Assembly (NCBI GenBank): GCA_018818205.1
Contig: JAHISJ010000029.1
Span: forward strand, 1 to 62,133
Length of the DNA: 62,133 bases
Reading direction: 5' to 3'
DNA from: Patescibacteria group bacterium
GTDB taxonomy: Bacteria > Patescibacteriota > JABMPQ01 > JAHIRA01
Both the position numbers and the translations under genes were made by a program. Shown one piece after another: positions 1 to 62,133 of the stretch. The notes beneath the pieces are model-generated. The model worked only from the letters and a program-made list of their open reading frames with translations. It did no database searches and was not told the origin of the DNA. Every line of letters starts with the position of its first letter. The stretch's first letter is position 1.

Positions 1-1
1 G

Positions 2-235
2 ATCCCACTGTATGCTGGTTGTTCAGCTATGGTTCCAGTTGTTTTTGCCATTACTACAAAAGGTATTCCTTTGGGGACTTCTCTAGCTTTTCTAATGGCT
101 GTTGCTGGGCTTTCCTTGCCAGAAGCTTTAATGCTTAAAAAGGTAATGTCTTTAAGGCTCTTGCTTTTATTTTTTGGGATTGTTGCCTTTGGAATTATTA
201 TTGTGGGATATCTGTTTAATCTCTTGGGGGTATAG
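2..235 (+). CDS. C-terminal fragment of a multi-pass permease (DUF318/ArsP-like); the 5' end lies outside the window
   Basis: The frame is open from base 2 (IPLYAGCSA precedes the ATG at 29). The translation gives two hydrophobic helices, and the PLYAGCSA...GIPLGTSLAFLMA segment resembles this permease family as I recall it. Confidence 0.45.
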   Translation: MPLYAGCSAMVPVVFAITTKGIPLGTSLAFLMAVAGLSLPEALMLKKVMSLRLLLLFFGIVAFGIIIVGYLFNLLGV

Positions 236-285
236 ATTTTTGAAAACCTTATTATCACGTTAAGCGTGGTGTAATCCTCTCAAAC

Positions 286-406
286 CTGAGATTATGATTG
301 ATTATGGCACGGCTTTGTGGGGTTTTTGTTTACAAAAAAAGACCAATTTTAGGTCTTTTTCCAGTTCAATTCTCTTCAGGGTCGTGCGAGGGAGGAAATT
401 AGAACT
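286..406 (+). repeat. Cassette-boundary repeat, copy A (long form)
   Basis: About 95 nt (286-381) align with the 3' flank of tRNA-His at 7197-7290. The shared part includes GTGGGGTTTTTGTTTAC, the hairpin AAAAAGACC..GGTCTTTTT and CAGTTCAATTC. It ends in the 28-nt core GGGTCGTGCGAGGGAGGAAATTAGAACT (379-406). Confidence 0.85.
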
Positions 407-520
407 GTGTTTGTTGATTCTAGTTTGTGCTAATGTCTAACTTGATAAAGCAGGAGTAGTTATTAAATAGGTTAAATCATGAAATGCTCTGTATTTTCTC
501 TAGATAAATTGTGAGATTTA

Positions 521-549
521 AAAACGCCTCAATTTTTATTGAGACGTTT
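521..549 (-). terminator. Rho-independent terminator downstream of the 582-1439 gene
   Basis: On the minus strand the stem is ACGTCTCAAT / ATTGAGGCGT, followed by TTTTT. Confidence 0.6.
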
Positions 550-581
550 AAATTTTGCTTGGCATAAAGGTAGTACAAATC

Positions 582-1439
582 CTATAAAAAGAACACTAAT
601 ACGTTGATCCCAAGACCAATCAAAAAAGGATCTGGGATAATTGTGACACCTACATAGTAGCCAAATCCAACAGGAATATCTTTTAAAAAGAACTCGAAAC
701 CTAGGTAGGTTCTGATAACTGGTTGAATGGAGGGATATTTAAGTGTTTCTGGTAAGCCTGAAGGGTCAAAAATATTAAACCCCAGGTCAAACGAAGTTTT
801 TCCTACAAAGTTTATATTGAAGATTCCTTTTAAAAGAGGAGCTTTCAATATAAATCCAGGAGAAATTGGAACCAAATATACTCCTCTAAAAAGATTCCCT
901 TTAGGGGTGCATACACTTGAAGATGTAAAAGCCACACTAATTATGAGGCCCAGCCTAAGTTTTCCAAGTTTCCAGAGAAGCGTAGCATCTAAACTATTGC
1001 CAAACAGACCACTAGACTCTCGACACCCACGATTTGAAGTGGTCGCAGTAAATCTAATTCCAATAGCTGTTTCTATAAAGAAATTTTTCTCTTTGATATT
1101 TTTTTGACTTTTCTTGGTTTTGGCGCTTTTGGTCGTGCTGCTTTGGCTGGTTGGGCAGTAAAAAGAGTTCATTTGCCCCAAGCCCTTTCCTTTTGGAGGG
1201 AGATACACTGGCAGTCTCCCATTCTCCGCTTCTGCAATGAGTCTATACATTTCGCTGGCTTTAGAAACACAGCGTCTAAGATCCTTCAGGCAGTATGCTC
1301 CTTTTTTACAATCATTATCCCGCAGGCATTCACCAGGGAAATATTGTATCTTTCTGCATGGGAGAGTAGAAGCCTTTTCAGCACAAGCTACGTTCATTTC
1401 TATCAAGAAAAAAATCACAAACAACACTTTATTGTTCAT
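582..1439 (-). CDS. Secreted hypothetical protein: signal peptide, small Cys-rich module, then a beta-strand-rich region
   Basis: An AGGAG SD precedes the ATG. The N-terminus is hydrophobic (MNNKVLFVIFFLIEMNVACA). A CxxxxxCxxDxDCxxGxxC module follows, and the C-terminal 170 aa show alternating hydrophobic/polar residues. Confidence 0.55.
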   Translation of the reverse strand: MNNKVLFVIFFLIEMNVACAEKASTLPCRKIQYFPGECLRDNDCKKGAYCLKDLRRCVSKASEMYRLIAEAENGRLPVYLPPKGKGLGQMNSFYCPTSQSSTTKSAKTKKSQKNIKEKNFFIETAIGIRFTATTSNRGCRESSGLFGNSLDATLLWKLGKLRLGLIISVAFTSSSVCTPKGNLFRGVYLVPISPGFILKAPLLKGIFNINFVGKTSFDLGFNIFDPSGLPETLKYPSIQPVIRTYLGFEFFLKDIPVGFGYYVGVTIIPDPFLIGLGINVLVFFL

Positions 1440-1569
1440 TTTCCCACTCCTAAAGTAGAAGGTTCCTCGTTACTGCAGGATTCAAACTAACAGGTATTCA
1501 AACTGGTTACAAGTGCTTTTGTGAATCAAAACCACCAGCATTTGCGGTGGTTACTTGGTAATTTCAAAA

Positions 1570-1597
1570 GGGTCGCTTGAGGGAGGATATTAGAACT
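1570..1597 (+). repeat. Cassette-boundary repeat, copy B (core only)
   Basis: GGGTCGCTTGAGGGAGGATATTAGAACT, in the same orientation as the other copies. It lies between the divergent genes 582-1439 and 1721-2728. Confidence 0.8.
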
Positions 1598-1644
1598 CAA
1601 TGTGTAGAAGTGGGGTGTCGGAATTGGTTTGGTACATCAACCCG

Positions 1645-1673
1645 TTGACATTTGCATAAACAAATGCTATCTT
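1645..1673 (+). promoter_or_regulatory. Candidate sigma70-type promoter for the 1721-2728 gene
   Basis: TTGACA, a 17-nt spacer, then TATCTT, located about 50 nt upstream of the start codon. Confidence 0.35.
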
Positions 1674-1720
1674 TATTGGCTTTGTATAGCAAAGTGTTCG
1701 TACTTAGTTTAGGAGGTCCC

Positions 1721-2728
1721 ATGAAAAACGTATTTTTGTATTCTTTACTGACTGTTTTCTTTTTTTCACAAAACGTATTTGCTGCTCCGACAACAAAAAA
1801 GGCTACCTCAAAGCCTGTTGTGATTATTGGCAACAATGTTCCCCAAATTAAAAAAGCACGTGCGTTGCTTAGCAAGCTTTTAGTGATGGTTCGTAAGAGC
1901 AGGCAGGCCGATGCATTTGCAGCATTGAACTGGTTTAAGGATCATATGTCGCTGAGTCGTTATCAAGCAATTGACAGTTCAGTGTTAGCTGTTCATCTTC
2001 CTTCAAAAAAGCGTCCTGCGGTGAGATTCTACTATATTACTAAAAAGGATATGAAACGGTTCAAAAATATTCATGTAGTCAAGAAACTTTCTGAAGGGAA
2101 TGCTCGCGGAGGTTACAGCTGTTACCAGAAAAGCTTGTTTATTCCCGAGTCGGCTGATTGGACAAAGACGTTTCAACTGATTGTATTTTTGCATGAAATT
2201 CTGCACACCTACAATCATTTGGGTAAGAAAGTTAGAAAATGCTTAAAGCCAAAGAAACCGATTAGGACGAAAAAGCAATACAGGGCATTTGCAAAGAAAC
2301 GGTTTTTAGAATCAATGAAAGACGAAACTCGCGTGCGGGTTGTGCTTCTTAAGTTTCTCAAGGCTCTTTGGAAGAAGAAGTTTTCCGATCTTCTGGAGCA
2401 AATGAGAAAGAAGATCGTTCTTAGAGGTTATAAGCAACCACTTTATAACTCAAAAAAAGCGATTCTGGCGTTTTTGTGGCAGCTTAGGGTTATGGAGCGC
2501 GAGGTGGCAAGTGGCAGAGCAAAGCATCTTTTTAAGCCGTTTGACCTTGTTTTGGATAGCCTTTTTGGCAAACCAAAGTCACATGCAGAAATGGTTCAAC
2601 GGACCATGTTTATTTTTAGACTTGCGGTGTTCCATACGTGTGAGAAGAGTCCGCTTTTGCAACAAAAACCGTATACGCCGTTTGCTATTCAGTATAACTT
2701 TCTGAGATATACATTGAAGACGGGATAA
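1721..2728 (+). CDS. Secreted protein with an HExxH motif (possible zinc metallopeptidase-like protein)
   Basis: An AGGAGG SD precedes the ATG at 1721. The signal peptide is MKNVFLYSLLTVFFFSQNVFA. It contains FLHEILHTYNH (HExxH plus a nearby His) and is very basic. Confidence 0.55.
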   Translation: MKNVFLYSLLTVFFFSQNVFAAPTTKKATSKPVVIIGNNVPQIKKARALLSKLLVMVRKSRQADAFAALNWFKDHMSLSRYQAIDSSVLAVHLPSKKRPAVRFYYITKKDMKRFKNIHVVKKLSEGNARGGYSCYQKSLFIPESADWTKTFQLIVFLHEILHTYNHLGKKVRKCLKPKKPIRTKKQYRAFAKKRFLESMKDETRVRVVLLKFLKALWKKKFSDLLEQMRKKIVLRGYKQPLYNSKKAILAFLWQLRVMEREVASGRAKHLFKPFDLVLDSLFGKPKSHAEMVQRTMFIFRLAVFHTCEKSPLLQQKPYTPFAIQYNFLRYTLKTG

Positions 2729-2811
2729 TCATTTAGACGACACCTTTAGCACACTATTAAAGTAGTAAGCCGGATCCAAATAGTGGGTTCGGTTTTTTTG
2801 TATGCATGTAT

Positions 2812-2886
2812 GCAAAAAAGACCATTCTCAGGTCTTTTTCTCAGTTCAATTCCTGTATGGGTGGCGTGAGGGAGGAAATTAGAACT
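2812..2886 (+). repeat. Cassette-boundary repeat, copy C (hairpin-terminator + core)
   Basis: AAAAAAGACCATTCTCAGGTCTTTTTCTCAGTTCAATTCCTGTATGGG is nearly identical to 7243-7290. It is followed by the core GGGTGGCGTGAGGGAGGAAATTAGAACT (2859-2886). Confidence 0.85.
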
Positions 2887-2975
2887 CTAGAGTCAAAAAA
2901 GTAGATTTATTCTTTACAGTAGCAACTTAGTAAGCTACTGTTTTTGGTGTCCTTTGGTTTTTGTTTGGAGGAACA

Positions 2976-4001
2976 ATGAAAGAATCGATTGAAACTATTC
3001 TTGCTATTGCACATGACTATCATAAGCCATTATCGGAAGCTCTTATTGTTGGCTGGGTTAATCAGTTTCCAGAAAATACTCGATCAGTTATTTTAAAGGA
3101 ACTTGCGAAGATTTTACGTGTTTTTTACTTTTCCAAAGACCGCTTTGTGGAACTTGTTCAGACAGGATACAAAAAGGTTATCACTACACTTAAGAAAAAA
3201 TGTGACAATTCTATTACTGTAGGAGATGTGGAATTTATTAGAGGCTACTCTGAAGGAGGCGCAAGCCAAGATGAGATTCTAGATATTCTTGATGCACATC
3301 TTATGTCTGAGCATGGCATTCATGTCGATACGTGTGGCGGCGGGTATTATTTTGCCCTTTTTGATGATGCATCATACACTGGCAATAAAATGGTACACTC
3401 TGCGCGGAGATGGATTGAAGCCGAGGGTGACAAAGATAAAGTACTGGTAGTTGCACCTCTTATTATTCACACTAAAAGTTTAGATTATTTGAGCAAACAA
3501 GTCCGCGTTGCCTCGGTGCGTACTTTAAAAAAAGCTCTGGTTATCGCAGTGTATCAGGTGCAAAATACAACAACTATGGGTGGAGTGTTCCAGGGATACA
3601 TTCCTGCACAGTGTGATAATGAAAGCGTGAAAGCATTTATAGAGTGCCATCTAGATTTAGGGTATGGACAACGACTTTATAGGCCCGATAACTTTATTCG
3701 TGAAGAAAAGTTTTTTAGTTCAAAAGAAGCTAGAGAGATTGTTGAGCAGCAACTTCTAAGCAGCGGTGCACGACTTATAAACCGGTGTAGCTCTGTTGGT
3801 CGTTCAACCCGTCCCATGGGATTTGAGACGCTGGATACACTCGGATTTGGCACGCCTTTGGTTTTTTACCGCAATATTCCCAACAATGCGCCGATTGCAT
3901 TTTGGTGGGGTGTTGGACAACATCAACCGCTATTTGATCGAGTAACATACGCAGATCGTGTTGATGCTGCAGAAGAGACTGACGATGAATGGCCTTGGTG
4001 A
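2976..4001 (+). CDS. Phosphoribosyltransferase (PRTase)-fold-like protein of unknown function
   Basis: A GGAGG SD precedes the ATG at 2976. YYFALFDDASYTGNK matches the type-I PRTase PRPP loop (hydrophobic run-DD-x3-TG). The rest of the protein I cannot assign. Confidence 0.6.
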   Translation: MKESIETILAIAHDYHKPLSEALIVGWVNQFPENTRSVILKELAKILRVFYFSKDRFVELVQTGYKKVITTLKKKCDNSITVGDVEFIRGYSEGGASQDEILDILDAHLMSEHGIHVDTCGGGYYFALFDDASYTGNKMVHSARRWIEAEGDKDKVLVVAPLIIHTKSLDYLSKQVRVASVRTLKKALVIAVYQVQNTTTMGGVFQGYIPAQCDNESVKAFIECHLDLGYGQRLYRPDNFIREEKFFSSKEAREIVEQQLLSSGARLINRCSSVGRSTRPMGFETLDTLGFGTPLVFYRNIPNNAPIAFWWGVGQHQPLFDRVTYADRVDAAEETDDEWPW

Positions 4002-4671
4002 AAAGCGAGTATATGTGCAGAATGAATGTGTATTAATTCATAAAACTAACGCTCAGTGGGGCGCGCTTTCCAATATGTGTCGTGGATTCCCGATTTTACT
4101 TCCATTTAACGGTGGCAATGTAGTGCTACCCACATCTGAAGTGCTCTATCAAATGATGCGATTTCCTGAATTGATTGCGTCAGACGGATCCCACTATTTT
4201 CAAGCGCATCTTGCAAAAGAAGTGAATCCTATGAAAGCAAAAATGATCACCAAGCCTTATCGTATGCAGCACAATCGGCCTGATTGGGATTATGTACGTG
4301 TACGTATTATGCGATGGACACTTAGAATGAAATGGCTTTGCAGCTTGAGTCGTCTTGGACCGTTTCTTTTGGAGACAGGGGTTGCACCAATTGTTGAGTA
4401 CTCAAAAAGGGATGATTTCTGGGGTGCAAAGCCGATTAAAGAAAGGCCAGGACTGCTTTTGGGTTACAATGCGTTGGGTAGGTTGCTTATGGAGCTTAGG
4501 GAAGGATTGTGGCATAGAGACAACTTTCATTGGTTTTTATATGTTGAACCGCCAATTCTGCCCCACTTTACGTACGGCGAAAGACAAATTCTTCCCCTAG
4601 TGTACGAATCAGGTCTTGAGCAAGCGCTTATGGATTTTTCCTTGCAGCATTTTTGGCGGACACTAAAATGA
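3985..4671 (+). CDS. NADAR (YbiA/DUF1768) family protein
   Basis: GALSNM...LPTSEVLYQMMRF, RPDWDYVRVRIMRWTLRMKW and DDFWGAKP...GYNALGRLLMELRE align with E. coli YbiA blocks (FSNF...PTSEHYFQAQKF, NWESVKEQVMR, YWG..G.N.LG.LLMELRE). The start overlaps the upstream stop by 17 nt; the alternative start is 3958. Confidence 0.85.
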   Translation: MNGLGEKRVYVQNECVLIHKTNAQWGALSNMCRGFPILLPFNGGNVVLPTSEVLYQMMRFPELIASDGSHYFQAHLAKEVNPMKAKMITKPYRMQHNRPDWDYVRVRIMRWTLRMKWLCSLSRLGPFLLETGVAPIVEYSKRDDFWGAKPIKERPGLLLGYNALGRLLMELREGLWHRDNFHWFLYVEPPILPHFTYGERQILPLVYESGLEQALMDFSLQHFWRTLK

Positions 4672-4726
4672 AATTAAAACAAAAGCACGTGCTCTTTTTG
4701 AGTTCGTGCTCTTTTTGTTAAAAATT

Positions 4727-4754
4727 AGGTTGCGTGCGGGAAGAAATTAGAACT
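4727..4754 (+). repeat. Cassette-boundary repeat, copy D (core only, most diverged)
   Basis: AGGTTGCGTGCGGGAAGAAATTAGAACT. Confidence 0.7.
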
Positions 4755-4806
4755 GAGATGTGTAAATGTACAGCGGCAGATTTGGTTTATTGATATTTTA
4801 AAACAA

Positions 4807-4838
4807 AAAACCATCATGATGATTTACTCATGATGGTT
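4807..4838 (-). terminator. Rho-independent terminator downstream of the 4890-5285 gene
   Basis: A 12-bp stem AAACCATCATGA / TCATGATGGTTT, with a T-run on the minus strand. Confidence 0.7.
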
Positions 4839-4889
4839 TAGAACTTATTTGAATTTAGGTTAATTGGAAAGAAATAATTCAATTTAACT

Positions 4890-5285
4890 CTATGAGCAGT
4901 TTGATTGCTGTGTTAATATTTTTATTTCAAGTGCTCTTTTGTACTCCTCTTGTCGAGCAGACTCAAGAGGGGTGCCTTTTGCACGTTTCAACACTTCTTC
5001 TGCAACGTTCAGCGCAGCAACTGCTTGTTTTGGGCTAGCGCTACATTTCATTTTTTGAGCTAATTCATGAAATCTGGTCCACTCGTCATCGGTTTCCAAG
5101 TTTTCTTTGTTGGCATGGATGAGCATAATAGCCCACGAAAAGTAGTTTTCGTTTTTTCGCTCAAGACAAAGTTCTGCGAAGAGAAAAGCTTCTTCAAGTT
5201 TCTTTACTTCTTGAGCGAGTTGTTTTAAGAGGTCACGAATTTTCCCATTTTTTCCTTTAGCTTGTTTATAGAGTTTTTGAAACAT
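4890..5285 (-). CDS. Small helical hypothetical protein
   Basis: AAGGAGG lies 8 nt before the ATG at 5285 (MFQKLYKQAK...). The protein is charged and helix-prone. I recognise no motif. Confidence 0.5.
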   Translation of the reverse strand: MFQKLYKQAKGKNGKIRDLLKQLAQEVKKLEEAFLFAELCLERKNENYFSWAIMLIHANKENLETDDEWTRFHELAQKMKCSASPKQAVAALNVAEEVLKRAKGTPLESARQEEYKRALEIKILTQQSNCS

Positions 5286-5433
5286 TTCAGTCGCCTCCTT
5301 GTTTTTTGATATTAGAGAACACATGCAGAATGAATGCACCTCAGTGCATAAATGCTACGTCATTATACAATAAAAAGGGCTGGAAGTCAACCCCTTCTAG
5401 AAAAATTTAAGATAAGGTAAATTTGATTGTCTT

Positions 5434-5462
5434 AAGGTGGCTTGAGGGAGGATATTAGAACT
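5434..5462 (+). repeat. Cassette-boundary repeat, copy E (core plus a 3' extension shared with copy A)
   Basis: AAGGTGGCTTGAGGGAGGATATTAGAACT. The following GTGTTTG...AGGAGTA.GTATT resembles the sequence after copy A. Confidence 0.8.
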
Positions 5463-5612
5463 GTGTTTGCTAGTTTTACTCATCTTAAGTAGGAGTATGT
5501 ATTTTATTCGGGCGTGCAATAATTGCTTATAATGTTAGTGCTCTTTTCTAGCTTTCAGAATTCCCTTATTTCAGCCTAAAGAGTGGCTTTCTTATATTTG
5601 CTTATAATAAAT

Positions 5613-7038
5613 CTAAAAGGATGTATTATAATAAGTATTTTTAGATTGTCCCCTTTGGCTAATCAGCCCTAGTTGGCGCATTTGTTTTAAATCATGATTT
5701 AAGGTTATTCTTGGGGTTTGAGGTAATAGGTTTTCACATTCTTTTGCTTTGACAGTTTTGTTTTCAACCAAGTGTTCCCATATTTTAACTTGTCTTTCAT
5801 TTAACTTACTTAATTTTTGTCCCATTAAAATAACCTTGAAGCTATTTGATGTGTTTTTGAAAATTGGTAAAAGTAAGTTCCATTTCTGCATTTCATTAAA
5901 AACAATATCTATCCCTCTTCCATATTCTTCCAAGTAATCAAGCTCTTTCAAGCGAGCTGCTATAGTTTCATTTCTACTTACCTGGGCATCTTTAATATTT
6001 TCTATGGTGACGCCAGGTGGCAAGCAGCCAGGGTTAAACACTTCTATCCTGTCTTCAAAAATGTTTACCTGCGTGTATGTTTCAGTGGAGTTATAATCTC
6101 TATGTATAACTGCGTTGGCCACTATTTCTCTGATGGCTTTTTCAGGATACTCGTATTTTTCGATTCTTCTTGTACCAACTATTTCTGCACTTTTTCTTAT
6201 GTTTCTTAGAACAAATTTTTGCATATCGTCGATTTGATTATCCAATGTACCATCGATATCTAGGCTATCAATTATGTCAGTTGCTACATTTGACCCTTGA
6301 TACTTTACACATCTAATAACATATCTGCTAAACTGTTGTTTACGCTGTGGTTTGTCTTTGGCGAAGATTAAAAAACCCGCGAGAGTAAGTTTTTCTTTTC
6401 CTCTAAAAATATCGGCTATGCCTAAATTCTTTAATAATTCAAAATCAATTTCTTTTATAGAGCTTCTTCTCTGGGTTCTTTCACCACTTTTAATTAAAAG
6501 TTCTAGAATTTTCTCTTTTGATAAATCATCAAGCGAAGTTCCTTCTGCTGCAATAATATCGTACTTAAATTTTTTTGAATTATCTATTAAGCTTCTCATC
6601 TCGTTGTCAGTCATTTTTCTGTCAGTGTTGCCATCTCGTATATAAGCACCATGTGGTAAGCCAACTGGCTTGTAATAACAGGGCTTAAATTGATTGGGGC
6701 ATTCCGGTATAAATGGCTAAGATTGCTTTTCCTTTCATTTCTAGAATGTGGTACTCGGGCCGAAGGGTGAAGCTCATTTCATTATTCGCTAGGTCTCCAA
6801 TTTTTTCTTGTAAATTGTCAATCACATCAGTCCCTACAATCGTTAATTTATGTTTGTTCTTGTCTTCATCAATGCCAAATACAATAATTCCACCACCAGG
6901 CCGATGTGAAAAAGAAGATACCGATTTCCATATGCTTTTTGGCAAGTCATTACGAGCAGTTTTGAATTCAATACTGCTTGTTTCAGTTTTATTTTTAATT
7001 GATTCTTCAATTAGTTTTATTGTCTCTTCTTTGTCCAT
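5613..7038 (-). pseudogene. Frameshifted AlbA_2 (Schlafen-type) + HATPase_c_4 'divergent AAA / RecG-like' regulator gene
   Basis: ORF 6685-7038 encodes the AlbA_2 N-terminus (SSIEFKTARNDLPKSIWKSVSSFSHRPGGGIIVFGIDED). ORF 5613-6614 encodes the HATPase_c_4 part (REIVANAVIHRDY...SRNETIAARLKEL..EYGRGI). Shifting frame by one base near 6705-6712 restores ...AILAIYIPECPNQFKPCYYKPVGLPHGAYIRDGNTDRKMTDNE. Confidence 0.75.
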
Positions 7039-7196
7039 ATTTTACTTAGATTATTTCTTTGAAATTATTCTTTGTGCATAGTATTCAAATTTGCATATGT
7101 ATCGAGTATATCATTTTTGCTTCTGAATGAATATCTACATAATGCTTTATCACTAGACCTTCATAATTATGCTAATCTTGGGGTAATTTGACATAT

Positions 7197-7290
7197 CTGA
7201 GATATTTATTGAACTGCACGGTTGGTGGGGTTTTTGTTTACAAAAAAAGACCATTCTCAGGCCTTTTTTCAGTTCAATTCCCGTATGGGG
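7197..7290 (+). repeat. Cassette-boundary repeat, copy F (long form, abutting the 3' end of tRNA-His)
   Basis: It aligns with copy A over about 95 nt and with copy C over about 50 nt. GTTCAATTCCCGT (7272-7284) is an inverted copy of the tRNA-His T-arm (7297-7309). Confidence 0.85.
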
Positions 7291-7360
7291 TGACCAACGG
7301 GAATTGAACCCGTAATAGGAGTACCACAAACTCCTGTGTTACCATTACACTATGGTCACC
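7286..7360 (-). tRNA. tRNA-His (GTG)
   Basis: The cloverleaf was folded by hand: G-1 plus acceptor GTGACCA/TGGTCAC, D stem GTGT/ACAC, anticodon stem GGAGT/ACTCC with loop TTGTGGT, and T arm ACGGG-TTCAATT-CCCGT. CCA is encoded. Confidence 0.9.
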
Positions 7361-7425
7361 ATCATATTTACGTAGTAAATTATAGCGGTTTTTCTAAAAT
7401 AAGGAAGGGAAAATCTAAAAAACTT

Positions 7426-7698
7426 TTATGCGGAAAATCCTTCTAAATCCCCGCTTTCCTCAATTTTCTTGTCTTCATACGGCCCTGCTTTTCTGCGGTA
7501 AAATTCAAGTTTAGCAGCCTCTAAGGCACCAATGAGCTCATTTAAATCCTTGTATCTGCCCTCTCCGGTCATAGCAAGCAATAATCTATTGATGGTATAG
7601 TTTAGTTCGCCTGCTCTACCCTCTTGTGTCATCGCGCTTGCTAAGGGGTCAATGAATTGATCTAAACGTTCTCTGTCTTTTTTGGGTAGATAGGGCAT
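7426..7698 (-). CDS. Small conserved hypothetical protein (90 aa)
   Basis: Clean ORF encoding MPYLPKKDRERLD...LNYTINRLL...LEAAKLEFYRRKAGPYEDKK. It looks like a conserved family, but I cannot name it. Confidence 0.55.
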   Translation of the reverse strand: MPYLPKKDRERLDQFIDPLASAMTQEGRAGELNYTINRLLLAMTGEGRYKDLNELIGALEAAKLEFYRRKAGPYEDKKIEESGDLEGFSA

Positions 7699-7734
7699 AT
7701 TTTTTGTTTAATTGAATACCAAAATACAAGTTAA

Positions 7735-7777
7735 GGGGTCCCCGAATAATTCCTATTATTTGGAGAGAAGGAGGAAC
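7735..7777 (+). repeat. Hairpin + purine-run repeat, unit 1
   Basis: GGGGTCCCCGAATAATTCCTATTATTTGGAGAGAAGGAGGAAC. The stem is CCGAATAAT/ATTATTTGG with loop TCCT, followed by AAGGAGG and the ATG at 7781. Confidence 0.75.
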
Positions 7778-7855
7778 ATCATGGAAGCTGGAGCGAGCTC
7801 CGTAGCGAAACATGAGTACTTAGCTTAGACAGGAAAAAGGAGAAAAGTAAAAATT

Positions 7856-7898
7856 GGGGTCCCCATAAAATTCCTATTTTATGGGGAAAAGGAAGAAG
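7856..7898 (+). repeat. Hairpin + purine-run repeat, unit 2
   Basis: GGGGTCCCCATAAAATTCCTATTTTATGGGGAAAAGGAAGAAG. It matches unit 1 at 33/43 positions, and the stem differences are compensatory (CCCATAAAAT/ATTTTATGGG, loop TCCT). Confidence 0.75.
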
Positions 7899-7920
7899 TG
7901 TCTTTAGGCTGGAGGTCAGT

Positions 7921-7940
7921 ATCAAAATTCTTATTTTGGT
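7921..7940 (+). repeat. Third, shorter hairpin of the same style
   Basis: ATCAAAAT-TCTT-ATTTTGGT, immediately 3' of tRNA-Leu (minus strand). Confidence 0.5.
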
Positions 7941-7970
7941 GCTGGCGTAAGCCTGTAGGCACTTTTGACG

Positions 7971-8053
7971 TGCCGCTGGTCGGAGTCGAACCGACATGAC
8001 CATAGGCCACACGATTTTGAGTCGTGCGCGTCTACCAGTTCCGCCACAGCGGC
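7971..8053 (-). tRNA. tRNA-Leu (CAA), type II
   Basis: Acceptor GCCGCTG/CAGCGGC, anticodon stem CACGA/TCGTG with loop CTCAAAA, a long variable arm, and T arm GTCGG-TTCGACT-CCGAC. No CCA is encoded. Confidence 0.9.
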
Positions 8054-8122
8054 AGCAAATTATTATAGTTACCATGAACCGACCGAAGGTCTGGTTCATG
8101 GGGATTGTAGCATGAGAAATTT

Positions 8123-9259
8123 CTAATTACAATCTTCACTAAGGAAGTCTATGAAGTTTTTAGAATTGATTAGTTTTAAACTACTACCTGGATATGTTTC
8201 AAGGAAAGATCGTACTGAACGTGCTTTATTGCCTCTCCATTTAAATTCATATCCATGTAGAGTTGCGTTTATATCCTCTAGGTAGTCAATTTCTTGCTGC
8301 TGATATGTTCTCCAAAAGTAAGGATTACTATCGTATCCGTTATTGTGACAATTCTTTATTCGTTCACTTATCATAAAGTTTTCAAAAAGTGCACCAGTGT
8401 CTTGTCTAAGATCTAGCGGGTTTAAATTATTTATTAGAGCATTTCTGATTCCTGTATCAACAAAATAAACTTTTCTCAGTTTCGTTAATTCTTTGCGCAA
8501 ATTTTTACTGTAGGGCTTGAGTCTAAAAATAACAAATGCCTTTTCTAAGATTTGTAAGTAGTGAGTGACTGTTTTTTTGTTAATCCCAACAAGGCTGGCA
8601 AGTTCATTGTAGGATACCTCGTTTCCTACTTGAAGTGCTAATGCTTGAAGAAGCTTTTCAAGCATATCCGGATTTTTGATTTGTTGAAATTGAAGTACAT
8701 CTTTGAAGAGGTAGCTTTTTACAATGTTTTTTAGAAGCTCCTCAGATTCAGCACTTTTCTCAACAATTTCTGGATACATGCCATAGAGCATTCTCCTTTC
8801 TAGCAGTCGCTTTACTTCCTGTCGTGAATATCTCTGCATGAGTTCTTCTACAGAGAAAGGGTACAGAGTAAAAAAATAGGCTCTGCCCGTAAGCGGTTCC
8901 TCAATATCATTTGATAGCTCAAAAGAAGAAGATCCTGTAGCTACAATTTGAATCTTTGGGAATGTGTCTACAATAAGTTTCAATGTCAAACCAATATTTT
9001 TGACTCTCTGAGCTTCATCAATAAATACGATTTTACTATCTCCAATAAATGACTGAATCTCCGTAGAGGTAGCATCAGTGAATGATTTTCGTATATCTGG
9101 CTCATCGCAGTTTAGGTATGTTGAAGATGGATACTTTTTTTGAATTGTCTGAATAAGAGTAGTTTTCCCTACTTGTCTCGCACCATAAATTACTATCACT
9201 TTTCCCTTAAAGAACGAATCTTCTACTTTGCGTTGAATTGTTCTTGTTACAGTATCCAT
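8123..9259 (-). CDS. AAA+ ATPase with a DUF4143-type C-terminal domain
   Basis: Walker A is GARQVGKTTL and Walker B is IVFIDEAQ. The C-terminal YFWRTYQQQEIDYLE block is typical of the AAA_14 + DUF4143 architecture. No SD; the context is AT-rich. Confidence 0.8.
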   Translation of the reverse strand: MDTVTRTIQRKVEDSFFKGKVIVIYGARQVGKTTLIQTIQKKYPSSTYLNCDEPDIRKSFTDATSTEIQSFIGDSKIVFIDEAQRVKNIGLTLKLIVDTFPKIQIVATGSSSFELSNDIEEPLTGRAYFFTLYPFSVEELMQRYSRQEVKRLLERRMLYGMYPEIVEKSAESEELLKNIVKSYLFKDVLQFQQIKNPDMLEKLLQALALQVGNEVSYNELASLVGINKKTVTHYLQILEKAFVIFRLKPYSKNLRKELTKLRKVYFVDTGIRNALINNLNPLDLRQDTGALFENFMISERIKNCHNNGYDSNPYFWRTYQQQEIDYLEDINATLHGYEFKWRGNKARSVRSFLETYPGSSLKLINSKNFIDFLSEDCN

Positions 9260-9409
9260 ATTTCTATTAATTAGGGTACTCTAGTATCCTAATTATACTA
9301 TATTTAAGATACTTAAGCAATAGTTTTATCTTATTCTCCCAAAAACAACCGTTTTTTTTACTTCATGTATATGGTACTCTAAAACTACTCAATCATTAAA
9401 TAAAAACAC

Positions 9410-10513
9410 ATGACCCCAACCGGAGAAAGTGCTGAGCGAATGCACGCAGTAGCTGAGCAAGAAAAAAAGAAGCAAGAAGTGACCATCGGTCCAGAAGAAC
9501 TAACAGAGCTTATTTCAAAAAAAGGGGAATCGGTTGATCTTAAAGGAATGTCACAAAGCGATCCTGACAGATATCAACAACTTATCACTGCACTTACTAA
9601 TCGTAGTGTAAAAAGCGAGCTGCCTTTAGATACGCAGGCTTTTTCAGGCAATGATCTCAGAAGTTACGATGTATATATGCTCGATGTGATTCAGCAAAAA
9701 GAAGCGGCTCGAGCATTGTTTTTTGGAACAGTAAACGACGAAACGCTACAAGATGCTTCAGCTTTTTTGGCTGAAGAGTTGCCAAAGGCTGAGTGGCTTG
9801 AGCAAAACAAATACCCTGAGCTTTATGGTGCCGCAACGACTAGTGCTCGTGCGGAGATTAAGCAGCTTTTTATTGAACACGGCATTGAAGAAGGATTTCC
9901 TTCCGCGGATAAACCGGAGATAGTGCTTAAGGACCAGCTAACTTTTTTGCTTAATGAATCAAATGATCCGGAAGAGTATAGTCATGTTGAAGGTGACACA
10001 ATAACACTCAGAGTGACAGAAAGGATGACCGAGGATGATGAATGGGATGTGTACTTAACATCGGTTCATGAACTTTTGACGTCTATTGGCGAGCACAGTG
10101 CAAAGGAAACGGGAGAAGAGCTTACTGATGAGCAGGTTAGGGCGCGTGAAACAGTAGTCAATATTGTAACAAGGATGGTTGCAACAAAACATGTAGAGAA
10201 AGGAAAAACACCACTGAGCGGAGAAGAGGAATTTGAGTATCATCCCCTCCAATATCTTATTTTCACCAACATCCCTGAGAAAAAGTTTGCTGAGGCTTTG
10301 GTGAGTACCGATGCACTGCAAGAACTTATGGATGAGTTTCAAGAAAAGTATAGCAAGAACGAGCAGATAGTCGGTTATGCAAAGCATCTTAAGGGACTAA
10401 TTGCTGCTCAATCAGAAGAATTTCCGGAAGAAAAAGAAGGGGAAGAGGCACTAGCTGATGTTATATCGATTGCAGACTATCTTGAAAAAAAGAAACAAGA
10501 GCGTAAAGAGTAG
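9410..10513 (+). CDS. Acidic hypothetical protein (367 aa)
   Basis: Long clean ORF. The protein is rich in E/D. No motif recognised. Confidence 0.55.
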   Translation: MTPTGESAERMHAVAEQEKKKQEVTIGPEELTELISKKGESVDLKGMSQSDPDRYQQLITALTNRSVKSELPLDTQAFSGNDLRSYDVYMLDVIQQKEAARALFFGTVNDETLQDASAFLAEELPKAEWLEQNKYPELYGAATTSARAEIKQLFIEHGIEEGFPSADKPEIVLKDQLTFLLNESNDPEEYSHVEGDTITLRVTERMTEDDEWDVYLTSVHELLTSIGEHSAKETGEELTDEQVRARETVVNIVTRMVATKHVEKGKTPLSGEEEFEYHPLQYLIFTNIPEKKFAEALVSTDALQELMDEFQEKYSKNEQIVGYAKHLKGLIAAQSEEFPEEKEGEEALADVISIADYLEKKKQERKE

Positions 10514-10570
10514 TTTTTAAAACAAAAAAGCCCATCATCTGGTAGTAGGTGGGCAAAAATAAGAAAAGAG

Positions 10571-11878
10571 CTAGAAAATAAAAAGTGTAGTTTGGTCTGC
10601 AAGGATTTTTGTAATCTCCTCCGGTTCTTTTGCAGGAGAAAATAAAAACCCCTGAAACGTGTTACATCCAATTTTTTGCAAGAAGGCGAGTTGCTCTCTG
10701 GTGCTGACACCTTCTGCAATTATTTCAATACAAAATGCTTTAGCTAAATTGACAATAAGTTCAATAATGGTCTCTTCAGGAACGCTGATTTCTTCGTTTG
10801 TGATACCGTCAACAAGTCCACGGTCAATCTTGACAAGATGCACAATTTTTAAGTTATTAAGCTTTCTTAAACGATCGATAGTAGAGTGACCAGTGCACAA
10901 GTCGTCAATTGCTATCCTGACACCTATAGCACACAATGCCTGCAGTGCAGAGATGACACACTCATAGTCCTCAATAGGTGCCGTTTCAGTAATCTCCAAA
11001 ATTAAATGATGAGGATCCATAGTGACTTCTTCAAGAACTTTTTTGATGTTGTCTAAAAAAGCACCATTTTGCAAGTGAATGCTAGAAATATTGACCGATA
11101 TCATTAGAGGGCTAGGATACACTTTTTTCCATTCATGCCACTGAAGACAAGCAGCCTTAAGAACAAAAAGATCAATATGATGAATGAATCCCTTGTCTTC
11201 TGCGACAAGGATGAATGTTGTCGGTGATATAAATCCGTGCTTAGGATGCTTCCACCGTGCGAGTGCTTCGAATCCTAGAATTTTTTCCTCGGTTACGATT
11301 GGCTGATACCGGACAAAGAATTCATCTTCTTTAAGTGCACGTAAAAGCTCTGATTCTGTAACCCTGTGTACTAGAGTCTGGTAGTCAGATTCGTCACTAT
11401 AAACATGATATAGAGTACCATTTGGTTTTTTTGCTTCTTCAAATGCGCAAAGTGCATACGAGAAAATAACATCTGGATCTGCTCTGGGCCTAGGAAATGT
11501 AACAATACCAAAGCGTGCAGCAATTTGAAACGTACCCTTCTCTAGAGTGAATGGAGAGTCTAACGCAGCAACAAACGGAGCAATGGGGTCTCCAGTATCA
11601 TTTTCTGGGATGTATATGATAAAAAAATTTCCACGTTCATACCCAATCATGCCGTTTTGACCAGTAATTGCAAGTAGACGTTTCGCAATGCTACGTAACA
11701 GTTCTTCAGTGAACGCAAATCCTTGTAATAGGTCAGAATCAGAAAAGTTTGCCGAGAGTAACGCAAAAATTCCCCTTTTTTTCTGTAATGTTTCTGAAAG
11801 TTGCTTAAGGCAGCTTGCCACTTCTTGGTGGCTTGGAAGGTCTCTAAGTGACGTAAAGCTTTTGTATTGAAACAACAT
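10571..11878 (-). CDS. EAL-domain protein with a degenerate GGDEF-like N-terminal domain (putative c-di-GMP phosphodiesterase)
   Basis: EAL blocks are present: YQPIV, FEALARW, ISVNIS, LEITE, IAIDDLCTGHS, VKIDR, IAEGVST, QGFLFS. The GGDEF position reads GYERGNFFIIY. An AGGAGG SD is present. Confidence 0.85.
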   Translation of the reverse strand: MLFQYKSFTSLRDLPSHQEVASCLKQLSETLQKKRGIFALLSANFSDSDLLQGFAFTEELLRSIAKRLLAITGQNGMIGYERGNFFIIYIPENDTGDPIAPFVAALDSPFTLEKGTFQIAARFGIVTFPRPRADPDVIFSYALCAFEEAKKPNGTLYHVYSDESDYQTLVHRVTESELLRALKEDEFFVRYQPIVTEEKILGFEALARWKHPKHGFISPTTFILVAEDKGFIHHIDLFVLKAACLQWHEWKKVYPSPLMISVNISSIHLQNGAFLDNIKKVLEEVTMDPHHLILEITETAPIEDYECVISALQALCAIGVRIAIDDLCTGHSTIDRLRKLNNLKIVHLVKIDRGLVDGITNEEISVPEETIIELIVNLAKAFCIEIIAEGVSTREQLAFLQKIGCNTFQGFLFSPAKEPEEITKILADQTTLFIF

Positions 11879-11975
11879 TATTATTCCTCCTGAATGTTGA
11901 CAAAGAACTCTTTCTAACTACTAATAGTATATCGCGCTATCCCTGACGAGCGGAAGTGGATCATGAGATCCAAAT

Positions 11976-12024
11976 ACGATAGATCTATATTATTTGTGGA
12001 TAGTTGTGGATAAGCTGTGGGAAG
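11976..12024. promoter_or_regulatory. AT-rich GATC 20-mer followed by three tandem DnaA-box-like 9-mers
   Basis: ACGATAGATCTATATTATTT, then TGTGGATAG (11995-12003), TGTGGATAA (12005-12013, a perfect match to the TTATCCACA consensus) and TGTGGGAAG (12016-12024). It lies in the divergent EAL/HD intergenic region. Confidence 0.6.
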
Positions 12025-12068
12025 ATCGTTTTATTTCTTATTTTCCAGTTTTCACGTACAATAGAAGT

Positions 12069-12614
12069 ATGCAAAAAGTTGATTACTTCTCTATCTTAAA
12101 AAAATACATAGATCAAAGCACAGAAGCATACAGCATGATTATTGCGCACGGTGCTTTGGTCGCGGCAAAAGCGTACAAAGCTGCAGTCAAATTGAGTCTT
12201 ACAAACGAGCAAAAGCAGTTTATTGTAGAGGCATCAATGCTGCACGACATTGGGACGATACAGACTGAAGTATATAGCGATGAGAAAAATCCCTACATTA
12301 TGCACGGCGTTTTAGGGCGTAAAATACTTGAGGATGAAGGTCTCCCAAGACATGCATTCGTCTGCGAGCATCACATTGGTGTTGGTATTGCAAAAGAAGA
12401 TATTACTGACGGGCATCTACCCCTTCCAGTACGTGATATGATTCCTCAGACAATTGAAGAAGAAATCGTTGCCTATGCAGATAAATTTTATTCAAAAAAG
12501 CCTGAGTCATTTTATGTAGAAAAGTCTATTTCTGATATTATTTTGCAGATGAAGAAGGACTTTGGTGAAAGGAAAGCACACATTTTTGAGGAGTGGGTAG
12601 ATAGATTTGAATAA
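12069..12614 (+). CDS. HD/HDIG-domain phosphohydrolase
   Basis: IAHGALVA...MLHDIGT...EHHIGVG shows the H...HD...H pattern. I chose the ATG at 12069 over the upstream alternative start at 11994. Confidence 0.7.
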   Translation: MQKVDYFSILKKYIDQSTEAYSMIIAHGALVAAKAYKAAVKLSLTNEQKQFIVEASMLHDIGTIQTEVYSDEKNPYIMHGVLGRKILEDEGLPRHAFVCEHHIGVGIAKEDITDGHLPLPVRDMIPQTIEEEIVAYADKFYSKKPESFYVEKSISDIILQMKKDFGERKAHIFEEWVDRFE

Positions 12615-12618
12615 TGCA

Positions 12619-12652
12619 TCCGTAGGGGTGCGCCGCGGCGCACCCCTACGGA
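12619..12652. repeat. GC-rich REP-like perfect palindrome (34 bp)
   Basis: TCCGTAGGGGTGCGCCGCGGCGCACCCCTACGGA, directly after the HD gene stop. Confidence 0.85.
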
Positions 12653-12662
12653 CATAAAAACC

Positions 12663-13226
12663 ATGGAAAAATCAAAATTAACCAAGCCATTAAGAATCCT
12701 TCTTGCAACAAATGCCCTTGTTGTATTTGCAGCTGCAATGCTTGGTCCTATTTATGCGCTTTTTGTAAGTGAGATTGGCGGGGAGTTATTGGACGCAAGT
12801 ATAGCAGTGGGAATCTTTGCTATTGCAGCGGCTGTTACTACCTATTTTGCCGGGAAGTATTCGGACAAAATAAAAGAAAATGAGCTTATTGTTATTGCTG
12901 GCTATATTGTGCAAGGGGTAGCGTTTTTATTGTACACGTTTGTTGATTCTCTGTTTTTTTTGTTTGCCGTACAAATTCTTATCGGTTTTTCAGAAGCGCT
13001 CTATTGGCCGGTGTACGATGCGATATATTCTAAGCATGGCAAGAATAAACTGGGAAAGGCATGGGGAAGTTGGGAAGCAATGAACTACGTTACTATTGCG
13101 GCAGGTACATTAGCTGGTGGTCTTATAGTTACCTATGGAAGTTTTGACTTGCTTTTTGTCATCATGGCAGTGCTGTGTTTTGCCAGCGCGATCTACATGT
13201 ACTTTTTGCCGCGAGATGTGTTGTAA
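12663..13226 (+). CDS. Six-TM membrane protein (half-size MFS-like)
   Basis: I counted six hydrophobic helices by eye in 187 aa. The GKYSDK loop between TM2 and TM3 is MFS-like. Confidence 0.5.
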   Translation: MEKSKLTKPLRILLATNALVVFAAAMLGPIYALFVSEIGGELLDASIAVGIFAIAAAVTTYFAGKYSDKIKENELIVIAGYIVQGVAFLLYTFVDSLFFLFAVQILIGFSEALYWPVYDAIYSKHGKNKLGKAWGSWEAMNYVTIAAGTLAGGLIVTYGSFDLLFVIMAVLCFASAIYMYFLPRDVL

Positions 13227-13256
13227 TTGTCTCACTATTAGGTATCCTTAACACAT

Positions 13257-13333
13257 GCCCTTGTAGCTCAATTGGACAGAGCGACGCACTCCTAACGCGT
13301 AGGTTGCAGGTTCGATTCCTGCCAAGGGCACCA
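13257..13333 (+). tRNA. tRNA-Arg (CCT)
   Basis: Acceptor GCCCTTG/CAAGGGC, anticodon loop CTCCTAA, and T arm GCAGG-TTCGATT-CCTGC. CCA is encoded. Confidence 0.88.
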
Positions 13334-13359
13334 AAATAAGATTTCAATCACTAAAAAAC

Positions 13360-14373
13360 ATGAACGAATTTGATACTTCATTAGATACACTCAACTACTA
13401 TCAGAGCATCAAAGAGTTTCCTGACCAGTTTGTTAACATTGATTCAGCTCTTGAAGGTAAAAAAGTTGACGGTACATTTGATAACGTGATTATCTGTGGC
13501 ATGGGTGGGTCGTCCATGGCATTTGACTTGCTTAAAGGGTATTTTCATTCTCATGATATTGATGTGCCAATGTATGTGTCGCGTACGTATTCGCTTCCCA
13601 AAGAAGCAAGCAAGCGCTCACTTGTTTTTATTTCAAGTTATTCAGGAAATACTGAAGAGCCTCTTGCGTGTATGGATGAAGCAGAAGAGAAAAACTTGAC
13701 TATTGTTGGGTTCTCAAGCGGTGGTCAGGTTGAGGAGCGATGCAAGAAGGCAAAACATCTTCATATACGTTTTCCCGATGAACCAGCTTATTTTCAGCCG
13801 AGACTCGGAATTGGATATTCGTTTTCTGCAATGCTCTTCTTGCTTATGCAGTCGGGACTTATCCCAGAAAATATAAAAGAAGTACACAGTCTCGCTGAAT
13901 TTCTAAAAAATATTTCCTTTGAAGAAGAAGCAAAAAAGACGGCTCTCGTGATTGGCGATACTGTTCCTATTATGTATACCACCGATGAGTTTTTAAACAC
14001 GGTTGCTCGTATTGTCAAAATTAAATTCAATGAAAATAGCAAAATGCCTGCGTTTTATAACGCATTCCCGGAGCTTAATCATAATGAAATGGTTGGCTTT
14101 ACGCAGTACGCTGACAGATTTCATTTTATCTTTTTTAGAGATCAAAGCGCCTTTGCTCGTATTAACAAGCGTATGGATATCACCAAGTCGTTGCTTCTCC
14201 AAAGAAAAGCTCATGTAACTGAAATAGAGATGAAGGGCGAGACGTTTTTAGAGAAGATGTTTTCTTCACTTCATTTTGGTGACTATGTAACGTATTACCG
14301 AGCACTGTTAAACGGCATTGACCCAACGCCCGTTGCGATGGTTGAGGATTTTAAGGACATGATGAAGGAGTAG
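13360..14373 (+). CDS. Bifunctional phosphoglucose/phosphomannose isomerase (SIS-domain, archaeal/bacterial PGI-PMI type)
   Basis: ICGMGGSSMAFDLL and SYSGNTEE are SIS motifs. The C-terminal ELNHNEMVG block is typical of the PGI/PMI family. Confidence 0.78.
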   Translation: MNEFDTSLDTLNYYQSIKEFPDQFVNIDSALEGKKVDGTFDNVIICGMGGSSMAFDLLKGYFHSHDIDVPMYVSRTYSLPKEASKRSLVFISSYSGNTEEPLACMDEAEEKNLTIVGFSSGGQVEERCKKAKHLHIRFPDEPAYFQPRLGIGYSFSAMLFLLMQSGLIPENIKEVHSLAEFLKNISFEEEAKKTALVIGDTVPIMYTTDEFLNTVARIVKIKFNENSKMPAFYNAFPELNHNEMVGFTQYADRFHFIFFRDQSAFARINKRMDITKSLLLQRKAHVTEIEMKGETFLEKMFSSLHFGDYVTYYRALLNGIDPTPVAMVEDFKDMMKE

Positions 14374-14665
14374 GGGTTAATAATAGAAATGATCTGCAAT
14401 CCAAAAAACTCCCAGAAGGGAGCTTTTTGAATTCTATCGGGGCGACTAGGGCTTTTTACGGCCCAAGCCTCAGAATACTACCAAAAAGGTAGTAACCTGG
14501 GGAAAGGGCGGGAAGGCATTAGGGTAAAGGCGTAAGACCTTGCCAAAAACGACTTCGTGCACCATTCTAACATACTTTCGTTGTTTTGTCAAGTGTTTTT
14601 TTGTTGTGTCATACCAGACAATCATTCCTAAAGTCCCTCTTCCTTATTTTACTTACAATCTTGGC

Positions 14666-14714
14666 CACGAGATCCCGGATATTTTGCTTAAGAAAGCAAA
14701 ATTCCGGGATGACA
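14666..14714. repeat. MITE-like GATCCCGGA...TCCGGGATGAC hairpin repeat (short copy)
   Basis: CACGAGATCCCGGATATTTTGCTTAAGAAAGCAAAATTCCGGGATGACAT. Related copies are at 30372-30478, 36898-36940 and 47686-47791. Confidence 0.75.
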
Positions 14715-14912
14715 TACATATAAAAAGAGCTACTATCGGTATATATTTTTCATCTTGACTTCACAGTATCTAAAGGATATACTTACATTACCTCTCGTTC
14801 AGGCAAGCGGAACTATAGTATTATATGATGCACGGCAGGCTTGAGGCCTTGCGCCTTTCGCTAGCCGAGCACCGTATGGTGCTGTGGTTTAACCTTTCGA
14901 GAGGTTTTTTAT

Positions 14913-17900
14913 ATGAGGAAACTATTTCCTGTGCTTATAGGCAGTGTTTTTGGGACGCTGTTTTTTTGTGTGTTTTCTGCTCTTGCGGATGAGCCGGCAG
15001 TGTACATTAATGAGGTCGGGTTTAAAGAAGATAACGACTTCATTGAGCTCTTTGTTGCTGCTGATGCCAACTTGGCTCACTACGAGATATGGGAGGGAGG
15101 TACCATTGTTGCAACGCTCCCCGATTCGTTTACGTACCAAGAGGGTGATCTCATTTTGATCCATGAAGAATCTGGCGTAAATGACGTAAAAAAGTCGGAT
15201 AATAGCAAAGAGGCATATGATCTCTTTGCTATGGGGTCGCTTACTGGCACAGATAACATCATTCAAATCAAAAAACCTGATGATACAGGTACGGTAGTTG
15301 ATGTCGTGATCTGGTCAAACGCAAACGGCTCATTCACTGGAAGCAAGTTAGAGGCAAACAATGCACTAACAGAAGGTTTATGGGATGGGGATGAACCATT
15401 CTCCAGTACGTCAGACAGTAGTGCATGGACTGACTCAGATGAAGTGACTAAGGGATTTTCGTTGCAGAGGACGTCAATCGGGTTTCCCGTATCACCGGAT
15501 GACTTTGAGGTTAATGTAGCAAGTCCGGGTGTGGTAGAGCCAGAAAATAGCCCACCTATAGCCAGCGCTGTGTGCTCTGCGAGTGTAGTGGAGGGTAACG
15601 ATGCACAATTTGATGGAACCGGGTCAAGCGACCCTGACGGTGACATGCTTTCATATGCATGGGATTTTGGTGACGATGGTACCGCCGAAACGTCATATGC
15701 AGCACATACGTATCAAAATATCGGGACGTACACTGCAACGCTTGTGGTAACTGATGCGTACGGTCTCAGTAGTAATGATTCCTGCGTAGTGTCGGTATCT
15801 CAAAAAAAGTACTCTCATACCTTAATTATTTCTGAACTCCTCCCCGACCCTATTGGCGATGATGCGTCCGGTGAATTTATTGAACTTACTAATACCGGGC
15901 AGTCGTCAGTCGATTTGGACGGGTACCAAGTGTCGGATGGCAGTAAAACGTATACGATTTCTTCTGACGATTTTGATTCAACCGTTGTGGCATCTTCCAA
16001 CTATTTTCTTATTCCTCGCGCAGTTTCATCGATAGCGCTTAACAATACGAATGACCACGTTTTTCTAAGGGATCCGCATGGCACGAATATTACTGATGTA
16101 CAGTACGATCAGTCTCAAGAAGGATATGCGTATGCTTACAACCAAAGTGTGTATACATGGACTAAAACGCCGACTCCCGGAGCAAAGAATGTCATTGAGC
16201 AAGACCCTCCTCCGGAGCCAAAAGAGACCAAAGATCCACCAAAAACGTCTCCACCTGAACCTGCAAAGCCGGAACTCCCCAGTGGTACGTGTGTGTCTAA
16301 CGTATCAATTACCGAACTCATGCCCAATCCCCAAGGAGAGGATGCTCAGTCAGAATGGATAGAGCTCTATAATGGCAATGATGTTGCAGTTGATCTCGCC
16401 CGGTGGAAGCTTGATGATGCTGAAGGAGGAAGCGTGCCGTATGAGTTTATGACGCAGACACCAGTTGGTGCACACTCGTATGCCGTATTTAACAGAGCTG
16501 AAACAAGCATTGCGCTAAACAACAGTAACGAGTCGGTAAGGCTTTTTTGTCCAGATGGAAGTGACGTTTCTTCTGCTTCTTTTGAGGGCAGTGCTCCTGA
16601 AGGCAGTTCGTATGCTTCACAAGGTACTGTATGGAGTTGGACAACGACGCCAACACCGGGCAGTAATAACGTCATTACAGGGGAAAGCAGTGATACAGGG
16701 GGAAACGTCGGTGGTGATCCTACCCCTTCTTCTGAGTCTAACACTTTACCAAAAGGACCATTCTCACGAGATGTCTTTATAACGGAACTTGTCCCCAACC
16801 CAAAGGGCGTTGATGCAGACAATGAGTGGATAGAACTCTATAATGCCGGAGACAAAGACGTTTCACTTGGAAAATGGCAGATAGATGATGAGGAAGGAGG
16901 GAGTAAACCCTACACGATTCCAGATGAAACGGTTATTAAGGCAAAAACATATGTCGTGTTTACAAGCAACATAACAAAGCTGCAACTCAAAAACACTGTC
17001 GATTCAGCGCGGCTTATAGCACCAGATGGTACCGTTATATCAGGAGTTAGGTACAATGACAAAATACTGGACGATGTTAGTTTTGCGCGTGATGATTCAG
17101 GTAAGTGGCACTGGACCACAACACCTACAAAAGGAACAAAAAATACCTTTACTGCCGTCTCTTCCAATAAAAAAACCAGCACAAAAAGCACCAAGAAATC
17201 TACAGCAACAAAAACGAGCACTAGCAAAGCCAAAAAAGATAAGTCTTCTGCTACTCTTATGACTATTGCAGAGGCACTTACTAAAGAGAAAGGCGAGTTT
17301 GTGAAGCTCAGTGGCACGATTACTGTTGCACCAGGCATGCTCGCAAAAAGGTCATTTTATATCCAAGATGATACCGGTGGTATGCAGCTTTACAAGAGTA
17401 AGGATGATGTGCCTAACGTGGCTGTGGGTGATGAGGTTGAGGTCGTTGGGAAAATTTCCGTCGCACAAGGAGAAAAAAGAGTTCTTATTGCAGAGCTTAG
17501 CGATGTGACCGTTATTTCAAAAGGAAAAGAGCTTAAAATTGACATTTTTAAAACCGGAGAGGTTACCGATCAACATCTTGGGAAAATCATTAGGGTTAAA
17601 GGTGTTTTGATTAAGAAAGAAGGCAACGTGCTCTATCTTGATGATGGAAGCGGTGTGTTAAAGATAGTGATAAGTACCGGATCAGGCCTTAAGGCAAAAG
17701 ATTTTGTTGAGGGAATAGAATATGAAGTTACCGGTCTTTTACGGCTTAAAGATGGGGCAATTGTCCTCTCACCGCGTATGAAGGAAGATGTCATCTTTGC
17801 CGAGGATAAAAAGGGTACAGACGATCTTAAGGCAGAAGCATTGCAGTCGAGCAGTAGCTTACCGTTTAAGAGTAGTGTTATTTGGATTATTGTTGGTGTT

Positions 17901-17969
17901 GCTGCGTTTATTGCTGCAGTAATCAAAGGTATCTATATACTTAAAAAACAAAAGAGAATCACAAAATAG
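14913..17969 (+). CDS. Large surface protein: 4 lamin-tail domains + PKD-like domain + OB-fold-like domain + C-terminal TM anchor
   Basis: LTD signatures are VYINEV..FIELF, ISELLPDP..GEFIELTN, ITELMPNP..SEWIELYN and ITELVPNP..NEWIELYN. The PKD-like block is DGTGSSDPDGDMLSYAWDFGDDG. An S/T/K-rich linker leads to GEFVKLSGTITV...FYIQDDTGGMQLY, then a terminal hydrophobic helix. Confidence 0.85.
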   Translation: MRKLFPVLIGSVFGTLFFCVFSALADEPAVYINEVGFKEDNDFIELFVAADANLAHYEIWEGGTIVATLPDSFTYQEGDLILIHEESGVNDVKKSDNSKEAYDLFAMGSLTGTDNIIQIKKPDDTGTVVDVVIWSNANGSFTGSKLEANNALTEGLWDGDEPFSSTSDSSAWTDSDEVTKGFSLQRTSIGFPVSPDDFEVNVASPGVVEPENSPPIASAVCSASVVEGNDAQFDGTGSSDPDGDMLSYAWDFGDDGTAETSYAAHTYQNIGTYTATLVVTDAYGLSSNDSCVVSVSQKKYSHTLIISELLPDPIGDDASGEFIELTNTGQSSVDLDGYQVSDGSKTYTISSDDFDSTVVASSNYFLIPRAVSSIALNNTNDHVFLRDPHGTNITDVQYDQSQEGYAYAYNQSVYTWTKTPTPGAKNVIEQDPPPEPKETKDPPKTSPPEPAKPELPSGTCVSNVSITELMPNPQGEDAQSEWIELYNGNDVAVDLARWKLDDAEGGSVPYEFMTQTPVGAHSYAVFNRAETSIALNNSNESVRLFCPDGSDVSSASFEGSAPEGSSYASQGTVWSWTTTPTPGSNNVITGESSDTGGNVGGDPTPSSESNTLPKGPFSRDVFITELVPNPKGVDADNEWIELYNAGDKDVSLGKWQIDDEEGGSKPYTIPDETVIKAKTYVVFTSNITKLQLKNTVDSARLIAPDGTVISGVRYNDKILDDVSFARDDSGKWHWTTTPTKGTKNTFTAVSSNKKTSTKSTKKSTATKTSTSKAKKDKSSATLMTIAEALTKEKGEFVKLSGTITVAPGMLAKRSFYIQDDTGGMQLYKSKDDVPNVAVGDEVEVVGKISVAQGEKRVLIAELSDVTVISKGKELKIDIFKTGEVTDQHLGKIIRVKGVLIKKEGNVLYLDDGSGVLKIVISTGSGLKAKDFVEGIEYEVTGLLRLKDGAIVLSPRMKEDVIFAEDKKGTDDLKAEALQSSSSLPFKSSVIWIIVGVAAFIAAVIKGIYILKKQKRITK

Positions 17970-18040
17970 TTGACTCAAACACTCATTTATGGTTAACTGA
18001 GGTGCTTGTACTTTGGTTAACCAAAAAACAGGAGGGAGTC

Positions 18041-19663
18041 ATGGATATAATGGCTCTGTTTGAGAAGGCGTTTAGTTTAGGCTTTAACATATCACTTGCA
18101 GAGGTGCTTACGTCAAAAGAGTATGTACAGATTTTAGAGCATCAACAAGGATTTTCTAGGCAGTTTCCAGAAAGCTCTGACGAAGGGATTGCATTGCGTG
18201 CGGGAATTGGAGAAATGGCGGTTGTTTTGAATACGCACAATGAGCATACCCCCTGGTGTTTGCCACAGAATTTTGCCAACGATCAGCTGCCAAATTTTGA
18301 ACTTATGGCACTAATACGCTTTTTTGGTATCAAAATAATTGCGTCTGCCAAAGATTGCCTACCGCAAAGAGCGCTTGAACTTGCAGAGCAATGGAAAAGT
18401 GCGATGAGTTCGGACGAGCAAATTAAGATTGCAAAGGAAGTTGCACTACTATTTCAGGGACCTGATTTGGAGGAACACAAGTCGCTCATTGAACTTCCTC
18501 CCGGAAGAACAATTGATCTAAAGGAATATCCTTGCAACTATATTCCACGAATATATGGACGATTTGAGCCAGGAGTTACCGATATCTGTTGTGTTGGCAA
18601 AGCACTCTTACTTGCGGCATTTGCAGAATTAACAAGTTCGCGTTTTGTTGCCGTTTTTCCTATCGTAAGCGTTGAATGTGCCATCCAGCAGTATATACAT
18701 GAGATGTGTGATGTTGTTGCTCAAGAGATTATGGCAGGAGCGTTTCCTGTCAGTAAAAGCTTGTCGGATATGATCTTACAATTGTGTAAAGTTGATATTC
18801 AAGATGATTTTCATGTTGCTATTGCAATTCAGCTTAAAAATAGTGAGTTATGTCTCATTGATCCAAATTTACGACTCGCCTCTTCCTATCGCTTGACCGG
18901 TGAACTTGGGAAAGCACTTACGGCGCTCAACAAATATCACGAGGTACTCCCTGGTCTTACGATTCACGTTAATGACGGTGCATTTTGTGAAAAAATTGAT
19001 GTACAAAAAGAGTGTATTCAAGAGCAAATTGAATTTACGAAAAGATTACAAGAATGTTGTCTTGGCTGGAATGATTCTAATCCTGAAACACTGATATTGC
19101 TCATAAATGATTTTAGCGAGTTTGTATTAGTAAAGAAACAATATGCGGACGAATTGAGACACACTGGTCACGAAGATAAATCAAAAGAAGTTGAATCACT
19201 GAACACAGCAGATTTTATACGTGATATTATTCTCAGCGGTGACCTAGATGGTGTGAAAGAGGTTATTCATGAGCAAGGCACAAGAGCGATTATTAGTCAT
19301 GTTGTTGGGTTTATACTTGAACGTGCGCTAAATGCAGCTCTAAATAGGGTATTTGGCGAAGACAATCGAAGAAAAATGGTTCATCCCCATTTGGAACTAG
19401 GAAACCCTGTATTCAGCTTGGCTATTGCGGTCCTTTCAAAAATTGCCACATACATGGATGTTGATGAGAATGCACTATTATTTGCAGGATTTACGCGATC
19501 GCAGCTGATGCTTAGAAACGTGCTTGTATATCTTGCGTCAAAAGAGGCACGTGATGCTTACGAGGAAGAAATGCTTTGTGAAACAGTTATTGCTCTTCAG
19601 GGTCTGCCTCTCATACACCCAGAATGTAAGAAGCTTATTGATCTTATGTCCCAGCCTATGTAG
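18041..19663 (+). CDS. Cytoplasmic hypothetical protein with a possible transglutaminase-like Cys/His/Asp core
   Basis: AGGAGGGAGTC precedes the ATG at 18041. DICCVGKALLLAAFAEL ... FHVAIAIQLKNSELCLIDPN resembles the C...H-x16-D arrangement of the transglutaminase-like fold. This is tentative. Confidence 0.55.
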   Translation: MDIMALFEKAFSLGFNISLAEVLTSKEYVQILEHQQGFSRQFPESSDEGIALRAGIGEMAVVLNTHNEHTPWCLPQNFANDQLPNFELMALIRFFGIKIIASAKDCLPQRALELAEQWKSAMSSDEQIKIAKEVALLFQGPDLEEHKSLIELPPGRTIDLKEYPCNYIPRIYGRFEPGVTDICCVGKALLLAAFAELTSSRFVAVFPIVSVECAIQQYIHEMCDVVAQEIMAGAFPVSKSLSDMILQLCKVDIQDDFHVAIAIQLKNSELCLIDPNLRLASSYRLTGELGKALTALNKYHEVLPGLTIHVNDGAFCEKIDVQKECIQEQIEFTKRLQECCLGWNDSNPETLILLINDFSEFVLVKKQYADELRHTGHEDKSKEVESLNTADFIRDIILSGDLDGVKEVIHEQGTRAIISHVVGFILERALNAALNRVFGEDNRRKMVHPHLELGNPVFSLAIAVLSKIATYMDVDENALLFAGFTRSQLMLRNVLVYLASKEARDAYEEEMLCETVIALQGLPLIHPECKKLIDLMSQPM

Positions 19664-19694
19664 CTATAGTATTTTTTATCAATGCTTAATTGAT

Positions 19695-19729
19695 TCACCG
19701 GTTTGCATAAAGCAGATCGGTGATTTTTT
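19695..19729 (+). terminator. Probable terminator after the 18041-19663 gene
   Basis: TCACCG / CGGTGA stem followed by TTTTTT. Confidence 0.5.
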
Positions 19730-19787
19730 ATTGCCCAAGAAAAAGATTCAGCGTATACTCATATTATAAGCAAATTATCCCATATTT

Positions 19788-20099
19788 ATGGCAAAAAAGA
19801 ACAAGCACAAAAAAAAGAATTACCATCTTGAGCACGTGTACCGTGATGTTAAGAAAGATGACAGTGGTTCTGAAGAAACTGAGGTAAAAAGTACTAAGCA
19901 GTCACCTATTTCACCCGTTTCTGAGCAACAGACCCAAGGCAGTATCCAAGGAAAAAGCGTACGAAAGGATGCTCTATTTGCACTGTCGCTTACCGTTTTG
20001 TGCGTAGGTATTTTAGGTGTTCTCTATTACTTTGAATCAACAAGCCCATTTATTGATGCAACTGCCAACTCTTTTCTTGATTCGCTCATGAGTAGATAG
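19788..20099 (+). CDS. Small membrane-anchored protein (basic N-terminus, one TM)
   Basis: MAKKNKHKKKNYH... with the hydrophobic helix ALFALSLTVLCVGILGVLYYF. Confidence 0.5.
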   Translation: MAKKNKHKKKNYHLEHVYRDVKKDDSGSEETEVKSTKQSPISPVSEQQTQGSIQGKSVRKDALFALSLTVLCVGILGVLYYFESTSPFIDATANSFLDSLMSR

Positions 20100-20101
20100 C
20101 G

Positions 20102-20110
20102 TTATCCACA
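20102..20110 (+). promoter_or_regulatory. Perfect DnaA-box 9-mer (TTATCCACA)
   Basis: Exact consensus, intergenic, 3 nt after the stop of the 19788-20099 gene. Confidence 0.55.
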
Positions 20111-20113
20111 ACA

Positions 20114-20140
20114 AAATACCCTTATTCTAGGGTATTTTTT
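20114..20140 (+). terminator. Rho-independent terminator
   Basis: AAATACCC / GGGTATTT stem followed by a T-run. Confidence 0.7.
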
Positions 20141-20156
20141 AGTACATTCGGTAGAT

Positions 20157-20177
20157 ACGATCGATCTATATTATTTT
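20157..20177. repeat. AT-rich GATC 20-mer, copy 2
   Basis: ACGATCGATCTATATTATTTT. It lies between convergent genes. Confidence 0.7.
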
Positions 20178-20180
20178 GAA

Positions 20181-20447
20181 CTAGGCATCCTTCCAATTCC
20201 ACCATTTGAGTTTTTCCGGATCCGGATTTTTAGTGCGTGCAAAGTATACGGCAGTTTTGCATACATACAGTAAGCAGCGATCAATGTGGCTCCCTTGATA
20301 TGCACAGATATCATCGTACAATTTTTGGGGTTGAACGGAACGTAAGTCACTGACTTTCCTAATACCAACATTCCAAAAATCATGTGCAATACTTTCACCA
20401 ACTCCTGGGATTGTTTTTAGCTCAGTTATTGACTCTTTCTTGCTCAT
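20181..20447 (-). CDS. Helix-hairpin-helix domain protein (Cdd1/TfoX-C-like)
   Basis: LKTIPGVGESIAHDFWNVGIRKVSDL is an HhH motif. The protein is 88 aa. Confidence 0.6.
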   Translation of the reverse strand: MSKKESITELKTIPGVGESIAHDFWNVGIRKVSDLRSVQPQKLYDDICAYQGSHIDRCLLYVCKTAVYFARTKNPDPEKLKWWNWKDA

Positions 20448-20508
20448 TTAGCATGTTTTAGATTGTCTCTGTCTAGTGTAGCATAGAAGCACGTCGGTTT
20501 TCCACTGC

Positions 20509-20551
20509 TTATCCACAGAATTATGGCAAATATGATAGATCTATATTATTT
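20509..20551 (+). promoter_or_regulatory. DnaA box + GATC 20-mer composite unit
   Basis: TTATCCACAGAATTATGGCAAATATGATAGATCTATATTATTT. It is nearly identical to 21422-21464. Confidence 0.65.
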
Positions 20552-20662
20552 CTTTCTATCGTTTTAGCATATTGAGCGTCCCTTTTTGGAAAGCAGATTG
20601 GGATTCAAGATAATGTAGAAAAAGAGATTCATGTTGCGCATTTCTGAGTTACCTTTTTGGTG

Positions 20663-20684
20663 CATTGTTCCACGTGGAACAATG
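20663..20684. promoter_or_regulatory. parS-type palindrome 1
   Basis: CATTGTTCCACGTGGAACAATG is a perfect 22-bp dyad. The core TGTTCCACGTGGAACA differs by one base from the consensus parS TGTTNCACGTGAAACA. Confidence 0.8.
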
Positions 20685-20838
20685 CCTCTGGTTTTTTGGT
20701 TATTGCATATGCATACTACATAGCTGTCTCTATATGTAAAAAATCTTACACTGTATCATTATTAATGTACCTGTTAGTGAGGTATGCTTTGTCCCTGCAC
20801 GATATTTTCAAAATTTTGAGCGTAGAGATACTTTGTTG

Positions 20839-20858
20839 ATTGTTCCACGTGGAACAAT
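20839..20858. promoter_or_regulatory. parS-type palindrome 2
   Basis: ATTGTTCCACGTGGAACAAT, a perfect 20-bp dyad. Confidence 0.8.
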
Positions 20859-20937
20859 GTTATTCAATGCAGAAAGAATACATACCGCTTGTTTGCAAAG
20901 TAGTATTGATCAAAGATGTGATTTGCTTGACTGGTGC

Positions 20938-20965
20938 ATAGAATGTTCCACGTGGAACATTCTAT
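20938..20965. promoter_or_regulatory. parS-type palindrome 3
   Basis: ATAGAATGTTCCACGTGGAACATTCTAT, a perfect 28-bp dyad. Confidence 0.8.
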
Positions 20966-21112
20966 TGATGTGCAATGGTTGTGAACGTAACATATAATAA
21001 TTTGTGTCGCGATTTTCAGATCACATAGTAGCACTTCTTCATATTGAATGTAAAAGTTCTGCTTGTTGGAAAATTTCTGTCAGATGCTCGGAATATTTGT
21101 ATTGTCTGCATA

Positions 21113-21136
21113 TATATGTTCCACGTGGAACATATA
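21113..21136. promoter_or_regulatory. parS-type palindrome 4
   Basis: TATATGTTCCACGTGGAACATATA, a perfect 24-bp dyad. Confidence 0.8.
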
Positions 21137-21238
21137 CATGTCATGCTACCTGTTTACTGAACGTACATCCTCCTGGCAATAATTTTAGTGTCTATTCCAT
21201 TGTAGCGTTCGACTATTTACTGATGTCAAACGGAGCTA

Positions 21239-21264
21239 CTCATTGTTCCACGTGGAACAATGAG
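21239..21264. promoter_or_regulatory. parS-type palindrome 5
   Basis: CTCATTGTTCCACGTGGAACAATGAG, a perfect 26-bp dyad. Confidence 0.8.
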
Positions 21265-21421
21265 GATGCTCAAAAGGGTGAGAGCACTCATCAGGCACTT
21301 GCCATTCAGGAAATTGTATTTGGCACAAAGCTTGGGGAGCAAACGTATGCTTGCGGATAGTGACAGGTAAAAGAGACTATTTTGCACAGAAAAGATACTT
21401 CCTGGCACTGTTATACACTAC

Positions 21422-21464
21422 TTATCCACAGAATAGTGGCAAAAACGATCGATCTATATTATTT
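21422..21464 (+). promoter_or_regulatory. DnaA box + GATC 20-mer composite unit
   Basis: TTATCCACAGAATAGTGGCAAAAACGATCGATCTATATTATTT. Confidence 0.65.
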
Positions 21465-21599
21465 CCGTTTCATGGTGTATCTGCTTGTTGTTCGCATATA
21501 CTACAAATCGTGTATATATCCGAAATACAAAAAGCCTTTATTCAAGGCTTTTTATGTATACATGTTCGGATACTCTGCAAAACGCGCGTATATCCGAAC

Positions 21600-23069
21600 T
21601 TATCTACGGGGTTGCTTCTTAATATATGGGAGTACAAAAACAATACCAAGTGTTAGCCAAAACAGCATGATCCCCTGTCTAATCGACCAAAAGTAATGGT
21701 CAAAGAATCCTGCAAAAATAAGTATGCTGCCAAGTATTATAGAAAAGAGCATAGGAAGGGTTATTTTCCCTTTTTTTTGTATGGCAATGTAGAGTCTTTT
21801 TACCACTCTCAGGAGGATAATAAGGAGTATTCCGAGTCCCATGAGTCCAATTTCAGCGGTAATAAGGAGATAGAGGTTGTGTACCGGTTGATATACCCAG
21901 TCCTCGAGTCCAAAGTAGTAGATTGACATGGTGTAGATAAAGTTTCCCATACCAATGCCTACAAAAGGTGAATAAGTAATGAAGTCGTAGGAGACGTCGG
22001 TTAAAAATTGTCTTTGAGAAAGGGCCATATCTCCGTTTGAGTCACCGAGTGTCATTCTGTTTGTGAAAAAAGGAAGAAAAATCATACCAAGAATTACTGT
22101 CGCGAGTAGCAGTGTTCCAATTGGATAGAGTATCTGTTTAGATTTTATTTTCCCCTTAAGTGTTTTTGCCAGTCCGAAGAGTAAAAGAAGGGCCCAAGCG
22201 ATAATTAATGAGGCGAGTGCGGTTCGTGAAAAAGAGAGAAACACCCCAACAGTACTCAGTAATGTGCAAAAAAGTGTACCAAAATAGGCAACAGAAAGCA
22301 CTCCTGACGTAAGCGGGAGAGTTAGTGCTGTTTTTTTTGTTCCAAAAAGCGTTAGTGTAGTCGATTTTTGAGAATTTTTTCGTTTTTTGTAGAGTAATAT
22401 AGTGAGAAGCATTCCTGCAACTGTTGCAATCACCAGGAACATACCGAGCAGGTTAGCATGCGGAAATGTACCGACACTGCGGATTATTCGGGTATTATCA
22501 ATAACGATTTTAGGGACATTAAAGATAAAAGGCGATGTGTCGATTTCACCCAGTATTTTGAGACCAAGCGAACGTTGAAGCGTGAACTGAAACAATGCGA
22601 GTATGGCCTGGAATGCTCCTGATATGAGTAATACACCGAGTGTAGCCGCTATTTTGTATGTAGAGCGAATGGCCGTTGTATAAAAGAAAAGGAATAGTGC
22701 GCCGGTAAGCACCGCTACGCGATACCATGCAATGGTTTTAATATATACCTCAGGAAGAAATACGGTAGCAATAGAGAGCCCAATGAGTGCAATTGCCGCA
22801 AATAAGAGGACTTTGTCTAGTTTAGCTGGTCTAGGTGTCTTTGTGATGATTCGGATAGTGAATTGTACGAGGACTAGAGCTATGAGAGCAAGGAGAACAA
22901 TATCTGAAGCGTAGAGTGACACTGTAAGCCATTCGTTAAAGCCTGAAATAAGCCGTACCATGCCAAATTCAAAGAAATGCCTTTTTTCAAAAGGAAGAAT
23001 AATGACGTAGAGAAGAAAAAGAGCAAATGAAAGTCTTGAGAGATAATATAGAATGGTCGTTTTTGGCAT
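21600..23069 (-). CDS. O-antigen ligase / polymerase-like (Wzy_C) polytopic membrane protein
   Basis: There are roughly ten or more hydrophobic helices. FSRTALASLII and HNLYLLITAEIGLMGL are blocks typical of Wzy_C. I chose the start at 23069 (MPKTTILYY); the longer ORF to 23189 runs through repeats. Confidence 0.72.
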   Translation of the reverse strand: MPKTTILYYLSRLSFALFLLYVIILPFEKRHFFEFGMVRLISGFNEWLTVSLYASDIVLLALIALVLVQFTIRIITKTPRPAKLDKVLLFAAIALIGLSIATVFLPEVYIKTIAWYRVAVLTGALFLFFYTTAIRSTYKIAATLGVLLISGAFQAILALFQFTLQRSLGLKILGEIDTSPFIFNVPKIVIDNTRIIRSVGTFPHANLLGMFLVIATVAGMLLTILLYKKRKNSQKSTTLTLFGTKKTALTLPLTSGVLSVAYFGTLFCTLLSTVGVFLSFSRTALASLIIAWALLLLFGLAKTLKGKIKSKQILYPIGTLLLATVILGMIFLPFFTNRMTLGDSNGDMALSQRQFLTDVSYDFITYSPFVGIGMGNFIYTMSIYYFGLEDWVYQPVHNLYLLITAEIGLMGLGILLIILLRVVKRLYIAIQKKGKITLPMLFSIILGSILIFAGFFDHYFWSIRQGIMLFWLTLGIVFVLPYIKKQPRR

Positions 23070-23074
23070 AAATC

Positions 23075-23083
23075 TGTGGATAA
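23075..23083 (-). promoter_or_regulatory. Perfect DnaA-box 9-mer (TGTGGATAA on the plus strand)
   Basis: Exact consensus, 6 nt upstream of the proposed start of the ligase-like gene. Confidence 0.5.
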
Positions 23084-23106
23084 GTTGTTTATAGATTGGA
23101 ATGAAT

Positions 23107-23116
23107 GGGGGGGGGG
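23107..23116. repeat. Homopolymeric G10 (C10 on the coding strand of the ligase-like gene)
   Basis: GGGGGGGGGG lies 38-47 nt upstream of the 23069 start. It is the only G/C run of this length that I saw in the window. Confidence 0.9.
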
Positions 23117-23118
23117 CG

Positions 23119-23267
23119 TTTTGAGAGAGGGTGGGGATGAACCCCACCCGTACGGACATTGAATTTGTAGGGATGGGGTTCATCCCCACCCGCGCGTTAG
23201 GAACAGAATTTCACTTTAGTATAGCATAGATGGTGCCTTTTGAGAGAGGGTGGGATTCATCCCCACG
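23119..23267. repeat. Cluster of three GGGTGGGG..CCCCACCC hairpin repeats
   Basis: TTTTGAGAGAGGGTGGGGATGAACCCCACCCGTACGG (23119-23155), GGGATGGGGTTCATCCCCACCC (23170-23191) and TTTTGAGAGAGGGTGGGATTCATCCCCACGC (23238-23267). The loop orientation differs between units 1 and 3 although their left flanks are the same. Confidence 0.8.
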
Positions 23268-23328
23268 CTACCTTTATTAATTTCTTCACATGGTATATAC
23301 TACAGGTGCTCAAAATTAGTATACATCT

Positions 23329-24153
23329 ATGAAAAAGTTTGTTATTGGATTTTTTATTGTCGTAGGACTTATCTTTATAATTGGTGCAATTATTCTTGGT
23401 GTTTTGTATGTGGCGGCCCCTGATCGCTATAACGTACTTATTATTGGTACTGACCAGCGTGGTGATGAGCGGTCGCGTAGTGATGTATTGATGGTTTTTT
23501 CTATTCCCAAGAATCCAAAGGAGCAGACGACGCTGCTTACGATTCCTCGGGACAGTAAGGTTGAGATTCCTGGAGAAGGGGAAGATAAGATTACCCATGC
23601 CTATGTGTATGGGAAGAAAAAGGACCCTGACAGCTCCCTTGGCAATGTTGATTTAACACAAAGCACTGTGGAGAATCTTTTAGGCATTAAAATGGACGCA
23701 ACACTTGAGTATAATTTTGATAGTTTCTCAGAGATTGTTGACTTGATTGGTGGAGTAAACGTAGATGGCACACAAATGGATAGCGATGACGCGCTCCTTG
23801 CAGCGCGGAATCGCTATAGAGCAGGTGGTGACTTTGCTCGTACAGAAGATCAACGGCAGATATTTCAAAGTATTTTAGCTCAGGCAAAGAATAAAGATGT
23901 TGCTACGGCGCTTTACCATTACATGACTACTTCAAAAAACGCTCGGTTGCAGTTTTCACGGATGAGTGCAGGGCATTTTGGATTGGGGTTTTATATGAGA
24001 AGGCTTGGTAGGATTTCTATTGGTGACATTACGGAAGAAGTGGTGCCAGGGAAGGGCGGTACGCAGTATTCGGCGAAGTTTGGGCAGAATTTGTATTTTT
24101 GGGGTGTGGATGAAGAGGGGTTAGAAGAGATTGTGGAAGAGGGGTTTAGGTAG
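23329..24153 (+). CDS. LytR-CpsA-Psr (LCP) family protein
   Basis: N-terminal TM helix, then VLIIGTDQRGDERSRSDVLMVFSIP...LLTIPRDSKVEIPG, which is the canonical LCP core. Confidence 0.85.
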   Translation: MKKFVIGFFIVVGLIFIIGAIILGVLYVAAPDRYNVLIIGTDQRGDERSRSDVLMVFSIPKNPKEQTTLLTIPRDSKVEIPGEGEDKITHAYVYGKKKDPDSSLGNVDLTQSTVENLLGIKMDATLEYNFDSFSEIVDLIGGVNVDGTQMDSDDALLAARNRYRAGGDFARTEDQRQIFQSILAQAKNKDVATALYHYMTTSKNARLQFSRMSAGHFGLGFYMRRLGRISIGDITEEVVPGKGGTQYSAKFGQNLYFWGVDEEGLEEIVEEGFR

Positions 24154-24237
24154 ATTAGGGTGGGGACAAAGCTTAGACAGATTAGGGTGGGGACAAGCCC
24201 CACCCGTACGCAGTAGGGGTGCCCCTTGTGGGTACCC
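24152..24237 (+). repeat. Tandem AGATTAGGGTGGGGACAA(A)GC x2, GGGTGGGG hairpin and a REP (GTAGGGGTGCCCCTTGTGGGTACCC)
   Basis: Direct tandem copies are at 24152-24173 and 24178-24198. The hairpin is at 24185-24205 and the REP at 24213-24237, upstream of the RAYT gene. Confidence 0.8.
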
Positions 24238-24246
24238 GATGGGAAT

Positions 24247-24280
24247 AAAAGCGGAGAAAATTTATTTTTATCCGCTTTTT
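24247..24280 (+). terminator. Rho-independent terminator (after the LCP gene)
   Basis: AAAAGCGGA / TCCGCTTTT stem plus a T-run, ending right at the RAYT start codon. Confidence 0.65.
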
Positions 24281-24859
24281 ATGTATAGAAGAAAAAATTC
24301 GTTGAGGCTGAAGAGATGGGATTATTCAAATAATGGGTGGTACTTTGTGACGATATTTGTGCAAAATGGTGTATTAATGTTTGGTGAAGTTGTAAGAGGG
24401 GTAATGGAATCAAATGAGTCCGGAAAATTGGTTTATCAAGCATGGAAAGAGTTGCCGAAAAGTTACCCCACAATAGCAATTGATGAGTTTGTAATTATGC
24501 CAAATCATATGCACGGCATAATAATTAATAAAAACCCCGTAGGGGAGCCCCTTGTGGGCACCCAACCCCGAAGCACCCAATCCCGAAGCACCCAATCCCG
24601 AAGCACCCAATTCATGGGCATCACCAAATCCCATAATCATTATAGTAATGTGAGCAATATCATTGGCGCATATAAATCAATCACAACGAATGGCTATATA
24701 CGTAATGTAAAACAGAATAATTGGAAACCATTCCAAAAAAGAATTTGGCAACGTTCCTTCCACGACCACATTATCCAAGACGAACCTGATTTACATCGGA
24801 TTCGTACCTATATTCAGAATAATCCTCAAAATTGGGAATGTGGTTGTGATGATCAATAA
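24281..24859 (+). CDS. REP-associated tyrosine transposase (RAYT, IS200/IS605 Y1 HUH family)
   Basis: YFVTIFVQN, the HUH motif MPNHMHGII, and C-terminal IWQRSFHDHIIQDE..L.RIRTYIQNNP. I chose the start at 24281; the longer ORF from 24131 reads through repeats. Confidence 0.85.
   Translation: MYRRKNSLRLKRWDYSNNGWYFVTIFVQNGVLMFGEVVRGVMESNESGKLVYQAWKELPKSYPTIAIDEFVIMPNHMHGIIINKNPVGEPLVGTQPRSTQSRSTQSRSTQFMGITKSHNHYSNVSNIIGAYKSITTNGYIRNVKQNNWKPFQKRIWQRSFHDHIIQDEPDLHRIRTYIQNNPQNWECGCDDQ
24537..24563 (+). repeat. REP copy inside the RAYT coding sequence
   Basis: CCGTAGGGGAGCCCCTTGTGGGCACCC encodes PVGEPLVGT in frame. Confidence 0.8.
24567..24611 (+). repeat. 3 x 15-bp perfect tandem repeat inside the RAYT CDS
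   Basis: CCCGAAGCACCCAAT repeated three times, in frame (RSTQS x3). Confidence 0.9.
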
Positions 24860-24872
24860 TGCAATAACAAAA

Positions 24873-24916
24873 GGGGTGCCCACAAGAAAAGGGGTGCCCA
24901 CAAGGGGCACCCCTAC
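24873..24916 (-). repeat. REP half-copy + full REP in inverted orientation downstream of RAYT
   Basis: GGGGTGCCCACAAG, then GGGGTGCCCACAAGGGGCACCCCTAC, which is the reverse complement of the 24213-24237 type. Confidence 0.85.
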
Positions 24917-24930
24917 GTAAAAAACGATTT

Positions 24931-25017
24931 TGGTGGGCGAGAGAGGACTCGAACCTCCACGGCATATAATGCCACTAGCTCCTAAGGCTAGCGTGTCTAC
25001 CATTTCACCACTCGCCC
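24931..25017 (-). tRNA. tRNA-Leu (TAG), type II
   Basis: Acceptor GGGCGAG/CTCGCCC, anticodon stem CTAGC/GCTAG with loop CTTAGGA, a long variable arm, and T arm GGAGG-TTCGAGT-CCTCT. CCA is encoded. Confidence 0.9.
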
Positions 25018-25027
25018 TTCGCTCTGA

Positions 25028-25049
25028 TGCCCCTTGTGGGCGTCCGTAC
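25028..25049 (+). repeat. Partial REP next to the 5' end of tRNA-Leu(TAG)
   Basis: TGCCCCTTGTGGGCGTCCGTAC. Confidence 0.6.
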
Positions 25050-25243
25050 AAGTGTGAACGTGAGTATAACATAGAAAATTCTGTAGTTCAATAAAATCGA
25101 CCCATTTTGTCTTGTTTGAGGGATAAAATGAGTGAAATCTATTGACAAAAACACAAAAACGTGCTAAGATGTAGTGCTTGTACAATAGGAATATGCCTGT
25201 TCTATAAGCGTAATCGCACTTTTTTTAGTCATAAGGAGGAATT

Positions 25244-26869
25244 ATGGCGAAAAACCGTCAAAGCCAGCAGAAAGCTGGTGGGAGTCAGGGCCAACAGAAT
25301 GGTCCAGATTCCGAAAAGATTAAGGCAAGAATTGAGGAAGAAAAACGCTTCAAAAAGTTGAAGACACAATTGTTGATAGTTAGACGCACTTCTGATCAAG
25401 AGCGTGCGTTTAATGCGATCGTGGAATTTGATGATGTTTTTCCTGAGCTTGAATCTGCCGATCAGGCTTTTCTTATTCAGGTGGCTGGCCTTGATCAGCC
25501 GCAGGGTGGTGGTCAGGGGCAGGCACAGCAGCCGTCTCCAAATCAACCCTCTCCAGATTTATCAATTGAATACTATGAAGGCTTGAAGAAAGTTGCGTTA
25601 CAAGACCTTGAGGATGAGGATGATGTTGAGAGTGCGCACCAAGCTTCTCATGAGATTCTTGGTGTTCCTGAATTTGTAACAGCGCTTAAATCTGAGGAGA
25701 AAATTGCTCGCAAGAAAATTGAGCGTCGTGCCACCACCGCGTGGAAAGACGCAAAATTGAACAGCTTTTCTTTTAAAGCTGTTAAGTTCATTAATGCTGG
25801 TAGAAAGTTGAAATTCGTTGTTGAAAAATGGCCGCACATCTTGAGTGGTCTTTTTGGAAGTGTTGGCTTTATTGCCCTGCTTTCCAGCGCATTTTTCTTG
25901 TTGATAGTCATTGCATTGATCCTATTTGTAATTTGGTCGCACAATCCTATTCGTGACGCATCGATGCCGCTTAGGACGTTAAAGTCCTTTGGAATTCGTG
26001 GCTTCATGATCATTTTGCTCTTCTCCTTCTCGTCGCAGGCAAAACGCATTACAGGCGAGAAGGCAAACAAGACTTCCTGCTCAGGATGTTTTGTTAGTAA
26101 AATTGGTGACAATGCTGTTGAAGGGTGTAGAGGTTGCGCGGGATGTCGCGTTGAGCGACCTAGGGTTCCTGCGTGGCAGCAGAGGCGGAATGTACCGCTT
26201 CAGCCTACTTATGGACGCCCGAACGTTCCATTGCAACCAATGCCTGGTCAAGCAACCCCGCGGCCGCAGGTTCGTATGCCTCCAGTGTATTCAAAATGGA
26301 GTTGCGCGCAATTGGTGAACAGATTCCAACGGATTCCCGTGGGGAGTTATAGCAAGACAGTTCAGCTTATTGGATGTGAATCCAAGACGCACGTTCTGAG
26401 CTTGCGCCCCCGCTGGACATTGATTGTGCAGCATGTTGTTAATGGAGTTACTCTTCGCGATGCGACTGACCCGTCCAAGGACAGGTTTATGTCTATGTGG
26501 GGCAGGGATCTTAAAAAGGGTGAGAAGAAAGAGGACTTTCCATATCCTCAGTTCAAACCCGAGTCACTTGTTGTGTTGTTCAATAGGAAGCCGATCAAGA
26601 CCTTTACAAAAGGTGAACGGAGGTTTTTTGTCACTAACCTGACCGGTAAAGCGGTTAAGGTGAGTTTGGCGGAGAATGTTCCGAAGGAGTGGCTTTCACG
26701 AATTGGCACACTTAAAGGTGATGTTTGGACAATCACCCTTAAACTAACCCTTAAGAGTTCTTCAGAAAGGATCCTCGATCCTGATGTAGAGCTTGATACG
26801 CCCAAAAAGAAATCGCGCGTAAAAAAGAAGCGACGCCGTCGCAAAAGGAGGAAGAGGCGACGCCGCTAA
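25244..26869 (+). CDS. Membrane protein of unknown function with a Cys cluster and a poly-Arg/Lys C-terminal tail
   Basis: An AAGGAGG SD is present. The N-terminal region is acidic and Q-rich, followed by two or three TM helices (FGSVGFIALLSSAFFLLIVIALILFVIW; FMIILLFSFS). It contains CSGC...CRGCAGC and ends in KKKSRVKKKRRRRKRRKRRRR. Confidence 0.6.
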   Translation: MAKNRQSQQKAGGSQGQQNGPDSEKIKARIEEEKRFKKLKTQLLIVRRTSDQERAFNAIVEFDDVFPELESADQAFLIQVAGLDQPQGGGQGQAQQPSPNQPSPDLSIEYYEGLKKVALQDLEDEDDVESAHQASHEILGVPEFVTALKSEEKIARKKIERRATTAWKDAKLNSFSFKAVKFINAGRKLKFVVEKWPHILSGLFGSVGFIALLSSAFFLLIVIALILFVIWSHNPIRDASMPLRTLKSFGIRGFMIILLFSFSSQAKRITGEKANKTSCSGCFVSKIGDNAVEGCRGCAGCRVERPRVPAWQQRRNVPLQPTYGRPNVPLQPMPGQATPRPQVRMPPVYSKWSCAQLVNRFQRIPVGSYSKTVQLIGCESKTHVLSLRPRWTLIVQHVVNGVTLRDATDPSKDRFMSMWGRDLKKGEKKEDFPYPQFKPESLVVLFNRKPIKTFTKGERRFFVTNLTGKAVKVSLAENVPKEWLSRIGTLKGDVWTITLKLTLKSSSERILDPDVELDTPKKKSRVKKKRRRRKRRKRRRR

Positions 26870-26942
26870 TTAAAAAAACACGAGAGTCCACCACTCTTCC
26901 AGACACTCGTGTTACATGAACCGGAAGGGAGAAAATACATAG

Positions 26943-26978
26943 AGAGCTTTAACGCGTAGCGCTTAAAGCTCTTTTTTT
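26943..26978 (+). terminator. Rho-independent terminator
   Basis: AGAGCTTTAACGC / GCGCTTAAAGCTCT stem followed by TTTTTT. Confidence 0.7.
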
Positions 26979-27023
26979 AGCTTTAAAATATATTTGTTTT
27001 GGTTTTTACGATATAATACAACT

Positions 27024-28700
27024 ATGAATGATCATGCAGAAAAGTCAAAAAGAAAACTATTTGAGGTGGTACTTGTTTTAATACTTTGCATGCTTTTTAC
27101 ATTTATCCTCCAATTTTCGTTTAGCGATTTAATAGGCGTAGATGGCTATTATCATATTGCCATGGCGGATCTTATGAGAGATCAAGGCCTTACCCTAAAT
27201 GGGAGCAGCTTTCCCTATTTGTACTTAACGACACTCAAAGACAATTTTGCTGACCAGCATTTTTTGTATCATGTATTGCTTATCCCCTTCACCTATCTTG
27301 GATTACTCTTTGGTGCGAAGGTTGCCGCCGCTTTTTTTGCAGGCCTTGCCTTTTTTAGTGTCTATCTTCTTCTTAGAGTTCTAACGGGAAAACATGCGTG
27401 GTGGCTTATTCTCTTCTTTCCGCTTCTTTCATCAGGGTTTTTATTCAGAATGTTTTTGCCGCGAGCTCCTGCAGTGTCGCTTGCGTGCATGCTTTTGCTT
27501 ATTGCACTTCAGCTTGTCTACACAACAAAAAAACAGTCCCGAGGGTTTCTTGCTTTGCTCAGTATTGGCTCATTCTTTTTTGTGTGGCTCTATGGAGGAT
27601 TTGTGTTGTTTGGCGTGTGGTGTGTAATGTATACAGCCGTGTCACTTTTGGTGTCATTTTTTTCAAAGTCTTACACATCATTTAAACGTGTACTCAAAAG
27701 CTCAGTCGCCGTTTTCCTTGGATTTATTGTTGGGCTTTTGCTGCACCCCTTTTTCCCGGAAATACTACAATTTTTGCATATTCAGATTTTTAAAACAGGG
27801 ACAATGGCATCAATTCCTGTTGGAGGAGAGTGGAGCTCGTATGATTTTAACGGGTTTGTCTCAAATAATGGTATAGCTTTGCTTATATTTATGCTGGGAC
27901 TTATTGCTTTAGCTATAAATGTAGTTGCTGCTTGTGTTATTCACAAAATGAGGTTAGATGGTGAGTTTACGAAGAGTGGGACACTCTATTGGTTCAGGCT
28001 TTCTGGGGCAGGAAGAAGCGTAATAGTGAGCTTGGGACTATTTTCATTTCTCCTGTTTATTATGACGCTCGTGTCAAAACGGTATGTGGAGTACTTTGTG
28101 CCATTTGCGTTTGTTTTCTTTTGTGCACAGTTTGTATACTTTATTCCGCTCATTAAAAACGGCATAAAAAAAGGTGTATCTATACTACCAAAAAAGGTAA
28201 GATCGATACTTTCTAAAAAAAGTGTATGGGGAGGGAGTGTCTTTGTTATCTTGCTAGCGTGTGGCATTTTCTTGTATCAATACACGAGCATTTACGCATT
28301 TTATACGAGTGCCGTAGAGAATACTAACGAGAGGCCATATAGTTACATGGAAGAAATCACCCAGTATACGCTTGAGCATATTCCAGAAGGCGAGATTATT
28401 TTTAATGTTTCATGGGACGATTTCCCCGCGTTGTTTATGGGTGATCGTAAGCACTTGTATGTTTGGGGTCTTGATCCATTGTTTTTGTATGAACATGATC
28501 CTCGGCTGTATGAGCAGGGTAAGCTGGTGTGGGATGTGGAGGATCCGGATATGCTTAAGGAGATAATTACGCAGGATTTTAGGAGTACGTATATTTATGT
28601 TAATAGGCGCGATGAAAAGTTAATACAAACGCTTGATAGTCGGCGGGAATTTAAGAGACTTGTGGGGAATGAGGCGGGAGTGCTGTATGAGGTTTTGTAG
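27024..28700 (+). CDS. Polytopic membrane protein, GT-C-like (putative glycosyltransferase)
   Basis: About 12 hydrophobic helices with an early GVDGYYHIAMADL loop and a soluble C-terminal domain. The family assignment is by architecture only. Confidence 0.55.
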   Translation: MNDHAEKSKRKLFEVVLVLILCMLFTFILQFSFSDLIGVDGYYHIAMADLMRDQGLTLNGSSFPYLYLTTLKDNFADQHFLYHVLLIPFTYLGLLFGAKVAAAFFAGLAFFSVYLLLRVLTGKHAWWLILFFPLLSSGFLFRMFLPRAPAVSLACMLLLIALQLVYTTKKQSRGFLALLSIGSFFFVWLYGGFVLFGVWCVMYTAVSLLVSFFSKSYTSFKRVLKSSVAVFLGFIVGLLLHPFFPEILQFLHIQIFKTGTMASIPVGGEWSSYDFNGFVSNNGIALLIFMLGLIALAINVVAACVIHKMRLDGEFTKSGTLYWFRLSGAGRSVIVSLGLFSFLLFIMTLVSKRYVEYFVPFAFVFFCAQFVYFIPLIKNGIKKGVSILPKKVRSILSKKSVWGGSVFVILLACGIFLYQYTSIYAFYTSAVENTNERPYSYMEEITQYTLEHIPEGEIIFNVSWDDFPALFMGDRKHLYVWGLDPLFLYEHDPRLYEQGKLVWDVEDPDMLKEIITQDFRSTYIYVNRRDEKLIQTLDSRREFKRLVGNEAGVLYEVL

Positions 28701-30351
28701 GCGAGATTTTTGTCTTGTACACCACAAACTGCTCATTCTCAAACACCTTTTTAACAAAATCCACCGAATCAAAATCAAACCTATGGTACTTATCTGCCGC
28801 TTTTTCTATAAGTAGATACTCTATGGAACCATCAATGAGAAATTGCTTTTTCCACGGAATATTGTTTTGAAACGTCCAAAATGCAAAAATCTCTTGTTCT
28901 TTCTTTGCATAATTAATCGTTTGATGATCATTCCCGCTGTAGACTCGCTTAAAAATAATGCCGGGGATGAGTTGATCGTATCCGGGTGACGCAAGAATAT
29001 GCTCAGAGTCTCTGACATTTTTTTCTAAATAAGTAAAAACATCTTGCTCGTTTTTGTTCAGGAAATAGGCAAACTCTTTTTTTGAAAAATCATGAATTTG
29101 AAAAAAAGTAATATACAGCGGTGTAAGAAAGAGAGCTATGCTAAGGACACTCAGAAGAACACCTTGGTAGATAGTTGCGGCTGTTTTTCGTTTAAAAATT
29201 CCACTTTTTTGATACAGGGCAATGATTGCATAGGTGGATAGAATGCCAAGGGGAACAGAAATACCCTGAAACAGTTTTCTTTGAAACGGAAGCGGAGAAA
29301 ACGCAAGAATAAAGCAAGGTATAGCCCAAAACGCAAGAAAAATAAGTCGATAGTTACTTGTTTTTGCTGCCCTATATGATCCATAGAGTGCGAGTGGAAT
29401 GAGTGCACCAAAACCAATAAGTGTGGGGAACAGGTACGACGTTATTACTTTGTTTTGCATAGCCCACCCACCAAGCACCGGGTCAGTGTTAAAGAGAATG
29501 TAGAAGTAACTTGCGCATACTGCAAAAACAAAAAATATAAGCAGCAGTCTATATACATAACGAGGTTGCAGTCGTTTTTTTACAATAAAAGTGAAAAGAA
29601 CATAGAGAGTAGCCACTACGGTAATAGTGATAAGGTCATAGATATGCATTAAGCCTAATGTAGCTGCGGAAGTACCAAGAAAAAAGTACCCCCAAAAGGA
29701 CTCAGTTCTTCTTAGAAAAAGCCAAAAGATACTGAGCATAAGAGTAAGCGAAAGGGAAAACAATGCGGAATGTGAGAGAATGGAAAAGGTAAAGGCTTCA
29801 GAAATAACCATGTCTATCGGGTAAAATAGTCCCTGTCTGATTGGGATATTCTGAGAGATGTACGTGATGTAGGGCAAGGCAAAAAATGATATTCCCGCGC
29901 TCAGTGTGGTAACAACCAGAGCGATTTTTCTGTGCTTTTTGTTTTTAAAAAAGTATGCAATAAAGCAGTATAGCATCAAAATGCAGAGCAATCCCGAGAC
30001 AATTTTAGCAAGCTCAAATATAGTATGAGACTCAAGGTTGTTTACACTCGCAATCTTGCCAAGGAGCAACCACAGTGGTGAGAAGTATACTCCTGCATGT
30101 GGCTCTGAGGTAAAGAAGTTTTGGAAAAGAAACGCGCCGTTTTTAGATTGCTCAATGAGGTTGTAGTAGATGATGTAGTCCGCAGGTGAGGCATTAAGAA
30201 GATGCGTATAGTGAGCGCTTGAAGATGATATGTATGTTCCGTAGAAGTAGGGGATCTCTAAAAAGAGTATGATGACTATACCAAAAAGCAGCGCAAAGAG
30301 GAGTTCTTTAGTGGAGACTGATTTTTTGAATGAAGTGAGGAAGTTTTTCAT
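28651..30351 (-). CDS. Polytopic membrane protein, GT-C-like (putative glycosyltransferase)
   Basis: Many TM helices plus a C-terminal soluble domain. It is convergent with the previous gene and overlaps its 3' end by 50 nt. I chose the ATG at 30351. Confidence 0.55.
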   Translation of the reverse strand: MKNFLTSFKKSVSTKELLFALLFGIVIILFLEIPYFYGTYISSSSAHYTHLLNASPADYIIYYNLIEQSKNGAFLFQNFFTSEPHAGVYFSPLWLLLGKIASVNNLESHTIFELAKIVSGLLCILMLYCFIAYFFKNKKHRKIALVVTTLSAGISFFALPYITYISQNIPIRQGLFYPIDMVISEAFTFSILSHSALFSLSLTLMLSIFWLFLRRTESFWGYFFLGTSAATLGLMHIYDLITITVVATLYVLFTFIVKKRLQPRYVYRLLLIFFVFAVCASYFYILFNTDPVLGGWAMQNKVITSYLFPTLIGFGALIPLALYGSYRAAKTSNYRLIFLAFWAIPCFILAFSPLPFQRKLFQGISVPLGILSTYAIIALYQKSGIFKRKTAATIYQGVLLSVLSIALFLTPLYITFFQIHDFSKKEFAYFLNKNEQDVFTYLEKNVRDSEHILASPGYDQLIPGIIFKRVYSGNDHQTINYAKKEQEIFAFWTFQNNIPWKKQFLIDGSIEYLLIEKAADKYHRFDFDSVDFVKKVFENEQFVVYKTKISPTKPHTALPPHSPQVS

Positions 30352-30371
30352 GACGGTGTACTTGCTCAAAT

Positions 30372-30478
30372 GTTATCCCGGAATCTCGCTTCTGAGTGAG
30401 ATATCCGGGATCTCGTGGATTAGCCTGTAAGCGTTGAGATCCCGGATCAGTCTTCGAAAAAGCCTGTCCGGGATGACA
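30372..30478 (-). repeat. MITE-like double-hairpin repeat (long copy)
   Basis: Its reverse complement aligns over about 105 nt with 47686-47791 (GTCATCCCGGACAG...CCGGGAT...CTTACAGG...CGAGATCCCGGATATC...). Confidence 0.8.
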
Positions 30479-30569
30479 TATTGTTGAGAAATAGTTATTG
30501 ATATCCCTTAACCATACAAAAAAACAGGCCACTCGCGCAACCTGCTTTTTTGTATTCTCTTTGATTTCT

Positions 30570-30971
30570 TTAGAATGCGGAACCAGTCGTTTCACTTGCA
30601 AACAATGCGTTTACAATGTAATCCGTTGCAATGAACGCAACGACGATGATGACCGTACCAATGATGGCATAGATCATAATCTTCTTCCCTGTTTCTACAC
30701 GTTCGTCATTACCCGCTGATGTTGCGTACATCACACCTCCGTAGACAAACATGGCAACGAGGATGATGCCAACGAGACCCAATATCCATTTAACAATTGT
30801 CGCAACAAATGTTGGCAGATCTCCACCTCTCAGCCCCGAATACTTTTGGACAGTATTGAGTGAGTTACTAATTGATGGTGCAGTCGTAGCAAGTGCTGTC
30901 GGAGCTACGAGTGCAAAACCAAATACTGCAATAAGTGCAATGGCAATAACTTTGATATATGATTTATTCAT
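30570..30971 (-). CDS. T4SS-pilin family (TrbC/VirB2-like) protein, minimal form
   Basis: Signal peptide, then the shared block VYGGVMYATSAGNDERVETGKKIMIYAIIGTVIIVVAF flanked by two hydrophobic helices. Confidence 0.75.
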   Translation of the reverse strand: MNKSYIKVIAIALIAVFGFALVAPTALATTAPSISNSLNTVQKYSGLRGGDLPTFVATIVKWILGLVGIILVAMFVYGGVMYATSAGNDERVETGKKIMIYAIIGTVIIVVAFIATDYIVNALFASETTGSAF

Positions 30972-31090
30972 GTTGTCACCTCCCTTCAGCTAGGGTTAGC
31001 TTATTATTTTTTTAAACTTAGAAATAGTATAGCATACTTTCAGTAAAATGCGAAGATTTGTCAAGTTGAATACAGATAATTGTGGAAAAC

Positions 31091-31951
31091 TTATTTTTGT
31101 TTGCAAATCCCATCTGCTGCGCCACCTAAAATTTCATCGTATAATGAAACATTTTCCTGCTTTTCACATGTAAGTGGAGATACACAGCCGTGATTTGAAA
31201 TAGTCTCGCTGGCGCTTATTGAAGAGGTACTGCATTTGTCATTCTCTTTAAGTAGACAATATTTTATAGGAGAATTTGGCGGCTGGAGACAGCGAGTATT
31301 TGGGTGACAGGTTTTACCTTCTACAAGGAAGGTACGTTTATACCGTTCGCACTGTTCAGAAGTCATGTCTTTACACTCTCCTCCACAGAGAGCATAGAGG
31401 GGTAATACGGCCTTCTGTTCTCCCGGTTGTTTCTGAGCATTTTCAGGCGTGTTTCCAGAACCTGATGATGGAAGAGTGCCACTGCCAGTATTCCCTGATT
31501 GGCTTGATTGATTTGCGTTTTGGGTGGGGCTTGAAGGGTCATTTTGCGTAGCAGCATTGGGGGTAAATACAGGCGTTTCTGTTGGGTCACTAAAGAGTGC
31601 ACCGGTTACATAACTTGCAATGAGAAATGCGGCAACGACAATAACCATACCAATAACGCCATATGTGATAATCTTTTTTCCAAGCTCTATGCGCTCTTGA
31701 CTGCCTGCTGACGTTGCATACGTTACTCCGCCATAAACCATAACGGCAAGAAGCACTACGGCAAGGGCCGCAAGTACCCATCTGATGATATTTCCAACAA
31801 AGACATCTGCTTTCTGGTTTGTAAGTCCCAGGTTAGTTACGTTTTTTAATCCAAAATCAGTAACGGCATGAGTCGCGGACGGAGCAAAAATAAGAACAAC
31901 AAGTGCTATAAGTAACAAACTGGTGCATAAAAATGTAACAACGGGCTTCAT
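31091..31951 (-). CDS. T4SS-pilin family protein with a C-terminal low-complexity + Cys-rich extension
   Basis: The pilin block is VYGGVTYATSAGSQERIELGKKIITYGVIGMVIVVAAF. A P/S/Q/N-rich linker and a Cys-containing tail follow. I chose the start at 31951. Confidence 0.7.
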   Translation of the reverse strand: MKPVVTFLCTSLLLIALVVLIFAPSATHAVTDFGLKNVTNLGLTNQKADVFVGNIIRWVLAALAVVLLAVMVYGGVTYATSAGSQERIELGKKIITYGVIGMVIVVAAFLIASYVTGALFSDPTETPVFTPNAATQNDPSSPTQNANQSSQSGNTGSGTLPSSGSGNTPENAQKQPGEQKAVLPLYALCGGECKDMTSEQCERYKRTFLVEGKTCHPNTRCLQPPNSPIKYCLLKENDKCSTSSISASETISNHGCVSPLTCEKQENVSLYDEILGGAADGICKQK

Positions 31952-31961
31952 CGTCAAAAAA

Positions 31962-32324
31962 TTATTTGGTAAGTGAACCGATAACAAATTCAGCAATGAT
32001 GCGCGCTGCCGCGACAACTGCAATACCTATGATAGCGTATGTGATGGTTTTCTTTGCGGAACCAACTCTCTCCTCGCTTCCCGCCGAGGTGAGATACAAT
32101 GTACCACCATACACCAGCATGGCGATTAATATTACGGCAAGGACCCCCGTTACTGCATTGATAATCTTAGTTACATACTCTGTAGGACTTGCTTTTGGAA
32201 GATCAGTCTTTGCTAGGAATCCTAAGCCAAAGTCTCCCGCCGCAGCTGCAGTCTCAGAAAAAACAAACAGGCCTATGCAGGCAAGAAGAACTACACTAAA
32301 AATCACAATACTCTTTTTGCTCAT
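31962..32324 (-). CDS. T4SS-pilin family protein, minimal form
   Basis: VYGGTLYLTSAGSEERVGSAKKTITYAIIGIAVVAAA. I chose the start at 32324 (MSKKSIVIF). Confidence 0.72.
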   Translation of the reverse strand: MSKKSIVIFSVVLLACIGLFVFSETAAAAGDFGLGFLAKTDLPKASPTEYVTKIINAVTGVLAVILIAMLVYGGTLYLTSAGSEERVGSAKKTITYAIIGIAVVAAARIIAEFVIGSLTK

Positions 32325-32380
32325 ACGTGTGTTTACTAGTGGGTGAAAATCACCCAAGTTTATAGGTAAGAAACAAACTA

Positions 32381-33037
32381 TTAACCAGCACCAAGCGCAC
32401 CCATAACAAACTTTATTATAGTATATGCACCAAGAGAAATAACAAGACCAATGATGCCGGCGGTAAGAGCGGATTTCCCTTTCTTTGCATTTTCTTCACT
32501 ACCACCAGACGTTGCGTACAGGAGTCCTCCATAAATAAATACCGCAGCGGCAACTACTGCAACAAAGCCTAAAATATAGTTGATAATCTTTACGATTAGA
32601 TCACCGATATTGGTAACACCAAGGGGGTTATCAAGAGTTACAGATGTTGTTTTTGTACCACCGGTGGTGGCTCCTGGTGTGGCAGCAGCATTGGTATTAC
32701 TTGATGCGGGTGTAGATGCACATGTGCCGTTTACACACTTGATGGTACCGCCGCATTCAGCATCTTTTGTACACGCTTTTTGTCCAGTTGCTGCTGGAGC
32801 AGTGGTACATACATCATTTACACAGGTTTCTCCAGTTTGACATTCATGATCTATTTGGCAAATTCCTCCACTGGGACCACAAGCTCCCTTTGTTCCACCA
32901 CTTGGTATGGTACACGATTGACCCCGAGAACATGCAGAGCTATCCGTGCATTCAACTGCATACGTTGTTGATGACACAAACAACAGACCACCTAAAAGGA
33001 AGGCAACGACTATGAATAACTTTATTACATTGTTCAT
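32381..33037 (-). CDS. T4SS-pilin family protein with an N-terminal Cys-rich repeat domain
   Basis: Signal peptide and three C-x3-[DS]-x-C-x2-G-x2-C-type modules precede IYGGLLYATSGGSEENAKKGKSALTAGIIGLVISLGAY. Confidence 0.72.
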   Translation of the reverse strand: MNNVIKLFIVVAFLLGGLLFVSSTTYAVECTDSSACSRGQSCTIPSGGTKGACGPSGGICQIDHECQTGETCVNDVCTTAPAATGQKACTKDAECGGTIKCVNGTCASTPASSNTNAAATPGATTGGTKTTSVTLDNPLGVTNIGDLIVKIINYILGFVAVVAAAVFIYGGLLYATSGGSEENAKKGKSALTAGIIGLVISLGAYTIIKFVMGALGAG

Positions 33038-33075
33038 TGAAAAAATATGTTATTTTATTTACCTAGCTTTTTATC

Positions 33076-34590
33076 TCAAACGCCCTTCCACTTCCACGCG
33101 TCTGTTGGGCAGGTGAAACTTGGCTTATACCACGAACCAGCTTGCTTTGCGCCAACCGCACTCATGACACTATTGATGATAAGCCAACCTGACATCATGA
33201 TGACCATGCCAATAATTGCGGCGCCAAGGGCTTTTTTTGCTTTGCCTTTTCTTTCTTCATTGCCACCTGAGGTCATGTACATTAAACCACTGATGACAAT
33301 CATGAGGCCACCAATGGGTGCTAAAAACATTGTAGCATACCGTGCAAAGTTTGTTACTACGTTCATTATATCACAGATTGTGCATGCACCGCAGTTTAAA
33401 CACTCATTTGACATACCTTCTGTAAAACGGCCGCGAGAGCCGGGGTCAGCTTTGCATTGCGCGGATATGTCGAGTGATGTTACCCCAAGTTGCGTGGGTG
33501 CCTGGGTTACCGGATTTGATGGGTTTGCACATTGCTTTGCTGTTGTTTTGCATGCGTAAACCTGCTTTCCGTCCTGTGTTTTTGTTTCCAGCTCTTCACC
33601 AGCTCCACATTTTGAGGTGGATGTTTTTTCTTTAAATGAAACGTTACCAGCTGTGACAAAGGCTGCGTTGTATGTTTGTTGACACTTTTGGCCTGTTGAG
33701 CATTGACTATCACTTGCGCAGCTATGACCAAGGTTCAATTTTGCCATACAATATGTTGTACCGGTTTCCATGTTAGGATTAGAACCTGAATCTTTACCCG
33801 CTTGGGCATCGCTATTTGTAGCAGCTCTGCAGGAAAGTCCATCTTTACACTGACTGGTTGATGAACACTCTTTGTAAACAGTTGACCCTTTATCTAAGGA
33901 TTGGCATGAGCACGTATCGCTTCCAGGACCACATCCTTCTGATGTTTTTTTGCTATTTAAGCACTTAAGTCCGTAGTTACAATCAGAATCACGTCTGCAC
34001 GCAGTTGCCGTTGTTACGTACTTTTTGTTTACGCAGTATCCATGAGATTTATCAGCGCGTACAATACATGATTCACCATCTGAACATTCTGCATCATCAT
34101 CAGCAAATTGAGGATTACACTTTGTGTCAGTAGATTTAATGCACTTGCTATACGGGTCTTTGCCAAGACATTTCTCGTCGGATTTGCAGTCACTTGATGT
34201 TGTGCATTTCTTTTCGTTTCCATTTGCCAACGATGTTTGCCCGTCCTGACATTTTTTATCTTTGCATACGAGTGGTGCTTGACAGTCGTTATCAAAGGAA
34301 CATAAGTCACCTTGGCTCTTATCTCCTCTACATTGATTGTACACACAATTACCCGTCCTGCATTCAATATCTTTCAAACAAGCTCCCCCTTTTGTTTTCA
34401 CACAATGCTTCTTATTGTCCGATGACCCTTCAACCTTCTCACAAATATACCCACTACCACAGTCAGCTGAAGCATTACATACTTCTCCAGGGTCATTGAC
34501 GGCAAAAGCATAAGTAGTTACGCCGAAAATAGTGACAATCAAAAAACATAAACAATGAAAGATAGTTACTATCGGGTATGCTCTTTTCAT
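33076..34590 (-). CDS. T4SS-pilin family protein with a ~380-aa N-terminal Cys-rich repeat domain
   Basis: Signal peptide, then repeated modules such as CNASADCGSGYIC, CLKDIECRTGNC, CSFDNDCQAPLVC, CRRDSDCNYGLKC and CASDSQCSTGQKC. The C-terminus is LMYMTSGGNEERKGKAKKALGAAIIGMVIMMSGW. Confidence 0.72.
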   Translation of the reverse strand: MKRAYPIVTIFHCLCFLIVTIFGVTTYAFAVNDPGEVCNASADCGSGYICEKVEGSSDNKKHCVKTKGGACLKDIECRTGNCVYNQCRGDKSQGDLCSFDNDCQAPLVCKDKKCQDGQTSLANGNEKKCTTSSDCKSDEKCLGKDPYSKCIKSTDTKCNPQFADDDAECSDGESCIVRADKSHGYCVNKKYVTTATACRRDSDCNYGLKCLNSKKTSEGCGPGSDTCSCQSLDKGSTVYKECSSTSQCKDGLSCRAATNSDAQAGKDSGSNPNMETGTTYCMAKLNLGHSCASDSQCSTGQKCQQTYNAAFVTAGNVSFKEKTSTSKCGAGEELETKTQDGKQVYACKTTAKQCANPSNPVTQAPTQLGVTSLDISAQCKADPGSRGRFTEGMSNECLNCGACTICDIMNVVTNFARYATMFLAPIGGLMIVISGLMYMTSGGNEERKGKAKKALGAAIIGMVIMMSGWLIINSVMSAVGAKQAGSWYKPSFTCPTDAWKWKGV

Positions 34591-34601
34591 AATTATTACG
34601 A

Positions 34602-35894
34602 TTATTCCATTAGTGCACTCACCTGCTGATTTGCGGTGTTTAAAGCATCTTCCGGTTCTGCCTCACCTAACACCACTGAGTCAATCATATTGTTAAAAAT
34701 TGCTTCAACTTTTGCAGCCTCCGGTTGGTACCAGCTCTTTGCGGTTAAGGTTTGCTCCGCAAACACTCTAAGAAACGGATCTTCAACCTGTTCTTTGATT
34801 ATATCTTTACGTGCTGCCGGTCTATTGGTTGCTTCAACAAATTTTTGATTTTGTTCTTTTTTGGCAAGAAACATGAGAAAGTCCCAGGCTTCCGCTTTAT
34901 GCTCTGAAGATTTACTGACTACCTCGCCCCAGTAGTTAGCGTAATTTACCTCTTTGGGTGTGTCTGCAATTTGCGGCATTGGCGCTACACCAACGTTCAT
35001 TTTTGGTGCTTTTGATTTAATGATTTCGTCTTGGTAGCTGTAGCTAAACATCATGGCCGTTTTTTCTTCTATAAACGCATCAACGGAATGAGGCATGGTT
35101 GGTGTCCATGTGTAGACCGGTTTTCTGGGGTTTGCAAAGTCGGTATAAAAGGTGAGTGCGTCAAGGCCGGGGAAATAGGTGCCGGTGCTTGTTTCCTTGC
35201 TGCGATTAAACGTTGCAATGCCTTGCTCGGGGTCAATCATTTCTGTGCCGTTTTGCAGCATGAGGAGAGACAAAATATCCGGAGCTCTGTTGATGTTGGA
35301 AGCGGTTCCCAGTGCTGCGCCTGAGACCTCAACATCAGCAACACTATCTATTTGGGTTATTTTTTCTACTGCATCAATAAGCTCTGTCCAATTTGCCGGC
35401 GGCTCTACAATGAATGCTGAATTTAGCATGTCTTTGTTGTAATAAAGCGCGAGAGTATCCATGGAAAGAGGGAATCCATAAATTCTGTTGTCTGCAACAA
35501 AATCACTGGTTACCACATCAACGTAGGTATCAGAATATGCCGGAAGCGAGAGAAGGTCCTCTGGAAGGGGATCAAGCTTGGATTCATGTTTTGGAAGCCA
35601 GGTATTATGAATTGACCACATGTCCGGACCTTTGCTCGAAGCTAGGCCATCTGTTACTTTTTGTTCGTACTCTGTGAAGGTCAATTTCTTATATTCTATA
35701 GTGATGTGTGGGTGTAGCTGCTGGTACTCGGCAATAAATGGTTCAAAGACATCGCTATCATCAAATACCCGCCAATACTGGAGGGTGATTGGCTCGGGAG
35801 GGGCTTCACCTTTATCCCCGCCGCAATTCTTAAAACCAAAAGCCGCAAACACCATAAGCGCTGCGAGAAGAATAATAAGAACTCTCTTTGTCAT
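34602..35894 (-). CDS. ABC transporter extracellular solute-binding lipoprotein (family 1, sugar-type)
   Basis: A lipobox-like AFGFKNC, with length and sequence blocks (LQYWRVFDD, ...LYYNKDML..., ...WYQP) typical of SBP_bac_1. Confidence 0.75.
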   Translation of the reverse strand: MTKRVLIILLAALMVFAAFGFKNCGGDKGEAPPEPITLQYWRVFDDSDVFEPFIAEYQQLHPHITIEYKKLTFTEYEQKVTDGLASSKGPDMWSIHNTWLPKHESKLDPLPEDLLSLPAYSDTYVDVVTSDFVADNRIYGFPLSMDTLALYYNKDMLNSAFIVEPPANWTELIDAVEKITQIDSVADVEVSGAALGTASNINRAPDILSLLMLQNGTEMIDPEQGIATFNRSKETSTGTYFPGLDALTFYTDFANPRKPVYTWTPTMPHSVDAFIEEKTAMMFSYSYQDEIIKSKAPKMNVGVAPMPQIADTPKEVNYANYWGEVVSKSSEHKAEAWDFLMFLAKKEQNQKFVEATNRPAARKDIIKEQVEDPFLRVFAEQTLTAKSWYQPEAAKVEAIFNNMIDSVVLGEAEPEDALNTANQQVSALME

Positions 35895-35920
35895 ACTGTT
35901 TTACTAAAAAATGATAAGTT

Positions 35921-36793
35921 CTAGCACATTTTGTCTTTGAGGAATGCTTTAAACGCGTCCTTGAGGTCATTCCTGAGAAGGCTAAAGTGAACAACCGCTT
36001 TTAAATATTCTATTTTATTGCCACAATCAAAATAGGTTCCTTCTACGGCTTTTGCGTAGATAGGTCGTGATTTCATCAGTGTTAAGATACCATCGGGAAG
36101 CTGAATTTCTCCACCAATGCCCGGCTTAGTTTGCATAAGCGTGTCAAAGATATCTGGTGTCAAAAGCCATCTTGCTGCGGAAATATAATTTGACGGTGCT
36201 TTTTCCGGCGAGGGTTTCTCAACAATACCCTTTAGCTCAAAGAGTCCCTTTGAAATTTCTGCTTGCGGGTCAATGACGCCGTATTTATCTACCTCGTTTT
36301 TGTTTACTTCAAAAACAGCTAAAACAGGATCTTGATATTTGTTGTATACGTCTATGAGCTGCTTTATTGAAGGACTCTTGCCGGTGATAATGTCATCACC
36401 ACCACACACAATAAACGGCTCATCACCAACTAGTTCACGTGCTGAAAGCACGGCATGACCAAGGCCTTTTTGCTCGCCTTGGCGGACATACGCATATGAG
36501 ATGCCGGTGCTGATTGACTGAATCTCAGCGAGCTCTTTGGTTTTTCCTTTCTTCTCTAATAGATTTTCGAGCTCAAGCGACCTATCAAAATGGTCCTCAA
36601 TAGCTCGCTTGTTTGAGCTTGTCACAAAAATAATCTGCTCAATACCGGACTTTTTTGCTTCCTCAACAATATATTGGACAACGGGTTTATCTACAATAGG
36701 CAACATCTCTTTTGGAGATGCTTTGGTTGCAGGTAAAAACCGTGTGCCAAACCCGGCAACGGGAATCACTACTTTTCTTACTGGTTTAGTCAT
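35921..36793 (-). CDS. galU: UTP--glucose-1-phosphate uridylyltransferase
   Basis: VIPVAGFGTRFLPATKASPKEMLPIVDKPVVQYIVEEA, with a later VEKP block. I chose the start at 36793; the longer ORF to 36994 crosses a MITE. Confidence 0.88.
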   Translation of the reverse strand: MTKPVRKVVIPVAGFGTRFLPATKASPKEMLPIVDKPVVQYIVEEAKKSGIEQIIFVTSSNKRAIEDHFDRSLELENLLEKKGKTKELAEIQSISTGISYAYVRQGEQKGLGHAVLSARELVGDEPFIVCGGDDIITGKSPSIKQLIDVYNKYQDPVLAVFEVNKNEVDKYGVIDPQAEISKGLFELKGIVEKPSPEKAPSNYISAARWLLTPDIFDTLMQTKPGIGGEIQLPDGILTLMKSRPIYAKAVEGTYFDCGNKIEYLKAVVHFSLLRNDLKDAFKAFLKDKMC

Positions 36794-36897
36794 ACTACTA
36801 CAATTTCTTATATCGATTTGAAGTATACCATATTTGGATGATTTTTCAAGAATATGAGGGAGAAGTGTGGGTAAGTTTTGAAGAATCATTATTTTTG

Positions 36898-36940
36898 TGT
36901 CATCCCGGGTAATCATTAAGAAATGATTTTCGGGATGACA
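36898..36940. repeat. MITE-like hairpin repeat (short copy)
   Basis: TGTCATCCCGGGTAATCATTAAGAAATGATTTTCGGGATGACA. Confidence 0.75.
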
Positions 36941-37027
36941 TGACATTCGACATGACGATTCTAATTTAGTATAATTAAGCCAATAATAAGTCACGTATTT
37001 AACGCGACGAGTTTGTGTGCTTACACT

Positions 37028-39604
37028 ATGAAACTGAGAAAGAAGTACAAAAAAATAGGTGTTTTGGTGGTACTGGGTACAGCACTCGGGTTTTTGAGTT
37101 CTGTTGCGGGGATTGATGCTGAAAGCCGCTTTGATACAACTGCGCCGCGAACGCCGCAGGGGCTTAACGTTACCCTTGGCAATGGAAAAACAGAGCTTAC
37201 CTGGAATGAAAACGGCGAATGGGATCTTTTCTCATACGTGTTGCTCGTTCGTGAAGCACAAGAAAAGGAAGCATCTACAAATCTTCTTACCGGAAAAACA
37301 GATACGTACATACTTGATGACCTTGAGCCAAAAAGGCAGTATTTTGTGAGTCTTGCTGCACGTGACATTTCCGGGAATCTAAGTGCTCCCTCCCCTGAAA
37401 TTGGATTTCAATCGCCCAGTGAATCAAAGGGAGAGGTAAGTGTTCATACGTGGATTCCCGCTTCAGCTGATAGAGTTGACGCGATGCTGGCGTTTGAGGA
37501 AAACAAGGAACTTTTTACATCGGTTAGCCCTTTTATCTATGCGCTTGAGCCTGATGGGTCAATTTCAAAAAGAGGGACCATTTTTTCTGAAGATGAGCAA
37601 AAGAAGACGCAAGACACGGGGACTGAAGTAATCCCGACTATCACCAATAACTTTGACAAAGACAAAAAGGGAACCGAGCTTTTAAAGGACACAGAGAAAA
37701 CAAAACGACACATTGATCTTATTCTCTCAGAGGTTGAAAAAAGCAATTACGATGGAATTGATATTGATTATGAAAATCTGTCACCCGAGGTAAAGGATGC
37801 GTTTACCTCATTTATAGCGACCCTCTCCTCAAAGCTTCACGAGAAAGGGAAAACGCTTAGTGTGACGGTGCAAGCTAAACGTGGCGACGACCAGAACTGG
37901 GATGGTGTTGGTGCAAGTGATTACGAAAAGTTGGGGGAAGTTGCTGACTCGGTGCGCATAATGACGTATGACTACTCCAGATTGAATACGCCACCGGGAC
38001 CTATTGCGCCGCGGACGTGGTTTAGAGATGTCTACACGTATGCCGTGTCTAAAATCCCTGCAGAAAAGATAGTTGCAGGCGTTCCTTCGTATGGGTATAA
38101 GTGGTGTACAAAATCGGTGAATGATTCATGTGAGAGTACGGGGTTAGTGTGGACCGGGGTACAAAATATTATTAAAAAGCATCAGCCGCTTGTGGAATGG
38201 AACAATGAGGCGGCATCGCCGTGGTTTATGTACACCGATGAAGCGGGCAATACCTATGTAGTCAATTTTGAAAACCATCAAAGCCTTTCTGCAAAACTTG
38301 CTGTTGTTAAAGAGCTTGGGCTCTCAGGTGTAGTCATTTGGCGACTTGGAAACGAGGACCCCGAAAACTATAGAGTGATTAAAGAAAAGCTTACACCGCA
38401 GACGGTGCTCCCTTCAGAGGTTTTAGTGGAGGGCAAGGATAAAGAGATCTATCTTTCTTGGGATAAACCAAAGCGTACTCAGGTTACGGGGTATCGCATT
38501 GAGTATGAATCAAAAAGTACGGAGAAGCGTTTTGTTGATATTTTGGATGAGAATGAATATACGATTCCTGCGCTTATGAACAATGAGCAATACACTGTTA
38601 CCGTGTCGCCCATTTCATCAACACATGATGTGCTTTCTGATGAAATGTACGGTGAGGCGCAGCCCAGTTCAAAACTTATCTTTACGGTTACCCCAAAAGA
38701 CTTACGTTATCCGGGAGATATCCCTGATCTTTCTATTGATACAATCGATACACAGTCAGTAGATGTTTCATTTAGTGCGCCCGGCGATGAGTATTTTGAA
38801 GGAACCGTGTCCGAGTTTGATATACGGTATTCTAAAGATACTATCACCGAGGAGAATTTTAATGAGGCACGCAAACTCTCAAATGTGCCAAAACCGGTAA
38901 ATCCCCATGAAGTAGTCAATTGGCAGCTCAAGGGTCTTGAGAGTGGGATAAGCTACACTATCGCGGTGAAGGCTATTGACGAGGCGGGAAACGCATCAAA
39001 TATGTCAAATGTAGTATTCGCTCGAACAATCGATATTGTGCCGCCAAAGGCTCCGGAAGTTGCAACTATTCTCCCCAAAGATAAGAGTGTTGAGGTGATC
39101 TGGAAGGCAAATAATGAACCCGATCTTGCCGGCTATAATCTCTACTTTAAACGAGAGAAGGAAGCATATTCAGAGTTTTCTGTATCCAAAGATAAAAATC
39201 ACTTTGTTATTCCCGATCTTGATAATAATCGTACCTATTCAGTTGCGCTTGTTGCGTTTGATGGGAATGGCAATGAGAGTCATCGGTCTGAGGTAAAGGA
39301 AGCAGTGCCGAGAGCGGATAATTCACTTACTAGGCTTTCAGAAGAGATGCTTTTAGAGAAAGAAAAAATTTCAGGAACACTCTATCTCTTTGGGCAAAAG
39401 GTGTTTAATGAAAAGGCACTACCGTACGTTGCTATGATCTCAGTTGTGGTAGTGAATATCTTTATCTACTATTCGTTTAAAAATGAGATTTTACGACTTC
39501 TTAAGGGGAGTGCTCATGCAGCTGAAGTGACTCATGCACCATTAGTAGTGCGAAGACAGAAGATCACTGATTTAAAGAGGAAAGGTAGGAAGAGGGTCGT
39601 CTAA
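37028..39604 (+). CDS. GH18 (chitinase-like) glycoside hydrolase flanked by fibronectin-III-like domains, C-terminal TM
   Basis: YDGIDIDYE matches the GH18 catalytic DxxDxDxE motif. FN3-like segments lie before and after it. The start codon is uncertain (37013 or 37028). Confidence 0.78.
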   Translation: MKLRKKYKKIGVLVVLGTALGFLSSVAGIDAESRFDTTAPRTPQGLNVTLGNGKTELTWNENGEWDLFSYVLLVREAQEKEASTNLLTGKTDTYILDDLEPKRQYFVSLAARDISGNLSAPSPEIGFQSPSESKGEVSVHTWIPASADRVDAMLAFEENKELFTSVSPFIYALEPDGSISKRGTIFSEDEQKKTQDTGTEVIPTITNNFDKDKKGTELLKDTEKTKRHIDLILSEVEKSNYDGIDIDYENLSPEVKDAFTSFIATLSSKLHEKGKTLSVTVQAKRGDDQNWDGVGASDYEKLGEVADSVRIMTYDYSRLNTPPGPIAPRTWFRDVYTYAVSKIPAEKIVAGVPSYGYKWCTKSVNDSCESTGLVWTGVQNIIKKHQPLVEWNNEAASPWFMYTDEAGNTYVVNFENHQSLSAKLAVVKELGLSGVVIWRLGNEDPENYRVIKEKLTPQTVLPSEVLVEGKDKEIYLSWDKPKRTQVTGYRIEYESKSTEKRFVDILDENEYTIPALMNNEQYTVTVSPISSTHDVLSDEMYGEAQPSSKLIFTVTPKDLRYPGDIPDLSIDTIDTQSVDVSFSAPGDEYFEGTVSEFDIRYSKDTITEENFNEARKLSNVPKPVNPHEVVNWQLKGLESGISYTIAVKAIDEAGNASNMSNVVFARTIDIVPPKAPEVATILPKDKSVEVIWKANNEPDLAGYNLYFKREKEAYSEFSVSKDKNHFVIPDLDNNRTYSVALVAFDGNGNESHRSEVKEAVPRADNSLTRLSEEMLLEKEKISGTLYLFGQKVFNEKALPYVAMISVVVVNIFIYYSFKNEILRLLKGSAHAAEVTHAPLVVRRQKITDLKRKGRKRVV

Positions 39605-39780
39605 GCCTAAATCCCTTGACACTTTCAAATATTGTGCTATACTTATTATGCTAGGCAAATCACCCTGGTACCCCTCCTTACCGGGTGTCGAGGAGCCTAG
39701 CTTTTTGTTTAATATAAAAGGCGTCCATTTGGGCGTCTTTTTTGATTTTTATGGAGATGTGCCGCACACCTTTTTGAGAC

Positions 39781-40368
39781 TCATTTTGTACAGGCGCCCT
39801 CATTCCGTACGGGCGTGCCGCGGCGCGCCCGTACGGAATGCGAGAACATACATCCGCAGTATTTCTGTCTGTAGAGAGCGAACTTTTTTGATAGCTCAAT
39901 GCTTTGTTTGTAGCCCTCTTCATCTTCAAAGTTTTTTTCTAGGAAAGGAATATTGATGTGTTTGCTGATATTTTGTGCAATTTTAAAAAGATCCCTTGAA
40001 TTTTTATAGGGGGAAACGCTCAGTGTTGTTGAAAAACTATCAAAGTTATTTTTCTTTGCTTTATGTGCGGTTTTTGTCAGTCTCAACTCGAAGCATTTTT
40101 TACAGCGCTTGCCTCCTTCAGGTTCCTTCTCCAATCCTTCCATAGTGTTTAGCCATTTTTCCAGATCCCCATCTTGAATCGTAATTGGTACAAAGTACTC
40201 AGCAAAAAGCCGGGTTGTTTCATTGGCACGTTTGGTCCATTCATTTTTTGGGTGGATGTTTGGATTATAAAAAAAGCCATGTACGGTGTATTCAGTACAG
40301 AGCCGTTCTAACGCAGTGGTTGAACATGGTGCGCAGCATGCGTGGAGGAGTGTGGAGGATTTTTTCAT
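39781..40368 (-). CDS. queH: Epoxyqueuosine reductase QueH (DUF208)
   Basis: LLHACCAPCS, KRCKKCFELR and YRQKYCGC are signature Cys motifs. The last ~19 codons are encoded by the REP palindrome. Confidence 0.8.
   Translation of the reverse strand: MKKSSTLLHACCAPCSTTALERLCTEYTVHGFFYNPNIHPKNEWTKRANETTRLFAEYFVPITIQDGDLEKWLNTMEGLEKEPEGGKRCKKCFELRLTKTAHKAKKNNFDSFSTTLSVSPYKNSRDLFKIAQNISKHINIPFLEKNFEDEEGYKQSIELSKKFALYRQKYCGCMFSHSVRARRGTPVRNEGACTK
39801..39840. repeat. GC-rich REP-like palindrome inside the 3' end of the queH ORF
   Basis: CATTCCGTACGGGCG-TGCCGCGGCG-CGCCCGTACGGAATG, with 15-bp arms. Confidence 0.85.
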
Positions 40369-40399
40369 ATAACGTTAGGTTGTGGTGGTTTAAGCGTTT

Positions 40400-41005
40400 C
40401 TATTTCTTTTTGGCAACGAGATACCATTCTTTACTTTTTTTTCGCGTTGCTTTTGGCTTGTACCGTTTTAGGATAGAGAAATTCGGTGCAATCTCTTGTT
40501 CAAAAGCCTGCGTGTCCGATCCCTCAAATAGTTTGCTTATTATCGTACCGTTTGGCTTAAGATACCATGTCGCAATCTCAAATGCCTTCCTGTTTAGCTC
40601 AATTGAGCGTTCATGATCAAGATCCTTAATGCCTGATGTCATCGGGGCGAGGTCTGCTGTAATAACATCAAATGATCGTATTTTTTCTGGTAGCACTTTT
40701 ATAATGTCAGGATCACTCGGAACAATATCAACTATGTCTTTTTGGAGAAGATGTGTGTTTTTTTGGTTGATCGAGTCTATTTTTTGAATATCAATCCCCA
40801 GTACAAATCCTTTTGGTCCGACAATCTTAGAGAGATACTGAATAAAGCTTCCCGGAGCGGAGCCTAGATCCAAAATGATATCACCTTTCTTAATAATATG
40901 AAGCTTATCTTGGATCTCTTTAAGCTTAAACACTGACCGCGCACGATATCCTTGGCGTTTTGCTTCTTTTGAGTAGTAGTTGTCTAGATAGGGGTTGTAA
41001 GACAT
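40400..41005 (-). CDS. rlmE: 23S rRNA (uridine-2'-O)-methyltransferase RlmE/FtsJ
   Basis: YRARSVFKLKEIQDK and the SAM motif LDLGSAPGSFIQY. Confidence 0.85.
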   Translation of the reverse strand: MSYNPYLDNYYSKEAKRQGYRARSVFKLKEIQDKLHIIKKGDIILDLGSAPGSFIQYLSKIVGPKGFVLGIDIQKIDSINQKNTHLLQKDIVDIVPSDPDIIKVLPEKIRSFDVITADLAPMTSGIKDLDHERSIELNRKAFEIATWYLKPNGTIISKLFEGSDTQAFEQEIAPNFSILKRYKPKATRKKSKEWYLVAKKK

Positions 41006-41021
41006 ATGGGTTTAAACGACA

Positions 41022-41047
41022 TAGAGGCGCGCCGTGGCGCGCCTCTA
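41022..41047. repeat. GC-rich REP-like palindrome
   Basis: TAGAGGCGCGC(C)-GTG-GCGCGCCTCTA. Confidence 0.8.
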
Positions 41048-41073
41048 CACTATTTACGAAATGTTACTCGTGT

Positions 41074-42291
41074 TTAGTCAATGTAGTACTGTCCATTATC
41101 ATAGTATATCGCTGATGCATCATCAGATTGCTCAGTGTGAACGAGTACAAAGTCGTCACTTCCATCGCCTGTCCAATCTTTGATCAAAATTCTTGTTGTA
41201 GGGTAACTGTATTGCTCCTCAAAGGCAACGTCATATTGCTGAATAGCATCGTTCCAATCTAAAACAAATACATGATACTCGTCTGCTGTGCCACGCTGTC
41301 CCAAAATGCATCCTTCCAAAACACCATCGCCATCTATGTCGAGCGTTGCCCAGTCCTTAATGTTTTCTTCAGACCAGACAAAGTAGTCTTTGTAGTAGAA
41401 GGTTGTTGGGTCAAGTGACTCTGGTGTCGCAGATTTTTGCTGAGGTGGGGCCTCGATTTCAAATGAACCTGAGTCCATCTCAAGCGCAGCCAAATACACT
41501 GTATAGGTATGTGTTCCCGGTGTAAAGCCAAAAGGAGGCACAAAGACAAAGTTTACTGATGAACTGTTTCCGCGCTCTTTAGTCATTTTGTCCATGATCT
41601 GCCCAAACGGGTCATACAGTTCAACCGTTATTTGTGTCTGCGGCTTTCCGCCCTCGACATTTACGTTAACCGAGACATTGTCAACATCTGAGTTTAGTAC
41701 TTGTTTAGGGGTAAAGTTTCCGTAGTTGTCGGTAATGCCGGTGGATGACTCTATCTTTATGTTTAGATCAGTTGCGGTGTTTGTGTTGCTATTTACGTTT
41801 GCGTTCGTGTTTGTGCTGCTATTTACATTCGCGTTCTCATTTGCGTTTTCATTCGCATTGGTGTTTTGATTAAGCTCAGCATTAAGATTTTCCAATGCGT
41901 TTTCCAGTTGCTCTTCTTGGAGGTTAAGTGCGTTGCTTGTCCAGTTTCTAACGCCGCCTACAAGGAAGTACAGTACCACAACGATAATTCCCGCAAGAAC
42001 CAAGAGTCCACAACAGCCGCCGCCAACGTACCACCATACTTTTGATTTCTTTTTAGGGACTGTGGCAGTTTTTGCGTCGAGTGGTGGTTTCTCAGTAGGT
42101 TCATCTTCGCTTTTGACTTTAGTATCTTCACCTTCTGCTTCTGGCGCAGTTTCTTCAGGAGTTTCCTCAGCTGGCTCTTCAGGGCTTTTTGGAGTATCTT
42201 CTTTTTTCTCAAATGACCCACCTGTAGACGCTTTTTCTTTCTCCGGGGACCCAGAAACATCATCTGGTTTTTGCTCGTTGTTTGTGTCCAT
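41074..42291 (-). CDS. Membrane-anchored protein: acidic N-terminus, one TM, Asn-rich linker, FG-GAP/VCBS-like C-terminal motifs
   Basis: The TM helix is WWYVGGGCCGLLVLAGIIVVVLYFLVG. NANENANENANVNSSTNTNANVNSNTN is low-complexity sequence. DIDGDGVLE and DWTGDGSDDFVLV are calcium-binding-like repeats. Confidence 0.6.
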   Translation of the reverse strand: MDTNNEQKPDDVSGSPEKEKASTGGSFEKKEDTPKSPEEPAEETPEETAPEAEGEDTKVKSEDEPTEKPPLDAKTATVPKKKSKVWWYVGGGCCGLLVLAGIIVVVLYFLVGGVRNWTSNALNLQEEQLENALENLNAELNQNTNANENANENANVNSSTNTNANVNSNTNTATDLNIKIESSTGITDNYGNFTPKQVLNSDVDNVSVNVNVEGGKPQTQITVELYDPFGQIMDKMTKERGNSSSVNFVFVPPFGFTPGTHTYTVYLAALEMDSGSFEIEAPPQQKSATPESLDPTTFYYKDYFVWSEENIKDWATLDIDGDGVLEGCILGQRGTADEYHVFVLDWNDAIQQYDVAFEEQYSYPTTRILIKDWTGDGSDDFVLVHTEQSDDASAIYYDNGQYYID

Positions 42292-42314
42292 TGTTTTTAT
42301 TGTTTAAAAATGGC

Positions 42315-43160
42315 TTATTCGTTAGATATTTTTTTAGTGTTACGCTTAATCAAGTGATGTGCATTTTTTGAAGATACTACACTTTTCTTTGTTCTTAGTT
42401 CAATCTCTTTTCTAGCAGTTGCCGCTACGTGCCCGCCTTGTTTTGCAATTTTCTTACTTTGTTTGAATCCGCTAGGTTTCTTTTCCTTTGAAATTTCTGT
42501 TGTTGTAGCTTCTGCAAGCATGTTTAAAACCAATTCCAAGTTGGTCATATTGTCTCGCAGATTTTCCTTCTTGAGTCCCTTAAGCTTTTTGTATGATTTG
42601 ATAGATTTTCCAGACCACGTTGTTGTGATTGTATCAGTCAAAATAGCGAATTCGATGTCTTCTGTTACTCCTCTTTCTCTCCATTCATCAGTGAGTTCTT
42701 TTCTAACTTCTAATGTTTTAAGGCGCTGATTGATCCATTTTTCAGAATACCCTTTTTGCAGATAGGTTTTCATTGCACGGTCAAAGGTGCGCTCCGGGTC
42801 CTCCGTTTCTTTGATCCGCTCATATCCAACTTTTGCAAGCCACAGTTTTAATGGTTCAGCTTTTTTGCTTGGAACAGATTGGATTATTCTAAGAAGTGTT
42901 TCTGTGTCAGCAACATCAGTGAAATACTTTTTTCCATCACTTGATTTTAATTTCAGTTGTCCCATTTTTTGGGACAACTCACTTCCTTCATCTTCCAGCT
43001 TTACTTTAAGGGCATTCCAATACTTTCTTGGCCGGGGACTTTCTGTTAGAATTTCGATTACATCAACAATCGAGAAATACCATAGTTCATTTTCTTCATC
43101 CCAATGGCGACGAATTTGCTTTTGATTAAAGAGCACAACGGAACTTTCCTTTTTATCCAT
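42315..43160 (-). CDS. Bro-N domain protein (phage antirepressor-like N-terminus)
   Basis: FNQKQIRRHWDEENELWYFSIVDVIEILTES..PRKYWNALK resembles the Bro-N family. Confidence 0.6.
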   Translation of the reverse strand: MDKKESSVVLFNQKQIRRHWDEENELWYFSIVDVIEILTESPRPRKYWNALKVKLEDEGSELSQKMGQLKLKSSDGKKYFTDVADTETLLRIIQSVPSKKAEPLKLWLAKVGYERIKETEDPERTFDRAMKTYLQKGYSEKWINQRLKTLEVRKELTDEWRERGVTEDIEFAILTDTITTTWSGKSIKSYKKLKGLKKENLRDNMTNLELVLNMLAEATTTEISKEKKPSGFKQSKKIAKQGGHVAATARKEIELRTKKSVVSSKNAHHLIKRNTKKISNE

Positions 43161-43203
43161 AGTAGTATGAAATAAAATTATTAAGTAGTGTGTGTGCCCC
43201 TAC

Positions 43204-44232
43204 TTAAAATAGCCTATACGCATAATACCATATTGGTTTTGAAATGACATCATAGGCTCCTATGTATTCAACTTCTGTGCCACCAAATCCTTTTTTGAAA
43301 CGGGTAATACCGTGCCAGGGGTGTTTTGGGTGGTTACTTTTTGTAATGCCCCAGAAATCATAGCATGCATAGCCTTCTTTTTTTGCATCGCAGATTTGAG
43401 CCCATTGGAGCAAGTGCGGTGCCATGACGTTTCTATGTTGATTTGAGGACGCGCCGTGCAGGTATGTTGCGGTGTCTTTATAGTAGACCATAATATGAGC
43501 GGCGATAGGTGTGTTTTTTAACTTTGCGATATAGAGCGTTGCAGCGCCTTGTTTTCCCAGAACCTTAAGCTGTTTTTTATAATACTCCTCATCATGAATA
43601 CCAAAATGGCTGCGTGTTCTGGTTGTCTCTGCAAGTTTGTAAAAAACGGTGATGTCATCCGGATTTTGCGTTTTGGAAATGGTTACTCCTTTTTTCTCAG
43701 CAAGGCGAATATTATACCGTGTCTTTTTATGCATTTCAGAAAGGAGCCCATCTTCTGATTTGGTTATGTCGAGTATCAGTGTTTCTTTTGGCTGTACTTG
43801 CTTAGAGGGGGTATGCGTTTTTATCTGTTCTTCTTGAATTTTTAGAAGTACTGTTGAGTCGTCACTTTTATCAGATATTTGTGGATCAAATCGGTAAAAA
43901 AGTCCTCGCTCTTTTTTTGTTAGTTGTTTGCAGGAATCATAAAAATAAGTGAGCACGCGCGTTAGTTTCTTTTCATCTTTCCAAAGAGTGTTTGCAATAA
44001 GGGGTCCGTGGGGACTGTACAGATACGTTTTACCGAGGCGTAGCGGTAGTACAATAATCAATGCACAAAGAAGGACTTTGTTTTTTTCTGTGATCGTAAG
44101 GATATGTGTTTTTCGGCCGAGTGATGTTTGAAAATCATGCCAAAAAGAAGACTGTAAAAAAGATGCATAGGTGTTGTCTATGCAAAAGCGTTCAAGCTCT
44201 TTTGAAAATGTCTCTTGGTATTCTACTTTCAT
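43204..44232 (-). CDS. FemAB-family peptidoglycan interpeptide-bridge aminoacyltransferase
   Basis: FLQSSFWHDFQ near the N-terminus, a length of 342 aa, and the C-terminal YDFWGI...GITRFKKGFGG block. Confidence 0.78.
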   Translation of the reverse strand: MKVEYQETFSKELERFCIDNTYASFLQSSFWHDFQTSLGRKTHILTITEKNKVLLCALIIVLPLRLGKTYLYSPHGPLIANTLWKDEKKLTRVLTYFYDSCKQLTKKERGLFYRFDPQISDKSDDSTVLLKIQEEQIKTHTPSKQVQPKETLILDITKSEDGLLSEMHKKTRYNIRLAEKKGVTISKTQNPDDITVFYKLAETTRTRSHFGIHDEEYYKKQLKVLGKQGAATLYIAKLKNTPIAAHIMVYYKDTATYLHGASSNQHRNVMAPHLLQWAQICDAKKEGYACYDFWGITKSNHPKHPWHGITRFKKGFGGTEVEYIGAYDVISKPIWYYAYRLF

Positions 44233-44787
44233 TTAGATATATTGAAGTGCTTCTTTCACTTGTTTTTCCGGATTCTTTGCAGTCACTTTTGAAAGGGCCT
44301 GCAGCGCCTCGCTTTTACTGTAACCAAGGCCCACGAGCGCGTGGACAGCATCACTGTTTTCAAGCGTAGCCATGTGTGTGATGTCTTCGTCGGAGAGTTT
44401 ATCTTGCAGCTCAAGGATAACGCGGTGTGCCGTTTTTTTACCAATACCGGGAACCTCGGTTAAAAAGGCGGTGTTCTTTTCTTGTATCGCGGTGAGGATG
44501 TCTTTGGTTGTTCCGGTAGAAAGCAGTGCGAGCCCTGTTTTTGGACCAATACCGGATACACTGATTAGTTTTTCAAAAAAAGAAAGCTCCTCAGTCGTTT
44601 TAAAACCAAACAAATCAAAGGCATCCTCTTTGATGTGAGGGTGAATGTAGAGCTCAACGTCGTCATCTTTTTTTAACTCTAAAAGTTCTGTGGGTTTAAG
44701 GTATACTTTGTATCCAACGTTATTTGTTTTGACGATGACGCACGTACTCAACTGACTTTGAATGGTGCCTTTTAAATACGCTATCAC
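44233..44787 (-). CDS. ruvA: Holliday junction branch migration protein RuvA
   Basis: (V)IAYLKGTI...NNVGYKVY, with HhH motifs SGIGPKTGLALL and PGIGKKTAHRVILEL. I propose a GTG start at 44787; the longer ORF to 44850 is an alternative. Confidence 0.85.
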   Translation of the reverse strand: MIAYLKGTIQSQLSTCVIVKTNNVGYKVYLKPTELLELKKDDDVELYIHPHIKEDAFDLFGFKTTEELSFFEKLISVSGIGPKTGLALLSTGTTKDILTAIQEKNTAFLTEVPGIGKKTAHRVILELQDKLSDEDITHMATLENSDAVHALVGLGYSKSEALQALSKVTAKNPEKQVKEALQYI

Positions 44788-44919
44788 GTGTGTACAGTTA
44801 TGTAGTAGTTTTACGTTTATGATTATAGCATTTTTTGTGGAAAAAGCCATTGATAGATCTACAGGGCTTTCTGTTTTTGTCTTTTTAGTTTACAATGGAC
44901 ATACATAAAAACTGTCACT

Positions 44920-46884
44920 ATGTCATATACACTCAAATCGCCATTTAAACCGACGGGGGATCAGCCGGTTGCCATTGCACAGCTTGAACAAGGTCTAAAG
45001 AAAAAAGACAAATTTCAAACGCTTCTTGGCGTTACCGGTTCAGGAAAGACGTTTACGATGGCCAATATTATTGCAAAGGAAAAAAGGCCAACGCTTATTT
45101 TGTCTCATAATAAAACGCTAGCGGCGCAGCTTGCTTCGGAATTTAGGCAGTTTTTTCCTGATGCGGCTGTCCAATACTTTGTGTCGTATTATGATTACTA
45201 TCAACCGGAATCGTACTTGCCATCATCGGATACGTATATTGATAAAGAAACACAGATAAATGATGAGATAGACAGACTGAGGCATGCAGCAACGTCTGCG
45301 CTTCTAACTCGTGATGATGTGATTATTGTGGCGTCGGTCTCATGTATTTATGGCTTAGGGCCGCCAAGTGAATATAAAGCAGAGAGTCTCTCTATTACTC
45401 AGGGCCAAAAAATTGGGCGGGATGAACTTTTAAAAGCGCTCATTACGATGCAGTATCAGCGGAATGATATTGATTTATACAGGGGGCGGTTTAGAGTGCG
45501 TGGAGATATTGTTGAGATTCATCCGGCGTATGCAGAAGAGGTGCTCAAGGTGGTATTTTTTGGCGATGAGATAGAGTCGATTCAGAAAATTAACGAGCTT
45601 ACCGGAGAGGTGATGCATGAGTTTGAGGAAACGACGCTTTTCCCAGCCTCACATTTTGCAACATCAGAAGAATCGGTTAAAAAGGTGATTCCTTTTATAA
45701 AGAAAGATCTAAAAAAACGTTTAACTGAATTTAAAAGCCAGGGAAAATTGATTGAGGAGCAGCGGCTCAGAGAACGAACCGAGTACGATCTTGAGATGCT
45801 TGAGGTGACAGGATATTGCGGGGGGATAGAAAACTACTCGCGCTATTTTGACGGGAGAAAGCCCGGTGAGCCGCCGTACACGCTTCTTGATTACTTTCCC
45901 AAAGATTTTTTGCTGTTTATTGATGAGTCGCATATTACGATTCCCCAAGTGAGGGGTATGCATGCAGGAGACAGGGCACGTAAAAACACGCTTGTCGATT
46001 ATGGATTTAGATTGCCGTCTGCTAAAGATAATCGTCCACTCAATTTTGAGGAATTTATGGAGCACATTAATCAGACGATTTTTGTTTCAGCAACACCTGA
46101 GTTGTTTGAGCTTAATGAGAGTAAACAAGTTGCAGAGCAGCTGATTAGGCCAACGGGTCTTCTGGATCCGGATGTTGATGTGCGGCCTATTAAACATCAG
46201 ATTGATGACTTGCTTGCAGAAATTAATGATAGGGCTGAAAAAAAGGAACGTGTTCTTGTTACTACGCTTACCAAGCGAATGGCGGAGGAGTTTACTGAAT
46301 ATCTTAAAGAGCTGGGTATTGCGGTTCAGTATTTGCACAGTGATATTAATACGCTTGAGCGGATAGAGATTCTACGTGATTTGCGTCTTGGTAAATATGA
46401 TGTGCTTATTGGCATTAACCTTCTTAGAGAAGGTCTTGATCTCCCCGAAGTGTCGCTTGTGGCTATTATGGATGCAGATAAAGAAGGCTTTTTACGGTCA
46501 AAAACTGCATTAGTACAAACAATGGGACGTGCAGCGAGGCATGAGAAAGGGCACGTCATTATGTACGCAGATAGGATGACCAAATCTATGCGTAATGCGA
46601 TAGAAGAAGTGAGCAGACGTCGAAAGATACAAGAAGCGTACAACAAAAAGAATGGCATTGTGCCAATGTCAGTTAAGAAAGAAATTTCTGATGATAGGCT
46701 TGCGGGCAAGAAGGAAAAGAAAAAAACAAAAGTGCCAAAAAATATTAGACCAGGTGAACTTAAAAATACTATCAAACAGATGGAAAACCGCATGGAACTT
46801 GCGGCACGGAATTTTGAATTTGAGGAAGCTGCAGAGCTTAGGGATCAGATTATTGAATTGAAGAAGTTGGATGTAAATCCGTAG
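44920..46884 (+). CDS. uvrB: Excinuclease ABC subunit B
   Basis: Walker A is [12 protein letters not shown]. Helicase motifs are present, and the C-terminal UVR domain reads [17 protein letters not shown]. Confidence 0.95.
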
Positions 46885-46952
46885 GGTGTACCCCCCTTGT
46901 GGGTACCCGTGAAAGTATGGTGCGATAGGGCGCCCACAAGGGGCACCCGTAC
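46881..46952. repeat. Inverted REP doublet
   Basis: GTAGGGTGTACCCCCCTTGTGGGTACCC (46881-46908, contains the uvrB stop codon) and GGGCGCCCACAAGGGGCACCCGTAC (46928-46952) in the opposite orientation. Confidence 0.85.
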
Positions 46953-47004
46953 AGATGTCCGGATATTTAGGCGGGGCTTCACATAAAAAATAGTATATTT
47001 GAGC

Positions 47005-47709
47005 ATGAAAGACCTAACCGGCATTCTCCTCGTAAATAAACCCCCAGGCCCAACCTCGCATGACATGGTAGGAATGCTTAGACGTATCACTGGTGTGAAG
47101 AAAATTGGTCACGCGGGGACACTTGATCCGTTTGCAAACGGGCTATTAATTTGCCTAATTGGGAGAGGTGCAACAAAGAAATCAGACGAGTTTATGCATA
47201 TGGATAAGGAGTATGTCGCGGTGCTGAGTCTTGGAGTGGAAACAGACACGTATGATAGAGAGGGGAAAATCGTTAAGGAATATGGTGAAGTAGACATGGG
47301 TGAGGTACAAAAGAAACTTCCCGAGGTGTTAAATAAATTTATCGGAACGATTATGCAAGAGCCGCCCATGTTTTCTGCAAAGAAGATTAAGGGAAAGAAG
47401 TTGTATGAGCTTGCAAGGGAGGGAAAGACTATAAAAAGAACAAAGGTGCCGGTTGAGATTGCGTCTATTGAAGTACTTGATATAGATACAACAAAATCAC
47501 AAATCATACTAAAAATTGCCTGTGGTTCAGGAACATATATTCGCAGTCTTGCGTATGATATTGGGAGAACATTGGGAGTTGGTGCGTATTTGGAAGAGCT
47601 TGAGCGGACAAGGATAGGACAGTATCTTCTAAAGGATGCGATGTTGCTTGAAGGATGTACTAAAGAGGATATTAAAAAAAATTGTGTCATCCCGGACAGT
47701 CTTTCTTAA
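47005..47709 (+). CDS. truB: tRNA pseudouridine(55) synthase TruB
   Basis: GILLVNKPPGPTSHDMV and KIGHAGTLDPFANGLL (catalytic Asp). The last ~8 codons lie in a MITE. Confidence 0.9.
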   Translation: MKDLTGILLVNKPPGPTSHDMVGMLRRITGVKKIGHAGTLDPFANGLLICLIGRGATKKSDEFMHMDKEYVAVLSLGVETDTYDREGKIVKEYGEVDMGEVQKKLPEVLNKFIGTIMQEPPMFSAKKIKGKKLYELAREGKTIKRTKVPVEIASIEVLDIDTTKSQIILKIACGSGTYIRSLAYDIGRTLGVGAYLEELERTRIGQYLLKDAMLLEGCTKEDIKKNCVIPDSLS

Positions 47710-47791
47710 GACTGAGCCGGGATGACATTGCTTACAGGTATGGAAACGAGATCCCGGATATCCGCTTAAGAAAGTGGATTCCGAGATGACA
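47686..47791 (+). repeat. MITE-like double-hairpin repeat (long copy)
   Basis: TGTCATCCCGGACAGTCTTTCTTAAGACTGAGCCGGGATGACA...CGAGATCCCGGATATCCGCTTAAGAAAGTGGATTCCGAGATGACA. Confidence 0.8.
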
Positions 47792-47941
47792 GTAAGAAGT
47801 TAAATCGTTCAAAAGCTGAATGATTTTTTTCTTTTTGAAGGGTATTGACATATAAAAAAGGGATTGCTAGGTTGAACGCAGTTCTTTTCCATAAAAAACC
47901 CTGAGCGAAGGCTCGTACAGAGAAAGAAGGAGGATTTTGTT

Positions 47942-49534
47942 TTGAAAATTACAGATTTTGCGACTGTTGAACTTGCTGATAATTATTCTTTAACTACGCA
48001 TGGCGGGGCCGTCCCTTCACTTCAACACCATGTTGGTGGTAAATGGGTAAGTCAAACTGGCGGTTTTACCGTTGTTCTGAGCCCACTGAACGGTGAACCA
48101 CTTTTTTTGTATCCAAAGGAAGTGGATCAGACTATTGGATTTGAACCGTTTATTGATGGCTTCAAAAATTGTCCTAAACATGGTCTTCATAACCCCATTA
48201 AAAATCCTGAGCGGTATCTCATGCTTGGGGAAGTCTGTTTCAAAGCAGCGGTAGCTTTGCAAGTCCCAGAAATTGAAGATTTCTTTACCCGACTGATTCA
48301 GTGTGTTATGCCAAAATCATATGCCCAGGCAAGGGGTGAGGTCATTGTTACCAGGCAGTTTTTTAAAAACTTTTCTGGTGACAACGCCAGGTTTTTGTGT
48401 AAAGGCGAAACCACCCCAGGTGATCACCTAGGTCAAGAAAGTTGTATCTACCATTGGCCGTATGGCGCAGTTTTGATTATAGCTCCTTTTAACTTTCCTC
48501 TTGAGATTCCAGCACTTCAGCTTGTTGGTGCACTTCTTGTAGGAAACCGTCCCACGATCAAGGCTGCAACGACTGTGGCGGTTGTTCTTGAGCAGTTTCT
48601 TCGCTTGCTGTTTACGTGTGGACTTCCGGAAAGCGATGTTGATTTGATTCATTGCAGTGGTTGGTGGATGGAAAGGCTTATTGATGAGGAAAAAAGTCTT
48701 ATTCGTCATCTGCAGTTTACCGGGTCATCTTCTGTTGCCAACCATTTGGCAGCCAAAATGAAAGGCAAGATTGCTGTTGAGGATGCCGGTTTTGACTGGA
48801 AGATTTTAGGTCCGGATTGCGATCCTTGTACGATTGGTTGGGTCGCGTACCAGTGTGATCAGGACGCGTTTGCGGCATCAGGACAAAAGTGTTCTGCACA
48901 ATCCATTCTCTTTTACCATGAGAATTGGGAGACCATACTTCCCGCACTGAAAGATCTTGCGGAAAGAAGGAATCTTGAAAATCTAACCAATGGTCCTGTG
49001 CTGACATGGACGACAAAAGAAATGCTTGATCATATTGAAAAACTTGCAGCCATCCCGGGTGCAAAGATTCTCTTTGGTGGAAGAGCCATTGAAAATCCAA
49101 ACATTCCCAAAGTGTATGGACTTATTGAACCAACAATGGTCTTAGTTCCTATTGAGCGAGTGCTTGGTCATTTTGATCTGGTGTGTAAGGAGGTATTTGG
49201 ACCGGTCACTGTGGCAGTTAAATATGGTCCATATGAATTAGACGCAGTCCTAGAATACTGCGAGCGTATGACTGAGCATTTAACGGCAGCGGTTGTCTCG
49301 CAAGATCCGCAGTTTATCAATACAGTTTTGGGAAGAACGGTTAATGGTACAATATATGCCGGCATCAGAGCACGTACCACTGGAGCACCACAAAACCACT
49401 GGTTTGGCCCTGCAGGTGATCCACGTGCTGCAGGAATTGGAACACCAGAGGCAATTAGGCGTACATGGACGAGTCCGCGATGCGTGATTTGTGATGTTGG
49501 ACCTATCCCCGATACGATTCCCGAACAATCGTAA
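47942..49534 (+). CDS. Aldehyde dehydrogenase family protein, resembling 1-pyrroline-5-carboxylate dehydrogenase of the ALDH4/ALDH12 type
   Basis: FTGSS, VEDAGFDWKILGPD and ASGQKCSAQS (catalytic Cys context), plus C-terminal TTGAP..FGP.GDPR..GIGTPEAIRRTW. A TTG start follows GAAGGAGGA. The subfamily call is from memory. Confidence 0.75.
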   Translation: MKITDFATVELADNYSLTTHGGAVPSLQHHVGGKWVSQTGGFTVVLSPLNGEPLFLYPKEVDQTIGFEPFIDGFKNCPKHGLHNPIKNPERYLMLGEVCFKAAVALQVPEIEDFFTRLIQCVMPKSYAQARGEVIVTRQFFKNFSGDNARFLCKGETTPGDHLGQESCIYHWPYGAVLIIAPFNFPLEIPALQLVGALLVGNRPTIKAATTVAVVLEQFLRLLFTCGLPESDVDLIHCSGWWMERLIDEEKSLIRHLQFTGSSSVANHLAAKMKGKIAVEDAGFDWKILGPDCDPCTIGWVAYQCDQDAFAASGQKCSAQSILFYHENWETILPALKDLAERRNLENLTNGPVLTWTTKEMLDHIEKLAAIPGAKILFGGRAIENPNIPKVYGLIEPTMVLVPIERVLGHFDLVCKEVFGPVTVAVKYGPYELDAVLEYCERMTEHLTAAVVSQDPQFINTVLGRTVNGTIYAGIRARTTGAPQNHWFGPAGDPRAAGIGTPEAIRRTWTSPRCVICDVGPIPDTIPEQS

Positions 49535-49752
49535 TCCACTGATACACTTTTGACTTGTATTGTTTCTAAACAAAAGAGGGAGCTGTTTTGTTAAACACTC
49601 CCTCAACTTACTGTTTTCTCTATTTGTAATATAGAGGTGACTGAGGTATAAAAAATCTCCTGAGAGGGGATTTTTTTATTCCCATTTGACATACTTATTT
49701 TTCTGCGTTAATATATGCTATGTTCGAAATGTAAGTTTAATCAATCGATTCA

Positions 49753-50025
49753 ATGCCGATCAAAGATTCAGCAAAAAAGTCGCTTCGTCAGGATAAAGCA
49801 CGTGCATCCAGAAACCTTTTGCGCAAGAAAGCAATGCGTGAAATTATCAAAGAGATGTATGAGATGCTTGATGAGAAGAAGGTAAGCGATGCGGAAAAGA
49901 AGCTTCCTGAAGCGTATAAAGCTATAGATAAAGCAGCAAAGGCTGGAACAATTGAGAAGAACACTGCAGCACGAAAAAAGTCACGGTTAATCCGTGCAAT
50001 CGCACATGCAGGCTCTTCAAAGTAA
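49753..50025 (+). CDS. rpsT: 30S ribosomal protein S20
   Basis: MPIKDSAKKSLRQDKARASRN...; basic, 90 aa. Confidence 0.9.
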   Translation: MPIKDSAKKSLRQDKARASRNLLRKKAMREIIKEMYEMLDEKKVSDAEKKLPEAYKAIDKAAKAGTIEKNTAARKKSRLIRAIAHAGSSK

Positions 50026-50097
50026 GTACGTTATTGACACTCGTGTTAAAAAACGATACAATAACGATGTTTAACTAGTGCTAATTTTTTTTGATTT

Positions 50098-50721
50098 ATG
50101 CCGAAGTATCTTGGTCCAAAAGGAAAAGTAGTCAGACGACTTGGAGTCAATGTTTTTGGTAATCCAAAATTTGACAAAGTTCTTGCAAAAAGACCATATG
50201 CACCTGGAATCCATGGCCCGGTGACCAAGGGTCGTAAACGTGTTTCAGAATATGGAAGACAGCTTGTAGAGAAACAGAAGCTTAAGTTTACGTATGGGTT
50301 GAGAGAAAAGCAGTTTAGAAAATTATTTGAGAAGGCACAAAGCATGGAAGGTGTCACTGGTCATAATCTTCTGACCCTTCTTGAGAGACGGCTTGATATG
50401 ATTGTGTATCGTGCGCGTATGGCGGCTACAAAAGATGCGGCTAGACAGCTCATTTCACACGGTCATGTGTTGGTAAACGGTAGACGTGTTGATGTTCCTT
50501 CATACAGCGTAAAAAAGGATGATGTTATTACCGTTAAAGAGGCTACCCGGTCAAAGGGAATTGTCATGCGGAACCTAAAAGAAAACGGTATGCGCGAGGC
50601 CCCGGAATGGCTTGAAGTCAACGATAAAGACGCTGAGTGTACGGTATTTAAGTATCCTGTTGGTGCTGAGATTCAATCGCCGGCTGATCTTCAGATGATT
50701 GTTGAGTTGTATTCACGTTAA
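50098..50721 (+). CDS. rpsD: 30S ribosomal protein S4
   Basis: MPKYLGPKGKVVRRLG... and the S4 RNA-binding domain RLDMIVYRARMAATKDAARQLISHGHVLVNGRRVDVPSY. Confidence 0.95.
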   Translation: MPKYLGPKGKVVRRLGVNVFGNPKFDKVLAKRPYAPGIHGPVTKGRKRVSEYGRQLVEKQKLKFTYGLREKQFRKLFEKAQSMEGVTGHNLLTLLERRLDMIVYRARMAATKDAARQLISHGHVLVNGRRVDVPSYSVKKDDVITVKEATRSKGIVMRNLKENGMREAPEWLEVNDKDAECTVFKYPVGAEIQSPADLQMIVELYSR

Positions 50722-50749
50722 GCGTACATTTCTTATTACGTACTAAATT

Positions 50750-50773
50750 AAGGCGGTTTACCCGCCTTTTTTG
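50750..50773 (+). terminator. Rho-independent terminator after rpsD
   Basis: AAGGCGG-TTTA-CCCGCCTT followed by TTTTG. Confidence 0.75.
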
Positions 50774-50834
50774 TTTGAATAAAAAAATCACCAGACAGAA
50801 GCCGGGTGTTTTTTAATGTTGATAGAATATATTA

Positions 50835-52409
50835 TTATTTAATACAGTTTGCCTTAAAGCCGAACTGTACATCTATTGGGTTAACACATCCCGTAGGAGA
50901 TTTTCCCGGACAGTTAAGTTTTGCAGAATTTGGACTGCAGCAGTATGATCCAAAAGAATGAACATTTTTGCAGGTGCTGCATATGCACTGAGATCTACAT
51001 TCTGTCCCAGAAGGGCAGTACCCATCTCTTCCGTAACTTGCTTGGCAATGCTCCACTTTACTTGGCCAACACGTGGGGCCAAGGTGAGTGTCTACAATGA
51101 GTGGATTTGGAGGTTGGCAGTAGCAGTATTGATTTCCAATTTGTTTGCACGTGGCACCTTTGGGGACACAGAGAGCTTTGTTAGCAAAGCTACAGCAGGT
51201 CTGCAATTGATTGCAGAGAGCATGTATTTTTCCATCACCGCTTATGCATTCTGTGTATCCTGACGGGATACAGCCAAAACTCCCACAGCTACTTGAATGC
51301 GGACAGCATTTGTTCATGTCAGGGCATGGACGTGGTGCTGTTGCATCGCAGCAAAGGAGCGGTGCTTTTGCGCATACTTGATCATATTTGCACGTATGTG
51401 TACCGCAATCCTTGTTAGATTTATCGATACATTTTTTGAGCATTTTTGAGCATTTTTCTCCAGGAGTGCACAGTACGTGAGTTGACGCGGAAGTAGCGCA
51501 AGTAGTCCATCCCTTTGTTACACACACCTTTTTCTTGTTGACCGATTGGCATTCTTCGTTTGCGCTGCAGCAATCGTTTGTGCAAGGGGTAGGGGTTGCA
51601 GTTGGGCAGCATGGCTTTGTTACTGCGTTAGTGCACGTGAAGTTGGGAGGGCATACGAGGCCATTTCCACAATCATCTGAACCTCGCGTCATGCACGCGC
51701 CACTTTTTGTACCGCATTCTTGAGATGCATCACAAATAGTGTAACTTGTTTTATTAACTGATGGGCAAAGGCTGCACCCGGGGCAAACGCATGCGGTATA
51801 TTTAGTATCGCATTTGTTGCCATAAGGGCAGCATTTTGTTCCGCATGCTACAGGAGCGTCTGAAGCACAGCATGGTTTTGCCTTGCTGTGGGTACATTTT
51901 TGTCCGGGATTACAGAAACCAGTGGTGCTTTCTTCACACTCCTCACATCCTCTGCAAATGCATCGTCTATTTGGCGTACAGATCTCATATTGTTCGTTGC
52001 ATAAGTTGGTGCAGGAGCCACAAGGTTTGAAGTTAGGCGGGGTGCAACAGTTTACCTGTTCAGCTTTCTTGGTAATATACCACTTACAGTCGTAATTTGA
52101 GTAGCAACAATCAGTGCCGCAGCGATCCTCGCCTGCTCTGCATTTTTTTAAGCACACTGATTTGTCATGGCGACATGATTCTGTTGTATCATCGCAGCAC
52201 ACAGCTTGTAAGTCTTTGTGCCCACAGTAGATACTTCCTGGAGCGCAGGGCATATCAGATTTTCTCTCTCCTGCGTCGCTTGTGGACTCAAAATTCTTTA
52301 CGTGCTCTGCCTTTGCTTGTTGCTCTGCTTGCTCATTAGGTGCTGGAGCACAGTTGAAAAGTGAAAAAACAAAAAGTAACAAAATGACTCTAGATAGAGC
52401 TATTTTCAT
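50835..52409 (-). CDS. Secreted, extremely cysteine-rich repeat protein (524 aa)
   Basis: Signal peptide or lipobox-like MKIALSRVILLLFVFSLFNC. By my hand count there are about 80 Cys, many as CC doublets in recurring C-G-x2-CC-P-x4-6-C ... C-x-P-x-G-x3-C modules. Confidence 0.7.
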   Translation of the reverse strand: MKIALSRVILLLFVFSLFNCAPAPNEQAEQQAKAEHVKNFESTSDAGERKSDMPCAPGSIYCGHKDLQAVCCDDTTESCRHDKSVCLKKCRAGEDRCGTDCCYSNYDCKWYITKKAEQVNCCTPPNFKPCGSCTNLCNEQYEICTPNRRCICRGCEECEESTTGFCNPGQKCTHSKAKPCCASDAPVACGTKCCPYGNKCDTKYTACVCPGCSLCPSVNKTSYTICDASQECGTKSGACMTRGSDDCGNGLVCPPNFTCTNAVTKPCCPTATPTPCTNDCCSANEECQSVNKKKVCVTKGWTTCATSASTHVLCTPGEKCSKMLKKCIDKSNKDCGTHTCKYDQVCAKAPLLCCDATAPRPCPDMNKCCPHSSSCGSFGCIPSGYTECISGDGKIHALCNQLQTCCSFANKALCVPKGATCKQIGNQYCYCQPPNPLIVDTHLGPTCWPSKVEHCQASYGRDGYCPSGTECRSQCICSTCKNVHSFGSYCCSPNSAKLNCPGKSPTGCVNPIDVQFGFKANCIK

Positions 52410-52561
52410 CGTTCCTCCTTATGATATACAGGGTTCCTTTGATCTGGCTCAATAGTATAGTTTTTTGGTAACTTGTCAAATGAAAAGAGTAATGATATTG
52501 ATAGGCGAACCGTTTAGCGTATACTCTAACTACTGAAACTTAACATCAATCGGAGGGAGTC

Positions 52562-55000
52562 ATGAAACAATTGTGTGTTTTTATTATTGTGCTGGCATTT
52601 ATTTTTGGATGCGGCACTCGTTCAAACGAGACTGATGGCGGTACCAATGATCAAAAGCAAGCAACGTGTCCAGATGGATATATTAAGAAGGAAGGTTTGT
52701 GTTGTTTGATTGGTCTTACTACCATTTGTAATAGGAGATGCTACCCAAATGATTGTTTATGCGTTCAAGATACAGTAGTATGCCCCGGTGAGAAGTTTTG
52801 TGAAAAGGGTTTGGTGTGTCGCACAGTTGAAGAATGCAAGAAAATTGCCAACAAAGCATATTGTGTTCCAAACGGAGGAACTGTTTGTCCAGAAGGACAT
52901 GTATGTGCGCAAAGCGATGTCTGTTCATTATTTGGTTGTTGTCCAAAAGAGCGCTCATTCATTTGTGGAAGTGAATGTTGTGAAAGCCAAAGCCTATGTA
53001 TTACATACCGCGGGAAAAAACTGTGCATTCCTAAAGGATCTGAAGTGTGTAGCGATTCATTATATTGCTCCCCAGGACTTACATGTTCTCCAGACAAAAA
53101 AACGTGCTTACTTACTAATCAAGATTATTGTGGTAATGGAATCAGTTGTCCGCAAGGGCAATTTTGCTTAAAGAACAATGCTGCTAGACAGTGTTGTCCA
53201 CGAGTACTGCCACAACTGTGCGGCTCAAGCTGTTGTCCAAAAACATATGAGTGTAAGTTTGGAAAGCTTTGTATTCCAAAAGGTGCGGAGCTTTGTACTT
53301 CTTCAGGAACTTTTTGTCCAAGTGGGTGGAAATGTGGTCAGAAATTTCAGTGTATTCCAAACACTGCAACAGAATGTGGGTCAAGTTGGTGTATGCCAGG
53401 AACCGTGTGCACGAGTGGTGTTTGTTGTGATACACATAGCAACACAATGTGTGGTGGAAAGTGCTGCCCCAATTATTTCAAGTGTGCATCTGGCGTGTGC
53501 GTTCCACCAAATGGGACGCTTTGTAGCGGTGGAATATGGTGCGCTCAGGATTCAAAATGTTCAAAGGATGGGAAGTCTTGCATACCGCTTTTTCAGGAAG
53601 AATGTGACCAAAAACTATGCGATCACGGTGAAATTTGTGCTGGCACGGCACCAAATAGGATATGTTGTTTGCAAGAAACACCTATCGCGTGTGGCACTCA
53701 TTGTTGTGCAGTTGAGGAAGAATGTCTGCGTACAAAGAATGGGTATGCGTGTGTTCCCCAAGGAGCCGCGGCATGTACAAAGGAACAGAAGCCAGAGTAT
53801 TGTATTTTTGGTATGAAATGTGGCAAGCTCAAGTGTCTGTATCAGTACGAGAATGAATGTCCAGATGGGCATTCATGCCAGACAGGACTTGAGTGTGCAA
53901 AGAATGAAAATGAAGACTATGTTTGTTGTAAAAATGGTGAGCACGGATGTGGGGTGAATTGTTGCAACAGTTCTGAAGTTTGTCTAAATGGCAGGTGTAT
54001 CGATGGGAGTGTGGTGCATAGTCGTTGTTCTAACTCTAGTGAATGTGTTGCTCCATTAAAATGTGTGCGACCAGCAACAAATGCCAATTATTTTGTTAAT
54101 GTAGCGTTGCCTACACATACAAAACAGGGATATTGTGAGCATGCTGCAGACTGGGTTGATAAGAAGCTCATGTTGTGGACCTTTGAAGGCAAATGTCACG
54201 AGGAAGCGTCATTCTCTCTGAATTTTGGACATCTTCCTTGCTTAGCAATGCCTGAAGATGGTAGGAAGTTTTGTGGGTGTTTAGAATGTACTTTGACTAT
54301 GCCCATAAGCTCAAGGAAATGTATTCCAGATCCAACATGCATGAAAAAGTGTGATGAGCACAAAGACATACTTCCAAAAGCGTATTCCATTTTGGTGAGA
54401 ACCCGTGAAGGATTTATGGACCCGACTATTAGAAATGACCGTCAGCATGTTAATGGATTTTGTGAAGTTGATGATTTGTGTCTTGATAGAGCCTATATTA
54501 TAGATAATCGTGAAGGAAAAGGAGGATTCCACGGACCAGTCGGAAGAATCAAAGTGTTTTTTATAGATATGTCACGTGGTTTTAAAAATTCTAGATTTTA
54601 CTCAGAATTTCAATACTCTAAAAATACTGAAATAATTTTGTTTGGACCACTTAATGAGGAGGGTAAAAGTGAGTGGGACGACAATCAAAGTGTCGCGTAT
54701 AAACACACAACAGTTTTACGTTGGAAGACATGGAACAGATTGCATCCAAATTCCAGAGACAGAGTAGGTATTTTGGTTTTTGAGAGTGATGGGTGTGGCG
54801 AAGCTGAGAGTCTTCCAATTATTGGTGGCATTGCAGGGTATGGCTGTAGAAAGTATCGTGAGGATGATTTATTGGGAATCGTTGAGCTTTTTAAATCCGA
54901 GACAATGAGCCCAGGCGGTAAACGTTTTTGTCTTCACAGAGATGGTAATCCAAAAGCTCCTTGTGATGGCTATATATGGCTTCGCACAAGAACTCGGTAG
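52562..55000 (+). CDS. Cysteine-rich repeat lipoprotein with a ~300-aa non-repetitive C-terminal domain (812 aa)
   Basis: A GGAGGGAGTC SD is present, with the lipobox-like AFIFGC. It has about 500 aa of modules such as CGSSCCPKTYECKFGKLCIPKGAELC, CGGKCCPNYFKCASGVCVPPNGTLC and CGTHCCAVEEEC. The C-terminal domain is Cys-poor and I cannot assign it. Confidence 0.7.
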   Translation: MKQLCVFIIVLAFIFGCGTRSNETDGGTNDQKQATCPDGYIKKEGLCCLIGLTTICNRRCYPNDCLCVQDTVVCPGEKFCEKGLVCRTVEECKKIANKAYCVPNGGTVCPEGHVCAQSDVCSLFGCCPKERSFICGSECCESQSLCITYRGKKLCIPKGSEVCSDSLYCSPGLTCSPDKKTCLLTNQDYCGNGISCPQGQFCLKNNAARQCCPRVLPQLCGSSCCPKTYECKFGKLCIPKGAELCTSSGTFCPSGWKCGQKFQCIPNTATECGSSWCMPGTVCTSGVCCDTHSNTMCGGKCCPNYFKCASGVCVPPNGTLCSGGIWCAQDSKCSKDGKSCIPLFQEECDQKLCDHGEICAGTAPNRICCLQETPIACGTHCCAVEEECLRTKNGYACVPQGAAACTKEQKPEYCIFGMKCGKLKCLYQYENECPDGHSCQTGLECAKNENEDYVCCKNGEHGCGVNCCNSSEVCLNGRCIDGSVVHSRCSNSSECVAPLKCVRPATNANYFVNVALPTHTKQGYCEHAADWVDKKLMLWTFEGKCHEEASFSLNFGHLPCLAMPEDGRKFCGCLECTLTMPISSRKCIPDPTCMKKCDEHKDILPKAYSILVRTREGFMDPTIRNDRQHVNGFCEVDDLCLDRAYIIDNREGKGGFHGPVGRIKVFFIDMSRGFKNSRFYSEFQYSKNTEIILFGPLNEEGKSEWDDNQSVAYKHTTVLRWKTWNRLHPNSRDRVGILVFESDGCGEAESLPIIGGIAGYGCRKYREDDLLGIVELFKSETMSPGGKRFCLHRDGNPKAPCDGYIWLRTRTR

Positions 55001-55018
55001 ATTGAAAAAAATATTATT

Positions 55019-55052
55019 CTGTCAGATGTACATTGTACACTGACAGTTTTTT
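55019..55052. terminator. Bidirectional terminator hairpin between the convergent 52562-55000 gene and holA
   Basis: CTGTCAG..TGTACATTGTACA..CTGACAG followed by TTTTTT. Confidence 0.7.
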
Positions 55053-55061
55053 GTTTTCTTT

Positions 55062-56003
55062 TTATCTAATACTCACCAAAAATGACTGAAACGCATCTTC
55101 TGATTTGGTGTTTGATTTTACCGTACTATCGAGCACCAAAATATATTTATATATTTGTTTAAGCTTAACAACAGAAAAGTTCTCGGCAAGAACCTTGGTT
55201 TTGTTAAATACGAATGGGTGCATTCTAACTTCGCTCAGTATTTCTTGTTCGCTTCTTCCTTCGTCTTGGAGTGATTTTATAAGCAGCATGTTTCTAAATT
55301 GATACGCAATCATTGAGACGATGTACGGAATGTTCTCGCCTTTTTTGAGATTCTCATTAAATAGTGATAACGCCTTGTTAAAGTCATTTTTTGCGACGTA
55401 TTCTATAAAAACAAAAATGGTTTCCTCTGTTGTTTTTGGAATGAGTGCATCAATGTCTTCCTCAGTTATTGTTTTTGAGTCTCTTGAGTAGGCACAGAGC
55501 TTGTCTAGCTCATTTGAAAGCCTAACAAGATTTTGCCCGACACTAAATGCGAGTTTTTGCTGAGCTTGAGCATCTATAGCATACCCTCTTTCTTTGCACG
55601 TTGCAGAAATACGCTGCTTTATTTCAGATTCTTTGGGCAGTGGGTACTCTTTGATACTTGCATGTTTTTTAAACGCTTTGTAGGGGCGTCTTTTTTTGTC
55701 GACTTTGCGTTCCAAAAAAAGGGCATTTGCTGTCTTACTTTTGCCGTGTTTTTCTACGAGAGTTACCAGCGCATCTGCATCTGCTTTTTTTATCTTTTTT
55801 ATAAAGTCTTTTACCACTACCAAAGTGAGCGCTCCAAAAAGCGATCGATTTTTAAGTGCTCCTGCAATGTCGCTTACCGTGTTTTCATTATCAAGAGAGA
55901 CGATGTTAAGGCCAGACGGCGCATTTTTCTTGAATGCATTTTTAACCAGATCAACTTGTTTTTGAAGAGCGCTTGGGTCATCGCCAAAATAGAGGTACAG
56001 CAT
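55062..56003 (-). CDS. holA: DNA polymerase III delta subunit
   Basis: Its size (313 aa), N-terminal LYLYFGDD...L and helical C-terminal domains fit HolA. Its ATG overlaps the polA stop (TAATG). Confidence 0.65.
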   Translation of the reverse strand: MLYLYFGDDPSALQKQVDLVKNAFKKNAPSGLNIVSLDNENTVSDIAGALKNRSLFGALTLVVVKDFIKKIKKADADALVTLVEKHGKSKTANALFLERKVDKKRRPYKAFKKHASIKEYPLPKESEIKQRISATCKERGYAIDAQAQQKLAFSVGQNLVRLSNELDKLCAYSRDSKTITEEDIDALIPKTTEETIFVFIEYVAKNDFNKALSLFNENLKKGENIPYIVSMIAYQFRNMLLIKSLQDEGRSEQEILSEVRMHPFVFNKTKVLAENFSVVKLKQIYKYILVLDSTVKSNTKSEDAFQSFLVSIR

Positions 56004-58786
56004 TATTTTAAAGCTCCCCAGTTTTTTCCGGTTCCCATGTTGACGGTAAGAGGGACATCAAGCTTAAACGCTGTTTCCATTTTTTCCTTAATGATAGGTT
56101 GTAATTCTTGGACTTTTGACTCGTCAGCTTCAAAGACAAGCTCGTCGTGAATTTGTAAGACCATAGCCATTTTGAGGTTTTCTTTCTTGGTTAGCTCAAA
56201 GATGTCTCGCATGGCAATTTTAATGATATCCGCCGCGGTTCCTTGCACGGGCATGTTAATTGCGATTCGTTCCCCGGCACTTACTACCGGCCCTGATTGT
56301 GCTTGAAGCTCCGGTAAGTTTCGTCTTCTGCCGGTAAGCGTTTCTACGTATCCTTTGAGCCGAGCGTCTGCCACAATATCGTTCATATAGTCTTTAATGC
56401 CAGTGTATCTCTCAAAGTAGCGGGTGATAAATTCACGTGCGTCATCAAAAGTGATCCCCATTCTTGTTGCAAGGCCATATGGGCTCATACCGTAAATAAT
56501 ACCAAAGTTGATTGTTTTTGCCGTATCTCTTTCTTCCGGCGTTACGTTTGATTGTTTTTTGTCAAACATAAGTGAGGCGGTGTAGGTATGAATATCTTGA
56601 TTTTCTCTAAATGCCTTAATCATTTCTTTGTCTTGTGCGATATGCGCTACAACGCGTAAGTCAATCTGACTGTAATCCGCGGAGATAAATATTTTTCCTT
56701 TGTCTGAAACAAACGCTTTTCTGATTTTAGTGCCAAAGTGCGATCTAACCGGAATGTTTTGCAAGTTTGGGTCAGAGGAGGAGAGCCTGCCGGTTGCAGT
56801 GACGGTTTGATTAAAGCTTGTGTGGATCCTGCCGGTTTTAGGATTAATAAGATCCGGAAGCGTGTCTATGTAGGTATTTTTGAGCTTGGTAAGTTCTCTA
56901 TATTCTTCAATACAACCAATAATAGGATGTGCCTTGTGGAGTTTTTGTAATTCTGATGAGGCGGTCGAGTAGCCCGTTTGTGTTTTTTTGATTCCTTGGA
57001 TGGGGAGCTTTAGGGTGTCAAAGAGGATTTTTGAGAGTTGCTGCGTTGAGTTAATGTTAAATGCTGAAGTTCCCGCGAGTTTATAAATCTCTTTTGCGAG
57101 ACCGACAATATTTTTTCCAAATTCTTTTGAAAGCTTTTTAAGGATTGAGGCATTTACTTTAATGCCGTGCATTTCCATGCTTGCAAGAACGTATATAAGC
57201 GGCATCTCTATCGTTTTGAATAGTTTCTCAAGCTTTTTTTCTTTGATAAATTGCTTTTTGTAGAGCTTAAACAGTCTAAACGTCATGTCCGCATCTTCAG
57301 CGGCATAAAAGGCGAGCTTCTCTTCTTCAACATCCGTTAGTGCCTTTTTATTTTTACCGGTCCCCACTAAGTCACTATACGTCATCATTTTGTAGGAGAG
57401 CTCCTGAAAAACGAGATCGTCGAGATTATATCTGCGAATACCGGGAAGAAGAAGATACGCGGCAATCATCGTGTCAAATTTGATTCCGGAGAGGGGGAAG
57501 CCCGCGTTTTCTAAAATGATAAAATCATATTTAATGTTGTGCCCAATTTTGTGTATCGTTTTACTTGCAAGGATATTTTTTAGTCTTTTTTTATGAGAGG
57601 CAGAAAGGCGAGAAATGTCTGAGAGATACGTTGCTTCTCCTTTTCTTATGCAAAATGATATACCCAGAAGTGTTGCCTCCATAGGGTGGAGCGATGTGGT
57701 TTCTGTGTCTATGGTAATCAGTTTTTGTTTTTCAAGAGATGATAACAGTTTCTGAGCAGGTGCGTTATCACCTCCCTTGACATGGGTATAGGCGACGTTA
57801 TTTCTTTGACACGTTTTTTTAAGTGAAAATGGACCGGTTTCTTTTGGCTTGTCAAAGAGTGTACGTTGACCGGAGGTCGGTGGTTTGTACTCAGGAATTT
57901 TAGCAAGGAGTTGTTTAAACTCAAGTTCTCTAAATAAATTAATCACGGTCTCAGGATCATAATCTTTTAGTTCACATGCCGTGAGATCAAAATCGATTCT
58001 AATATCAGTGATAATAGTGCCGAGTCTTTTTGAGAGGAACGCTTGCTCTTCTTGCTCGAGAAGATTTTCTAACGCTTTTGGTCGAACCAGTTTTTCTTTT
58101 TTATTCTTTGTAGCAAACCCCGGCTTCTTAATTTCTTTGTACAGATTTTCTAACGTACCAAAATGGTTAAGGAGTGTAATTGCTGTTTTTTCTCCTATTC
58201 CCGTTACGCCGGGGATATTGTCGGAAGCATCTCCCGCAAGACCTTTAAAATCCACCAGTTGATCAGGCTTTAAGCCATTGTATTTATTTATGACCTTTTT
58301 TGTGTCGTACAAAACGGTGTCTTTTATTCCACGTCTAAGCGTATAGACATTTGTGTTGCTATCAACGAGCTGCAGTGCGTCGTTATCACCCGTGACAATC
58401 ACGTTAGGGACGTTGCAGGTCTTTGAGAGTGTGCCAATAAAGTCGTCAGCCTCATAGCCCTTCATTGAGTAGATGGGAATGTTAAATGCCTTAACGATTT
58501 CTTTGACGCGAGGGAACTGACGATAGAGCTCGGTTGGCGCTGCTTCTCTTTTGCCTTTGTAGTCCTTAAATATTTTGTGTCTAAACGTGTCACCTTTTCT
58601 GTCAAACGCAACAGCGACATGAGTTGGTTTTAGTTCCTGAAACGCTTTGAGCATGGTGGTTGTGAACCCGTAGACACCATTAACCATTTCACCCTTTGAT
58701 GTGGTAAGTGGTGGCAGGGCGTGGAAACCTCTGTGTACGAGCGCGTTTCCATCGATTAGAACGAGTTTTATTCTTTTTTTTGCCAT
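56003..58786 (-). CDS. polA: DNA polymerase I
   Basis: The 5'-nuclease N-terminus is LVLIDGNALVHRGFHA. A 3'-5' exo-like region (ITIDTETTSL) is present. Polymerase motifs are DYSQIDLRVVAH, RDTAKTINFGIIYG and QIHDELVFE. Confidence 0.95.
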   Translation of the reverse strand: MAKKRIKLVLIDGNALVHRGFHALPPLTTSKGEMVNGVYGFTTTMLKAFQELKPTHVAVAFDRKGDTFRHKIFKDYKGKREAAPTELYRQFPRVKEIVKAFNIPIYSMKGYEADDFIGTLSKTCNVPNVIVTGDNDALQLVDSNTNVYTLRRGIKDTVLYDTKKVINKYNGLKPDQLVDFKGLAGDASDNIPGVTGIGEKTAITLLNHFGTLENLYKEIKKPGFATKNKKEKLVRPKALENLLEQEEQAFLSKRLGTIITDIRIDFDLTACELKDYDPETVINLFRELEFKQLLAKIPEYKPPTSGQRTLFDKPKETGPFSLKKTCQRNNVAYTHVKGGDNAPAQKLLSSLEKQKLITIDTETTSLHPMEATLLGISFCIRKGEATYLSDISRLSASHKKRLKNILASKTIHKIGHNIKYDFIILENAGFPLSGIKFDTMIAAYLLLPGIRRYNLDDLVFQELSYKMMTYSDLVGTGKNKKALTDVEEEKLAFYAAEDADMTFRLFKLYKKQFIKEKKLEKLFKTIEMPLIYVLASMEMHGIKVNASILKKLSKEFGKNIVGLAKEIYKLAGTSAFNINSTQQLSKILFDTLKLPIQGIKKTQTGYSTASSELQKLHKAHPIIGCIEEYRELTKLKNTYIDTLPDLINPKTGRIHTSFNQTVTATGRLSSSDPNLQNIPVRSHFGTKIRKAFVSDKGKIFISADYSQIDLRVVAHIAQDKEMIKAFRENQDIHTYTASLMFDKKQSNVTPEERDTAKTINFGIIYGMSPYGLATRMGITFDDAREFITRYFERYTGIKDYMNDIVADARLKGYVETLTGRRRNLPELQAQSGPVVSAGERIAINMPVQGTAADIIKIAMRDIFELTKKENLKMAMVLQIHDELVFEADESKVQELQPIIKEKMETAFKLDVPLTVNMGTGKNWGALK

Positions 58787-58897
58787 GCTATTTGCTCATT
58801 TTTTCTATAATAAAAGCATACCTTTTTGGTGTGCTTTTAACAAGGGGGAGGGAAGATTGTAGTATATTTTTTGGGCTTTTGTTACCTGATGCTATTT

Positions 58898-59446
58898 TTA
58901 GTTAGTAAACTCAAAACTCTTATAGAATGCTTCAAACGTGTCATCGTCTATTGCTCCATTTGTGATAGCAAATAACTGACCGTCTTTTTCAAAATATACT
59001 GTCTTTAAAATCCAATCCGGATATTTATTGGTCGTTACCGTTACGAGTGTTCCGGTGATATTGTTGTTTACCATTACTTCTTCTCTTGTTTCTTTTCTGT
59101 CAGTGAACTGGTCACCCATTTGCGCGATTACTTTCTCTAATTCGTTTGGTTGGTGAATAAAAATACCCCAAATATATCCTCCGGTTTTTGACTCAGGAGT
59201 ACCAAAATATATTACTTCGTTATTATATTTTTCATAGACCCAATCTTGCGGGTATTTAATGTGGAATCCTATTTGTTCATTTTGATATTCTTGCCAATCG
59301 TTTGCTACTTCGGATTCTTTACTCGTAGATACGTTGTTTTCTGTCACTTTTTTTGTTGAGCTTTGAATTTGCCATAAGTACACCCCTCCTCCGACTATGA
59401 GGGCAATGATTAGTATAGCTAAAATAATTCTTATTGGTTGGTTCAT
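58898..59446 (-). CDS. Membrane-anchored hypothetical protein
   Basis: I chose the start MNQPIRIILAILIIALIVGGGVYLW (TM anchor). The rest is a soluble beta-rich domain with no motif I recognise. Confidence 0.5.
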   Translation of the reverse strand: MNQPIRIILAILIIALIVGGGVYLWQIQSSTKKVTENNVSTSKESEVANDWQEYQNEQIGFHIKYPQDWVYEKYNNEVIYFGTPESKTGGYIWGIFIHQPNELEKVIAQMGDQFTDRKETREEVMVNNNITGTLVTVTTNKYPDWILKTVYFEKDGQLFAITNGAIDDDTFEAFYKSFEFTN

Positions 59447-59513
59447 GCTATTTTTGTATACAATGAAGTATAAATGATATAGAAAATCATGCACTATTTC
59501 CGATAACCTTCTG

Positions 59514-60041
59514 TTATGATCTGTTAGGCGATGTAGTAGAGAGAAATTTCACCCAAACTTGTGACACTTTTTCATATTCTGGTGGTGATAATCGACCGAC
59601 TCTGTCAAAGTCCATATTATCATAAAAACCCCAGCCAGTATCTGATAATTTTTCTGCACTACGAACAATAAACTCTTTATATTTCCGCTTTTTGGCTTGT
59701 TTAATTATATGATTCAGTAATGCAGTACCTACACCTTTTCCTCCTCTGTGTTCTTTGTCAACGTAAAGTATGCATAATTCGGCAGGGGTTTTTGTGGTGG
59801 TAAATTCTAATAACTTTGGGTTTGGCTTTCTAAAACCGGCAACACCAACCACCTTTCCTTCAAAAGTAGCAACATAGTAATGACTATCAAATTTGGGCTT
59901 TGAGGTGCTTTTTGAGATGATATTTTCAATAGATTTGACATAATGGTCCACTTCTTCTTTTGATAACCAATCTGACAAAATAGTATTAACAGTATCGAGA
60001 TCTTTTTGGTTTATTGGACTGATTTCAAATTTGTATTTCAT
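59514..60041 (-). CDS. GNAT-family N-acetyltransferase
   Basis: LYVDKEHRGGKGVGTALLNHIIKQAKK carries the acetyl-CoA motif A (R-x-x-G-x-G). Confidence 0.78.
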   Translation of the reverse strand: MKYKFEISPINQKDLDTVNTILSDWLSKEEVDHYVKSIENIISKSTSKPKFDSHYYVATFEGKVVGVAGFRKPNPKLLEFTTTKTPAELCILYVDKEHRGGKGVGTALLNHIIKQAKKRKYKEFIVRSAEKLSDTGWGFYDNMDFDRVGRLSPPEYEKVSQVWVKFLSTTSPNRS

Positions 60042-60044
60042 AAA

Positions 60045-60070
60045 GAATTTCTATTATTTCGACTAAACTT
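60045..60070 (-). promoter_or_regulatory. Shared upstream 25-nt motif, copy 1 (before the GNAT gene)
   Basis: The plus strand reads GAATTTCTATTATTTCGACTAAACTT. Related copies are at 60603-60628 and 61918-61942. Confidence 0.5.
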
Positions 60071-60121
60071 CGCGGTCATTCGAAGTTACGAAGCAATTTA
60101 GGATATCTACTGTCAGGTGAT

Positions 60122-60162
60122 ATAATTTAAAAATTTAAAAGGATGAAGTTTTTTATTTTTTT
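60122..60162. repeat. Left arm of a ~40-bp inverted repeat bracketing the 60153-60563 gene
   Basis: ATAATTTAAAAATTTAAAAGGATGAAGTTTTTTATTTTTTT. It contains a 28-bp perfect match to the reverse complement of the right arm and overlaps the stop codon. Confidence 0.85.
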
Positions 60163-60563
60163 GTTCCCCATTTTTTATATTTTTTATCTGACCTTTTGGT
60201 TTTCTGTGCAATCTCCTCTGTAACTCTCCTTACTTTTATTGTTTTGTATCCAAGACGAACTACCTTTGTAAATCTATGAATTCCGTCAAGAATAATCCAT
60301 TTTTCTTGATGCTTATAAATTTCAATTGGATATGTAATATCTGCTTTTTCAACTTGTTTTGCATGCGAAATTTCTTTATCAAAATTTTTAATTAACATTC
60401 TTGGAGTTAAATTCCAATCATCTGTTCCTTCTTGCTCAAGATAAGGAATATCTAAATTGTAATCTATTTCTGAAATATCTATTTCTTCTATTGGGATATC
60501 TATTGCCCATAATTTTGGTTCGTCTGTTTTAAATCCTATATTTAATATTTCTGGTAATGGCAT
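60153..60563 (-). CDS. Small ParB/Srx-like domain protein
   Basis: WIILDGIHRFTKVVRLG resembles the ParB N-terminal domain DGxHR motif. It is 136 aa, has no SD and is AT-rich. Confidence 0.5.
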   Translation of the reverse strand: MPLPEILNIGFKTDEPKLWAIDIPIEEIDISEIDYNLDIPYLEQEGTDDWNLTPRMLIKNFDKEISHAKQVEKADITYPIEIYKHQEKWIILDGIHRFTKVVRLGYKTIKVRRVTEEIAQKTKRSDKKYKKWGTKK

Positions 60564-60575
60564 TATTTTAAGATT

Positions 60576-60615
60576 AAAAAATAAAAAACTTCATCCTTTT
60601 AAAATTTTTAATTAT
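60576..60615. repeat. Right arm of the ~40-bp inverted repeat
   Basis: AAAAAATAAAAAACTTCATCCTTTTAAAATTTTTAATTAT, 13-52 nt upstream of the start codon at 60563. Confidence 0.85.
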
Positions 60616-60628
60616 TTCATCTAACGTT
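60603..60628 (-). promoter_or_regulatory. Shared upstream 25-nt motif, copy 2
   Basis: AATTTTTAATTATTTCATCTAACGTT. Confidence 0.5.
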
Positions 60629-60741
60629 CGTGAGTATGAGAAGTTTGCGGAGCAAATTTGGGCGGAGGCTTTTGTATAAAAGCCGTAGCCTCATACACGC
60701 GGTTAGATGATGTAATTAAATTCAGCGAACGATAGCGAGCT

Positions 60742-60758
60742 ATTATTTGGGCAAATTT
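60742..60758. repeat. Left arm of an inverted repeat bracketing the 60757-61866 gene
   Basis: ATTATTTGGGCAAATTT. It overlaps the stop codon. Confidence 0.7.
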
Positions 60759-61866
60759 ATTTTTTCTCTAATAATTTTACTATTCTTATGGCTTCTAACT
60801 CTTCAGAAGGTCGAATATCTATATGTGTTAAACCATATTCTTGCAGTGTTTGCCTCATGTTTTCGATCTGTGATTCAGGAACAAAAACTGTCGATGCTTC
60901 GGATAATGGTACTCCGCCTTTACGGTATGATCTAAGCTCAAAATCTCTTTGCAGTCCTTCTGTGCCTTCTTTGGTTAAATCCTGCAATTTATCTTCTTCA
61001 AATACAATAGTTAATCCGTATAATTTTGAAAGTGTCTCTGGGTCATTTTCAAGCTCTTTTGGTTTTGCTTTGAATTTAAACCCTTCTGCGATTTTGAGTG
61101 CGTCCTCAAAAGTATCAACTTTTTTATCACCACTTATCTTACTTAAATACTGTCGAGTTTCTTCTTGCTTGTTGTCCCAAAAATACCTTACAAAGTTTTC
61201 TACCTTATCACCGTAATCTTGCGAGTTTAATTTCTTATCGGAACTATGGGTATTTTGGTCCTCATATAATGTTTGAAACGATGCTGCTTCTGAAAAATCG
61301 CCGTCTGTAAAAGAGGCTCCTCGAGAGCTGTACATACCTTCTTGGTCGCTTCCAGTTTTGATGTTGCCGGATTCTAACATTCTCCCAAAGTTGAAATCGT
61401 TAGTTGTGTGTAAAACTTTACCTTTTAAATCGTAAAATTGATCAACGCGCCCCTCCTGATTACCCAAGATTTTTTCGAAATACAAAAAATCTTCCGGTGA
61501 TAAAGTCTCAGCTACTTTTTTTAGTCGTTGCAGATTATCAAGCCTTTCGTTATCTCTTTGCGCTTGTTTAATGGTACTATCGACCATATTTTGATGAATC
61601 ATATCTGTACTTTCTTGACCAAGTTTTGTCCCAAGGCCTTCTTCAAGTTCTACTACTTTAGATTGATATTCCTGTTCTCTTTGTTCCTGAATTTGTTGTA
61701 TTTCTTCCGGGGAAGAAGTCTGATGATTGAATACTTCTAACTCTTGATTAATTTGAGTTAATCTTTCGTTCCTTATTTCAGAAGGTGGCTTCTCAGATTG
61801 GGGCTGAACTGTTTTTTCAGCTTCTTGAGGCTGTACTTCTTTTTGTGTGTCTTCTGGGTTTTTCAT
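60757..61866 (-). CDS. Hypothetical protein (369 aa): Q/E-rich N-terminus, globular C-terminal part
   Basis: Clean ORF with no SD. No motif recognised. Confidence 0.55.
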   Translation of the reverse strand: MKNPEDTQKEVQPQEAEKTVQPQSEKPPSEIRNERLTQINQELEVFNHQTSSPEEIQQIQEQREQEYQSKVVELEEGLGTKLGQESTDMIHQNMVDSTIKQAQRDNERLDNLQRLKKVAETLSPEDFLYFEKILGNQEGRVDQFYDLKGKVLHTTNDFNFGRMLESGNIKTGSDQEGMYSSRGASFTDGDFSEAASFQTLYEDQNTHSSDKKLNSQDYGDKVENFVRYFWDNKQEETRQYLSKISGDKKVDTFEDALKIAEGFKFKAKPKELENDPETLSKLYGLTIVFEEDKLQDLTKEGTEGLQRDFELRSYRKGGVPLSEASTVFVPESQIENMRQTLQEYGLTHIDIRPSEELEAIRIVKLLEKK

Positions 61867-61879
61867 AAAAATAGAAATT

Positions 61880-61896
61880 AAATTTGCCCGAATAAT
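61880..61896. repeat. Right arm of the inverted repeat bracketing the 60757-61866 gene
   Basis: AAATTTGCCCGAATAAT. It matches the reverse complement of 60742-60758 at 16/17 positions and lies 14-30 nt upstream of the start codon. Confidence 0.7.
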
Positions 61897-61917
61897 TTTT
61901 CGGCAATGGCCGAAAAG

Positions 61918-61942
61918 AATTTAATTATTTCATACAACGTTT
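61918..61942 (-). promoter_or_regulatory. Shared upstream 25-nt motif, copy 3
   Basis: GAATTTAATTATTTCATACAACGTT. Confidence 0.5.
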
Positions 61943-62034
61943 AGCACACTAGTGTCCGGTTAAACACCTCCCGAACATCGATAAATAAATAATATAAGCC
62001 AAAAACTGAAGATTAGATCATTTTTCGATTTGAA

Positions 62035-62095
62035 TTGATTCATGTATATAATTAGTAAATAGACTATCAATTTACTAATTATATACATGAATCAA
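62035..62095. repeat. Perfect 26-bp inverted repeat with a 9-nt spacer
   Basis: TTGATTCATGTATATAATTAGTAAAT-AGACTATCA-ATTTACTAATTATATACATGAATCAA. The right arm contains the ATG at 62087. Confidence 0.9.
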
Positions 62096-62133
62096 GGAAA
62101 GTACGTTTTATCTCAAATAGTAGAATTTATTCC
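62087..62133 (+). mobile_element. 5' end of an IS4-family (DUF4372-type N-terminus) transposase gene, truncated by the window edge
   Basis: MNQGKYVLSQIVEFI matches the MNQGKYVF.QL..F N-terminus that I recall for this transposase family. Only 15 codons are visible. Confidence 0.4.

Follow-up and report, generated by a model that had tools for sequence, protein, structure and literature searches.

Organization of the tRNA-His-adjacent locus

The window, which is the whole stretch of 62,133 nucleotides analyzed here, comes from an uncultured ultra-small bacterium of the CPR/Patescibacteria type, and at its tRNA-His gene five self-contained gene units lie between two backbone features, an ArsP-family permease gene on the left, which runs past the window start, and tRNA-His on the right. 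The units are mostly single genes of 0.7-1.9 kb in mixed orientation, and their transcription-unit boundaries are marked in six cases out of six, by five 28-nt core repeats that all point in one direction and by the tRNA-His 3' end. The five intervals are those listed in the initial annotation, and each was found to hold one transcription unit. The genes are as follows.

29..235, plus strand: 3' end of the ArsP_1-type permease gene (PF03773), left backbone
582..1439, minus strand: unit 1, secreted Cys-rich protein of 285 aa, no known family
1721..2728, plus strand: unit 2, signal-peptide protein with an HExxH motif (FLHEILH)
2976..4671, plus strand: unit 3, overlapping pair of PRTase-CE (2976-4001) and NADAR (3958/3985-4671) genes
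4890..5285, minus strand: unit 4, helical protein of 131 aa without assigned family
5613..7038, minus strand: unit 5, Schlafen AlbA_2 plus HATPase_c_4 gene (Pfam) with one frameshift
7286-7359, minus strand: intact tRNA-His(GTG) with encoded CCA (Rfam, 63 bits), right backbone
7426-7698: DUF6899 gene, which with tRNA-His makes up the right backbone

The cargo, which had already been taken for accessory, is accessory and partly defensive. A bidirectional terminator at about 520-552 belongs to the unit 1 gene, whose protein had no homologues among 5.8 billion proteins. Unit 2 carries a promoter-like site (1645-1673) and a terminator (2767-2795), and its product matched no Pfam, NCBIfam or PHROG family. 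The two genes of unit 3 have Pfam E-values of 9e-35 and 7e-17, and the predicted pair resembles the DS-32 two-gene anti-phage system, with NCBIfam scores of 216 bits for DS32_1 (cut-off 250) and 173 bits for DS32_2 (cut-off 240) that are both under the curated cut-offs. In unit 4 the promoter-like site at 5390-5362 is strong (11/12), and a terminator lies at 4839-4808; strong promoter-like sites of their own are present in at least two units. The unit 5 gene is split by a single frameshift near 6615-6715, and both pieces match one 485-aa PHROG family.

An ENA contig and two Logan contigs, which represent two separate assemblies and may share a sample with the window's own assembly, are 100% identical over the region, and the Logan contig break is located inside the Schlafen gene and not at any repeat; a chimeric assembly join at the repeats is therefore unlikely. 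Gene and domain annotation found no integrase, serine recombinase, transposase or integrase fragment in the array, and the sole candidate in the 62 kb was a RAYT-like gene, unrelated to the array and 17 kb distant from it, so that the earlier remark that no recombinase was in view holds for the whole window.

The 28-nt core repeat

The five core copies are listed below, all on the plus strand.

379..406: core A, GGGTCGTGCGAGGGAGGAAATTAGAACT; its tRNA-like sense is the minus strand
1570..1597: core B, with a minus-strand terminator hairpin (1531-1548) ahead of it
2859..2886: core C, a match to the degenerate core
4727..4754: core D, AGGTTGCGTGCGGGAAGAAATTAGAACT, the most diverged of the five copies
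5435..5462: core E, which has the same right-hand 23 nt as core B

A degenerate core pattern gave five matches in the 62,133 bases (384-406, 1575-1597, 2864-2886, 4732-4754 and 5440-5462, all on the plus strand) where 0.01 were expected by chance. The other 55 kb of the window had no match, a maximum-sensitivity profile of the five copies found no sixth one across the window, and none of about 40 other intergenic regions contains the core. Same-orientation copies had been pointed out in this 7-kb stretch; five are confirmed and are confined to it within the 62 kb, with core E starting at 5435 and not, as first given, one base earlier at 5434. When we searched GTDB species representatives, JGI metagenomes and IMG/VR, the core was found only in the orthologous locus of one relative. 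A genome-wide REP or terminator family in an invariant syntenic region, which had been considered as the refuting scenario, was not seen: the core is missing from the other 55 kb, and the relative differs in content.

Across the five copies, 19 of 28 positions are invariant, the right-hand 17 nt are almost identical, and derived states are held in common. Flank comparison detected no significant similarity of copies B, D and E outside the 28-nt block, their flanks being unrelated and the edges sharp; judged by sequence, such a block looks like a recombination site rather than a segmental duplication. The core begins 2 nt ahead of a T-loop-like heptamer and finishes just beyond a CCA-like triplet, and it resembles tRNA 3' ends in general (z 3.1 to 4.2 for copy C). 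The core thus parses like a tRNA 3' end, as had been claimed, and its extent matches that of a T-loop-to-3'-end tDNA repeat; integrases using this part of tDNAs leave direct repeats in that register (10.1101/2020.11.02.365908).

The core is nevertheless not the 3' end of tRNA-His, from which it differs in the T-loop (TTCTAAT vs TTCAATT) and the acceptor strand (CCCTCAC vs TGGTCAC), and it does not share a 7-nt overlap with the tRNA-His T-loop. Because of this difference, and because the five copies share derived states, classical displaced 3' ends of tRNA-His are not what is seen here. The core is also neither a tRNA nor a known RNA, and no Rfam family matches it. DNA folding and flank comparison of the five copies revealed no hairpin or dyad symmetry within the core itself and no conserved partner arm. 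Several copies are located behind terminators, some of them on both strands, or within divergent promoter regions, and are therefore not parts of consistent transcripts.

The length of exactly 28 nt recalls the 11+6+11 layout of Xer/dif-type sites, in which case the units would exploit the host Xer recombinase, as IMEX elements or pdif modules do, and an element-encoded enzyme would be unnecessary. The core can indeed be divided into GGGTCGCTTGA / GGGAGG / ATATTAGAACT, the right arm being invariant and the center nearly so, and the backbone genes converge on the array. However, dyad symmetry between the arms is lacking (4/11), the dif signature ATAA-N6-TTAT is missing on comparison by hand with the consensus as commonly given, and all sites are direct here, as opposed to alternating in pdif modules. 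The GC skew remains positive over 30 kb rightward of the array, which fits a replication terminus poorly, and we regard a Xer/dif-type site as very improbable.

tRNA-His, its trailer and the long copies

Two of the cores are preceded by copies of the tRNA-His 3' trailer.

7157..7285: trailer H, the native tRNA-His 3' trailer, with an anti-T-arm (7272-7284) and a terminator hairpin (7243-7268)
7272..7309: palindrome of the tRNA-His T-loop and T-stem with the trailer, 13 bp, exact
246..378: trailer copy A, equivalent to the permease-to-tRNA spacer, with a terminator hairpin (335-360) and the anti-T-arm CAGTTCAATTC (362-372)
2810..2858: trailer copy C, with a hairpin (2814-2839) and CAGTTCAATTCC (2842-2853)

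The 13-bp inverted repeat 7272-7284 / 7297-7309 was exact, as first described, and folds as DNA with -16 kcal/mol (z -5.3). The hairpin AAAAAAGACC..GGTCTTTTT and CAGTTCAATTC were likewise recovered in copies A and C (repeat families D2, D3 and D5). Trailer copy A is paralogous to 7157-7285, with 85% identity over 68 nt and 78% over 128 nt; the match to the tRNA-His flank had been noticed, but it is longer than the roughly 95 nt then given (about 246-381 vs 7157-7290), and it amounts to the entire spacer from the permease stop codon to the tRNA, present twice. Trailer copy C and the tRNA-His trailer show 94% identity over 48 nt, and z-scores of left-flank similarity are 42 for A and H, 23 for C and H, and 16 for A and C. 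Since copies B, D and E match nothing significant beyond the core, the long form is confined to A and C. The inverted repeat proposed between the core and CAGTTCAATTCC is weak in A (z -1.8) and C (z -1.0), and B, D and E do not have it.

That A and C, together with the trailer, can fold into a bulged hairpin bears on an integron-type explanation, according to which attC-like sites are recombined as folded single strands by an integrase encoded beyond the left end of the window, a side that is unseen as the window starts within the permease gene. Single-gene units, direct repeats and no integrase in view are also features of a CALIN, a cluster of attC sites without integron integrase. Against this, copies B, D and E are unfolded (z -0.15, +0.45 and -0.93), R''/R' boxes (GTTRRRY) are missing, the shared unit measures 28 nt vs 57-141 nt, the units run in both directions with at least two having their own strong promoter-like sites, and a relative shares the permease gene and trailer A as backbone. 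Canonical attC sites are thus not what we find, and we give an integron origin hardly any credence.

Comparison with related genomes

One relative covers part of the array (L001 and L031 are the same locus in two collections), another (L063) shows the tRNA-His end only, and the contigs of both end inside the array. In L001, whose permease gene is 86% identical, the unit 1 gene is present with its hairpin (73% identical, frame-broken), and the position of core B is occupied by a 27/28 core amid neighboring DNA of 73-83% identity. Straight after this core follows unrelated DNA with an ArsR-like gene, and the L001 array contains ATP-grasp and membrane-protein genes that are missing from the window and have no detectable core at their inner side. 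The comparison with relatives suggested at the outset thus revealed a difference right after a core and in array content. Orthology of the cores is not proven, because the L001 core is equidistant from cores B and E of the window. Trailer copy A is orthologous in L001 but decayed, its core being 17/28 by hand count on the alignment. L063 keeps the adjacency of DUF6899 and tRNA-His, followed by the same trailer architecture, and its palindrome is conserved with a change on both sides. The region can be described as a small variable island between the ArsP-family permease gene and tRNA-His.

Local duplication and decay, without any dedicated site-specific system, would explain the cores and trailers as remnants of a duplicated tRNA-His 3' region (pseudo-tRNA ends), with the genes in between acquired through ordinary homologous or illegitimate recombination. 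The tRNA flank and the copies A and C are clearly paralogous forms of one tRNA-end-plus-trailer module, the weak T-arm/anti-T-arm pairing is kept in A and C, copy A was free to decay in L001, the unit 5 gene is frameshifted, and the indel between L001 and the window has no core on one side. This explanation nevertheless appears unlikely, though it deserves some weight, as a sharp-edged 28-nt block is all that B, D and E share, which is not an outcome of segmental duplication, the cores with their common derived states are more alike than the neutral trailers, and copies stand at all unit boundaries and nowhere else.

The near-intact L001 core in its more divergent surroundings could also point to a cis-acting DNA or RNA signal, such as a binding site, an insulator or a termination/processing signal between accessory genes, and the strictly intergenic location between units and the purine-rich GGGAGGA block would agree with this function. 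The orientation is, however, constant regardless of the direction of flanking genes, some copies are downstream of terminators on both strands, about 40 other intergenic regions lack a copy, the core has neither its own fold nor an Rfam match, and the assembled genome of the relative holds a single exact copy; a signal of this type seems quite unlikely to us.

Proposed serial integration at the tRNA-His 3' end

The array has the look of a place where DNA was inserted site-specifically time after time, and we give about an even chance to an accretion array built by serial integration at the tRNA-His 3' end, in which the cassette-borne mimics of a tRNA end are attachment sites and the enzyme is unlinked or lost. 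Insertion beside a tRNA, one of two possibilities raised initially, agrees with local oriented repeats at every boundary, whereas the integron-like possibility in its strict sense does not stand. Short self-expressed units would have been inserted successively by site-specific recombination, each bringing its own attachment site, a 28-nt mimic of the T-loop-to-CCA part of a tRNA, and at least two with a tRNA-His trailer copy as well. Each insertion would have left another same-orientation copy of the site, and the sites would for this reason now separate the units. The crossover would have taken place at the outer core edge or between core and trailer. Copy A is a hybrid of chromosomal trailer, orthologous in L001, and core; this, the duplicated spacer and the copy C trailer fit incoming DNA that bore sequence homologous to its target. 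The recombinase may be encoded elsewhere in the genome, carried by a helper element, or lost; the process might continue to operate, and if the enzyme has been lost, the array is a fossil.

Points counted in favor of serial integration are the occupation of all six boundaries, gene directions that vary while that of the repeats is constant, the sharp-edged block in B, D and E, its tDNA-repeat register, the trailers of A and C, the unrelated DNA behind the L001 core, the ends of both relatives' contigs within the array, and the nature of the cargo. Points counted against it are the lack of a recombinase, the dissimilarity of the core to the adjacent tRNA end, the lack of dyad symmetry and of a conserved partner arm, the L001 extra genes not bounded by cores on their inner side, the decay of copy A in L001, the equal closeness of the L001 core to B and E, and the coverage of part of the array by a single relative.

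Comparison with known systems

Integron arrays and CALINs have mostly single-gene units and direct repeats, sometimes lack the integrase, and can include anti-phage systems as cassettes. Our array shares the single-gene units, the direct repeats, the absence of an integrase and an anti-phage cassette, but differs in its 28-nt tRNA-derived site without attC structure or boxes, the mixed orientation and the promoter-like sites belonging to at least two units. Acinetobacter plasmid pdif modules and IMEX at dif are small gene modules with 28-bp sites and no encoded recombinase, and sites of pdif modules alternate in orientation. Small modules bounded by 28-nt sites without an encoded recombinase are common to these and our array; unlike theirs, our core has neither the symmetry nor the signature of a Xer site, its copies are all direct repeats, and the array is away from a GC-skew switch.

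The ssrA islands of Dehalococcoides have direct copies of the ssrA 3' end at their borders and encode an integrase of their own, whereas the present repeat is no copy of the adjacent gene, and an integrase is absent. A likeness is that these islands were acquired horizontally and entered site-specifically at a tRNA-like gene present in single copy, ssrA (tmRNA) (PMC3146451).

CIMEs keep att sites, have lost integration genes and accumulate in tandem at a tRNA 3' end, with the integrase acting in trans (Guedon et al. 2017, PMC5704250), and our units likewise form a tandem series beside a tRNA 3' end and lack integration genes. CIMEs are, however, decayed ICEs/IMEs many kilobases long whose attL/attR are the same as the tRNA end (PMC5704250), whereas here five minimal units have a site that differs from the tRNA.

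Tycheposon islands of Prochlorococcus are tRNA-anchored and grow by successive integrations, with scattered partial-tRNA repeats (10.1101/2020.12.28.424599). We count as likenesses the intact tRNA at one end, the same-orientation repeats in tRNA-3'-end register between blocks of accessory and defense genes, the outward displacement of older insertions by newer ones, and degenerate remnants without integrases. What distinguishes our array from tycheposons is a repeat that, instead of copying the adjacent tRNA, is a mimic of its own kind common to all units, together with single-gene units of 0.7-1.9 kb, an array free of integrases and their fragments, and a CPR-type host.

Repeat-bounded units beside tRNA-His

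The left part of the window is made up of five gene units that are separated by copies of a 28-nt core, all in the same orientation, and closed on the right by the 3' end of an intact tRNA-His gene.

Features of the array on the plus-strand map (coordinates; strand where assigned; feature)
29-235; 3' end of an ArsP-family permease gene, left of the array
246-378; spacer copy A, 135 nt, with a terminator hairpin and the motif CAGTTCAATTC
379-406; core A, directly after spacer copy A
582-1439; minus; unit 1, Cys-rich secreted protein
1570-1597; core B, 28 nt
1721-2728; plus; unit 2, signal-peptide protein with an HExxH motif
2859-2886; core C, 28 nt
2976-4671; plus; unit 3, PRTase-CE/NADAR pair
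4727-4754; core D, 28 nt
4890-5285; minus; unit 4, 131-aa protein
5435-5462; core E, 28 nt
5613-7038; minus; unit 5, Schlafen AlbA_2/HATPase_c_4 gene with one frameshift
7157-7285; second spacer copy, abutting the tRNA-His 3' end
7286-7359; minus; tRNA-His, intact (63 bits)

The consensus core is RGGTNGCKTGAGGGAGGAWATTAGAACT, and its right-hand 17 nt are nearly invariant. A degenerate form of the core gave five matches in the window against 0.01 expected, all in one orientation and within 5.1 kb, and a profile search at maximum sensitivity found no further copy in the window, the other 55 kb having none. Cores and tRNA end together occupy six of six transcription-unit boundaries and 0 of about 40 other intergenic regions. 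The claim of the initial annotation that repeat-bounded units lie beside tRNA-His is confirmed. The orientations of units 1-5 are - + + - -; units 2 and 4 contain strong promoter-like sites, and hairpins resembling terminators were seen in or beside units 1, 2 and 4. In base composition, the array genes stay within the window's range.

Two details of the initial description have to be revised. Copy A does align with the tRNA flank, but the match extends over the entire permease-to-tRNA spacer and not over about 95 nt; and of the repeat family described as larger than the core, B, D and E have just the core in common. To the right of cores A and E, 12 of the first 16 bases are identical, and neither the A/E nor the B/D likeness on this side was significant in local alignment. 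The region is 100% identical in two separate assemblies, which may share the window's own sample, and where the Logan contigs break, the sequence is that of the Schlafen gene and not of a repeat.

The core as a mimic of tRNA 3' ends

When read on the minus strand, the core starts 2 bases ahead of a T-loop-like heptamer, TTCTAAT, which is followed by a T-stem-like pentamer, a 7-nt acceptor-like strand and a CCA-like triplet, a true CCA being present in cores C and E only. This register is that of the tDNA segment duplicated by many integrases (preprint 10.1101/2020.11.02.365908). The alignment z-scores of the cores to the tRNA-His 3' end were 1.0-3.1, no better than those to the window's tRNA-Leu(TAG) and tRNA-Arg; for copy C, they were 4.2 with tRNA-Leu(TAG), 3.7 with tRNA-Arg and 3.1 with tRNA-His. 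Judged by sequence, the core resembles tRNA 3' ends generally. It is not the tRNA-His 3' end itself, which is 3-4 nt shorter and has another T-loop, T-stem and acceptor strand. Nor is it a tRNA, pseudo-tRNA or known RNA: neither ARAGORN nor Rfam reported anything at the cores, even when the Rfam limit was relaxed from the gathering threshold to an E of 5. No 5' partner strand was found for its T-stem or acceptor, and it has no internal dyad symmetry. The five cores depart from tRNA-His in identical ways, and departures common to all argue for one diverged prototype that was propagated as such.

Because several cores are placed downstream of terminators or where promoters diverge, and because core orientation is independent of gene direction, a role at the transcript level is unlikely. 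A cis-acting signal of the host would fit the intergenic position of the cores, but their fixed orientation and confinement to one locus do not suit such a signal, which we regard as quite improbable. A genome-wide REP/RAYT or generic terminator repeat family, the scenario against which the initial annotation had set its own, would have short palindromic units dispersed over the genome's intergenic regions. It does not agree with the absence of core copies from the other 55 kb or with the single relative's locus that gave a true match outside the window among GTDB representatives and JGI metagenomes.

The tRNA-His trailer

An exact 13-bp inverted copy of the tRNA-His T-loop and 3' T-stem lies 12 nt beyond them, and the palindrome so formed (7272-7309) folds with -16 kcal/mol (z -5.3). 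In L063 (JAHIRA010000162.1), a related MAG locus that shares the DUF6899 gene and tRNA-His, a matching T-arm/anti-T-arm arrangement is present, and a T-stem change there is matched by a trailer change. In a pattern search, further MAGs of CPR and DPANN also had anti-T-arms behind genes for tRNA-Ala, tRNA-Trp and tRNA-Pro, most clearly L079 with a 16-8-16 palindrome.

Loci with an anti-T-arm
Window; 7272-7309
L063; 5905-5943
L079; 1476-1517
L083; 6881-6917
L075, L076, L081, L082

At the five loci examined, housekeeping-type genes (L079, L081), ORFs without family match (L075, L076) or a tRNA gene (L083) lie beyond the palindrome, and an integrase was found at none of them; the anti-T-arm as a mark of an integrated element was therefore dropped. 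From these five loci, we take the anti-T-arm to be native to the 3' trailers of the tRNA genes concerned. A downstream inverted copy of the T-arm accompanies also a Saccharibacteria tRNA gene that is split by a group I intron (L080, 396-717; Rfam 67 bits) and was missed by ARAGORN.

The part duplicated in copies A and C is trailer and not tRNA sequence, and we take both copies to be descendants of a tRNA-end-plus-trailer module. Pairing in A and C is only weak and bulged (z -1.8 for A, -1.0 for C); pairing of the T-arm/anti-T-arm kind is absent from B, D and E, which fold no better than shuffles, so that integron-style folding of an attachment site is not a property of the family. Plain duplication of the tRNA-end module with later decay would account for A, C and the tRNA flank; it does not account for B, D and E, and we consider it rather unlikely as an explanation of the array.

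Related loci and rarity of the core

The exact core pattern was searched in 185,579 GTDB species representatives, 241 million JGI metagenome records and IMG/VR. One of the seven matches in GTDB representatives was real (L001), as was one of the 25 in JGI metagenomes, which comes from the same relative (L031, the JGI twin of L001); the 16 in IMG/VR were all chance matches, one being inside a coding region. The search of related genomes that the initial annotation had proposed thus led to a single place for a real core outside the window, the L001 locus on contig JAHISL010000080.1 of a 'Patescibacteria group' MAG.

Order of features at the L001 locus
1; permease gene end, 86% identical
2; decayed copy A (17/28), hairpin lost
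3; ATP-grasp gene and small membrane-protein gene, absent from the window
4; unit-1 homologue, frame-broken, 73%, with its hairpin
5; core, 27/28 to window core B
6; unrelated DNA directly after ...AGAACT, beginning an ArsR-like gene

L001 is the orthologous locus, and its core matches window core E equally at 27/28. Array content thus differs between relatives, with one difference beginning exactly at a core edge. The initial annotation had suggested looking for such cassette differences; content does differ, and no recognisable core was found on the inner side of the L001 extra genes. The contig of L063 stops 70 nt into the trailer. Of a conserved backbone with variable content between, each of the two relatives would show one side at most, L001 the left part and L063 the tRNA end, neither contig reaching across the array. 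Both contigs end inside the array; contigs often end where strains differ.

The tRNA-His 25-mer had no match in GTDB representatives, and tRNA-His was downstream of the ArsP-family permease gene in 0 of 27 loci. In the synteny of DUF6899, adjacency to tRNA-His is kept only in L063, and no tRNA-His was found beside DUF6899 in five other contexts (ARAGORN on L066/L067, L070 and L071; called genes alone for L072 and L073). Population variants were not seen, exact-protein and cluster look-ups giving only re-assemblies of the locus, and the array showed no likeness to known phages or plasmids.

Window base 1 and L001 base 3175 are the same nucleotide (GATCCCACTG...) of the ArsP-family permease gene and are both contig ends, the sequences being 86% identical. 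Both contigs are metagenome assemblies, the name of the L001 contig having a k141 label, and immediately upstream of the shared end there is probably a repeat or a region that varies between strains.

Cargo and neighbourhood

The gene pair of unit 3 matches NCBIfam DS-32 anti-phage proteins with 216 and 173 bits, which are below the curated cut-offs, and unit 5 is in the Schlafen/AlbA_2 family, also found in defence models. No unit-1 homologues were found beyond the frame-broken one of L001, and two contexts of PRTase gene homologues have neither cores nor tRNAs. L100, the closest context of a PRTase/NADAR homologue (53% identity), holds NYN, Fic and PD-(D/E)XK genes; the GTGAATTTAYCCCAAAATC...AAAATTCACG motifs repeated between its genes, at 640-935 and 1464-1679, belong to a repeat system unlike that of the cores and to a separate defence neighbourhood.

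The AAA_14/DUF4143 ATPase gene at 8123-9259 matches PADLOC candidate PDC-S01 (2e-156), and since it sits just past tRNA-Leu(CAA), the defence-gene neighbourhood reaches past the array. Two copies of a 59-nt repeat (7735-7793 and 7856-7914; 73% identical), starting with the palindrome GGGGTCCCC, lie between the DUF6899 gene and tRNA-Leu(CAA).

A CPR/Patescibacteria host is indicated by genes with T4SS_pilin domains and by the relatives' taxonomic labels. Three adjacent T4SS_pilin (PF18895) genes are located at 31091-34590; one has a Dickkopf-like Cys-rich N-terminus, to which the unit-1 protein has weak Cys-motif similarity (E 0.001). A Bro-N domain protein at 42315-43160 (phrog_15286, 8e-112), encoded among the housekeeping genes FemAB, RuvA and FtsJ, may represent a stray phage-derived gene.

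Search for a recombinase

Domains of tyrosine or serine recombinases, DDE enzymes and integron integrases were absent from window ORFs of at least 150 aa, as the initial annotation had held, and no array unit has an integrase gene or remnant. The one exception of any kind in the window is a RAYT-like Y1 gene at 24131-24859 (NF047646 61 bits, below cut-off; Pfam Y1_Tnp 25 bits), which is followed by GGGGTGCCC/GGGCACCCC palindromes ending in GTAG (to 24930), a cluster that abuts the tRNA-Leu(TAG) 3' end. It has GTAG palindromes of its own, and a link to the cores was rejected. ORFs 9410-10513 and 60757-61866 were checked as recombinase candidates and are not recombinase-like. Rolling-circle (IS91-like) insertion next to GTTC was also considered, as the minus-strand core edge reads A followed by GTTC; neither such a transposase nor a conserved second end was found.

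Proposed mechanism

Our leading reading is that small units, each carrying a tRNA-end mimic as its attachment site, were inserted one after another by site-specific events at the 3' end of tRNA-His and so built the array. Copy A is a hybrid of chromosomal trailer and core, a second spacer copy is present at the tRNA, a near-identical trailer is found at copy C, and B, D and E share a clean 28 nt; these observations lead to the reading, which we judge about evenly balanced between right and wrong. The case consists of one genome, one relative covering part of the array and a second relative with the tRNA-His end only.

The crossover might take place at either of two positions. The L001 comparison suggests the outer (T-loop) edge of the core, so that every unit would end with its own site, and units 1-4 would then have entered at core-type sites, not at the tRNA. 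If the crossover were instead at the border of core and trailer, close to the shared RGGT/CCA region, insertion would always leave the tRNA intact, and a hybrid like copy A would be expected; judging by what flanks B, D and E, the trailer side would then not be needed. The recombinase would act in trans or be gone, and the frameshift in unit 5 and the decay in L001 allow the array to be a fossil.

A more ambitious and doubtful proposal is a chromosomal gene-capture platform of CPR bacteria, integron-like in working and unlike in build, in which a 28-nt double-strand site mimicking a tRNA from T-loop to CCA would be seeded at the tRNA-His trailer, and an unlinked recombinase would use it to collect and rearrange single-gene units that drive their own expression, anti-phage systems among them. 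In these ultra-small bacteria with tiny genomes, gain and exchange of accessory and defence genes are poorly understood. The array, if real, would be a compact route of gene gain by minimal recombinase-less units at a tRNA-mimic site, and a new kind of attachment site to look for in metagenomes. It would extend the recent theme of anti-phage systems moving as small cassettes, the DS-32-like pair being one unit and the candidate defence gene PDC-S01 lying past the tRNAs.

Comparison with known systems

An integron consists of IntI, attI and attC cassettes; attC sites are imperfect palindromes of 57-141 nt that carry R''/L''/L'/R' boxes (GTTRRRY) and fold in single-stranded form, and the cassettes are mostly promoterless and co-oriented. 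In the array, what the copies share is 28 nt long, folding is weak in A and C and no better than in shuffles for B, D and E, no GTTRRRY box was found in the core sequences, the units are of mixed orientation (- + + - -) with their own promoter-like sites in units 2 and 4, and an integrase gene with attI was not found by the array from base 1 of the window onward. The look of an integron array is shared and its defining parts are not, so that the integron-like array offered in the initial annotation is not upheld, and cores of the attC type are highly improbable.

Sites of the Xer/dif type have 28 bp, with two partly palindromic 11-bp arms, a 6-bp centre and a strongly conserved ATAA-N6-TTAT. 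The core fits in length, but in a hand comparison with the consensus its arms match at 4/11 as an inverted repeat and ATAA-N6-TTAT is absent, which makes this type very unlikely as well. IMEX elements lie at the replication terminus and pdif modules alternate in site orientation; here all copies are direct, and no GC-skew switch occurs at the array.

With tRNA-integrated islands and CIMEs, the array shares an intact tRNA at one end. Their direct repeats copy the 3' part of the tRNA and an integrase or its remnant is expected, whereas the repeat here has the same register with a different sequence and no integrase or remnant was found in the units. The array is strictly a member of neither class, since its repeat does not reproduce the end of the neighbouring tRNA and an integrase or remnant is lacking; in its working, it comes closest to those tRNA-anchored islands that enlarge by one integration after another and keep partial-tRNA repeats, and also to recombinase-less CIMEs accreting in tandem.

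Follow-up and report, generated by a model that had tools for sequence, protein, structure and literature searches.

What kind of module is encoded by two overlapping genes, one for a phosphoribosyltransferase (PRTase)-like protein and the other for a NADAR protein, on a contig of a Patescibacteria group bacterium? The window, meaning the whole 62,133-nucleotide stretch of contig JAHISJ010000029.1 that was analysed, carries both genes on its forward strand (genes A and B, Table 1). The original prediction took them for a candidate conflict module centred on nucleotides or ADP-ribose, and knew of no characterised PRTase/NADAR cassette. Such a cassette does exist, and the reading as a conflict module has gained from it, as both genes have homologs in the validated anti-phage system DS-32. 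This system ('NADR') from E. coli consists of a PRTase, DS-32A (WP_000097610.1), and a NADAR protein, DS-32B (WP_032260665.1); it was described in the DefensePredictor study (bioRxiv 2025, Science 2026; 10.1101/2025.01.08.631726; PMC13092281) and is represented in NCBIfam by the models NF053875 and NF053876. The window pair thus adds one more instance of a described system and no new kind. Judging from sequence comparison, we put the probability of a DS-32-type defence module, divergent within its family, at roughly 0.85.

Two genes and their relation to DS-32

The starts assigned to both genes are supported by their homologs. The closest homolog of gene A shares its start (MNDAIETIL versus MKESIETIL), and homolog N-termini likewise back the start of gene B (MNDSSEKRYYPVKECILIHKT versus MNGLGEKRVYVQNECVLIHKT). 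Neither gene is a chance open reading frame, since the family HMM E-values are ~1e-64 and ~1e-51.

Table 1. Positions of the gene pair, its motifs and its flanking elements in the window
Feature	Position	Strand	Size or basis
Terminator-like hairpin; closes the upstream gene (1652-2728) and insulates the pair	2767..2795	+	terminator scan
Second hairpin, GACC...GGTC with T-run; same role	2814..2839	+	read from sequence; also repeat family D5
Left flanking 22-nt direct repeat, GCGTGAGGGAGGAAATTAGAAC	2864..2885	+	repeat search
GGAGG, Shine-Dalgarno-like, 4 nt 5' of the gene A start codon	2967..2971	+	read from sequence
Gene A, PRTase-CE family phosphoribosyltransferase-like, DS-32A homolog	2976..4001	+	341 aa; ATG 2976, TGA 3999-4001, read from sequence
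PRPP-binding loop FALFDDASYTGNK, gene A residues 126-138	3351..3389	+	motif and conservation
PNNAP motif, gene A residues 302-306; PNNxP hallmark of retron-type PRTase-like effectors	3879..3893	+	conservation
Overlap of gene A end and gene B start	3985..4001	+	17 nt; read from sequence
Gene B, NADAR (YbiA-type) N-glycosidase family, DS-32B homolog	3985..4671	+	228 aa; ATG 3985, TGA 4669-4671, read from sequence
Gene B catalytic-site residue E52	4138-4140	+	conservation
Gene B catalytic-site residue R59		+	conservation
Gene B catalytic-site residue K86	4240-4242	+	conservation
Gene B catalytic-site residue E138	4396-4398	+	conservation
Right flanking 22-nt direct repeat, GCGTGCGGGAAGAAATTAGAAC	4732..4753	+	repeat search

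Gene A had been described as carrying a PRPP-binding loop within an otherwise unfamiliar sequence. The loop stands: conservation of D130, D131 and G136 is 90% or more across 115 family members, and the segment has the type I PRTase pattern of a hydrophobic strand, two acidic residues and an xxx-(T/S)-G phosphate-binding turn. The sequence as a whole, however, is not unfamiliar, as residues 26-322 match Pfam PF24390, PRTase-CE (E 9e-35, 121.1 bits against a gathering threshold of 27). The name 'PRTase-CE' gave no match in the literature, and a search of PDB sequences with the family profile found no solved relative, only marginal PyrR matches (E ~0.15) aligned at the PRPP loop. In the PNNAP motif N303 and P306 are invariant across 115 homologs and N304 is invariant in a four-sequence alignment. 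The PNNxP motif was described for retron III-A PRTases (PMC12746101) and has hitherto been termed retron-specific; it is common to NADAR-linked PRTases too. An AlphaFold2 model built on the alignment of 115 homologs reached a pLDDT of 94.9, and it is this model that we use; a run with a 3-sequence alignment (pLDDT 54) was discarded. Foldseek comparison of the model with the PDB placed XGHPRT, UPRT, OPRT, PyrR and APRT at the top with probabilities up to 0.97, the best E-value being 9e-3 with a target-normalised TM of ~0.45 and none falling below 1e-3. The predicted fold resembles a type I PRTase core, though a highly diverged one, and from motif conservation and homology to the retron-Eco11 enzyme gene A is expected to be a PRPP-using transferase.

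The identification of the downstream frame as a YbiA-type NADAR is borne out by Pfam PF08719 (E 6.5e-17, 62.7 bits, cut-off 35.1) and by E. coli YbiA (PDB 2b3w, E 9e-9, residues 12-176). The protein has E52, Y55, Q56, R59, K86, E138 (in IVEYS), D143, W146 and G147, which are 96-100% conserved in 84 sequences of its clade, and E138 is the last-strand Glu by which YbiA-family NADARs are defined (PMC11125620). The lysine that holds the ADP-ribose phosphate in characterised NADARs is apparently arginine in 96% of the gene B clade, according to our own Glu-anchored alignment. By these conserved residues, the active sites of genes A and B are both intact.

Comparison with DS-32 reveals the same domains in the same order, PRTase-like and then NADAR, with an overlap of 11 nt in E. 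coli and 17 nt in the window, and with proteins of similar size (PRTase 343 aa in E. coli and 341 aa in the window, NADAR 203 and 228 aa). DS-32B already has a C-terminal tail past the YbiA core, and the window NADAR exceeds it in length by 25 aa. The window proteins align near full length with DS-32A (BLASTP, 25% identity, 325 aa, E 6e-23) and DS-32B (34% identity, 194 aa, E 1e-29), and end to end with both NCBIfam models: gene A with DS32_1 (NF053875, E 7.7e-64, 215.9 bits, model positions 2-322 of 322) and gene B with DS32_2 (NF053876, E 2.4e-51, 173.4 bits, positions 1-181 of 181). Both scores miss NCBI's curated equivalog cut-offs, which are 250 and 240 bits and above which a shared function is implied, and so we place the pair within the DS-32 family, at a divergent position, and not as an equivalog. 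Since identity is just 25-34% and the host lineages differ, function is transferred here from a distant relative. In E. coli the two genes alone, cloned as DS-32, sufficed for protection (PMC13092281), and the screen values available from that source include those for Bas26 (-log EOP 3.7) and RB69 (1.6). The DS-32 papers report no biochemical activity, toxicity or rescue data for the two proteins.

Linkage and setting of the pair

The original prediction asked whether NADAR always adjoins homologs of gene A, and the neighbourhoods answer clearly: a NADAR gene lies directly 3' of the PRTase gene on the same strand in all 80 related GTDB loci, drawn from many phyla, as it does in the two closest relatives and in plasmid-borne loci. 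The homologs are therefore not ordinary salvage PRTases free of NADAR linkage. The 17-nt overlap of the window genes, confirmed here, implies translational coupling, as had been proposed, and the wider family agrees: 54 of 79 related pairs overlap, 75 have at most 20 nt between their genes and seven have the identical 17-nt overlap. One natural single-chain PRTase-CE and NADAR fusion was found (P0148), and PRTase relatives fused to HRDC retain the NADAR. Many relatives bear variable N-terminal domains that the window PRTase does without. In P0024, a relative without NADAR, the N-terminus carries a domain resembling nucleoside deoxyribosyltransferase, likewise an N-glycosidase fold.

The PRTase family occurs in at least 207 GTDB species genomes and forms at least 885 clusters at 50% identity, and so the DS-32-type module reaches far past E. 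coli. A word-indexed homolog search had returned only 2 relatives, the rest being supplied by an exhaustive profile search. Type I restriction-modification (R-M) operons hold 32 of the 80 pairs (40%), with hsdM directly upstream in 32 and hsdR downstream in 25. The two genes thus come as a pair almost without exception, at times fused, and frequently lie within type I R-M operons. Distribution is otherwise patchy, with scattered single pairs in many phyla, on megaplasmids and next to toxin-antitoxin genes. The nearest GTDB relative belongs to an uncultured Bdellovibrionales bacterium (32%), and the closest relative of the window pair adjoins NYN, Fic and PD-(D/E)XK genes. No homolog of gene A was present in a phage genome collection; BFVD holds a single PRTase-CE protein, labelled Siphoviridae. 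A conserved third gene was considered and dropped, as clustering of neighbouring ORFs from the 80 loci gave only the type I R-M genes of a subset; several large clusters consisted of spurious ORFs called in six frames on high-GC genomes. Pairs as divergent as this one score under the NCBI naming thresholds and are consequently annotated 'hypothetical protein' and 'NADAR family protein'.

Within the window the pair forms the discrete repeat-bounded cassette that had been suggested: it is insulated, flanked by a 22-nt direct repeat and adjacent to a tRNA gene. The repeat has five plus-strand copies in 384-5461 against 0 expected from shuffles, occurs in none of the 82 related loci and gave only 6 single matches in a metagenome collection. 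An origin of the repeats as tRNA fragments was rejected, the Rfam tRNA model giving no match to them, and tRNA adjacency was dropped as a general feature of the pair because a tRNA lies nearby in only 3 of 27 related loci. Domain and PADLOC searches recognised no defence genes immediately adjoining the pair. PADLOC (2023) has no model matching NADAR, and gene A matches its retron models only. These are the PRTase_III-A models, a result that upholds the suggested link between PRTase-fold proteins and retron effectors.

Possible mechanisms

By analogy with characterised NADAR operons, the pair may act as a PRPP-consuming toxin and an N-glycosidase antidote, a mechanism that we advance tentatively and rate at slightly under even odds; the joint claim of a divergent DS-32 module with a toxin and enzymatic-antidote mechanism we consider somewhat probable. 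The gene A product would bind PRPP and, when unleashed by infection, would move 5-phosphoribose to a nitrogen nucleophile, for example a nucleobase in a nucleotide or in DNA or RNA. Its activity would drain PRPP and/or make a toxic adduct, and phage replication would stop. The gene B product would hydrolyse the N-(5-phosphoribosyl) linkage, perhaps also binding the PRTase, and would protect the uninfected cell as NADAR does against DarT1 and YbiA against YarT. A toxin and antidote cycling constitutively would waste PRPP, and so some further control must exist. A narrower version, in which gene A puts PRPP-derived 5-phosphoribose on a DNA or RNA nucleobase (e.g., the exocyclic amine of guanine or cytosine) and NADAR is the dedicated eraser, appears doubtful at present; if true, it would amount to an undescribed nucleic-acid modification and would make DS-32-type modules a PRPP-based counterpart of the NAD-based DarT-NADAR systems.

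The same two activities could instead cooperate. The PRTase would phosphoribosylate an acceptor that NADAR regenerates by immediate hydrolysis of the product, the net reaction being PRPP + H2O to ribose-5-P + PPi; on activation, nucleotide synthesis by the phage would be starved. PRPP depletion is indeed the sole measured effect of activating the homologous retron-Eco11 PRTase (PMC12746101), ShosT couples its PRTase to a hydrolase (a PPase) that drives the reaction (PMC11961720), the active sites of both enzymes are conserved, and the 1:1 coupling, overlap and natural fusion fit a two-step pathway as well as they fit a toxin and its antidote. We nevertheless regard such a futile cycle as rather unlikely, because NADAR is protective in every characterised conflict operon (DarT1-NADAR, YarT-YbiA; PMC11543638, PMC11125620), the retron PRTase needs no NADAR to deplete PRPP (PMC12746101), and the cycle would require a separate off-switch, of which none is evident. 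Also set against the toxin and antidote reading is a module centred on ADP-ribose or NAD, in which NADAR removes ADP-ribose from DNA or RNA or degrades NAD-derived signals made by a phage or host ADP-ribosyltransferase (ART), while the PRTase is a sensor or takes part in the salvage of NAD or nucleotides. Such a module would accord with the hydrolysis of guanine-ADP-ribose in vitro by all tested NADARs, YbiA-type included (PMC11125620), and with phage NADARs that adjoin NAD salvage PRTases such as NadV. Its likelihood seems slim given that a domain search linked no ART, sirtuin, TIR or macro domain to the pair within the window and that no third gene family recurs in the 80 loci. The PRTase, moreover, is not of NadV or nicotinate type, its best modelled fold matches being purine and pyrimidine type I PRTases and PyrR, and the apparent Lys to Arg replacement in our alignment affects the very residue that holds the ADP-ribose phosphate. 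Nothing in the locus points specifically to ADP-ribose, and the partner enzyme implies PRPP or 5-phosphoribosyl chemistry.

Two further explanations would take the pair out of defence or make it a fragment. A housekeeping role, with an unusual nucleotide-salvage PRTase beside a YbiA-like damage-control N-glycosidase that clears riboflavin intermediates, is the reading to which we give the least credence. The PRPP loop is canonical and gene B matches TIGR02464, the riboflavin-intermediate N-glycosidase model, but this match is weak (54.5 bits, under the cut-off of 73.7 and far behind the 173 bits for DS32_2), and no solved salvage PRTase was found at E <1e-3 by sequence or fold. The patchy spread over megaplasmids, type I R-M operons and toxin-antitoxin neighbourhoods, the insulated and repeat-flanked position beside a tRNA gene, and phage protection by the E. 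coli homolog (PMC13092281) also speak against it. Alternatively, the pair could be the effector part of a larger retron-like or R-M-linked system and be non-functional alone in the window. What makes this conceivable is that PRTase-CE relatives are effectors in three-part type III-A retrons, that type I R-M operons enclose 40% of related pairs and that the variable N-terminal domains of many relatives are missing from the window protein. It remains improbable in view of the protection of E. coli by DS-32 as two genes only (PMC13092281) and of the absence of a conserved third gene family from the remaining 60% of loci; near the window pair there is no RT domain and no Rfam ncRNA, and the genes have their own ribosome-binding site and are bracketed by terminators.

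Comparison with known systems

Gene A has relatives in type III-A retrons. Their effectors, such as that of Retron-Eco11, are also Pfam PRTase-CE proteins with both the PRPP loop and PNNxP. The match of gene A to the PADLOC retron PRTase_III-A model is weak, however, at 39.9 bits against 215.9 bits for DS32_1. Retron-Eco11 provides phage defence with PRPP depletion and comprises an RT, an ncRNA/msDNA and a winged-helix C-terminal domain, whereas the window pair has none of these and its partner is a NADAR. Identity as a type III-A retron was accordingly rejected, there being no RT or msr/msd ncRNA beside the pair (the neighbouring ORFs lack an RT domain, and Rfam finds only tRNAs in the window). 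The Eco11 PRTase requires its PRPP motif, lowers PRPP by ~50% on activation and is non-toxic in E. coli when alone (PMC12746101). ShosTA likewise includes an anti-phage toxin in which a PRPP-binding type I PRTase domain is coupled to a second hydrolase (PMC11961720). In ShosT an APRT-like PRTase is joined to a pyrophosphatase as a fusion, while the window PRTase is partnered with NADAR; the ShosA antitoxin is a DNA-binding DprA-like protein and not a NADAR, and ShosT has no detectable sequence relationship to the window PRTase. No acceptor substrate is reported for the PRTase of Eco11 (PMC12746101) or ShosT (PMC11961720). A nucleic-acid substrate would accord with, though it is not proved by, three observations: some relatives are fused to HRDC, the retron homolog has a DNA-binding domain, and NADARs act on ribosyl adducts linked to bases in DNA.

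The K-12 gene ybiA lies in the LexA-controlled dinG-ybiB operon, which is DNA-damage inducible and not known for phage defence. YbiB is TrpD2, an anthranilate-PRTase-like protein of a fold class other than type I PRTase-CE. This linkage of E. coli K-12 ybiA to YbiB, predicted to combine DNA binding and phosphoribosyltransferase activity, has been described (PMC11125620).

A parallel for the proposed mechanism is offered by DarT1-NADAR (DarTG1) and YarT-YbiA. NADARs hydrolyse ribosyl-N linkages, including guanine-N2-ADP-ribose and 5-phosphoribosylamino riboflavin intermediates, and are antitoxins to DarT1 and YarT, where they strip the ribosyl-N adduct (PMC11543638, PMC11125620). In these systems and, by prediction, in the window pair, the gene for a NADAR/YbiA hydrolase adjoins that for an enzyme transferring an activated ribose group, and the window NADAR (E138) has the YbiA-type Glu in common with the YarT partner. 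Identity as DarTG1 was rejected, as the partner is a PRTase-CE protein and not an ART, and the NADAR has this Glu and not the BC4488-type catalytic Asp. DarT1 and YarT are ADP-ribosyltransferases that use NAD+, whereas gene A has a predicted PRTase fold, no ART fold and PRPP as its expected substrate; DS-32 is also stated to have a PRTase-like partner and no ART fold (DefensePredictor study). The expected adduct differs in the same way, being 5-phosphoribose for the window pair and ADP-ribose for DarT1-NADAR and YarT-YbiA. If the chemistry proposed here is right, the family would constitute a PRPP-based analogue of the ADP-ribosylation toxin/antitoxin systems.

The gene pair as a member of the DS-32 family

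A literature search on PRTase and NADAR proteins led to the DefensePredictor study (bioRxiv 10.1101/2025.01.08.631726; Science 2026, PMC13092281), in which DS-32, whose two genes encode a NADAR protein and a phosphoribosyltransferase, was validated as anti-phage in E. coli. The supplement of that study gives DS-32A as WP_000097610.1 (343 aa) and DS-32B as WP_032260665.1 (203 aa), and their genes overlap by 11 nt. The original prediction knew of no characterised PRTase/NADAR cassette; DS-32 is one, already described and validated, with NCBIfam models for both proteins. The PRTase-like protein of the window (gene A) aligns with DS-32A at 25% identity over 325 aa (E 6e-23) and the NADAR protein (gene B) with DS-32B at 34% over 194 aa (E 1e-29), nearly the whole protein being covered in each case, which shows homology to a validated defence pair. 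Matches to NCBIfam DS32_1_antiphage (E 7.7e-64, 215.9 bits) and DS32_2_antiphage (E 2.4e-51, 173.4 bits) run end to end, yet neither score reaches its curated equivalog cut-off, 250 for the first model and 240 for the second. Because homology is full-length while the scores stay under these cut-offs, the pair is, judged from the alignments, a divergent member of the DS-32 family that the NCBI pipeline would not automatically name as such. RefSeq labels on plasmid-borne relatives read 'hypothetical protein' and 'NADAR family protein'.

Both open reading frames were found where they had been predicted, with the 17-nt overlap first described, and their start codons agree with the N-termini of the closest homologs. 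Identification of gene B as a NADAR protein is borne out by Pfam PF08719 (E 6.5e-17) and by E. coli YbiA (PDB 2b3w; E 9e-9 across the domain). Gene A, described as otherwise unfamiliar in sequence, instead matches Pfam PF24390 'PRTase-CE' (E 9e-35). The motif FALFDDASYTGNK is the PRPP loop it was taken to be, with D130, D131 and G136 each conserved in 90% or more of 115 homologs, and the suggested link to retron PRTases is reflected in a weak match to the PADLOC type III-A retron PRTase models (E 7e-11).

An AlphaFold2 model of gene A built with these 115 homologs is confident (pLDDT 94.9, pTM 0.91). Type I PRTases are its top Foldseek matches in the PDB (H. pylori XGHPRT, M. tuberculosis UPRT, OPRTs, PyrR and APRTs), with probabilities up to 0.97 and a best E of 9e-3 but none with E <1e-3, which marks the modelled core as a very divergent PRTase. 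The same search returned no solved structure for the family and no structural match for the N-terminal helical region or the C-terminal part. Invariant family residues include W27, E257, G282, G290, G292, N300, N303, P306 and W310. The PNNxP motif is described in PMC12746101 as setting apart the PRTase-like effectors of retrons; from the alignment it is evidently also common to a NADAR-linked, retron-free clade.

In the NADAR clade (84 sequences) E52, Q56 and K86 are 100% conserved, R59 96% and E138 98%, and gene B keeps all five. E138 lies within 'IVEYS', aligned to 'LVEHT' of YbiA, whose subfamily is defined by a Glu at this position (PMC11125620). With E52 as anchor, R59 appears to replace the Lys that binds phosphate in characterised NADARs (K95 in the E. 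coli C7 NADAR), where the K95R enzyme is still active in vitro (PMC11543638). Both active sites of the pair are intact.

Linkage and neighbourhoods of the relatives

A word-indexed search with gene A found two close relatives (53% and 34% identity), each with a NADAR gene directly downstream. When one genome per GTDB species was scanned with a pattern, relatives came up at 207 loci. The best 80 of these 207 span Bdellovibrionales, Patescibacteria, Planctomycetota, Chloroflexota, Acidobacteriota, Verrucomicrobiota, Bacteroidota, Myxococcota, Nitrospira, Bacillota and Alpha-, Beta- and Gammaproteobacteria. HMMs derived from the window pair, DS-32 and the two close relatives identified NADAR as the same-strand ORF immediately downstream in 80/80, confirming the adjacency that the original prediction had proposed to look for. 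With start codons assigned, the genes overlap in 54 of 79 pairs (by 17 nt, as in the window, in 7/79) and are within 20 nt of each other in 75. The pairing is obligate and translationally coupled. An exhaustive profile search placed the PRTase family in 885 clusters at 50% identity, 307 with E <=1e-30; plasmids seldom carry a homolog (7 records), and the cultured-phage collection yielded none.

Among the best 80 loci, hsdM lies directly upstream of the pair in 32 (including related loci L008 and L010; e.g. L010:3476-5902, L008:9978-12977) and hsdR downstream within about 3 kb in 25; many pairs thus lie inside type I restriction-modification operons. The closest relative's pair adjoins NYN, Fic and PD-(D/E)XK genes. 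Many relatives sit in defence islands.

Longer family members include a single-chain PRTase-CE+NADAR fusion (P0148) and proteins with a C-terminal HRDC domain (P0085) or an N-terminal FGE-sulfatase domain (P0006; L092-L094), NADAR still being downstream of the latter two. P0024 (L091:4001-5551) carries an N-terminal nucleoside 2-deoxyribosyltransferase-like domain (Pfam match below threshold), has no NADAR gene downstream and adjoins a BrnT/BrnA toxin-antitoxin pair; in this single case one N-glycosidase fold may have been swapped for another. Many others have unassigned N-terminal extensions, in at least three mutually unrelated groups besides the named domains. Sensor modules of defence proteins typically vary in this way.

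A repeat-bounded array at tRNA-His

Features of the gene pair and the surrounding array
Feature	Position	Strand	Remark
22-nt repeat, further copies	384, 1575, 5440	+	
Unit: secreted protein	582-1439	-	
Unit: secreted HExxH protein	1652-2728	+	358 aa; signal-peptide-like N-terminus, LHEILH
22-nt direct repeats flanking the pair	2864-2885 and 4732-4753	+	
Shine-Dalgarno-like GGAGG before gene A	2967-2971	+	
Unit: PRTase-NADAR pair	2976-4671	+	
Gene A	ATG 2976 to TGA 3999-4001	+	341 aa
PNNxP motif of gene A	3879-3893		PNNAP, residues 302-306; N303, P306 invariant in 115 homologs
Gene B	ATG 3985 to TGA 4669-4671	+	228 aa
Unit: helical protein	4890-5339	-	149 aa
Unit: AlbA_2 / HATPase_c_4 gene	5613-7038	-	apparently split
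tRNA-His	7286-7359	-	

The five 22-nt copies, all on the forward strand against 0 expected by chance, bound short units of unrelated gene content near tRNA-His. The 3' flank of this tRNA gene (7222-7289, ~65-70 nt) recurs at 314-381 (85% identity) and ~2787-2860; these copies are 80-85% identical to the original, and each immediately precedes a 22-mer. On visual comparison the 22-mer is similar to a decayed tRNA-His 3' end (GGAAATTAGAAC versus GGAATTGAAC); the Rfam tRNA model did not detect the repeats. The arrangement looks like what repeated insertion events at a tRNA-His hotspot would leave behind. No integrase is present, and searches found the repeat neither in related loci nor, in array form, in metagenomes.

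The HExxH ORF, which has no significant match in Pfam, NCBIfam or PADLOC, may encode an uncharacterised secreted metallopeptidase filling its own unit. An AlbA_2 (Schlafen-type) ORF (6685-7038) and an ORF with HATPase_c_4 and HTH domains (5613-6614) lie head to tail on the reverse strand, in different frames and ~70 nt apart; since AlbA_2 and HATPase_c_4 usually share one protein, the gene looks frameshifted or split. The remainder of the window is ordinary chromosome. Two 59-nt direct repeats (7735-7914), 73% identical and separated by 121 nt, are found between a DUF6899 gene and tRNA-Leu(CAA).

Proposed chemistry and comparison with known systems

In type I PRTases a nitrogen nucleophile displaces pyrophosphate from PRPP. 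By analogy, we infer that the PRTase would yield an N-(5-phosphoribosyl) adduct, a bond of the kind that YbiA-type NADAR is known to cleave. The retron-Eco11 effector, which is related to gene A, depends on its PRPP motif; once this effector is activated, cellular PRPP falls by about half (PMC12746101). NADARs cleave ribosyl-N bonds, their substrates being guanine-N2-ADP-ribose in DNA and 5-phosphoribosylamino pyrimidine intermediates of riboflavin synthesis, and in both DarT1-NADAR and YarT-YbiA it is the NADAR that protects (PMC11543638, PMC11125620). Given PRTase chemistry, the Eco11 PRPP loss and these substrates and protective roles, we favor a toxin/enzymatic-antidote arrangement, tentatively and with a probability of roughly 0.4. 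When triggered, the PRTase would consume PRPP and/or phosphoribosylate a nucleobase-containing target; in uninfected cells the NADAR would reverse the adduct, and perhaps also bind the PRTase.

The main rival, in which both enzymes cooperate in a futile cycle of catalytic PRPP hydrolysis, is unlikely, the protective roles of NADARs speaking for an antidote. An ADP-ribose-centred role is more doubtful still, and equally so is a need for some further component. Beside the pair, the best 80 of 207 loci share no conserved third gene. That the pair is purely metabolic is very improbable.

The reading of the pair as a PRTase and NADAR conflict module is supported by DS-32 homology, gene pairing, the active-site residues and defence-island context. 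A search for a later mechanistic paper on DS-32 found none. In the part of the DS-32 screen table covered here, protection is strongest against Bas26 (-log EOP 3.7) and RB69 (1.6). The cassette in the window is a new, divergent member of this already described and validated system, and its novelty is therefore modest.

Follow-up and report, generated by a model that had tools for sequence, protein, structure and literature searches.

Several sites for ParB-family proteins are packed into a short non-coding stretch in F sopC, in P1 parS and in the KorB operators of RK2. Such type Ia centromeres of plasmids and phages lie next to a parAB or sopAB operon of their own, have site sequences that are unrelated and specific to them, and are often built of regular tandem units. 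In the chromosomes of Myxococcus xanthus, Corynebacterium glutamicum and Streptomyces coelicolor, parS clusters span tens of kb or more and have genes interspersed between the sites. In each of these species the many near-identical parS sites are concentrated in a single chromosomal region, where they presumably give rise to one or a few ParB complexes. Such multi-site centromeres have been reported for all three species, with 22 sites in M. xanthus (PMC7022226 Table 1 and section 5; PMC3899335). In Pseudomonas aeruginosa and P. putida several chromosomal sites are likewise clustered, some of them in intergenic DNA (PMC4368675; PMC7022226); in P. aeruginosa the four oriC-proximal sites lie separately around oriC and two of them deviate from a perfect palindrome. 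In Bacillus subtilis, DnaA-box clusters (DBCs) with roles in regulation and initiation control, and with an interplay with Spo0J, have been reported outside oriC in the neighbourhood of parS (PMC3245932).

The locus described here lies on a contig of 62,133 bp, which was analysed over its entire length (hereafter the window), and consists of five parS sites within a gene-free stretch of 1.15 kb (20448-21599; Table 1). It shares with the M. xanthus type of cluster the presence of many near-identical sites in one chromosomal region and with Pseudomonas the 16-bp sequence itself, but differs from the former in that its sites follow each other about every 120-150 bp, uninterrupted by genes, and from P. 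aeruginosa in having five perfect sites in 600 bp of dedicated non-coding DNA. In contrast to type Ia centromeres, it has no adjacent par operon, its site is of the chromosomal type, its spacers are irregular and unrelated, and its setting is a housekeeping chromosome. In contrast to the B. subtilis DBCs, the DnaA boxes here are single, and the 56-nt module to which they belong is repeated immediately on either side of the parS array. For Pseudomonas the cognate ParB and the proximity to the origin are established. We propose, with a probability of about 78%, that the present parS cluster serves an uncultured Patescibacteria-like bacterium as its chromosomal centromere.

Table 1. Features of the parS array and its surroundings (positions in the window).
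Feature	Position	Strand	Description
Third, looser module copy	20102..20176	+	Exact DnaA box 20102-20110; motif CGATCGATCTATATTATTT 20158-20176
Cdd1-family helix-hairpin-helix protein gene	20181..20447	-	88 aa; start codon 215 bp from parS 1
Left 56-nt bracket repeat	20497..20552	+	Exact DnaA box TTATCCACA 20509-20517; AT-rich GATC motif TGATAGATCTATATTATTT 20533-20551
parS 1	20662..20685	none	24-bp perfect palindrome GCATTGTTCCACGTGGAACAATGC, core 20666-20681
parS 2	20839..20858	none	20-bp perfect palindrome ATTGTTCCACGTGGAACAAT, core 20841-20856
parS 3	20938..20965	none	28-bp perfect palindrome ATAGAATGTTCCACGTGGAACATTCTAT, core 20944-20959
parS 4	21113..21136	none	24-bp perfect palindrome TATATGTTCCACGTGGAACATATA, core 21117-21132
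parS 5	21239..21264	none	26-bp perfect palindrome CTCATTGTTCCACGTGGAACAATGAG, core 21244-21259
Right 56-nt bracket repeat	21410..21465	+	Exact DnaA box 21422-21430; motif CGATCGATCTATATTATTT 21446-21464
Hairpin	21529..21553	none	AAAAAGCCTT-TATTC-AAGGCTTTTT; downstream of the Wzy_C-like gene
Wzy_C-like (O-antigen-ligase-like) polytopic membrane-protein gene	21600..23189	-	3' end toward the array

The array spans 20662-21264 and contains the only exact TGTTCCACGTGGAACA cores of the window: five were counted, compared to 0.02 expected from shuffled sequence (none of 100 shuffles reached five), and no further parS-like site was found in the 62,133 bp, even when up to two mismatches were allowed. 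Computation of the maximal palindromes confirmed four of the five dyad starts given by the first-pass annotation and moved the first from 20663 to 20662, while the centre-to-centre spacings (175, 103, 173 and 127 bp) gave the same values on recomputation and the spacers proved to be mutually unrelated, as had been noted, the only repeats in common being the sites themselves. The 16-mer had been described as one base off the widely conserved consensus; this is correct, but rather than a mere deviant it is a documented natural parS, namely that of P. aeruginosa parS2 and parS3 and of P. putida (PMC4368675 Table 1; PMC7022226 Table 1). All five copies match the validated P. aeruginosa sites at 16/16 positions and fit the chromosomal parS pattern TGTTNCACGTGNAACA exactly, and the 16-mer is not a new parS variant. 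Since the palindromes are canonical parS sites of the chromosomal type, a ParB-loading centromere is the best reading of the locus. Nor do they behave as a generic repeat, the possibility raised in the first-pass annotation: within the 62 kb the palindrome is absent outside the array, and the half-sites GTTCCAC/GTGGAAC are not enriched there (three, compared to an estimated 7-8 expected), so that the sites are rare and do not form a dispersed repeat in this window.

The five palindromes might instead be operators of another dimeric regulator, in which CACGTG-centred dyads control the Cdd1-like gene, the Wzy_C-like gene or both. Regulators that bind palindromes independently of ParB are common, the array lies upstream of the minus-strand Cdd1-like gene with parS 1 at 215 bp from its start, and at every site the perfect palindrome exceeds the 16-bp ParB core. 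However, the palindrome arms outside the core differ from site to site, which implies that there is no longer shared consensus, and the layout would be an odd one for operators, with five copies distributed over 600 bp at distances of as much as 800 bp from the single start codon downstream. Together with the full agreement of all five cores with validated parS, and with the finding that related loci have only T/A or C/G at positions 5 and 12, exactly as in the two natural variants of parS that are known, this makes control by such a regulator very unlikely.

The kilobase around the sites had been reported to hold no credible ORF, and gene calls, coding scores and Pfam all agree with this. Public gene calls for two independent assemblies place nothing between the Cdd1-like and the Wzy_C-like genes, per-codon coding scores range from -0.30 to 0.01 for the mechanical ORFs of the gap, compared to 0.14-0.34 for 29 real genes of the window, and Pfam gave no match for the longest ORF of the gap (118 aa). 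The GC content of the region (0.373, compared to 0.407 for the window) is unremarkable. A search of the array region against Rfam returned no match at the gathering threshold and one weak terminator-like match only at E-values up to 1, and a scan of this region for promoters and terminators found nothing above shuffled sequence except parS 1 followed by a T-run. On the Wzy side, the hairpin at 21529-21553 looks, from its sequence, like a bidirectional intrinsic terminator, and has one copy of a 36-nt direct repeat on either side (21489-21524 and 21563-21598); as a putative terminator it would shield the array from read-through coming from the Wzy_C-like gene. A Y1_Tnp-like gene (24131-24859) and a tRNA-Leu (24931-25017) are found 3 kb from the array. 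A REP/RAYT element, considered in view of this Y1_Tnp-like gene, was rejected, as the palindrome is an exact parS and is present in five copies only, all in one place.

The same contig, for which no assembly extending past either end was found, carries polA, uvrB, ruvA, truB, rpsD, holA and pgi as well as four tRNAs, and the context of the array is thus chromosomal. Three adjacent T4SS_pilin genes (a VirB2-like pilin array) are located 10 kb from the array, and a FemAB gene, counted among the traits that resemble Patescibacteria/CPR, is also present. VirB2 arrays have been described as typical of Patescibacteria (bioRxiv 10.1101/2025.01.22.634366), and on the basis of the pilin gene array and FemAB the contig looks Patescibacteria/CPR-like. 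The best matches of UvrB (61-63% identical) are scattered over Dehalococcoidia, Saccharibacteria and Gracilibacteria and are uninformative for placement. Two large adjacent ORFs of the window had raised the possibility of a Bacteroidota origin, which was rejected, since Pfam assigned them to LTD/PKD repeats and not to SusC/SusD and the remainder of the window resembles CPR.

Because of its compactness, the array had been considered more like a plasmid centromere. In a broader form, this view would make it the centromere of a plasmid or mobile element, integrated or mis-assembled, or a parS decoy borne by such an element and exploiting the ParB of the host. The compact, non-coding, multi-site layout and the Y1_Tnp-like gene and tRNA-Leu only 3 kb away are in line with it, as are at least 120 IMG/VR contigs labelled viral that carry pairs of chromosomal-type parS, mostly with two sites and no ParB. 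However, housekeeping genes flank the array on both sides, and the sites do not form regular tandem units with conserved spacers. Rep, par, relaxase and integrase Pfam families and PHROGs had no match in the ten flanking genes, neither a parA-parB or sopAB operon nor replicon or mobility families (Pfam, PHROG) were found within about 20 kb on either side, and blastn of the region against 72,556 plasmids and 50,697 phages detected no similarity. With no plasmid, phage or par genes nearby, the reading as a plasmid centromere is unsupported. Even the Y1_Tnp-like gene is syntenic with a Wzy homologue in another genome (L006; 38% identity), the GC content does not set the region apart, and the adjacency of the array to a Wzy_C-like gene recurs in distant genomes (see below), which argues for an old chromosomal locus; an origin from a mobile element is considered extremely improbable.

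Nor does density of sites distinguish the locus. The general expectation that chromosomal parS sites are usually dispersed, on which the comparison with plasmids was based, does not hold across uncultured diversity. A scan of species-representative genomes for two parS sites 150-180 nt apart identified at least 120 loci with paired sites in many phyla; at least 30 loci reach five or more exact sites per kb, and at least 20 have five sites in 620 bp or less, so that such arrays are common in public genomes and the compactness of the present one is not exceptional. About half of the dense arrays listed (at least 30, with five or more sites per kb) are located outside ORFs. Examples are a Moranbacteria genome (L087) with ten sites in 1.2 kb, in a gene-free stretch directly upstream of dnaA, a closed Paceibacterota chromosome (L060) with seven sites in 370 bp and a closed chromosome labelled "uncultured Bacilli" (L136) with nine sites. 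Among the matches listed, over all phyla, 48 of 120 array loci have a parB within an 8-kb stretch, which ties such arrays to ParABS in general. The arrays of other uncultured genomes share with the window the same two site variants and the density of at least five sites per kb, but their neighbouring genes differ and the window is without parB. No publication on such compact parS arrays was found in the literature searched.

The first-pass annotation had proposed to check whether the array is conserved in related genomes. Two independent routes show that parS sites are linked to the Wzy_C-like gene family: clusters occur at or inside the 3' half of Wzy_C-like homologues, or next to them, in at least eleven other, mostly Patescibacteria-labelled genomes. 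At the protein level, the Wzy_C-like gene gave matches at 17 loci, and five of these have one to six exact parS in or beside the homologue (L004, L006, L010, L015 and L017), with L237 as a sixth case by this route. The DNA search for parS pairs gave at least ten CPR-labelled loci, and five of those listed overlap a Wzy homologue (L031, L050, L063, L095 and L128). In many lineages the sites are written into the Wzy_C-like ORF, in all three reading frames, and one embedded site is found at identical codon positions (R..Y.NVSR[G/E]T) in five lineages. The C/G variant present in the window is also present in L031, L050, L063 and L095, and is the sole parS variant without stop codons in all three frames. 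Other assemblies of the locus itself are 99.9-100% identical, and identity does not exceed 34% for the next Wzy homologue; no sequence-divergent relative of the exact locus was found in the databases. Weak synteny (QueH, FemAB, RuvA and UvrB near a Wzy homologue) was observed with one unclassified MAG (L001) only. The array is the local form of a locus typical of the lineage, with all of its sites here just downstream of the Wzy_C-like gene.

The embedded sites bear on a further explanation, according to which the gene-free kilobase is a decayed, parS-laden coding sequence, such as might result from duplication of the 3' part of the Wzy_C-like gene. The explanation refers to the origin of the stretch and not to its present function, and is compatible with a centromere. 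The relatives with ten, six and five sites inside the Wzy ORF (L031, L050 and L095, respectively), a second Wzy_C fragment ORF with further sites downstream in L015, and the stop-free nature of the C/G variant agree with such a history. Against this, all frames of the stretch are closed, the codon scores are non-coding, and a blastx comparison of 20448-21599 with ten Wzy homologues matched only short peptides of the parS core, with no extended similarity, and we regard decay from a coding sequence as improbable. A functional, and not just historical, tie between a compact parS array as the centromere of Patescibacteria and the Wzy_C-like gene is unlikely as well, if slightly less so. If it existed, co-translational membrane insertion of the Wzy_C-like product could anchor the centromere to the envelope, ParB could control an envelope-glycan gene, and the joining of segregation with the control of initiation would give a compact unit fit for very small genomes.

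DnaA boxes raise the question whether the locus could be a replication origin or a DnaA-control locus, with boxes and parS array acting as one unit, a reading that overlaps with that of a centromere. The window contains five exact TTATCCACA boxes compared to 0.61 expected (none of 100 shuffles reached five), and three of them, at 20102, 20509 and 21422 and all on the plus strand, flank the array, each paired with the AT-rich GATC motif GATCGATCTATATTATTT, which we take to resemble the E. coli oriC 13-mer GATCTATTTATTT. The two bracket repeats are 86% identical to each other, the left one preceding the start codon of the Cdd1-like gene (on the opposite strand) by about 50 nt, and the third copy of the module lies just past the 3' end of the same gene. 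In Patescibacteria-labelled genomes, the array upstream of dnaA in L087 and a locus with three parS interleaved with three exact DnaA boxes (L061) point in the same direction, and T4SS and pilin genes, found here 10 kb away, have been reported close to dnaA in many CPR genomes. However, three exact boxes in 1.33 kb are a low density for an origin, and neither dnaA nor dnaN was found in the 62 kb. GC skew of plus-strand genes does not change sign across the array (mean 0.144 left and 0.185 right; -0.047 and 0.016 for minus-strand genes), and cumulative skew rises monotonically, with no minimum anywhere in the window and no polarity switch at the array; for chromosomal parS a position near the origin would be usual. 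At 11977-12022, an ordinary divergent promoter region contains the module for a fourth time, here with three boxes in 30 bp, and this fits a regulatory DnaA motif better than an origin. The bracket repeats do not make the array locus an origin, and we consider an origin or a DnaA-control unit improbable here; they do suggest that the array is in some way coupled to DnaA, with the repeats serving as boundary elements or as a cluster for regulation or titration.

If the locus is a centromere, its ParB would be encoded elsewhere in the genome. As had been noted, the window has no parA or parB: Pfam searches of every ORF of at least 150 aa and tblastn with Spo0J and Soj were negative, and no SMC gene was found in the 62 kb either. 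Among the related loci, L010 has a canonical parA-parB pair at about 7 kb from its Wzy-embedded parS, and its ParB (290 aa) is 42% identical to Spo0J and has the arginine patch GARRLEA. This was the only parB in the stretches analysed around the CPR-labelled array loci listed, and a search with it returned 12 loci, none from array-bearing assemblies. No study of ParABS or chromosome segregation in Patescibacteria, CPR or Saccharibacteria was found in the literature searched. For the present array, the sequences show the identity and clustering of the sites, their non-coding and chromosomal setting and the conserved link to the Wzy_C-like family, and from established ParABS biology we infer that ParB binds, that clamps are loaded and that the locus acts in segregation. 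A chromosomal-type ParB would recognise, as a dimer, each of the 16-bp palindromes, close as a CTP-dependent clamp and slide to the flanking DNA, and the clamps of the five sites would together form one partition complex, marking the locus for segregation via ParA and/or the loading of SMC. Five strong sites in 600 bp of untranscribed DNA could provide a high local loading rate, and RNA polymerase may be kept off the array by the lack of genes and, toward the Wzy_C-like gene, by the putative terminator.

The locus is most likely an ordinary chromosome-segregation site, and the array may be annotated as the place where ParB probably loads onto the chromosome of an uncultured Patescibacteria-like bacterium, and not as a plasmid relic. 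Among uncultured bacteria, dense parS arrays are frequent and often free of genes, and in Patescibacteria-labelled genomes they recurrently track one membrane-protein gene. Such arrays make the segregation locus easy to recognise in metagenome-assembled genomes and provide a concrete set of sites for in vitro tests of the ParB proteins of candidate phyla.

Pattern searching of the window identified five exact copies of the 16-nt core TGTTCCACGTGGAACA (at 20666, 20841, 20944, 21117 and 21244), and no further parS sites were found in its 62,133 bp even when two mismatches were allowed. Based on 100 dinucleotide-preserving shuffles of the window, 0.02 cores are expected by chance, and none of the shuffles reached five. 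All five perfect dyads reported in the first-pass annotation are present with the exact core, and four of their start coordinates were exact; the first dyad begins at 20662, which is the only correction to that observation. Their centre-to-centre spacings (175, 103, 173 and 127 bp) were reproduced, as was the unrelatedness of the spacers, among which a repeat search of the region detected no common repeats. The core had been described as one base away from the chromosomal consensus. The 16-mer is itself a documented natural parS, found as parS2 and parS3 of Pseudomonas aeruginosa, where it was termed a perfect palindrome (PMC4368675, Table 1), and as the P. putida site, with a near-identical entry for Myxococcus (PMC7022226, Table 1). 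The site sequence is already known and, judged by it, the five sites would be bona fide ParB recognition sites; the naming of the feature as a parS centromere array was correct.

Coordinates of the features discussed, in the window unless a comparison locus (L number) is named
Feature	Position	Strand	Remark
DnaA-box module, fourth copy	11977-12022		divergent promoter region between EAL and HD genes
DnaA-box module, third copy	20102-20176		looser
Cdd1-like gene	20181-20447	minus	
parS 1	20662-20685		perfect palindrome, 24 bp
parS 2	20839-20858		perfect palindrome, 20 bp
parS 3	20938-20965		perfect palindrome, 28 bp
parS 4	21113-21136		perfect palindrome, 24 bp
parS 5	21239-21264		perfect palindrome, 26 bp
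Hairpin	21529-21553		between Wzy_C-like gene and array
Wzy_C-like gene	21600-23189	minus	O-antigen-ligase-like membrane protein; abuts array
Three T4SS_pilin (VirB2-like) genes	31091-34590	minus	adjacent; one also with Dickkopf-like cysteine-rich region
Wzy_C-like ORFs with 3-10 embedded exact parS	L031:6840-8000, L050:6675-8000, L095:645-2186, L004:6298-7803, L237:3049-4479		
parS array and dnaA region	L087:1004-2195 and 2484-3857		

All five sites remain symmetric for 2-6 bp past the core on either side, with arms (GCAT, AT, ATAGAA, TATA and CTCAT, site by site) of which no two are alike. Arms of at least 4 bp are present at four of the five sites, and at 21% of 433 symmetric parS sites in the array loci fetched for comparison (L020-L139) versus 7% in a flank-swap control. 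Such flank symmetry without a common sequence is compatible with the birth of sites through fold-back copying of a half-site, and also with selection on symmetry itself.

The absence of a credible ORF around the array was upheld by three lines of evidence: two public assemblies of the locus have no called gene between the Cdd1-like and Wzy_C-like genes, mechanical ORFs of the gap have non-coding codon scores (-0.30 to 0.01, versus 0.14-0.34 for real genes), and the longest of them (118 aa) has no Pfam match. The spacer was also considered as a decayed copy of the Wzy_C-like gene, of which blastx gave no sign. The hairpin at the Wzy_C-like side of the array looks, by its sequence, like a bidirectional intrinsic terminator, and is flanked by a 36-nt direct repeat (78% identical; 21489-21524 and 21563-21598).

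The compactness of the array had been taken as the look of a plasmid centromere, on the premise that chromosomal parS sites are usually dispersed. The window carries polA, uvrB, ruvA, truB, rpsD, holA, a bacterial PGI and four tRNAs, and is therefore chromosomal; no phage family was matched by the ten genes around the array, and no plasmid or phage record by the array region. Because of this gene content and the lack of such matches, the plasmid reading is unsupported. The premise itself failed when genomes, one for each species, were scanned for pairs of parS sites spaced by 150-180 nt, at least 120 loci being obtained across Planctomycetota, Bacillota, Bacteroidota, Proteobacteria, Acidobacteriota, Spirochaetota and Patescibacteria. 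Among the 120 matches listed, 30 pack five or more exact sites into 1 kb, about half of these dense arrays having no site in any ORF of at least 120 aa, and 20 have five sites within 620 bp, similar to or tighter than the 603 bp of the window; a Spo0J-like parB lies in the same stretch (up to 8 kb) in 48. Dense parS arrays recur as a chromosomal feature, and gene-free ones are among them, so the plasmid-like look is lost: the array is chromosomal, and its compactness is common to many genomes.

Pairs of chromosomal-type parS sites at the same distance (150-180 nt) were also found in at least 120 "viral" contigs of IMG/VR (L238-L357), many of them ~15 kb long and from a single dataset (3300045988). 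A Soj-like ParA is encoded on two of them only and a Spo0J-like ParB on none; such contigs could be host DNA wrongly classed, or else elements borrowing the host ParB. In the window, a defence/conflict-like gene run (2961-9259) lies beside tRNA-His and tRNA-Leu and comprises PRTase-CE, NADAR, a Schlafen AlbA_2 and HATPase_c_4 pair, and an AAA_14/DUF4143 ATPase.

The host organism is inferred to be Patescibacteria-like, since the window encodes FemAB and three adjacent T4SS_pilin-domain genes, VirB2-like pilin gene arrays being reported as characteristic of Patescibacteria (bioRxiv 10.1101/2025.01.22.634366), since relatives of its Wzy_C-like gene come mostly from Patescibacteria-labelled MAGs, and given its chromosomal gene set. 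UvrB, used as a marker gene, did not resolve the placement of the host. The statement that the window has no parA/parB was upheld across its whole length; neither DnaA nor DnaN is encoded there either. The window is an entire contig, and no assembly was found that extends past its ends. The closest evidence on a ParB comes from comparison locus L010, in which a canonical parA-parB pair is present ~7 kb from parS embedded in the Wzy_C-like gene; this ParB (290 aa) is 42% identical to Spo0J and has a GARRLEA arginine patch. No parB was found within the stretches fetched for the other Patescibacteria-labelled array loci, and a literature search returned no paper on ParABS in Patescibacteria.

Conservation of the array in relatives was supported by two independent routes, both leading to parS clusters at Wzy_C-like homologues. 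A protein-based search with the Wzy_C-like gene identified 17 loci (~30% identity), five of which (L004, L006, L010, L015 and L017) have 1-6 exact copies of the canonical parS TGTTTCACGTGAAACA, either at the 3' half of the homologue or immediately downstream of it. Of the ten Patescibacteria-labelled loci among the matches listed from the DNA-pattern scan, five (L031, L050, L063, L095 and L128) overlap a Wzy_C-like homologue. By our own estimate for a ~1-Mb genome, a randomly placed parS cluster would lie no more than 2 kb from any one particular gene with a probability well below 1%, so the linkage is real. Intact Wzy_C-like ORFs contain ten (L031), six (L050) and five (L095) sites; L237 has three inside the gene and one downstream, and L234-L236 one single-mismatch site each in the context of the homologue. 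Embedded sites are translated, depending on the frame, as CSTWN, V[PS]R[GE]T or FHV[EK], all three frames being used, and one occupies the same alignment and codon position in five lineages (R..Y.NVSR[G/E]T...P.G.G.G.F), where the window protein reads DVSYDF and has no parS. Of the two variants differing at positions 5 and 12, C/G (TGTTCCACGTGGAACA; window, L031, L050, L063 and L095) has a stop codon in no frame and occurs in all three frames of gene-embedded arrays, while the canonical T/A has TGA in one frame, which gene-embedded T/A arrays skip, using only the other two. No close relatives of the window locus were found in the databases. The array is best regarded as the form that a lineage-typical centromere locus takes here, every site being outside the gene. 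A Y1_Tnp (IS200-like) protein is also encoded near the Wzy_C-like gene, both in the window (24131-24859) and in a Saccharibacteria MAG (L006:1852-2454; 38% identity), a local synteny kept across large divergence.

Two copies of a 56-nt direct repeat bracket the array (20497-20552 and 21410-21465; 86% identical). Both contain an exact DnaA box, TTATCCACA, and, 15 nt after it, GAT[A/C]GATCTATATTATTT; the AT-rich part resembles the E. coli oriC 13-mer. The fourth copy of this module contains three reversed DnaA-box-like sequences in 30 bp (one exact, one with one mismatch and one with two), and the window has five exact boxes versus 0.61 expected. In a Moranbacteria MAG (L087), ten parS sites occupy a gene-free stretch directly upstream of dnaA, and in a Parcubacteria MAG (L061:4473-4916) three are interleaved with three exact DnaA boxes. 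Together, the bracket repeats, the box excess and these two loci suggest that the centromere is linked with DnaA. The array locus was rejected as a skew-defined origin, because the sign of plus-strand GC skew does not change across it (with genes separated by strand) and the cumulative curve is monotonic over the window.

Five parS sites of a validated type are clustered in non-coding chromosomal DNA, and in distant relatives, too, this locus has parS clusters. By analogy with established ParABS biology, each site would be a nucleation point for ParB dimers, which would form closed CTP clamps and slide away from it. With five sites in 600 bp, the local flux of loading would be high and a single partition complex would result, on which ParA and/or SMC would then act. 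The lack of genes and the terminator-like hairpin would minimize collisions with transcription. More speculatively, DnaA bound to the bracket repeats could limit ParB sliding, or tie segregation to the control of initiation. The pairing of parS clusters with the Wzy_C-like gene in Patescibacteria and the DnaA-box brackets are the points that deserve follow-up.
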